Positions 1 through 64,000 of a DNA stretch of 64,000 nt are shown one piece after another (positions within the stretch are counted from its first letter, which is position 1; every line of letters begins with the position of its first letter). The stretch covers positions 31,620,001 to 31,684,000 of the forward strand of contig OZ116698.1 in NCBI GenBank assembly GCA_964199315.1. The letters run 5' to 3'. The position numbers were made by a program, and so were the translations under genes. Source of the DNA: Orbicella franksi (Eukaryota). Under the pieces are notes generated by a model. It worked only from the letters and a program-made list of their open reading frames with translations, was not told the origin of the DNA and ran no database searches.

Positions 1-13359: not shown

Positions 13360-16300
13360 ATATATAGACACTTGCTTGATGCAAGGCTGTGCATGCAGAT
13401 GTCCGTACCATTGCTATTTTATCCTTGAGTCAATGAAAAGCCATTCAGAACAAAATTAAAATAAACAAATATACATAAATTAGCATAATACAAATAATTT
13501 CAATTATCAGTTTTCGGTTGAACTTCAGTTATATGTAACCCTTTCAGCTCCTTTTGACAGGAACTTTTTGAAACTTTAACATTTCCCTAGGTATAGGCGT
13601 CATTGGCAAAGAAAGAACAATAAGTAAAGCTACTAAATTTGCTTTCTCCACTGTCTGAAACTCTTGACCCAAATCCCAATATTAGCCACCGCGCCCTTTG
13701 CAAGTCGGGAGAACACGAAACGACATTAAATTTACATTTTTTTCTGCTATCAGTCATCGAACGTATTCGACGTTCATAATACGCATTTTACCAGGAGACA
13801 TATTTTTTCCCACCAGAAAGAAGTTGATTTCAGTATCTATGCCATCGAGAGCAAGGACAAGCCAGTTAAAAAGGGACGTTTTCCACAGTAAAGAAGGTTT
13901 TTGGTACTTTTCAGTAGTTTTCACCTCGGACCATTTCAACGACTAGTGGTTTTCTTGTAGCTCAAGTAGCCTTATACCATAGTGGAGGATAAAAAACGCC
14001 GGAAGCAGTCTTTCAGATCTTAGGAACGAAATATCGTTTACAGCGCCCCCATACCTTAAAATATTTTTTTAAAAAAGGAATGTTGAACAAGATTTTGGCC
14101 GGAATGGGTGGTTATATTTCATTGTTGAGAAGAACTTCTCTGAAAGTCTGTAGGTGCTGTGATCGAACGGTCAAAGTAAGCTTTCAAGTAATGGACATTT
14201 TCAGGAAGAAAACCAGTAAATCTCAGTCCAAGAATCTAGGGAATCAAAACATGTATCTTCAGATCCCACCTTTCCTCGATCGTGCCCAGGCCCCGCACCT
14301 GGGTAGAAGGACAGATGGCTCTGGCACGAAAATGGGCCCTGCTTTTTCTAGAGTTATAAATAGACTGTACCACGCTGCCGCCGATCCTTTTGGTTTACCA
14401 GCTGTCTGACCTCCAGTAATGATTCAATTTAGTGCCTTCGTTCCAGTAGGGTATCGAGTCTAGTAATGGCTCCCTCTTGAGAGCCATTTTTTTAAAATAA
14501 GCGCCCTTATTCCGACCTGCGCCCTCTTCCAGTAAGCACACCCATTGTAAAAGTTACATGTCAATTCAAGACATTGACGTACATGTAGGACCCAGTGGAC
14601 TGATCTGCTTTCTCGTCTGAACGTAATGTTGAGCATATTGGCCGTTTTCACTGTAAAAGAGCGGCGATGTTTTTAGACGAACAAGTCGTCTTCTCAGACG
14701 GCGTAACGAACACGATTTTGGAGGTAATAGTCCTAAGGCTTTGTCCGTGGATTTGTCTATAAACGCGATTCTCGGAGGCCCTGTTTTTCGTCTAGTAGCG
14801 AGAGTCGTCCAAAAGCCGACTTAAATTCACTAAATGATCGTTTCTCGGTAGAGTGGGGCTAGCGAAAGGGGCGTTGATTTGTTGTACACCGCGAAAGCAA
14901 CCGGCTATTGTTTCACCCAAAGGTGGGTGAAACAGGAGCCGAAAAAGGCGGATGCTCCCGCAGGCTGTTTGTGGTTGCAACCACGAGGGCTGCTCGTAAC
15001 AGTGTCAAAGAAGAAAAATAAAGAACCAGTCATGGTGGCTTTCCATTCAAATCATTACAACGATTAGTGGTTTTCTTGTAGCGTCTACATGCTCAAGTAT
15101 AGTGTGATATTGAAATAAAGGTTCGACTAGTTAACTCTGTTGTAAGTGTCAGTCCTCGTTGAGATGGCGTGGCCATTTTTTACAGGCAGGGCAGAATGCG
15201 GGGTAACCAGACTGAGGTTGTTTCCAGGGCTTCTTGCATTTCAAGCTCGTCTGTAAGTTGACTTATCCGTCTATTTATTCGAAGAATTGTCTGTCCAGAT
15301 GATTTGTCTGTTATTTAGGGCACGTGTGAAAACAGCCATTAACTTGAAATAAACCAGGGAATAGTGTTATGCCTATAACCTACTATTCTTACTGTGAGTC
15401 TACAGTCCTTGAGTTACACAACCTGTTGTTGTGCTGCATCCTATGCTAAAAGTCAAGAAGAAATAATTGCCCAGTCGCTAGTAATCGCCCCTCGGCAATA
15501 GCCACCTTGACGCAAATCAACACACGAGGTGCTAAATATAACAGTGCTTAGCTCTTGTGGTCTATTTTGGACACGTGTACGCCGGACTTAAAACACCTCT
15601 CAAAATATTTTGAATTTCATTCGTGCACTAGTCCCGCAAAACAAAAGATTTGTTACGTAATCAGATCGGATGAAAGGGACGCTTTTCACGGACGAACAAT
15701 TCCACGTGTTGTCGAAAAACCGCTTAGCTATAAATAAATCAAATATAGTTACTAGATCGCCTACACTTCTCTCTTGGTTAAAGAAGAGTTGTTTATACAA
15801 TTGCTCCAAACATGCGTTAAACGATCATACTCCACCACAAGCTGAGAATTACTCGAATAGATTTTAGTAATGGAAGATATCTTACGGTCTATAGACAAGC
15901 TAATGAAACGTGGTATTTTCTTTACTAGAAAGGTGTGTTTCTGCGCTGGTTTATCTCGAGTTAAAAAAGAGAAGTTTAGCGAAAGTTGATGGGAGATAGC
16001 AATATAGGAAGTTGAGTCGAAACAACGAAAATAACGGGTCTGCAATGCAGATCTTTGCGATATTCTTTGTCGCGTGACCGCCATTAAAATGCGTGCGTGT
16101 TTTCCGGCCGGAAATTGTCTTTTTGCGTGACTTTAACATAGAATATTTAAATTACACGTGTTAACATTAAATCCTTTACAAACTAGCGTAAACAATAATT
16201 TAAGACTTCGTTGTTCCCCAGTGTCAGAAAGACTAAACATATGTACGAAAAACAACACAAAACAATTTTCTTGTGCTAACCAGAACAGTAAACGTGTCTT

Positions 16301-17984
16301 GCGCCAAGGTTATCACGGTGTAAGCTGACCGCAACTTAATTGTTGACAAGATTATTTTTGGCATTTGCCCAAGTCGCGTGACGCTTTGACGTCGTCGGAA
16401 TATAACCCAAATTGACCCGACGCTTTGGTAAACACGAGACATTAATATGCTCACGCAAATCGGATGACGTACGTGAGTGTTTTGAACTTGAGATTCTCGG
16501 TTTCGAGTTTAATCGCTCGCACGTCATCGAGGTCGTCGTGTGATCGGCAATTAATGGGAAGTCGACCCGAACTGAGTAGAAAGCGATCGGATGACGTTCG
16601 AAAGCCATTTTGGTGAGAGCGGAAATCCGAGTTCACTTCAGGACCGACATTGTTACTCACTTACCAAAGGAATATATTGCTTTTATATAGAACCGATGCG
16701 TAAAATTCATATTGTTTAAATTTTCTTGACTTTTCATGCATGTATAATTTTGGTTTCAAGCAGCTAGCACGTACGTGTTGCTTTGTCAGTGTTAATCTTC
16801 TCAAAATAATAGCATCTTTCAGAAATGATTTACAGCAATGAAGAAAAGATAAAGTTATCGTGGAAAATGGAAAACAGCATGTAAACAGTTGACTCATGAA
16901 AGTTTGCCGCCGGCTCCATTGATTATTCGCCAGGGGGCAAACAAAATTGCAACAGAACGGTTGAAGCCATAATGTTTTTTTTTTTTAATATTAAAAATAA
17001 AAAAAAAAGAGAGAGAAGAAAAGAAACCTAAGCATTGAGCGAATAAGTAAACAAAATATAACAATTAAAGGGTAAAAGTTGATAGCTGTAGAGGCAGTGG
17101 CTGCAGTACATGTTATGCCGCACAACAAAATATGACTTGGTGGTATTACTAACACTGCTAAGTCAGCAGTTCGTCTTAACAGTAGAGGAGACTGAGATCT
17201 ACTCAAGACAAAATATTTTATTTCAGTTCTATCTGCTTGGTAACATTTCACCGACATAAGAACAGTGATTGTAAAACTTTTCAAAACGTGAATCATCGAT
17301 GTACGGTTCATGTGAGCTTTCCTCTTGTTAAGTTTTTCGATTTTATTTAATTTAACAGTGTAGTTATATCTTAATGACTTGCTAAAAACTACCATTTGCT
17401 TTAGGTTTATTTTAGACCCTTATATGCAGCCAGTCCCATAATTTACTTTGTAGCTATCGTCCTGTCCAGCAGTACTTTATTTACGTTTCATCTTTAGTTG
17501 AATCCGTCTGGTCAACAGTATTACACCAAAGAGGCTTACCAAACTTAAACAAACTACCGCACACGGTTGTGATGAATTTGAATTTTCCATGTTATTTACC
17601 GACTAAGCCAAGTAAGGTTTTGTTATTGAAGATAATACGTAATGGTATTTACTTTATGATACTGCTTTTCTCGTGAGTAACTAAGCTTCTCATCTCCGTT
17701 ATCAGTACGGAACACCTCTTCTTAAAATGAAGTTGTAAATTAGGTTGCGAGTATCAATTCGGATTACAAAGGAAACATGGAAGATTCAAATTCGTGGTCT
17801 TTCTTTGTTTGTCGTATGATGTACACAGAAATCAGTAATAAGATCTAAAAGCAGACCTAATTTGACTCTGATGGTCCTGAAATTTTAACCAGCGCAGATT
17901 AAGCAATTTTACCTTTTCCGATTCCTTACAATTTATTTACACACTGAAAATGCTGAGCGAAATTTTGTTTTCTGTGTTGTTTTG

Positions 17985-20260
17985 TTAACTACTGTCATAA
18001 CCTGGTCTAAAGCACAGGTACGCATAAGCTGGATGGTAGGGTGCATATCGTATCACAGGAACAGGCGTGTACGAGGGGTAGAATATACGACTTCTGTTGC
18101 TCGAGTCATCGGATTCTACCGCTCTGTCTTGGTCACTGTTTGTGTCCTCCATCTTTTGGTTTGTTCTTTTTCCTTTTGATCGACGATTGGAAAACCAGAC
18201 CTGAGAAAAACGACAATAAGTATTTGTCAGAACTGTATCTGTATCAGTCTGCTGTGGTTCCCATACAACCGGCTTATACATGGGGTCTTGGTAGCGAGCA
18301 AAACCTTCTTTTTAGAGTTCCTCTCATTAACACACGGTATAAATTATTTCAATCTACGGGGGAGAGTTGGACAATCAGTGTAACCCATTCTCTGAGGTTC
18401 AATTAACGAGATACCCTGTTGATATGGAGTTTCGGAAGTTTTTTTGTCGGAAATCGATCAGACTAACTTGCATGCCGATGGGCGGACATATACGGTACAT
18501 TTTGTTTTTGAAATGAGAAAACAATTATCTTTCTGAAGTCTGGAAAAATAACCTTTTAGTCTGTGGATTTGATCCTGATGTTTTATAAAAAGAAACACTC
18601 GTGTCGAGGTGAATTCACGTGCTAAGCACATGTTTTACAAGTTTAATCGTGATTCTACCTCGTAAGTCTATAGATGAAATGAAGCTCCTGGGTAATACTT
18701 TATGTCCTGAGCTAGCCCGCAGCTGTTAGGACCGGGTCACGAGAAAGGTTTGCAGACGAAACTCACCTGAATTCTCGATTCACTGATGTCCAATCTTTCT
18801 CCAAGTTCCTCGCGAGTCAGCACATCCGGGTATTGTGTTTTCTCGAAGGCTTTCTCCAGTTCTCGAATTTGATGTGGAGTGAACTTTGTTCGATTTCGTC
18901 TTCTGTAGTGTCTCAGCTTTTGCATCCCACTTGTAATGGAGGCAATGTCGCTGGCACTTACTGCAGCTGGTGACGAGGAAGTCGATTCTGCAAACGATCA
19001 ACAGAACATTGTAACAAACATAAATACAGCATGAGCCGGGTCCCTGGATAACCAGGTGACTCCCAATAAAACAACGTAACTCCTAAAGATAAGTTTAGTA
19101 TAGAGAGCAGCGACTGTTGCTCAGTTATGACAGCAATTCAGTTCATTTTAAAATCTGAATAGCGAAAAGCTTCTGTGGTTTCAACACTCTGCCATAAGAC
19201 AAGAGAGTGATTACAGACCGTCCTCTTTGGCATCTAGGTCATCCTTAAATTCACTTTATGGGTTTGAGCGACTTATTAATCCCTTCAGGTTTAAGTTTTC
19301 TTGCACTGTGACACCGATATAATAGTTTGAAGTAGTCTTTCGTATCACATTTCCGTCGCCAGGCAAGGTGCTCAACAACCTTATGTTTTCATTTAAAGAT
19401 CCTGTCTTACCCGGCTCTTCTTGAGAGGAAGATGACGTGGAAGGACTCAAGCTGACAGTTCTTGTCTCCTCGTTGATACTGAGGATATTAGCAATGGAGA
19501 ATGATCTTCTCTTGGGTCTAGGCTTGGGTTTTCCAGCATCCCCACTGTTTGTGCTCGAAGTATCACCCTCACTCTCTGCGTCACTGTTTTCTCCCTCAGA
19601 CTTTTCCATATAGTCACTTCCAGTTGACTTGACCCTTCTTAGCATCCTGCTGATGACAGTTAAGGGTGGCAGACTTTCCTTAGTGCAATAACCGTCAGCC
19701 ATTAGCTTTTCTTTGACTTCCCAGGAGAAGATTCCTGGCGTTGCGCGGCGATACTCCTCAATTTTGTTCTTCACTTCCGAGCTCACATCTCTCGATGTCT
19801 TCCTCTGCGCGCGGCCGGGTTCAAACGATCCAGTGTCGTTGTATTTGGAAAGCAGCTTACTGATGCAGCCATGTGAAACTTTCAGTTGCCGGCTGATATC
19901 ACATGGGCGGATTCCAAGTTCAGCCATTTCGATGATTCGTTGACGAACGGAGTTTGGAAGTGGTTTGCCATTTACAAAAACTCCACCTAGCTGGTTGAAC
20001 TTCCCGTGACCTACAATAGTTTAAAAAATAGTTTAGTTGCAGATACATCCATTGTACCGCAAGCCTGACTAATTTTCATTAACGAGTTGGCCACCGACAC
20101 TTCTTCGCAATAATAATTCCGATTAGATAGCCATAGGCGGCTGTGGCGCCATTATTACCTCATATCCTCAGTCTAACTTGGAAAATTAAACAGAGATATC
20201 CCGAAGAAAGCTTTATTTAGAAGGTATACCTGGGCAGTTATTCAAGCAGTCACTTCTCAT
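17985..20260 (-). CDS. PaxD: Pax gene A (Pax3/7 / PaxD-like): paired domain, octapeptide, S50 homeodomain, 355 aa. Exons 20260-20230, 20010-19411, 18987-18767, 18200-17985
   Basis: Spliced ORF: [11 protein letters not shown]|[18 protein letters not shown]...SHGCISKLL...[16 protein letters not shown]; octapeptide SFSIANIL; homeodomain RRRNRTKFT...[10 protein letters not shown]...IQ|VWFSNRR with the PRD-class intron between Q46 and V47. KIEEY and FSWE are Pax3/7-type. The symbol denotes the class only; paralogue number is not assigned. Confidence 0.92.
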
Positions 20261-22789
20261 TAGATTCGAAACCTCCTCTGGCTGCTAAAAAAACACACCG
20301 AGGAGAGTGTTTGTGGTTCTCCTGTCACGACATGAGGCACTGAATACACTGAAAGCTTTTTATTCCTGTCTGCCGGTGCAGAAATAAACTAAAGCAAACG
20401 AAAGACTCTTTAGATATAGTTGGCCCCTGAAGACGTTAAGGGCAACTTTGCCACAGCGTTTAAGGCAAACATCACAAATATGTCTTTGGTTGTTCCTGTT
20501 TTGTTTTGCTAATCATTATCATTATCTCCATCCGTTTTCACGTTATACCTTATGGAAGTTATAATTCGCAGCAACACTTTGTTACTCGCACTCTTGGTTA
20601 ATCGATTCCTGGTCACTGTTTTAGATCTGACTAACCAGTTTAGCGTGCTTCAAAGCAGCGATGAATTAGTTCTAGTCGGTAACAGATTTTTGGATGGCCG
20701 GTCTTCGATGCAAATCATTAGTTACTGACACAGCAAAACCTGATATAAATAAAATTTTTAAAACGTGCCTGCTGTAGAGTTGATATCCGTGAATTCCATT
20801 ATGCCTTTCCCTGGCTGCCAATTTTCAAATCCAGTTCCCAAAATCGTAGATAATGAAGCGTTATTATAGTTTTGCTGTCCGCTTAGCTTACCACGATACC
20901 GCGTTTTTCGAATTACTCAATGTGTGACTGAAGCTGGGTAAGTTATAAGATATAATGTGGGCGGGAGAACGTTTGACGTCATTGGTCATAACAAAGACAA
21001 GTGCTGCTTTCCTAGTACGTGATCGTGAATAAATCGTCTGTACGGGCTGTTTACATTTAGATTCTACTTCCGCTGTAAATTCGCAACTTTGTATGTTGTC
21101 CATTGAGAAAAATGGATCACAATAAGAGGATGACAATTGTTTATGTCTGTTTTTATCACAGTTAAGTGAAATTGGAGGGATGCAAAGCGAGGCTAGCAAG
21201 TCTTTCAGCTTCTACTTAAATGAACACAACTTAACCACGCTCTTGGACACGGAAATCGTTCATTTGGTACAAACGCAGAAAATAATTCTAGAAATCTATG
21301 CATTTTCCTGAAGAACACATGTAAGAAGCCTTAATTTATCGTGGGCGTTCTGTTCTCGCTTTGTTAACCGGTTAAAGCTAGACGTAAAATATGTCTATTT
21401 TATCTAGTTTTCCGCAAATGGAATTATACAGGACTATTTATAAATTTATTGCGAACTTACTCGACAATTAATGCACCTGTGTGGCTGTAATGATTAGTAT
21501 TTTAGTCGGAGGCAACTTTTAGACAACCAATCAGGTAAAAAAAATATTTGAAATTTAAAAAAGTTTCGCAGGCATTTCATTTGGGCAGGAAAGCTCTCCT
21601 GCCTTCTTTGTCCGTCAACGGAAATAAACGTGCCAACTGAACAAGATTATATTTTTGCCTAAGTTTTAAATAGCTGTCTGTTGTTCGTTTTAGCGTGCCT
21701 CAAGCGCGACCGCTCGAATGATTTTGTTTTGACGGCCACGTCAGTTGGTCTGGTGGCCCTTTGTGTTGTCTCTGTAATTGGATACCATTTGCTGTTCACG
21801 TGCGACTGATATAGCGTGACGTCTGACGGAACGCCCAAGGGCAATACAAACTTAGCGAGATAGCATGCATATTTTATCTGGGTGGGTGGGTTCTTAGGTC
21901 ACGCGAAACTTCCGGTGCGAAGAAAGAAATATTCAGCAGTCCTTTGCCGTTGTATTGCGAAACAACAAAGGCCAAAACAAATCAATACAACGAATCGCGC
22001 TTATTTTTCTTCCTTTCAAAGTGTGGAAATGAAAGCTTTGTTCAATCGCAAACACTAGATTACTATGTATATGGAGTGCCAAAAAACTTGTTGTCGGAGG
22101 AAAAATAATCGCGGAAAAAGAAAACAGTAACAATTTCTGTTAGTTTCGCGAAATAACCGATACCAACGAGAAAACAACTTCTAACTAAAAAATTATATTT
22201 TCCCAAAACGGAAGTCCTCACCACAGCATAGCGTTCAAAATAACAATAATAAAATAATAATGAAGACAGGAAGTTTAAGGAGCATATTTCGCAACACCGT
22301 TCACCACAGGTCTCGATGCCTACTGCCAAGCATGACTTCCTGTATAAAGATGGATATACGTAACGTCAGTTCAAGTTGATTTTGAACGCCCACGTATCTG
22401 TCCGGTTTCACGTGTAGAACAGCTAAAGTAATCTTAAATATATAGCCAACTCACGAAAAAATAAAATACTCCTGTAGAAGTGAAAAAGGCTGGTTTGAGG
22501 TAATTATTGGAATGCTTTATACGTAGGTGATGTCCGTTCTTTCGTTTTCAACAGCGACGGGAATGAGACAGGTGCACTCAGTATGTAAACATTAGAGACA
22601 GGAAGTTAATGGTAACTGAAGTGATTGCGAAACGCGCTGACAAGTTCACGGTCAAGCATAAGACCACTAAGATCGTAAAAATCTCTCTAAATATTGGCTC
22701 AGCACTGTCACGCCGCTAAACTGCGCGTGATCTACAAGCCTTATACCGGTGTGGTTTTATGTCTTGTCTGGGCTCCTGGTCTTGTTTTT

Positions 22790-22791
<2 letters not shown>

Positions 22792-22841
<50 letters not shown>

Positions 22842-22935
22842 TATTATTGTTGTTTTGTTTCGTTGTGTATGTGTGTGGGTTTTTTTATTTATTAATTCAT
22901 TAATTCATTTATTTATTTATTTATTTATTTATTTA
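22792..22935. repeat. (ATT)n microsatellite followed by (TTTA)n
   Basis: Directly visible at 22792-22850 and ~22905-22935; a G-run follows. Confidence 0.95.
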
Positions 22936-24348
22936 CTTTACTTTTTATTTTTTGGGGGGGTGGGGGGGGGGCCCTTGTGTGTGCGGGTTTTTTATTTTTG
23001 GGGGAGCTTACAACGCTAAATTATCCGATAATTTCAATTTTCATTAAATATATTGCTTGTCCCCCGCGTGTAGGTGTAGAACCCATTAGATCTTGTGTTA
23101 CATCAACAAAGGACTCTACATGCAAGTTCTGCTCACCCGAGCTCGTCACGGCACCTGTCGTATGAGCGACTTTGCACGGTTAAGGAACATACATTAAATG
23201 ATTACATTATCTTGCTTAGTTCTAATGGGGTTTAAAACCAATAACTCTTTTTTGGTTCCAGCTTTTTGAACGTGAAACATAAATTGGATCCGGTTCCTTG
23301 CTATCTAGTTAAAATTCACCGTATTTTATTTTTAAGGTTCCGCTGTTTGCGTCTGTATTAATCAAACAGAAATTCAGAAGAGTGTTCATTATGAGCTGTA
23401 TCAGACTCCGGGTTGTCAAATATCCCTCGTCCACAGTCGAGATCTTGTCACAGGGCGGATCTAAAAAGCTGAAAAGTTTTCTCAAGAAAAGTTTTGCTCA
23501 CTAATCACCGTTAGTCAGTCCTGGCTATAAAACTTCTCTTCTCGACCGATTTTATCACATGACGATGTTATCAGATGTTCTTTGTAACTCGTAAACCAAT
23601 GTGCGCGCGTGTACTGAAATGGTAAGCTCCATCACGACTCCAAATCGTTTCTTTTTACACCAAGTCAGTGAAAATTACAATACATACAGTGGAGTTGGAC
23701 TGATCCGGCATCCAGTCAATATTTTTAACATTCAACAGTTTAAGAATGGTTATGTGAAACTTTGATATTAGTACTTTCCTGAGAAAAACTCATAAATGAT
23801 GAAAAAGCTGATTCTTAACTGTTTTCATTTACACGGATTATCTATTAAGTTTCCTTTTCTTTTTTTCTTTCTCTTTTGTGATGTTTCATGGTCCCGGTTT
23901 GTTGTACTGATGGGAACTCATGATGGGCCGTAACTTACCAAACTATGTGCCAGATGTCACGTACGTTATTTATCATTATCAAGTTAATTAAGTTTTAAAT
24001 GAACTCTCGTTGCGGGAGAAACTATTCTGCCTTTCGGTACATTGGGTCATATTGTCCACATTCTTGCTTTTCTTACAGCAGAACAATATTGAAAGCAGCT
24101 TTGTTACCATCAATATCATAATTAGTAACTCACGTTTCACTGAGTTTGTTTCATATTTAATTTATTCAAGCTCAATAACATCTTGTGTGCGACGACGAAC
24201 ATATTGGGCCGCATTCTCTTCTGTAAGTGAGTCCCTTAAACTTTGTTTGAACAGTTTTTTGATCTTTTTTGTTTGCCAACCTCCAAAACATTGAGTTCTA
24301 GGAGTTCCTCCACGTTCACCTTTTAGAAACCAAATACATATATACTGA

Positions 24349-26515
24349 CAGTCCGGGATCGTTATCAGATTTGATAACCATGTGACGTCACAACATGGCG
24401 GCCATTTCAAACACCGGGAATTTTCGTATTCACTTCGCTTTGCTCGTTATTTTTTCGATTATACTCGGGTAATTTACCCATAATTCTATTCGATAATTAC
24501 CAGAAAAGAAGGAGCCTCATGTGTTTTGAAAATTGCGGTTGAAGACCAGCGTAAACGATGTAAAATGCTACTCGTAAAGTGAAACAGCGCTTGCAATTTT
24601 GCATCCAAACCAGGTATGTTTTTCATTTTGTCATTAGATTTAAGTTACTTGGAGATTTTTGCGAAAATCACAAAAAATATGTCGTTAATCTTCACGCCAT
24701 ATTCTTGGGATTTAACGTGTTTGTAGTGTTGTGCACGATCTGTGAAAAAAGTGCGCGGGGGTATTTTGATTTGCGATGTGTTGTTCGTAACGGCGGCCAT
24801 ACTTACAGCTGTAATTGATGTGTTCCTAGGTATTGAGATGGCGGATGCTGGTACCCATATAATCAAAATAGCAACTAAGTAATGTAAGTAACTTACATAA
24901 ATCATCTAAGCCCCTTCAGAAAAAATTATAGCTCTTAGTGAGTCGCTCGATTCATGGTACGGCAGTCCAGGTGGTCGGGAAACCACTTGCGAATCTAACA
25001 TTAGTTGTTTATTTTCTTTTGAAGGGTTACCATGAGTTCAAAATCAAGAGGCCAGAAGGAACTCCTTTTCATGTCCTTCCTGAAAATTGGAAACAAAGAC
25101 CCGTTCGCACTTCGTTGTGTTTTGCCAGAAATTAGAGAAATACCCGAGACACTTCTAGACGTGCCACAGTCTGGTATCCAAGAGCGCTAAGCAAAATTAC
25201 ACTTTGAGAGAAGTTGCTGGAAGACAGATAGGCCCGGTGCAATACTTCTTAAACAGGGAACTAAAACACCTTTTGGACTGCCGGAAAATCGGCAATCACA
25301 TTAAAGGGTAAGTTGTCTATATTTTAGAGTCAATTTCAACAACTCGCGGTCCTGAAATATTTTCCGGAAATGCCGGCCAAACTAGGTCAGTTTTCTGGCA
25401 CACCAGTCGTTATATAATGAAGCTTATTGTTGGATTTAGCGAGTGATCTATGATACAAAAACATATTACGTGAATTATAGTTTCTTTTATATGAATCGGT
25501 CATTAAAAGCTTTTTTCCATATCACCGAATGCACAACAATAGACTACTGATCTACAACTAAAACAATTTTTTTCCGGAAATGCCAAGACTTCCAAGTTGA
25601 CTGTCACATCTCACGACATTAAGTGCTGGAGGTGTATCACAAATTAAAGTAAACATACCTACTATATTTTTGTTGTTGTGCCAGAACCATATCAGGCGAG
25701 CCCACAACGAAGATGGAAACGAAATGTACAGCACAGCGGAGGGGATTGAATTAGCAATCGCAGAAATGGAATTAGGCGAGGGATGGGATATGGCCATCGA
25801 GGTAAGCTATTCTATCTTCAGTATATCTGGACAGAGATTCGACAGAGGGAGGGTCGCGAACTGTTTCGATACTTTTATTTCCATTTCATAGTAATGAATC
25901 ATAGTAGGAGATGTTTCGGTCCTAACCACGCTTCGCTCATGCAAATTGAACGAAATTCAGTTACAGCTCTCCGCTTGGAATATAGAGGCAACTTGTTCAG
26001 TGTCAATTTGTGAACTCAAGATGTATTTACTGTTAGTGTTTCGTTTATATTTTATACAGACTGTTGAACAGCCAGCTTCACCAACTAGCAAGAAAATGAA
26101 GACTGAGTGAAAATAGAAGCTATCATATTAGTATCAATAAATAACGCTTTTGTGAACAGAATAACTGTTGTCTACCTTTGTGTGTTTTTACTCGGAACAA
26201 ATATTATACGGTGTCGATCTGAAAATAAAACTTTTCGCGGTAGCTTTTGGACAAAGACAGTTTTCTTCAATACATCTCTGTTTCTATTCCATAATCCAGT
26301 AACCTATTGTGAAGCAAACATACAATTAACTAAATGAAATTGCATTGTGATGTTGTCAAAAAAGTAACTCCTTTCATCGCAGCGCCCCGTCGACCGCCAT
26401 ATTGAATTATACACTGTTGCTACCAAATAATGTCACGTGAACGAAAACTTGTGCAGCGATTGGTTAATGGTTTGTTTTGGTCGAGGTTATCAAATCTGAT
26501 AACGATCCCGGACTG
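24349..26515. mobile_element. 2167-bp TIR DNA element with perfect 31-bp TIRs and 5-bp TSD, containing exon-like remnants
   Basis: cagtccgggatcgttatcagatttgataacc (24349-24379) is the exact reverse complement of 26485-26515. ACTGA flanks both ends (24344-24348, 26516-26520). Confidence 0.85.
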
Positions 26516-27607
26516 ACTGAGTTAATGAAATGCATTCCAAAGTGTTCAAAGTCTGAAAGTGCACAGTCCCAGCCTCAGGAATTTCTCATTTTTAACTGTG
26601 GCTCTTTAGAGCGTCTTTAGAACTCTCAGGTGTTTTCTGTGGCTTCACACTCTATCTAGCCTTCGAAGCAAACGTTCTCGTACGTTTAGCCGCACCAATA
26701 ATCGTCAGGATTGATTCAGTGTTTTAAAAGAGAAAGGATTTTTTTTTTAGACGCCAGTAAGTGTTCGGTGTAATCATATCAAGTAAATCACTTGTCATTA
26801 AGGATATAATAGCCCTAATCAGTGTCAATAACGCTGCGGTTCAAGTAGTTCCAAGAATACCGTTTGGGTCAGAACTCATTAGTCGCCTTTTTCTCCGTCA
26901 GACATACAAGCGGACCATTTTGTAACCTTTCCTTATTTAAGTAGTACCTAGTTCTAGCTTTTCGATCCAAGGGCGTTATGTCCCAGATTCAGTTGGAAAG
27001 TTTAGCCTTAATTTATTGTTACACTTATTGCTTTAGGTGATATCTTTCATTGATATCACCGGAGAGTCAAACGGTGCCTGTTCATTTATCATAAATGAGA
27101 AGTACGTTTACACGAAGAAAGTCCTAGCTTCTGAAGTGTGTGGCTCCTGCATTGATTGTTCAATCAGTGTTAAACCTCATGCTAGAGTTACGCAATGACA
27201 GAGTACAGGATACAAAAGGGTGAAGATCTTTTTTTATTATTATTTTTCGCTATATGCACATGGTGAGTGATCAAGTGATATAGAAAACCGTTGATAGAAA
27301 ATTACCTTAATAATGATATGGTATTAATAAACATGTCAGACGGTACATGTCAACAATACACGTCAAACATCTAGAATTTTACGACTCAGTGAATTCGTCT
27401 TGAACTTGATAAGGCAAAAAGTCTGAAAAACGGATTAAAACGAATAGAATACAGAGTTTGAAAACTCCATCGTTTTCATGTAAGATGGCAGAACTGTACA
27501 ATTACGGTATGTTAGTCATTGCTCAGCAAAAGTTAAATTGTAGCAAAACTGAGTCAATGTTTCTTTGCCCATGGTGGCCGGTGGCTATTGAAATTCGTTT
27601 CCAGTTA

Positions 27608-29311
27608 TTATAGTGTCATCATCTGAATAGGTCTGAAGTGCATGTAGGGAAAAACACGAGCAGCTGGGTATGGAGCGTAGCGTATGACAGGTACCACTGG
27701 ATATGAAGGGTAGAAGATACGAGTCTTAGTTGATTCAGGACTGTTGTCTTCGTCAGCTTCTGGTTTGTGGAATTTCCTGCTTTTCGATTTGGAACGGTGG
27801 TTTGAAAACCAGACCTATAGAAAGAAAAATAGGGAGCTTATTAGTTCTTGTTTCTTGGCAGTATATGTGCGATGTCTTTCCATAAACTGTAATTGTCTTA
27901 AACGTCACTATATGATTGTGAGATGATTGCATTTGTGAACATTTCCCGTACATTGCTTTGAAAAAAAAAATGCCCAACCATGCTTACCTGAATCTTGGAT
28001 TCGCTGATATGAAGTCGCTCTGCAAGTTCTTCTCGTGTTAGAGCATCAGGATATTGCGTTTTCTCAAAGGCTTTCTCTAGTTCTTCGACTTGTTCAACTG
28101 TAAACTTGGTTCTGTTCCTTCGCTGATACAATCTTACATTATGGCGGCTGCTGTTGTTGATGCTGCTGCTGTTGTTGCAATTGATGACTGCTGGGCTTGG
28201 CAAGTCTCTTAGTACCGCAGAATGGCTAACAGTAGATCCTGGTGAATGAAACACAAAATAATTTTGTAAATTAATGTACCACCAAAATGTGAAATTTTAT
28301 TGAGTAATTTTCTATTTGATTAGCTTTGGGTACAGCCGGAGTACAAGAATTGAACATCCATCCATCTGTGCAAACTGCTCTGAGTCTATGATATTTCTGA
28401 CCTAGAGCCGAAAAATAAAACATAGTGTGAGCTGCTTACCTAGGTCAATGACTTTGCTTGGAGTCAATTCACTGGTATCCATCTTTTCCTTATCAGCCCT
28501 TTCCTCTTTTGTTTCCCATTTATCTTCAGCTTTGAGGATGTTGTCGATAGAGAAAGGAGTAAAACCTTTGTGTGGTGCATTCTCTTTAGAACTGTCCATC
28601 CCCACTTCACTGGCACTAACCGATGATCTTTCATATTCACTGCCGGTTGATCTCGCTCGTCGCAGTAACCTGCTAATTACAGTTAAGGGTGGCAGACTTT
28701 CCTTAGTGCAATAACCGTCAGCCACAAGCTTTTCTTTGACTTCCCAGGAGAAGATATCTGGTGTTGTGTGGCTGTACTCCTCAATTTTGTTCTTCACTTC
28801 CGAGCTCACATCTCTCGATGTCTTTCTCTTGGCGCGGCCGGGTTCAAACGAACCAGTGTCGTTGTATTTGGAAAGCAGCTTACTAATGCAGCCATGTGAA
28901 ACTTTCAGTTGCCGACTGATATCACATGGACGGATTCCAAGTTCAGCCATTTCGATGATTCGTTGACGAACGGAGTTTGGAAGCGGTTTCCCATTTACGA
29001 ACACTCCACCTAACTGGTTTAGCTTGCCTAAGGAAGGAAAAAACAAACATTGTTCAATGGTTAAACTACGCTATCGGCTAGGTGTGATATACTAGGAAAT
29101 AAAGACATAAATGTTTGTTTTGATCGCCTCATATATTTGTTCTTTCTTAACCATACTTAAGTGGCTCATGTCTGCAATTGTACCGTCGCATGAGCAACTG
29201 AATTGTGTCGTGACATTCTTAAAACGGAATCAAGCTAAACCCTGTTCCGCATAGCTTATGAGAAACTTAAATATTTGCGCCATATCCACCTGATTTAAAA
29301 ACTTCCTCCAT
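27608..29311 (-). CDS. PaxD: Pax gene B (Pax3/7 / PaxD-like): paired domain, octapeptide, S50 homeodomain, ~355 aa. Exons 29311-29290 (tentative), 29027-28440, 28238-27988, 27814-27608
   Basis: [17 protein letters not shown]...FSWEVKEKL; octapeptide PFSIDNIL; homeodomain QRRNRTKFT...IQ|VWFSNHR; stop TAA 27610-27608. Exon 1 (MEEVFKSG|) uses a weaker GTGGAT donor and has an in-frame stop just upstream of the ATG, so it is less certain. Confidence 0.88.
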
Positions 29312-32094
29312 CTTTGGCTAGAGAATTTTCAGACTTTGATGCGCCTCTGGCTCTTGTTGGTGTGCTCTTGATTTGTTTTGGTTTGTCCGCGGCGATGGTG
29401 CGCCGCTAATATAGGATATCGTGTCTAGGCGGGATATCTTTGACGTCAAAGCACTTCTATTTTAAGAGCGCTGTTTCTAAACATAGTCTAGAGGAAACAA
29501 TAGAAAATCACGTTCATAAATCTAATTAGTCTTTTGTTAATAGAGTTATGCTCAGTTGACCTTTACATGACGTGTTTCGTGCACTTTCGCGTGACGAGCT
29601 CTGGGTGTAGTCGTTAACGCTTTATGCGCACACGTGACGATCATTTCTCGTGTCGTGGGAAAGTTTTCTGGAAGCGATATTGATACATTCGGATCAAACG
29701 CTCTTTACACCCCTTTCCTGTTATTAAACACAAAATCCTGTGTTCGTCTCGTCTGTAGAAGTAAGAGCAAGTAAGAGTTTCTATGAGTAACGTTCAAACT
29801 GTGCCAATTTAACAACCTTCCGTTCTAAGGAACAATATGTTTTGATATGACAGTATCGCACAAAGCCATATCCTTTTTCTCTTTTGCTCTTTAGTAGATT
29901 TGAATTATTTTTCGTCTTCGAATTCCTTTTATTTTGGCTGTAAAACATGCCAGACTGATTTCAAAATAAGATTATAGCTGGCCTTGTTGATTAGTAGAAC
30001 ATGTGACACATAACAATGGAGCGGACATCCGGATAACGTGGGAGATAAAAACACTTAAAAACCAATTCAGGCGAAATAAAAACAAAATCCTTGAACGTAA
30101 TGTTGATCATGTGTACGTCCAAAACTCACAATAACAAATAAGTACTATTTGAAGGGCTTTTTTATTCCAAGGTGTGATGACAACAAAACGAGCGTAGTGT
30201 CTGAATTTACGCAACCGCACACCCTAAAAAACAAATCAGTGACATGTTACTGACTTCGCCAATCCGAGAAAGTTTACGGTAGTTTTCACGGTGTATCATG
30301 TTTGTCTGTGTAATTATATTTCCCGCACTGGCCGCCGTAACTTTAGACTTTGATATGTGCACGATGCTCTTTATATCAATTTAATCTAGCTTAATCTGCA
30401 GTGTCTTAAAGTTACTGACATAATAGTCTGTCTGTGAAATTGCATCTTCTCAATGGCAGAAAGGCACAAAGTGTTTTTCTTCCTTATTGTTCGTCTGGCG
30501 GGGAACTGCTTTCACTCTATGAATAGCACAGCACTGATGTGAGGCCCCCTTCTTTTCTTTCCAAAAAGTAAACAAACGTAGTGGTGGTGTCTCAGCAGCG
30601 AGAGCGGGGCGAATTGCTGTAGGTTACAGCCAGTAGCGACCTGTGCAAAAACATCTGTTGCATCTTGTTGTCTGACTGTGGTCGGCCGGAATTAAGTTAT
30701 CCTTGACACTTTTTCTATACTTGCCGGTTTTGCTGATTTTTCAGTCCTCATTAATCTTTTTTTAGAGCTTTGAACATTTGAATTAGACAACGGTCGCAAT
30801 GTATCTGGTTTATCAGTTTTTTTTAACCTTGTATAGCAAACAAAAAATGAACTTCCTAAAACGTCCGGTGTCGATGTCACGTCGGCCAATAAAACGTAGA
30901 TCAGTCAGTGTTGGTAATCTTTATCCATCCATTTTCTTTGTTTTGAAAAACTGACACTTTAAAATTACATTTGCAGTGCGCCTGGAAGTCAGCCCCGTTT
31001 CAGAACGCCCCCGTCACATATCCGATAACTACGCAAACGGCTTGTTCGTTGAACATTTGGTCGACTCAACGGAACTTAGAAACTTTCGACGTGTGTCACG
31101 CTTCGTACCCTTTGTATAAAACTCGGTAATTTTTTATGGACGTTTCATAAATCACCGTGTAAGCTTGGCTTACAGACAATTTAATGTGTCCAGAGCAACA
31201 AAGTGTCTTTTGCGGTAAAGTTCCGTAGTTTTGGCATGAGATCTTGGCTACAATGTGCGTGGGTTCTTAGAAAGATGGAGAACAAGCTGAGAGGTGGCGG
31301 GGTTAATAAGTTAACGATGTTTTTTTAAAGAATTTTCGTTCAGAAAGGAAAAAAGGAAAAATATGCATTGTTACAAGCAGGAACAAGACAATCGATGTAG
31401 ACCATCAGTGAGTTATGTGGGTGCATGGAATAACGTAAAAAAGCGAAATAGGCACTAAAACATGACGTCAAGCTTTGCTGTAATACGAAACAGTACAGTT
31501 CTAATTTCTCTAGAACTATTAAAAGTCTGCCATAGCTGACTTGGTGAGAAACTGTGGATCAATCAGTTTCACGCAAACCGTCACGCCGTGAAATGCTGGT
31601 TTGTTTTTCTGCCCTCTTGATCTCAAAGGAACAACGAGAGCGGCATGTGACGTGTTGTTATGTTCATGTCGTGACGTTTCTTCCCACCCGAATCGTGACG
31701 CGATGGTTATTTGCCCACCAGAGTCGTGACGACAGTAGCGAACATCCACCGAATGCGATACGGAAAGGCACGAGCAACCAGTTATTTATAAATTTATTCG
31801 TTGATTTCTCGTATTCAGAAAATGCTTTTAGTCCTTGTCTCAGCTGTTGTGAAAAAACGTATTTTTCCTTGAATATTTCTTAACTTTAATGACGATGCCC
31901 GGCGAAGGCGGAGGTAATTGATGCAATTTTAAGAACGATCTGCGGCGTTGTGACGACAGTGACGAACTATCTCCGAATGAGATACGGAAATTTACGAGTC
32001 ACAAAATATTCTCTTCCATATTCACATTGTAGACAACCTTGGACGAAGCATCGCTTTTCAATGAAAAGGTTGTGACATTGCCGGCTCTTCAAGG
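29312..32094. promoter_or_regulatory. Divergent (head-to-head) intergenic/promoter region between Pax B and Pax C
   Basis: Gene orientation. CGTCACG on either strand at 29590, 29633, 31579, 31670, 31694, 31725. TGACGTCA at 29441 and 31463. Function is inferred. Confidence 0.5.
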
Positions 32095-35000
32095 ATGCAA
32101 GATTCTTCCACATTTTCACATGCAGGTAATAACATCTTCCGTTACTTTTAAAAATCGTTTAGGAGACGCCTTTAGTACAATGTTAAGTTTAAATTATTAG
32201 AAAAGACCCGCGATAACATAGTGTAATTCTCAGCTCAACAAGCAAACTCTGATCGAATAATTCCCGGCAATTAACACAGAGAAAGCAGAGATACTAACGA
32301 ATTAAATCGTAATAAAGCATATCCAAATCTTTCCCAGAGCTCGTGCTACCATCAACCTCCGTAATTGAAATGTTTTCAAATTTATGATCCGTTCCGTGGG
32401 ATCGATTGATTCGGTGTCCAAGCCGTTAAACAGTCGGTCAAAACATGACACGTGCACACCCAATTTCAATGAGATCCAAAGACTTGGAAACTCATAGTGG
32501 CTCCCTGTCAACATACGAAAAGCAATTTTCAGTTTAGCAATAGATGGTTCATTCCTTATCCGTCACCAATATTCCCTGCTATATCTGTCAGTAATAAATC
32601 CCGTGAGGTTAAATCCAGCTTCGTTTAGACTCCGCAGTCTCCTGCAGCTCTTACCTATGTTCAGTTAGCAGTTTTCAACGTCGTTCCAGTTGTATAAAGT
32701 CCAGAGTTATTTTGCATACAAACTTAAGTGATGTTGATCAGATTTCGATACAGTATCTCACTAGTATGATTGTCTCACTGTGATTACATCGCCAGTGAAC
32801 ACCCTTTCTTTGCCAGGTGTTTTGATGTCCACGAAGTAACAATATATCTTCGCATGCCGAAACTAAGGTAGTAGAAATTCGCAACAGACTATCGCATTAG
32901 ATCGCATGGCAGTTTAATTATTTTAGACAGTATTAAAACATATTTACATAACTGGAGTTGGTGGATCAGTTATATTCTACCTACAGCATATTGGTGTGCA
33001 GTTATTAAGGGCCCAAGTTTCAATCTTCATTCTGTTGTAGGCGGTTTTCTGGTTCTAAATCAAAAGAGTCCATGTTGTGACTAACTAAAGCTGTTTAAGC
33101 AGACCTTCAATTTTAAAATTGTGCACTCTTTTATTGCTTCCGTTGTCAAGTGTCGAGTGTCGAGCAAGTGAACTTGAATAAATCAGTAACTGATGCTTGC
33201 CCCGCATGTTCACCGCAAACAACTCAATTTTCCTTTGGCAAACAAACACCCACTACAAAAACGTGATTTCCTTCCGTAGGACCAGGGCGTTTAAATCAGC
33301 TTGGAGGTGCTTATATCAATGGCAAACCACTTCCAAAAGAGATTCGGAACGAAATCCTCGCGTTAGCCCTCCAAGGATTTCGTCCTTGTGACATAAGTCG
33401 TCGTTTACGGATTACCCATGGCTGTATTAGTAAGTTACTGTCCAAGTATCGTGAAACTGGCTCAATCCAAGCTGGAGGAGAAAGTGCAGGCCGACCCCGA
33501 GTGATCACTCCTCGAATAGCACAGAGAATCATGGAGTACAGAAAGGAACAACCAGGTCTGTTTTCTTGGGAGATACGAGATCGTCTTGTTCAAGAAAACC
33601 TGTGCAGTAAGGAAAGTCCTCCCTCTCTCAGTTCCATCAGTAGATTGTTGAAGAATAAACATAATTTGGACACAGCGCAAGGAATTATCCGGAAACGTAA
33701 CAGCAATTCCTACATGATTGCCAGTATCTTAAATCTACCGTCTAGCCAGTCGTCATCGTCGATTCCTCCATCGATGTCGTCTACTTCTATAGATAGTCGT
33801 GGAAAAATGGTTGAACAGAAACAGACAGGTCAGTAAAAAAGAAACTATTTTACGTGTTTTCCCTTTTCAATTGCTTGCAAAACCATTTTTATATCCTACG
33901 TGTTGTTTACTCTAGTGGTTCTATGTGCCCTAGTGCACGTAGGAGATTCCTCCAGCCCTGGTCCTCCTCAACAACAATATGACAACTTCCGAACGTCGCT
34001 TCCATGCCCGATAGTCAAGATAGTGACATTTCACGGAACGGGTCAAGCGAATTTGTTGGTAATCTTAAAATGTTAAAAGAAAGCATAGTCACAAGACTAG
34101 AATCAGGTGGGCCTGACTCCGGCAAGTCATCAAAATTTACTTAGGCCTTTCAGTCAAGAACTTGTATATAAAATGGCTAACCAAAATTGATGTAAGTCAA
34201 TCAAGGCTCTGTGGAAGTAGCGCACATGGGGTGCCAACAGCTAACGGAAATCAGCTCTATGAAATATTTATTTAATAGTCAATATTTTGAGTATTCTGTG
34301 AGTTTTATTCTGAAAAATGTCGAAAAGTAGAGTTTCTACAACCTTGCGGACATTCCAGTTTACTTGCCCAGTATTTGTGAATAATGTTAGAAATGACTGA
34401 CAATATTAGCGTCTATTTAACTCCTATCTAATCAGAAACAACTGGAAAATGCTTTCAGTTAGGTTTACCCTCGATTTTTCTTAATACGTTGACTCAACTG
34501 ATACTTGTTAAGCAATAGCGATTGACAATGTTTACTATCTGGCGATCATAACCTGGACATTCTAACTATTACTAAACGTGGATGGCATTGAATGACTTGG
34601 AAAGTTAATGATAGGTGGCTAGATGATTTAAACTTTACGGGGTTACGTACCAACAAAAAAATAATTTGGCTGACTTATTTATTTAGTTATTTTATTTAAT
34701 TTCTAAATTAAACACCACGATAAAGGAAAGTCATTTAAACACGTGCACATAAAGCATTCAAAACATAGTAATGATATAAAAGTAATAGTTTAAACATTTT
34801 TTTTAACCTTTATGTATATTATATGACTAAGAATACAAAGCAATCCTTCTTTAAGAGGCCAAATTAACTGTTTGTCTGTTGTGTTGAGCTACTGAAAACA
34901 GTCCAGTGGACACTGAAGAAAACCCTCACATTGATATATTTCACATTTCTATCTGACTTACTTTTGAGAGGCAGTGTTTGAGCATAGTTGTACTCAATTT

Positions 35001-35645
35001 CAATCTTAGGGGTATTATAATACTGTGAAATAAAGGAGTGAAAATAACTTTTTCCCATCCACTCAGTTGTCAGAGTAATATAAATATTTCCACTCTACCA
35101 AGGCCTAAACTGTCATCTGTGAAATGAGATGATAAAGGTCGGACCTGAAAACACACTTAGTTGCTTTTCTGGTTTGAAAGAAACCCTTAATAACTTGTGC
35201 ATGATCTATAAAATTGTTAATGTGTTTCTGTGCCAAGATTTCCTGAAAACAGATTTACTATTTCATAATCATTCCTGTTTTTTTCAAATACAAAATCTAT
35301 ATGAAAACAAAATATCCTCACAACGACGTTTGAAGCTCATTTGACGAATAACGTGGATCCTCCAATTTGCGACACCTTAAATCTTCTGTTAGAAAATATT
35401 TTTTGTCCAAAAACTCTTAGCTTAGTTTTTAGTGGTGCATATCTAGATTTAGATTTTTTAAATTTTTAACTTTTATCATATCTTTAAATTTTTATTTTAT
35501 TTTGTAATTTTTATTATCTTATAAGTGTAAATAGTTTTTAATTTTTAACTTAGGATACAGGGCCACTGGTTCGTCAGTCTTTTTACTGTTATGTGTTACC
35601 CTCTGTAAATAAAGTTGTTACTTACTTACTTACTTACTTACTTAC

Positions 35646-35701
<56 letters not shown>

Positions 35702-37991
35702 ATTAAGAAGACAAAAAACATTTAACCCAGAAAAATACTTTCTTATCTCTGTGGAAGGGACGCTGTCTTAAGGGATTCTCTACTACTTCTAGTTTCACAT
35801 GACACAATGAGGTTAGAGTATTTGTAGCTGAATTTATTTTTGGCAATATCCAGCCAGATATGTCTTACCTTTGGAAAACAAACATTTCTGAAGCCCAAGG
35901 TTGATTTCCGTTGCAAAGATTACAACTGCAGAAATTGTTTTATGTAAGTTATATGCAAGTTAAGCTTACCTAGCATTAGAGCTAATTGTGCCAAGACCTG
36001 GTTTTACGTTTTGATTTGTGTACCATGAGTTAGACACTGATCTTTCTCAAGCCATTGAGGATTCCAGGTACAAATAACTTCCTTCTGAAAAGAGAAGGGG
36101 TCTTACTATAACGATCTTTTTAAAGTTATCTTGTTGAAAGTAATTTTAGCATTTATATAAAAAGTTATCGTAATTATATTGTGACGGATCTCGAAAAGCC
36201 CCACAAGTGAACATTAAAAAAGTATGTAATTCTTGTAACACACTATCACGACTACAAAGGACTACTGACACTGACACTTGTACCATTACCCAGTCGGATT
36301 TTGCTCATATAGACGCTAATTAGAGTAACTCGCTCTAATTTTATGGTTGAAGAAAAAAGAAACAAAGTTGTCAGGAAATCTGAGGAGGATTGAGGACAGA
36401 AGGATTTGTAGATTGTTATTAAAAAGGGTATAATAGGAACTAGGATTGGACTTCATAGCTTGTTGTTTGGGTCTAAATTGCCCCTTAGCCTAACCTCCAA
36501 GGCTGTGGGACCAATGGGTTTTCTATAATCAAGTGTTCCTTTATCGTGCTGGTCAGAGAGTGCCTGGCTGTAGGGAATGGTGGGTAGACTATAGAAGTTG
36601 GTGGCAGACCAGGGAGTGTAAGTCCAGCAATAAAATGTTTTGACATTGTGGAAATAGGATTTTGAAGCATTTTGAATGGCTACTTAGAATTGAGCTAAGG
36701 ATTTGGATTTGCATTCTTCCCTTTTCTCTTTAGGACTCAGCATCTAAAAATACAACAAACAGCATCTAAAAATATCGCAGTCTCTCTGTTGACGTCAATT
36801 GTCTACCACATTGTCTGCCACTTGTAACTGTGAGTTTGTAGTGTTTGGTCATTAATAATAAACATTTATTTTGTTGGCCGTCACAGAGAATACCCAGGAT
36901 GCTGAAGACTCACGCGAAACTTTTCCGCTGCGGATTCAGAGAAGAGAACGCATCAAGTACACGAGCCACCAACTACATGAACTTGAAACAGCATTTAAAA
37001 TCAATCAGTACCCATCTGTGTCAGGGAGAGAACAACTAGCAAGAAAAATTGGAGTTACTGAGTCCAGAATTCAGGTGCAGTGCTATTCAGGTGTTATTCA
37101 ACTGCATTACTGTTTAGTTCAGGTAACTTAAACTGACTAATGTTTGAGCTCTAAAGTAAATAGGAGAATCTACCAACTACCATTTAGTTTCCTCTGATGG
37201 GTAAGTAACAATACATTTGTTTTACTTTTAACAATAGATTTTAAGCAACAACCTGTAAACTGTAACAAATAAATGGAAGGCTTCTCAGTCCTTCCAACTT
37301 CACAGGCTACAAATTCAGGCGCTGTTGGGTTATGACATTGAATTTGACAAGTTCTAGTTATCTACCGAACACTCTTGGTTGGCACAAAAAGGAATTGTTA
37401 TCTATATAAAACATAAGCCAGCCTGAGTGTATTTTTCCAACATGTTTACTCCAAGAATAATACTACTGACCTTCCGAACATTTGTCACAAATTATCTTAA
37501 AGGCCAAGAACGGCTTTTCTCAAGCGTAGCCTTTGCCACAGCGCTGCCTCCCCCAGGAACACAATCTAGCTAGAGACCTAAAACTAGCTAATCCCCGTGG
37601 CCCACCTGCAAAAGAGGATTAACGAGAAGTTCGCTGAACCAGACTCCTCCACGACAATAAAAAAAACTGTGTACCCCATCGAACCAACAAAAATAGGCTT
37701 TCTAATGAACAAAGTTACTCCAGAGTTTGTTATTAACGTTTCATGGTAGATTTTACGATATTTAAAACCAAATTCTTCAGATCTTCTAATCACCTGTTTG
37801 GTGGACTCTAGGTGTGGTTCTCAAATCGAAGGGCAAAGTGCAAAGCTAGAAGGCACTCGACTAATGAAGCAGATTCAAGAACAAACGACCCAAAAGACTG
37901 CTCGTGTCGACGGATTTCAGACTCTCACGTACTACCGAAAATGATGGGACCTGGTACATCAAGAATATTCTTTCCACCTGAACAACATTAA
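32095..37991 (+). CDS. PaxD: Pax gene C (divergent PaxD-like): paired domain, octapeptide, S50 homeodomain, 315 aa. Exons 32095-32125, 33280-33828, 36887-37074, 37812-37991
   Basis: MQDSSTFSHAG|[18 protein letters not shown]...THGCISKLL...PGLFSWEIRDRL; octapeptide SYMIASIL; homeodomain QRRERIKYT...YPSVSGREQL...IQ|VWFSNRRAK; phases 1,1,0 as in A and B; stop TAA 37989-37991. The symbol denotes the class only. Confidence 0.85.
35200..35701 (+). mobile_element. 3' end of a LINE (L2/CR1-like) terminating in a (TTAC)n tail
   Basis: aataaagtt is immediately followed by ~21 copies of TTAC (35618-35701, one interruption). The upstream fragment MIYKIVN resembles an RT C-terminus. Confidence 0.55.
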
Positions 37992-40900
37992 GCTGTTTGT
38001 TGCACGAAATGTGCCTAATGGTAATACTTACTCTTAAATATTTAGACTGGTTTTCTAGATTGGCCCATGAAATCTACACTAGTCTCTTCCCAGAGAACTA
38101 GCTTTATGTTTGAATTTGTTCTATTCACACCTCGAGTGAGCTTTCTAAGAAATAAATTTCCTAACCTACAAAGATGCCTCTCTTCTTGCCCTGTACGTTT
38201 TAAATGTTTAAATGATTCATGGCTAGCATTGGATATGAAATGACACATAACCCAGAGAGGTTAAAGTTATGTAAACATATTACAGACATATTAGAGTGAT
38301 ATATGTTATAGTGACTGAGGAGAGCTCTTTCTTTCTCTTTTTGCTGCTTGGTCCGGTGCAAGAGCTCAAAACAAGTAAATTTGCATGAGGAATTTTTCAA
38401 ATGCTCCTTACAATAATGGAACCTAATTTCGAAGTGATTTAACAAACTTTTTCCCTGCAGGAATTATAGCTTCATTTGAAATGGAACTTTAAAACTTGAT
38501 TTCAGATAAAAAAAAAAGGTTGACTGAGAAATAAATAAATAATTAAATTAATTAACTGATTTAGAGCTAATGAAAGCCAATAGTAGAACACAAATCTGAC
38601 GATATTACGTGAATTGCTGAAGAGATCGACAGCTAGTTAAGAGTAGTTTTAGGCGACGTTTTGAAGACACATGTCATTATTATACCTAGAACTTGATGTA
38701 TCCGTGGCAACTGTATTATGACAATTTAAAATTTTCTTACAGTAACAAGATTTAGCTTTCAAGTAGTCATCTTTACATAATTTATAACATTTTTGCTTTA
38801 TTTAGTTTTGCGTCATTGCTTTAGTGGATTTTTCTGGTATTAGAAAAATCAAGAAATCGTAGATGGCAGAACGAAGATGGCGCCTGTTGGAATATCATGA
38901 ACGAAATGACTACGTGAAGTGACATCACCGTCTCCTGTTACTTACCTCAAATGAAACATGTTTGGATGTTCTACTTACCCTCTTAGTTTCATTTCTTTGT
39001 TTAAATGTTCTTGAAGTTACAGAGGAGGTTGGGCGGCTTCCGTAGAAAACAAAAACAAGACGGTCAGAATAGCGTTAACATATGTCAGTAGTGGATGATG
39101 CTAAATTTTAGGGAAAGGGACTAAAACTGATAAAAAATTTACAAATTAGTGACGAAAAATAGAAAAAAAAAAAAAAAACAAACAAAAAGCAGGAAAGAAA
39201 CAACAAGCAAACTTGAAACCAGTTTTGTGGTTTTTCTTGAACTTTATACAAAAATGTAAACATTAAAATTCTAGAGTATAAATAAACTTCACAAAGCAAA
39301 CGTTTTGAGCTACATAATAAATTAAAAGGGACCACAAAAATCCTGTTTTGATTTGTTCAGGTGTGTGACATAATTTGAGCCTGCATGCTTATTGGACCTC
39401 ATTAGACAATTTTCGAGATCTGACTGTGACCACATGAGGGGTCCATGTGAGTAGCCTGAGACGTGCAGCATTTTCAGCAATGCTTAGACATGCAGTGACT
39501 GTGGCTTGGATGGTTTAATATGGATGATCATCCTACACTTCCCGTTGTCGGTAAGAACTGTGAACTAGTTTGCAACCAATACTTTAGCTGGCTGGGACAA
39601 TTTTTGGTTCTCTCGGTTCTTTAAAATTACATGGCATGCAAGTGAATGGATATTTGTATTTACAAGTGCAGTATCAGCAACTGATTGCTCAAACAGTTCT
39701 TAGTTTCCATGCAGTTTTCGACTGGCCGTAAAATAAATAATCGATCTGAACGTTCCCGATGCCATAGGTCCTGGAAAACCAAATACTCTTTTGAAATTTA
39801 CCACGACAAAAATACCAGTTGATTTGCGTGTGCAACTAGGCTAGTCCGATTTCTGACTTGCAGCAGCGCGAGGAACACTTTAATTTGTATCTCGATACGA
39901 TTGGCACTGACAAAAATTGTCTGTCTGCTTCAAATCAGACAAACACAGTGACTGAACACGAGTTTTGAGTTCCGTTTTCCTACGTGTAAAAGCGTGGGCA
40001 AGTTCACCCCGGAGTTCACCCTGTGATGTCCAGGGGTAAATGAACAAATCACGTTCGTATTTCCTACGATGATCCAGCATACTGCACCCTTTTCATAAAA
40101 TCGCATATTCTGAAGTTGTGATGGCCTTCTTTAGGTTCACACCGCTTAAATCAGCTTGGAGGTGCTTATGTCAACGGCAAACCACTTCCAAAAGAGATTC
40201 GGAACGAAATCCTCGCGTTAGCCCTCCAAGGAATTCTTCCTTGTGGCATAAGTCGTCGTTTACGGATCATGCACTCATGGCTGTATTAGTAAGTTGCTGT
40301 CCAAGTATCGTAAAACTGGCTCAATCCAAGCTGGTAGAGAAAGTGAAGGCCGACCCCGATCACTCCTCGAATAGCACAGAGAATCATGGAGTACAGAAAG
40401 GAACAACCAGGTCTGTTTTCTTGGAAGATACGAGATCGTCTTGTTCAAGAAAGCCCGTGCAGTAAGGAAAGTCCTCCCTCTCTTAGTTCCATCAGTAGAT
40501 TGTTGAAGAATAAAGATGAATTGGAAATAGCGCCGGAATTATCCGGGAACGTAACTACAATTTCTACATGATCGCCAGTATCTTAAACCTACCGCCATTT
40601 GAGAGTCGGTCTTCCTCGTCGATTCCATCATCTATGGCATCTACATCCACAGATAGCCATGGACAAATATCTGAACAGAAACAGACAGGTCAGTAATAAT
40701 ATCAAATTTACTTGATAAAGTGATCCAGAGATTTCTGTTTCAGTTTATCTTAGATCCTTGTGGGGTTATTGAAAACCGTTCAATGGACACGAAACTAACC
40801 TTTACCTTGAAGTTCGCTTCCATTTTCTTTTGAGAGGCAATGCTCGAATTGTAATCAATTTCAATTTTTTGTTGTGAAAAAGTGGAATATAAAGGTCTGA

Positions 40901-41595
40901 ATATTTTTTTGGAAGCAATGTTTTCACTGTCTACGTGAAAGAAAAAGAGTAGACGTTAAGCGTAAAATCGTTAGAGCACACTGTTGCTTTTCTAGTTTAT
41001 AAAAAAAACCTTAATAACCTGTACATCATGTATAAAACTGAATGAGTTAATAGCAGTCTGAAACCAATAGTCTAACAAAGACCGGTTAGTCCTTAAAATT
41101 TGCCATAGTGGCCCTATGATCTTTACATCAGTTGTAATGTTAAAAGATAATGTCTAATTTATAGTTTAAATGTGTCAGAGGAAACTCGTTTTGTTCAATA
41201 AAACAAGAAATTGCCGTTGAAAGAAAACAAAATACATTTACATACACTTTCAAAATGTTTATGTATAAGAGTTCTGCAAACTGATTAACTCTTTGGAAGA
41301 CAGGTTTAATGTTTGTTCACTCCATTAGTATAGTTAAGTGGAATTTGAAATTTTATATACACCAATCAATTCCATAACCTTCATTGATATTAATTTACAG
41401 AATTGATTTAAGGTCAGGAAAATTATGAAGTGTTTGACGATTTTTTAAAGCACTTTCTAATACAAATGGAAGATGTTGCAGCATATCACTGTAAGGTACC
41501 TCAGGGAAGTCTTCTTAAGAGATCTTTCACTGTTTTTAATGTTACATGGTATAGATAATGTATTTTTAGCTGAAATTATTTCAGAAATTCAATCC
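35743..41595 (+). repeat. Tandem segmental duplication, copy 1 (C homeodomain exons, intergenic DNA, D paired exon)
   Basis: Colinear with 41630-~48477, from ttatctctgtggaaggg to gctgaaattatttc..aaattcaat. Shared exons, UTR, MITEs and LINE fragment are visible by eye. Confidence 0.88.
35901..36700 (-). mobile_element. L1/Tx1-like LINE ORF2 fragment in intron 2 of C
   Basis: Paralogous to 42684-44130; degenerate minus-strand coding (ORF 36485-36670). Confidence 0.65.
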
Positions 41596-44500
41596 AGGTC
41601 CAAATAGGTCCAAAGAGGTCCAAAGATTGTTATCTCTGTGGAAGGGAAACTGTCTTAAGGAATTCTCTACTACAGGACACAGTGAGGTTAGAGTATTCGT
41701 AACTGAATTTATTTTTGGCAATATCCAGCCAGATATGTCTTACCTTTGGGAAACAAACATTTCTGAAGCCCAAGGTTGATTTCTTGTTTTTTTTCTTTTT
41801 TTTATTACAATATCTTACATTACATTACATACAAAATTACCTACTACTTACAATGTCCACGTAACTTACAATTTAACGATAATAACAAAACTTACAATAC
41901 TAACATTATTTACGATTTGTTAATATCTTACATTACAATAATATCTTACATTACAATTTGTTAATATCTTTCATGTAAAGGGTTAGCTACAATACGGGGC
42001 TTTCTCGCATATTAATTTGTGACTTAGATTTATGTTTCTCAATTTTAATTTTGTTTGTGAACATCGCTAAGAAAGCATCGAAATAAAATTCTTCTTCTTT
42101 TCTTGAGGCAGTATATAAATAATATTTGGCTATAATAATGCAGAGGTTTAAGCCAAGATGATGAGCGAAGTTATCTGTCACGCCATATATTATTTCATTT
42201 TTATCGAGAGTGATCCTATCCCCGTTTTTGGAGCTCCACCAATTAGTAAAGAGAGACCAAAAATGCTGAGCTTCAGAGCAGGTAACAAAAAGATGGGTTA
42301 ACGTTTGTCTTTCTCCACAGAGGTGACATTTATCCTGTTCCTTGATTGAATCTCTAAAAAGTGTCGAATTTGTGGGTAGAATGTGATGAATTATTTTGTA
42401 TTGGAAAATAGCGAGTCTAGTGTCTTTTGTAACATTAAACGGAAGGCTATAAATGAGTTGTATTGTATGTTCTTTTAGACTGGCTTCTTTCATCCTTCGT
42501 TCAGCTGTAGGCGTAACGAATTTACTCTTAACAAAGAATTTAGTTGCTGATCTGCAAGAGAGTTTATCTTATCCTTCTTATCCTTCTCAGAACGTTCTTC
42601 CAAGGGTTCAGTAACATTTCCTTTGAGAATATTGATCCATTTTTGAGGGACTGCGTGGCATAGACCGAAATAGTATAAGAAGTTTGATTTCTGTTGCAAA
42701 GATTGCAACTGCAGAAATTGTTTTATGTTAATTATATGCAAATTTAGCTTACCTAGCATTAGAGCTAATTATGCCAAGACCTGGTTTTACGTCTTGATTT
42801 GCGTACCATGAGTTAGACACTGATCTTTCTCAAGCTATTGAGGATTCCAGGCACAAATAACTTCCTTCTGAAAAGAGAAGGGGTCTTACTATAAGGACCT
42901 TTTCAAAGTTATCTTGTTTAAAGTAATTTTTAGCATTTATATAAAAATTTATTGTAATTTTATTGTTACGGATCTCGAAAAGCCCCACAAGTGAACAGTA
43001 AAAAAGTATGTAACCCACTATTACGACTACAAAGGACAACTGACACTGACACTTGTATCATTACCCAGTCGGATTTTGCTCATATAGACGTTAATTAGAG
43101 TAACTTGCTCTAATTTTATGGTTGAAGAAAAAAGAAACAAAGTTGTCAGGAAATCTAAGGAGGATTGAGGGCAGAAGGATTTGTAGATTGTCATTAAAAA
43201 GGGTATAATAGGAGCTAGGATTGGACTTCATAGTTTGTTGTTTGGGTCTAAATTGCCCCTTAGCCTAAACTTTTTCTTTAAATTTATATTTGAATATACA
43301 CATTATTTAGAAGACAAACATTACTTACAATAGTAACAATACGTACAGCACTAATTTAACTTACACTACTAACACTACATAATATAGTAATAGTAACATT
43401 GCTTACAATACTAAACAGCACTTGCAATACTAACATTGCAATTACACTACAGTACGTAATACTAAGGAGAGCAGGGAAATAGAACAAACCATTTTAATAA
43501 AACCAGCTTATTCCACAAAGTGCAAAAACAGGCTTCGAATTTGCGTGGCATGATGCATTATTATTTACTATTATGCTAATGGTAAGAAAGAAAGGGGAGT
43601 TGCTTATACTAATACGAGAATAAAGGAATCCAACTTTTTGTAATGTACAAGTTTACCATTTCTTTTGGAAATCAAAAATTCTATGTTAAGAGTTGCTTTC
43701 AATTTAGCCTTAAAAACTTCTAAAGATGGTTTTGTATTATCGAGCTTACACCTATAGATATAAAACTTTGCAAGCAAAAGAATGTGGTTAATTACTATTA
43801 AGTCTTTATCAATATCAAATTTACAAAACAAAACATCTATGAGTGAAAAATCTACTACTTCATTTTATGGATGGCCAGCCATGATAACACCTCTTTCCAA
43901 AACGATTGGACTTCATAGCTTGTTGTTTGAGTCTAAATTGTCCCTTAGCCCTACCTCGAAGGCTGTGAGACCAATTCGTTTTCTATAATGAAAGTGTTCC
44001 TTTATCTTGCTGGGCAGAGAGTGCCTGGCTGTAGAGAATGGTGGGTAGACTATAGAAGTTGGTGGGCAGACCAGGGAGTGTAAGTCCAGCAATAAAATGT
44101 TTTGACATTGTGGAAATAGGGTTTTGAATAGCATTTGGACTGGTTACTTAGAATTGAGCTAGGATTTGGATTTGCATTCTTCCCTTTTCCCTTTAGGACT
44201 CAGCATCTAAAAATACAACAAACAGCATCTAAAAATATCGCAGTCTCTCTGTTGACGTCAATTGTCTACCACATTGTCTATCACGTGTAAGCGGCGAGTT
44301 TGTAGTGCTTGGTCATTAGTAATAAGCATTCTTTTTGTTGGCCATCACCGAGAATACACAGGATGCTGAAGACTCACGCGAAACTTTTCCGCTGCGGATT
44401 CAGAGAAGAGAACGCATCAAGTACACGAGCCACCAACTGCATGAACTTGAAACAGCATTTAAAATCAATCAGTACCCATCTGTGTCAGGGAGAGAACATC

Positions 44501-44869
44501 TAGCGAGAAAAAGTGGAGTTACTGCGGAGTCAAGAATTCAGGTGCATTGCTATTCAGGGTACAACGAAAAAAGGCTTTCTAATGAACAAAGTTAATCCAG
44601 GGCTTATTATTAACGTTTCATGGTAGTTTTTACGATATTCTGTAACCAAATTCTTCAGATCTTCTAATCATCTGTTTGTTGGACTCTAGGTGTGGTTCTC
44701 AAATTGAAGAGCGAAGTGCAAAGCTAGAAGGCACTCGACTAATGAAAGACCAAGACCAAGACCAAACCACCCAAAAGACTGCACGCGTCGTCGGATTTCA
44801 GACTCTCACGTACTACCGAAAATGATGGGACCTGGTACCTCAAGAATATTCTTTCCACCTGATCAATAA
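40026..44869 (+). pseudogene. Pax pseudogene D, a chimera of an E-type 5' half and a C-type 3' half. Exons 40026-40035 (tentative), 40135-40688, 44351-44541, 44690-44869
   Basis: Lesions: +4 insertion at ~40269-40272 giving TAG at 40287-40289; -4 deletion at ~40359; -1 deletion at ~40534; intron-2 acceptor CAG>CCG at 44348-44350; 3-nt insertion in the homeobox (VTAESRIQ); nonsense CGA>TGA at 44705-44707 (R52*). Confidence 0.92.
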
Positions 44870-47800
44870 CAACATTAAGCTGTTTGTTGCACGAAATGTG
44901 CCTAATGATAGTACTTACTCTTAAATATTTAGACTGGTTTTCTAGATTGGCCCATTAAATCTACACTAGTCTCTTCCCAGAGAATTAGCTTTATGTTTGA
45001 ATTTGTTCTATTCACACCTCGAGTGAGCTTTCTAAGAAATACATTTCCTAACCTACAAAGATGCCTCTCTTCTTGCCCTGTACGTTTTAAATGTTTAAAT
45101 GATTCATGGCTAGCATTGGATATGAGATGACACATAACCCAGGGAGATTAAAGTTATGTAAACATATTACAGACATATTAGAGTGACATATGTTATAGTG
45201 ACTGAAGTGAGCTCTTTCTTTCCCTTTTTGCTGCTTGGTCCGGTGCAAGAGCTCAAAACAAGTGAATTTGTATGAGGAATTTTTTAAATACTCCTTGCAA
45301 TAATAGAACCTAATTTCAAAATTATTTTAAAAACTTGTTCCTTACAGGAATTATAGCCCCATTTGAAATGGACTTTTAAAACTTGATTTTCGATAAAAAA
45401 AAGTTAACTGATAAGTAAATAAGCACTTGAATTAATTAACTGGTTTAGAGCTAATGAAAGCCAATAGTAGAACACAAATCTGACGATATTACGTGAATTG
45501 CTGAAGAGATCGACAGCTAGTTAAGAGTAGTTTTAGGCGACGTTTTGAAGACACAACATGCCATTATACTCAGAACTTGATGTATCCATGGCAACCGTAC
45601 CATGAAAGGCGTTTTTTTCTTAATGTAAAATTTTCTTACAGTAACAAGATTTAACTTTCAAGTAGTCATTTTTACATTATTTAGAACATTTCAGCTTTAT
45701 TTAGTTTTGCGTCATTGTTTTTTAGTGGATTTTTCTGGTATTAGAAAAATCAAGAAATCGTAGATGGCAGAACGAAGATGGCGCCTGTAGGAATATCATG
45801 ACGAAATGTCTACGTGAAATGACATCAATGTCTCCTGCTACTTACCTCAAATGAAACATGTTTGGATGTTCTACTTACTCTCTTAGTTTCATTTCATTGT
45901 TTAAATGTTCTTGAAGTTACACAGGGGTTGGGCGGTTTCCGTAGAAAATAAAACGAGGCGGTCAGAATAGCGTGAACATATGTCAGTAGTGGTTGATGCT
46001 ACAGTTTAGGAGAGGGACTAAAACTGATAAAATATTTACCAATTAGTGAAGAAAAATAGGAAAAACAAACAAAATGCAGGAAAGAAACAACAAGCAAACT
46101 TGAAACCAGTTTTGTGGTTTTACTTGAACGTTATACAAAAACGTAATCATTAAAATTCTAGAGTATAAATAAACTTCACAAAGCAAACGTTTTGAACTAC
46201 ATAATAAATTCAAACAGACCACAAAAATCCTGTTTTGGTTCGTTCAGGTGTGTGACATAATTTGAGCCTGCATGCTTATTGGACCTCATTGGACAATTTT
46301 CGAGATCTAACAGTGACCGCATGAGCAGTCTATGTGAGTAGCCTGAGACGTGCAGCATTTTCAGCAATGCTTAGACATGCAGTGACTGTGACTTGGATGG
46401 TTTAATATGGATGCTCATCCTACACTTCCCGTTGTCGGTAAGAACTGTGAACTAGTTTGCAACCGATACTTTAGCTGGCTGGGACAATTTTTGGTTCTCT
46501 CGGTTCTTCAGGCAAAATTACATGCAAGTGAATGGGTATTTGTATTTACAAGTGCAGTTTCATCAACTGATTACTCAAAGAGTTCTTAGTTTCCATGCCG
46601 TTTTCGACTGGCCGTAATATGAATAATCGATCTGAACAATCTCGATGCCATAGGTCCTGGAAAATCAAATACTCTTTTGAAATTTACCACGACAAAAATA
46701 CCAGTTGATTTGCGTGTTCAACTAGCCCAAGTCCGATTTTCCCTTGAAGTCATCTCTGGCATGCAGCAGCTCGACGAAAAATAATAATTTGTATTTACAT
46801 ACGATGGGCACTTTGACTAAACTGTCTCTTTGTCTGCTTCAGATCAGACAAACACAATGACTGAACATGAGTTTTGAGTTGCGTTTTCCTACGTGTAAAA
46901 GCGTGGGCAGGTTCACCCTGTGATGTCCAGGGGTAAATAAACAAATCACGTTCTGATTTCCTACGATGATCGAGCATACTGTACCCTTATACATAAAATC
47001 GCATATTCTGATGTCGTGATGGCCTTCTTTAGGTTCACACCGCTTAAATCAGCTTGGAGGTGCTTATATCAACGGCAAACCACTTCCAAAAGAGATTCGG
47101 AACGAAATCCTCGCGTTAGCCCTCCAAGGATTTCGTCCTTGTGACATAAGTCGTCGTTTACGGATCACTCATGGCTGTATTAGTAAGTTGCTGTCCAAGT
47201 ATCGTACAACTGGCTCAATCCAAGCTGGTGGAGAAAGTGCAGGCCGACCCCGAGTGATCACTCCTCGAATAGCACAGAGAATCATGGAGTACAGAAAGGA
47301 ACAACCAGGTCTGTTTTCTTGGGAGATACGAGATCGTCTTGTTCAAGAAAGCCTGTGCAGTAAGGAAAGTCCTCCCTCTCTTAGTTCCATCAGTAGATTG
47401 TTGAAGAATAAAGATGAATTGGACATAACGCCAGGAAATATCGGGGAACGTAACAGCAATTCCTACACGATCGCTAGTATCTTAAACCTAACGCCATTTG
47501 AGAGTCGGTCTTCCTCGTCGATTCCTTCATCGATGGCTTCTACATCCACCGATAGCCATGGACAATTAGCTGAACAGAAACACACAGGTCAGTAATAATA
47601 TCAAGTTTGCTAGCGTTTTTTGTGTGATTCACAGATTTCTGTTTCAGTTTATCTTAGATCCTTGTGGGGTTATTGAAAACCGTTCAATGGACACGAAACT
47701 AACCTTTACCTTGAAGTTCGCTTCCATTTTCTTTTGAGAGGCAATGCTCTAATTGTTGTCAATTTCAATTTTTTTTGTAATGAAAAACTGCAATATTAAG

Positions 47801-48477
47801 GTCTTAAGATAATTTTTTTAAAAGCAATGTTTGCACTGTCTACGTGTGAAAAAAAAAAGAGGATAGAGCTTAAGCGTAAAATCTTCCGGTAGCACACTGA
47901 TGCTTTCATAGTTTGAAAAAAACCCTTAATAACCTGTACAACATGTATAAAATTGGATGCGTTGATAGCAGTCTGAAAGCAATAGTCCAACCAAGAGCAG
48001 TTAGTGGCTCTATGATCTTTACATCAGTTGTAATATTAAAAGATAATGTCTAATTTATATTCAGTTAAATGTGTCAGAGGAAACTTATTTTGTTCAATGA
48101 AACAAGAAATTGTTGTCGAAAGAAAACAAAATATATTTACATACACTTTCAAAATGTTTATGTGCCAGAGTTCTGCAAACTGATTAACTCTTTGGAAGAC
48201 AGGTCTGATGTTTGTTCACTCCATTAGTATAGCTAGTTGTCTGAAATTTGAAATTTTACACACTCCAATCATTTCCATAACCTTTACTAATATTACTTTA
48301 CAGAACTGATTTAAGGTCAGGGAAATTATGAAGTGTTTGAAGTTTTTTTAAAGCACGTTCTAATACAAATGGAAAGATGTTGCACTATAAGATGCCTCAG
48401 GAGCTTTCGCTGTTTTTAATGTTACATGGTATGGCTAATGTTTTTTTGGCTGAAATTATTTCGAAAATTCAATTCAG
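41630..48477 (+). repeat. Tandem segmental duplication, copy 2 (D homeodomain exons, intergenic DNA, E paired exon)
   Basis: See copy 1. Copy 2 is longer because it holds two extra LINE segments (41784-42691 and 43269-43903). The right boundary is approximate. Confidence 0.85.
41784..44130 (-). mobile_element. L1/Tx1-like LINE 3' fragment with A-rich tail, interrupted by a second LINE 3' end at 43269-43903
   Basis: ORF 41987-42493 has the zf-RVT-type FQYKIIHHILPTN...CHLCGERQTLTHLFVTC. ORF 43604-43831 has INHILLLAKFYIYRCK. T-rich tract at ~41784-41805 is the minus-strand poly(A). Confidence 0.8.
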
Positions 48478-60302: not shown

Positions 60303-61175
60303 GATTTTCAGTAAAACCACCAGGCCTCGATCAAGACATATGTTTTGCGACTTTCCGAAATTCACAATTTTCAATTTCGTTGACCACCCAGGAAAAGCGT
60401 TGTTTTTCGTTGGATGAAATTTTAACAGCTAATAAAATTCTCTCCGCACGATAGCTTACAGACCACTGGAAACTCTCTGAACCAGCCAATGGGATTAACT
60501 GAATTTCACGAACAGTGACACATGCCTGCCAACTCAAGGGTCTTTCAAAATTCAGTAGCAAATACCTTGAATAATGAATGAGGAAAATTACCTGTAGTAT
60601 TCAATTTACAGACGCCTTACATAAGAACACAAAACAGAAAAGGATACACCGACCTATCAATTCCACTGAGATCCTTTAGGTCCCTTTTCACCGCGGCTTA
60701 CTTTAATTAAATTCTCACAAAGAAAAAGTCATCTGGCGTTAGAAAAGGTCCTGTACGTCAATCACATATGATTTTAAATTAGCTTTTCACGTATTTAAGA
60801 ATATTTAACCCTTTCATTAACTTTTGTTATTCTACAAGGAACCTTCTTTAAGACGAGAACATATTTTTAATAGTTTTAAACAATTCACCATTAAATGGAA
60901 GATTTCCTCTCTGCAAGAGAAAAAATGTTTCTCTTTTTGTGATTGGTTCCAATTTATTCAAGGGTTACTGGCATTTAGGCAAAGGCAAAGGTAAAATCAA
61001 TGACCGGCATATATACAGTGTTTATCTCCGTTAACTTGTTTTGCTAAGTATGTTATTATTCAAAGGCGAACGATCACGACATTGAACACCACCCCCACCG
61101 AATGTATAATACTATTGGAGTTTTACTTTCAGTGCAAATAAAATGCCTGAACAACTTAATTCGAGTTGATTTAAT

Positions 61176-62096
61176 TTACCACGGTTTACGACAGCAGAAA
61201 ACAGCCCTTACATATCTTATATACTCACGACGAAAATACTTCGTTATAGTTCCATAAACTATGGGATTAACACAGGCGTGTAAATAGGCTGCGATATCAG
61301 CAACTCTTAATAATACACGGCCAACTTTCTTATGTCCTTCAGCTCCATAATCCGCAATTAACCACGCGATCTGAATTGGTAACATGCAGAGAGCGAATAA
61401 TACTACTATCAAGCCCATCATCTTGATAATTTGGAGGTCTTCTTTTCGTCGTACTTCTAAAGCAAAGCGGTCCTGCGCGTCGGAGTCGTGCCGCTCTTTG
61501 GCTTTCCTTAATTCAATTCCAATCATTACGTAAGCGCCGGCAATGGTTGTCAGCGGTAGGACGTATTGCAATGTAAACAGGACAGCGGTGTAGACGCGAC
61601 TTTGGTCTGGTTCCCAGCTCTCTATACATCCTCCGTTTTCTTCGGTTTCTGCCACGATGATAAGCGGAAGTAGGAGCAGAAATCCAACGATCCAAATAAC
61701 GATTATCCATAGGTTGACGTTCCTGTGACGCATTTCCGGTTTTAAAGAGTTGATGATAACACGGCAGCGATAAACGGCCATGAATGTCAGAGTAAAGATA
61801 CTCACATTAAATGTGGCAGTCATAAGAGGAGAGATTAACTTGCAGAACACCATTGGAAAGTCGACCCCACCCAGGAGAAATACGTTAACCGGTAAAGACA
61901 GCAACATGAGTGTCAAGTCAGACATTGACAAGTTAAAAATAAGAATGTCATTTACCGACTTCCGCTTTTTCGACCACAAGACAAGAAGAACAAGGAAGTT
62001 TCCAGATACTCCAAGGACGAATGTGAACACGTATAAACCCAGCTTGATGTGTTTTTCCGTCTCAGTAACTGAGGTAAAGTTTGTAGGGTCTCCCAT
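61176..62096 (-). CDS. Class A GPCR, tandem paralogue of the adjacent receptor, 306 aa
   Basis: GN, NLSMSDL, YRC, CMLP and NPIVY motifs; helix 8 followed by CC. A possible donor (TG|GTAAAT) overlaps the stop codon, so a further 3' exon cannot be excluded. Confidence 0.9.
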   Translation of the reverse strand: MGDPTNFTSVTETEKHIKLGLYVFTFVLGVSGNFLVLLVLWSKKRKSVNDILIFNLSMSDLTLMLLSLPVNVFLLGGVDFPMVFCKLISPLMTATFNVSIFTLTFMAVYRCRVIINSLKPEMRHRNVNLWIIVIWIVGFLLLLPLIIVAETEENGGCIESWEPDQSRVYTAVLFTLQYVLPLTTIAGAYVMIGIELRKAKERHDSDAQDRFALEVRRKEDLQIIKMMGLIVVLFALCMLPIQIAWLIADYGAEGHKKVGRVLLRVADIAAYLHACVNPIVYGTITKYFRREYIRYVRAVFCCRKPW

Positions 62097-62939
62097 TGAT
62101 GCCTAAGTTGATTTGCAGCTTTAGAAATTGTCGTGAAGAGTTAAAATGTAGTCAGTGGAAGATCCCTTCGTTCAGGATACTTGTGCTAGTCAGCGCTGTT
62201 GTGCAGTTTACTTCTTGTAATGAAAAGCGAAGAGCGTAGACCCTGAGTAAAATAGAATGTAACAGTCAATTCGCTTATCTTTGTATGATGTGTCAATTTA
62301 ATCGTACTGAACAACTGATTATAAATTCTGTCACCTTCCATCCTAAAAAGGTCAAAAAGGACTTATTACTCAAGGTAGCCAAAGCAAGCATTACTTTATA
62401 CAAGTCAATGATATACTTACAACTTGTGGGTGACAACTTGTTACACCCCAAACAAGAACAAAGACGTTATCTCTAAAATCAGCAGTTTTGTCCGTTTAAA
62501 GGAAATCTTTTTCAAAAGCAATGGAAAAATACATTGAAAGCTGCAACTGAAGTTATATTCGCAGCACAATGTTAAAGACACGTGGAAAACTAAATTTTGA
62601 TTGTCATAATGATTACATTGTGGAAAGCAAAACAATAGCAGGATGTTAGCAAATTTTTACCGAATACAAAGCAGCCTATGAAGAAATGATTGAATGTCAC
62701 AGCTGACCAATAGTTTGCCACATCACGGTATAGATGACAAAGATCAGCCGGAGTAAAATTGTTGTTCCCTAGAAGACCCAAGGCTCGTGCAGCTTCGAGC
62801 GCATTCTCGTCCCCATAGCCCTTTACGCTCCTCTTAGCCGGCAGGGCCTTGGTACGAGAATCGAAGGGCTTTGGGGACATAGGATTTTCCAGTCCTAGAT
62901 TCTGGGACTTCCGGCCTTCATGTATGCAGTCGTAATGTC

Positions 62940-63250
62940 TCTACATACTTACTGTATGGGATTGTCAATGACGGCCGTCGAGCCAGGATTCGAGGAATCT
63001 TTGTGTCAAGCCTTAAGTGGTATCAATTTAGAGAATGTTTCCCTCTGTGTTGAACAGAAAGAGGAGATAACGAACATTGTTGTTTTGAAGAAAGACACTA
63101 ATTTTTTACCTGCTTTGGCAAGTCATTGATTTTTCAGTTGTTACCCTTTGTTTTTGACTCCTGGCATGAATCAACTGAATCGTTTATTTTCGTTGTTTCA
63201 CCTTTAAATGCGAGCTTGTTGACCGTGAAGCAAAACGATTTGCAGGTCAG
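62940..63250 (+). pseudogene. RecQ-like SF2 helicase N-terminal remnant (frameshifted), probably transposon-derived
   Basis: VEQKEEI...KKD...LP in one frame, then FGKSLIFQLLPFVFD...FVVSPLNA from 63114 in another. Together these give the Walker A LP(TG)FGKS and motif Ia VVSPL. Confidence 0.65.
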
Positions 63251-64000
63251 CTGTCTAATGGTTCGGAATACTTAGACATTGGCCTGTCTACTTGAAAATG
63301 CATTACTACTACAGTAAGGAGAAATCATGGGTTGACCACTTGTTCTTGAAAAGTGAAAATTTCATTGCTTAGGCCCTATTTTGTAAGTGATGAACACATT
63401 GTATATTTTCTAATCCACTGTAAACTTTTAAACTTTATCCATAAGACTATTAGTGTTTACATTTCCTCAGTTACTAATTTTTTAAGTACCCATGAAATGA
63501 GAAAATCAAGTCATTTATTTAGTAAAACTCAAGTTGCTCTAAATTTTTCTATTTTCTATATATTTTTCTACCCTCAATGTTGGTAAAAAGGTCTCTTCAT
63601 TTTTAGGGGTTGATTGCAAGTCTCTCAGTGATCAGTTGTCAGGTGGTAAACACAGACAATATCTTAATGTCTGTTTTCAGTTGCACAAATATCAGAGTTG
63701 AGAATTGAATGTATATAGTTTTATGCAGTGACGGATTTGTTTTGAAATTGATGCCTTGCTGAGACCTGGTTTTTAAAACACTAATTTCAGCTTAATCATT
63801 TAATTATACCTTGCTGCAAAAGGAACACTTCCTAACTTTTTGCATCAGTACATAGCTGAAACATTATCCACCCATCATCATTATCATCAGTTCCACTTCC
63901 CCGTTTGGAGATTGGGGCCAGCAAAGAAAAGTGGAATCGCTTATTGGCCTTCCCATGGTTCCTTCCATTGATGCCAAAGCAAAAAAATATGCTAACAATT

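Follow-up and report, generated by a model that had tools for sequence, protein, structure and literature searches.

In amphioxus, Pax3/7a and Pax3/7b form a tandem pair for which gene conversion was only suggested (Barton-Owen, Ferrier & Somorjai 2018, PMC6010424). Sub-genic interlocus conversion of tandem homeobox paralogues has been described for the mammalian PRD-class ETCHbox genes (PMC8208926), and the eve and Dlx pairs of Capitella are also mentioned as conversion cases (PMC3359188). In Cnidaria, the presence of multiple PaxD copies was treated as specific to N. vectensis (PMC5584322), and no report of conversion among cnidarian PaxD genes was found in the literature searched.

Here we describe two tandem Pax3/7-like (PaxD-type) genes, A and B, of the scleractinian coral Orbicella franksi. 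They are located about 9 kb apart and in the same orientation on the minus strand of the window, i.e. the whole stretch of 64,000 nucleotides that was analysed. In this they resemble amphioxus Pax3/7a and Pax3/7b, likewise tandem genes of the Pax3/7 class with a common orientation and a distance of about 10 kb, and in both pairs the nucleotides of DNA-binding domains are strongly conserved and linkers and termini have diverged. With the ETCHbox genes and the Capitella pairs they share the non-reciprocal homogenisation of linked transcription factor paralogues and a species-wise clustering that mimics recent duplication. The coral pair is a fresh example of an already known process, interlocus gene conversion. 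A and B are very probably old tandem PaxD paralogues in which the beginning of exon 2, over about 350–400 nt, has been converted repeatedly, the rest of both genes evolving by locus.

Gene models and classification of A and B

Exon junctions in both genes were inferred from the sequence, the reading frame and the annotated proteins of Pocillopora and Acropora; all coordinates given below refer to the minus strand. Exon 1 of gene B (29290..29311) is predicted to encode MEEVFKS plus one base in front of the donor GTGGAT and corresponds to MSELFKSG in the orthologue annotated for Pocillopora verrucosa (comparison with sequences P0030 and P0122), while for exon 1 of gene A there are two weak candidates only. 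The predicted exon 2 comprises the paired domain, a linker and an octapeptide-like motif, and extends over 19411..20010 in A (acceptor tattgtag/GT, donor G/gtaag) and 28440..29027 in B (acceptor ccttag/GC, donor G/gtaag). By visual comparison with the known motif, the octapeptide or eh1-like element of the linker reads FSIANILS in A and FSIDNILK in B. The first homeobox exon is placed at 18767..18987 in A, where the acceptor may be at 18987 or at 18960 (both in frame) and the end is SRIQ/gtgagt, and at 27988..28238 in B, where a segment beginning with 20 residues leads to SKIQ/gtaagc. The last exons (17985..18200 in A, 27608..27814 in B) each consist, according to the models, of a segment starting with 11 residues, a motif of 18 residues and the stop codon.

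The paired domains match the Pfam PAX profile (PF00292) nearly over its full length, with E = 8.7e-50 at profile positions 2–125 of 125 for A and E = 1e-47 at positions 5–125 of 125 for B. The Pfam Homeodomain profile recognises the first homeobox exons of A and B with E = 1.6e-13 and 6.5e-14, respectively. In the spliced models, in which RIQ (A) or KIQ (B) is followed across the intron by 11 residues, both homeodomains are complete and of the paired type, with a serine at position 50 and the intron at position 46/47. In the homeodomain of gene B a histidine replaces R52.

With a paired domain, an octapeptide and an S50 paired-type homeodomain, A and B are like the cnidarian PaxD genes (Acropora Pax-D; Nematostella PaxD1–D4). 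Among the similarity matches the nearest named relatives are ‘Pax-3-B-like’ and, outside the Scleractinia, Nematostella PaxD2, an Actinia ‘Pax-7-like’ protein and octocoral ‘Pax-3-like’ proteins. However, compared with other PaxD proteins the paired domain of A and B is a divergent scleractinian form, characterised by GKPLP... and by EPGR-A[QK]RKTSRD where the others have a GGSKPR-type linker. Two polyA RNA-seq runs under the same organism label, of which about 12% each was read, contained no reads of gene A, which says nothing either way.

Divergence of A and B within the window

The paired-box cores of A (19658..19996) and B (28681..29019) each translate to 113 in-frame residues of the paired domain (NQLGG...PPLT), six of which differ. 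A preliminary description of the window had counted about 21 differences in these 339 nt by hand, and the number is exactly 21 (93.8% identity). A self-BLASTN of the window returned only two alignable stretches between the genes, 19610–20005 against 28633–29028 (396 nt, 90.2%) and, in the first homeobox exon, 18762–18863 against 27983–28084 (77.5%). Introns and linkers therefore do not align, as had been stated, and neither do the last exons.

By the Nei–Gojobori method, the 113 codons of the paired box have a pS of 0.188, a dS of 0.216 and a dN of 0.025. The homeobox, by contrast, has a pS of 0.91, in line with the earlier remark that it differs at most synonymous sites, and the C-terminal motif (0.81) and the octapeptide (0.86) are saturated as well. 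The first homeobox exon of gene A, taken by itself, is not homogenised either (77% identity to B, pS about 0.93). Where A and B agree in the amino acid, they also agree in the codon in 95 of 116 cases in the paired box but in only 29 of 67 elsewhere (Fisher p = 1.8e-7). The proposed sliding-window dS thus gives low values in the paired box and saturated ones elsewhere, and the sliding identity is concordant. The description of everything outside the paired box as saturated holds, but the effect does not follow exons: paired box and linker share one exon, and the tract stops within it. In gene A the similarity to B weakens from about position 19657 onwards and has vanished at 19610, before exon 2 ends (BLASTN and identity profile), and the tract of the window pair ends a few codons short of the end of the paired domain.

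It had also been suggested that genes C and E behave likewise. Their paired-box core is indeed more similar (97.3%) than their last exon (82.6%), but this is not specific to the paired box, since pS between C and E is 0.074 in the paired box and 0.075 in the first homeobox exon, compared with 0.27 in the last exon. The two genes were accordingly rejected as a second case of paired-box conversion. C, D and E are units of a recent tandem repeat of about 6.9 kb which aligns in non-coding DNA too; they represent a recent whole-unit tandem duplication, a situation different from that of A and B.

Comparison across corals

Syntenic loci containing A and B were collected from eight other coral assemblies, among them Pocillopora verrucosa (GCA_036669915.2). 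Six of the eight are metagenome-derived contigs, which were placed by their similarity to Acropora, Pocillopora and Oculina proteins. The Acropora side is represented by the Acropora-like contigs L010 and L011 and not by the Acropora muricata locus (protein P0033); L003 was dropped as a duplicate of L002, and in L012 the 10-kb flank contained an orthologue of B alone. Across the loci, A and B keep their order, orientation and exon structure.

Within species, the pS between the paired boxes of A and B ranges from 0.08 to 0.38 and is in every species below all values obtained against the paired boxes of other species (0.33–0.61). The within-pair pN of the box is very low (0.008–0.06). In the homeobox the relation is reversed: A and B of one species differ with a pS of 0.75–0.91, orthologues with values down to 0.39. 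The same opposition is found in the trees. The paired-box tree (339 nt) joins A and B as sisters inside each of the eight species with both genes (support 86–100), whereas the homeobox tree (171 nt) separates an A clade from a B clade (99/96). In AU tests an A clade was rejected for the paired box (delta lnL 313, p = 2.4e-5) and within-species pairing for the homeobox (p <= 5e-4). Paired boxes therefore cluster by species and homeoboxes by locus, as the preliminary description had predicted for related species. Locus clades are rejected by each half of the paired box taken separately, with the window pair not resolved as sisters in the PAI half (78/67). Moreover, 80 of the 152 variable columns of the core differ between species while A equals B within at least seven of the eight species. 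The linkers, on the other hand, sort into an A-type and a B-type across species, and a B-specific and an A-specific motif of 11 residues each are common to several of them.

The suggested GENECONV analysis was carried out as an own GENECONV-like (Sawyer-type) permutation test of shared fragments, in which none of 10,000 permutations reached the observed value in any of the eight species. For the window pair the best-supported conversion fragment is 19658–19958 in A and 28681–28981 in B. Recurrent and independent interlocus gene conversion confined to about 350–400 nt is strongly supported; dS, permutation and trees agree, and with mis-assembly excluded (see below) the central idea of a conversion of A and B restricted to the paired box is upheld.

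Limits and direction of the converted tract

In seven of the eight species the tract and the paired domain coincide almost exactly, but permutation test and identity profiles show that the ends of the fragments differ between species. In the group of robust corals the tract ends earlier than the domain does, and codons 118–126 are locus-specific. In L005 the tract shared by A and B continues beyond the exon for about 290 nt of the upstream non-coding intron, where protein-level selection is no explanation. GC3 is slightly higher in the tract (mean 0.52) than in the homeobox (0.455), an excess that is marked only in L005 (0.62–0.69), so that any signature of GC-biased conversion is weak.

Inside the tract, a column sort revealed that only two of the 152 variable core columns sort by locus. 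They form an island consisting of the third base of codon 63 and codon 64, at 19805..19808 in gene A (GCx CAG, Q) and 28828–28831 in gene B (GCC AAG, K), which falls in the linker joining the PAI subdomain to the RED subdomain. The difference at codon 64, Q in gene A and K in gene B, is seen in five of the eight species. The island resists homogenisation and is probably kept apart by selection; it is a candidate for a functional difference between the A and B proteins. The same codon is Q in both genes of L002 and K in both genes of L004, which indicates transfer in both directions.

The dS of 0.2 between the two copies of the window is not that of a very recent event. For the window species alone, one conversion event of about half the age of its split from the species of L001 would suffice.

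Origin of the pattern

For near-identical repeats an assembly artefact, here a paired-box exon that was collapsed or assembled as a chimera, is a general risk, which is all that speaks for it in this case. However, 21 sites distinguish the two copies, whose flanks are unique, copy A recurs in contigs from independent samples with 0–1 differences and at a depth that is not doubled across it, and the same pattern is found in eight other assemblies including a chromosome-level one. Short-read unitigs break at the runs identical in A and B, and one shared unitig of 46 nt (19656–19701) has about twice the depth of its flanks in run X10. The probability of mis-assembly is negligible, and it is ruled out by the presence of only two copies of the tract in the genome, by the independent DNA samples and by the other assemblies. 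Even without any conversion, synonymous sites could be frozen by a constraint on the nucleotides themselves, for instance by an exonic enhancer, an RNA structure or strong selection on codons. Ultraconserved exons do occur in developmental genes, and the low dS of the window pair would fit, but the idea is highly improbable and was discarded: from species to species the box is free to change at its synonymous sites (pS 0.33–0.80, against 0.08–0.38 within species), the 80 variable columns co-vary by species, and a tree from third positions only still pairs A with B in seven of the eight species, the window pair not being resolved. The pairing of paired boxes by species would also be expected if A and B had been duplicated recently and independently in each coral lineage and had diverged very fast outside the paired box. 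Against this equally improbable course of events stand the A and B clades of the homeobox across all species and the rejection of within-species pairing, together with the two linker types, the locus-specific motifs common to several species and the conserved order and exon structure; homeobox tree, linker types and synteny rule it out.

More weight has to be given to selection in favour of conversion. A and B might have to keep a common DNA specificity of the paired domain, for example on account of shared targets or joint occupancy, and converted haplotypes would then have been fixed with one residue protected. The coincidence of tract and paired domain in seven of eight species and the very low within-pair pN speak for such selection, and the codon 64 island suggests that selection acts on what conversion may overwrite. 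Yet substrate homology alone gives the same limits, the early end of the tract in robust corals and its entry into the intron in L005 look like a mechanical process with variable ends, and Q64 and K64 are in fact kept different inside the tract. Selection of this kind is thus conceivable but rather unlikely. Somewhat more doubtful still is its extended form, an adaptive, selected concerted evolution of the paired box across the scleractinian crown group, with one shared paired-domain specificity, two homeodomain/linker identities and Q64/K64 as the sole tolerated difference. Neutral, self-perpetuating conversion explains the same pattern as the sharing of paired-domain specificity that the preliminary description had proposed.

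Recurrent conversion between old paralogues is very probably the right explanation. The duplication into A and B predates, on this view, the split between the lineage of the window coral, Pocillopora and Oculina and the Acropora-like lineage. Short-tract, non-reciprocal conversion between the loci has since taken place independently in every sampled lineage and in both directions, presumably when a break in one copy was repaired with the neighbouring copy as template. The converted stretch covers most of the paired box, while all other parts evolve locus by locus: exon 1, introns, homeobox, C-terminus and even the linker that shares exon 2 with the paired box. The paired box may be the sole long contiguous stretch in which constraint on the protein preserves enough similarity for a conversion substrate, so that conversion might sustain itself there. 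The homeobox, which is short, interrupted by an intron and no more than about 70–77% identical, would be a poorer substrate.

Significance and comparison with known systems

Pax genes are normally classified by their paired domain. In these corals this domain reports the species and not the history of the gene, so that trees based on it would falsely infer recent lineage-specific duplications and misdate A and B, for which homeobox, linker and synteny indicate an old duplication. Claimed species-specific expansions of cnidarian PaxD genes merit a recheck with the homeobox. Furthermore, sub-genic conversion is replicated here in eight independent lineages, with one DNA-binding domain homogenised and the other free to diverge, which makes the pair a useful case for what sets tract limits and for whether selection or substrate homology sustains long concerted evolution. 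If the adaptive interpretation were true, the locus would be a natural experiment in the modular evolution of transcription factors, and a general warning would follow that ‘lineage-specific’ cnidarian PaxD expansions deduced from paired-domain trees are conversion artefacts.

In amphioxus, paired domain, octapeptide and homeodomain are all conserved, whereas in corals the paired box alone is homogenised and the homeobox is orthologous by locus. Unlike in the amphioxus pair, conversion in corals is demonstrated by incongruent trees in eight species and is independent per lineage. The ETCHbox genes and the eve and Dlx pairs of Capitella concern the homeobox or whole genes and usually young duplicates, but A and B are an old pair. 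In contrast to these cases, the homeobox of the coral genes escapes, the second DNA-binding domain is the converted one, and a single codon island within it resists.

Genes A and B and their counterparts in other corals

The window is located on contig OZ116698.1 at 31.62-31.68 Mb, within a 497-Mb animal genome, and five paired boxes were found in it by tblastn with the paired domain. Two of them belong to the tandem Pax3/7-like genes A (19996-19658) and B (29019-28681) on the minus strand, which are spaced about 9 kb apart and whose nearest named relatives are found in the stony corals Pocillopora, Oculina and Acropora. Exon models were taken from the sequence and compared with annotated Pocillopora and Acropora proteins. 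Exon 2 (A 20010-19411, B 29027-28440) comprises the paired domain, a linker and an octapeptide-like motif, homeobox exon 1 (A 18987 or 18960 to 18767, B 28238-27988) ends at homeodomain position 46/47, and the last exon (A 18200-17985, B 27814-27608) contains the remaining homeodomain and a conserved motif of 16 residues. Exon 1 of gene B lies at 29311-29290; that of gene A was looked for in the sequence and not found. PAX and Homeodomain are both recovered in each gene (Pfam). Gene A had no reads in two polyA RNA runs, of each of which about 12% was read. Between A and B there is a long trinucleotide microsatellite (about 22750-22900), whose open reading frames translate into strings of L, Y or I.

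Searching with the protein of the A exon gave matches in many coral contigs, whose linkers split cleanly into an A-type and a B-type. Syntenic loci were taken from eight other assemblies: L001, L002, L004, L005, L010 and L011 (HiFi metagenome-derived coral contigs), L009 (the chromosome-level assembly of Pocillopora verrucosa) and L012, which has B only. Exon structure, gene order and orientation are kept wherever A and B are both present. According to how closely the fast-evolving B exon resembles named proteins, the window species, L001 and L009 form a Pocillopora and Oculina group and L002, L004, L010, L011 and L012 an Acropora group, while L005 is the most distant by B-exon similarity. At homeodomain position 52 of B the usual arginine is replaced by histidine (VWFSNHRSK; 27805-27797, minus strand). 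Seven of the eight other species share this histidine in their B orthologues, and L005 has Q instead. The A orthologue of L010 (15815-16196) carries one extra A at paired-box column 138 that breaks the frame, either a real inactivating change or an assembly homopolymer error. Upstream of the B orthologue in L012 (317-6700) a 1435-aa family-B DNA polymerase (DNA_pol_B_2) adjoins DUF2738 and DUF5754 genes, an arrangement that suggests an insertion of Polinton/Maverick-like or viral origin.

Similarity of A and B within the window

The preliminary description had put the paired-box cores at about 94% identity with about 21 differences in 339 nt; the count is exactly 21 (93.8%). Its further statements, that the remainder is saturated and that linkers and introns do not align, hold as well. 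Self-BLASTN of the window aligns just two A-B stretches, the paired box (19610-20005 with 28633-29028, 90.2%) and 102 nt of homeobox exon 1 (77.5%). Nei-Gojobori estimates for the 113 codons of the paired box are pS 0.188, dS 0.216 and dN 0.025, against saturated pS values of 0.91 in the homeobox, 0.81 in the C-terminal motif and 0.86 in the octapeptide. Where the amino acids are identical, the same codon is used at 95 of 116 positions in the paired box compared with 29 of 67 elsewhere (Fisher p = 1.8e-7). The paired box shares one exon with the unalignable linker, and identity falls inside exon 2 from about 19657 and is lost by about 19610.

Species history versus locus history

Maximum likelihood analysis of the 339-nt core places A and B as sister sequences in all eight species (support 86-100), whereas in the homeobox tree all A sequences form one clade and all B sequences the other (99/96). 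The AU test rejects an A clade for the paired box (delta lnL 313, p = 2.4e-5) and within-species pairing for the homeobox (p <= 5e-4), and each half of the paired box taken alone rejects the locus clades. With third positions only, A pairs with B in seven of eight species, the window pair not being resolved as sisters. Among the 152 variable core columns 80 differ between species with A equal to B in at least seven of the eight. Paired-box pS between A and B within a species (0.08-0.38) is always below that to any other species' paired box (0.33-0.61); homeobox pS is 0.75-0.91 within species and down to 0.39 between orthologues. A Sawyer-type permutation test on polymorphic sites, run as the GENECONV-type check, gave 0/10000 in all eight species. 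The outcome is the one foreseen for domain-restricted conversion, with paired boxes grouping by species and homeoboxes by locus. It rules out constraint at the nucleotide level, recent duplications arising independently and assembly error as explanations.

Mis-assembly, which had been named as an outcome speaking against conversion, was also looked for directly and not borne out. The only copies of the tract in the genome are those of A and B, and copy A is reproduced with 0-1 differences by contigs from independent DNA samples. Short-read unitigs end at identical A/B runs, and in sequencing run X10 a shared 46-nt unitig (19656-19701) is covered at about twice the depth of its flanks, as two genuine copies should give. 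Apart from A and B themselves, the tract has a single weak DNA match, a paired box and homeobox gene about 2.3 Mb off on the same chromosome (33950223-33953312), whose first 60 paired-domain residues show about 67% identity to those of A and B.

Extent of the tract and the codon 64 island

In seven species the shared stretch begins at most about 9 nt from the acceptor of exon 2 and reaches 350-397 nt downstream, with 89-97% identity. The ends of the best-supported fragments in the permutation test vary among species: paired-box columns 39-339 in the window (19958-19658), 3-358 in L001, 36-323 in L009, 3-382 in L002, 3-372 in L004, 3-315 in L010, 3-365 in L011 and 12-255 in L005. In L005 sharing extends beyond the exon over about 290 nt of the upstream intron, interrupted by small indels, and selection at the protein level is no explanation for this. 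Codons 118-126 at the domain end are locus-specific in the Pocillopora-like group, synonymous positions included, but mostly homogenised in the Acropora-like group, so the 3' limit is lineage-dependent. GC3 is just slightly higher in the tract than in the homeobox.

The sole place in the core that sorts by locus is the third base of codon 63 together with codon 64. In five of the eight species, drawn from both groups, gene A encodes Q at this codon and gene B encodes K; L002 (Q/Q) and L004 (K/K) show transfer in both directions. This island in the linker between the PAI and RED subdomains tends to escape conversion or to be restored. Since its synonymous neighbour is also locus-specific, a truly unconverted patch is argued for, which would most simply be kept by selection. 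The conversion-resistant codon falls within an altered inter-subdomain linker, EPGR-A[QK]RKTSRD (19793-19831; alignment A3); the corresponding linker elsewhere among Pax proteins, anemone and octocoral PaxD included, is longer and of the GGSKPR type.

Genes C, D and E

The three other paired boxes, on the plus strand, are those of C (33294-33632), D (40149-40487) and E (47047-47385). These genes of a second Pax type (33262-51353) arose by recent tandem triplication; the repeat unit measures about 6.9 kb and aligns in non-coding DNA as well. The D paired box has several in-frame stops and its middle looks frameshifted. The preliminary description had likened C and E to A and B. Their paired-box cores are indeed more similar than their last exons (97.3% versus 82.6%), but homeobox exon 1 is as close as the paired box (pS 0.075 and 0.074), which rules out paired-box-restricted conversion; the last exon of E alone is markedly more diverged (pS 0.27, pN 0.13). 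The C-type gene of Pocillopora (L009, CM071750.1 1127-6932) is found upstream of B and shares its strand, whereas the window (33294-38000), L010 and L011 have the two genes in divergent orientation, which implies a local inversion in one lineage.

Timing and mechanism

Between the window species and L001 pS is about 0.4 in paired box and homeobox alike, while A-B paired-box pS within these species is 0.19 and 0.09, respectively, so that at least one conversion followed the split in each lineage. The RED half gives a strong signal of a post-split event for the window pair (99/99); in the PAI half this pair is not resolved as sisters. With a dS of 0.2 the latest conversion in the window genome is not very recent, and recurrence over deep time is carried by eight lineages rather than by this genome alone.

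A and B have a mosaic history: between these linked direct repeats, short tracts of variable extent have been transferred in both directions. Unequal crossing-over would homogenise whole units, unlike these short tracts, and the process is interlocus gene conversion. Its confinement may be due to the paired box (about 390 nt) being the only long contiguous stretch in which constraint on the protein preserves enough similarity for one copy to template repair of the other; after homogenisation it would stay a good conversion substrate. The homeobox is divided into pieces of 138 nt and 42 nt and is only about 70-77% identical. It is possible that concerted evolution maintains a shared paired-domain specificity, the purpose originally proposed from the sequence.

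Comparison with known systems

Gene conversion is well documented in tandem homeobox paralogues (PMC8208926; PMC3359188), and the process itself is already known in kind. A literature search found no report of conversion in cnidarian PaxD genes, of which multiple copies are regarded as specific to Nematostella vectensis (PMC5584322). Among published cases the amphioxus tandem pair Pax3/7a/b comes closest; its three conserved modules are all near-identical, and conversion was suggested without a test (PMC6010424). New here are the coral instance and the fact that only one of the two DNA-binding domains is affected, as well as the replication over a deep coral split and the protected codon island.
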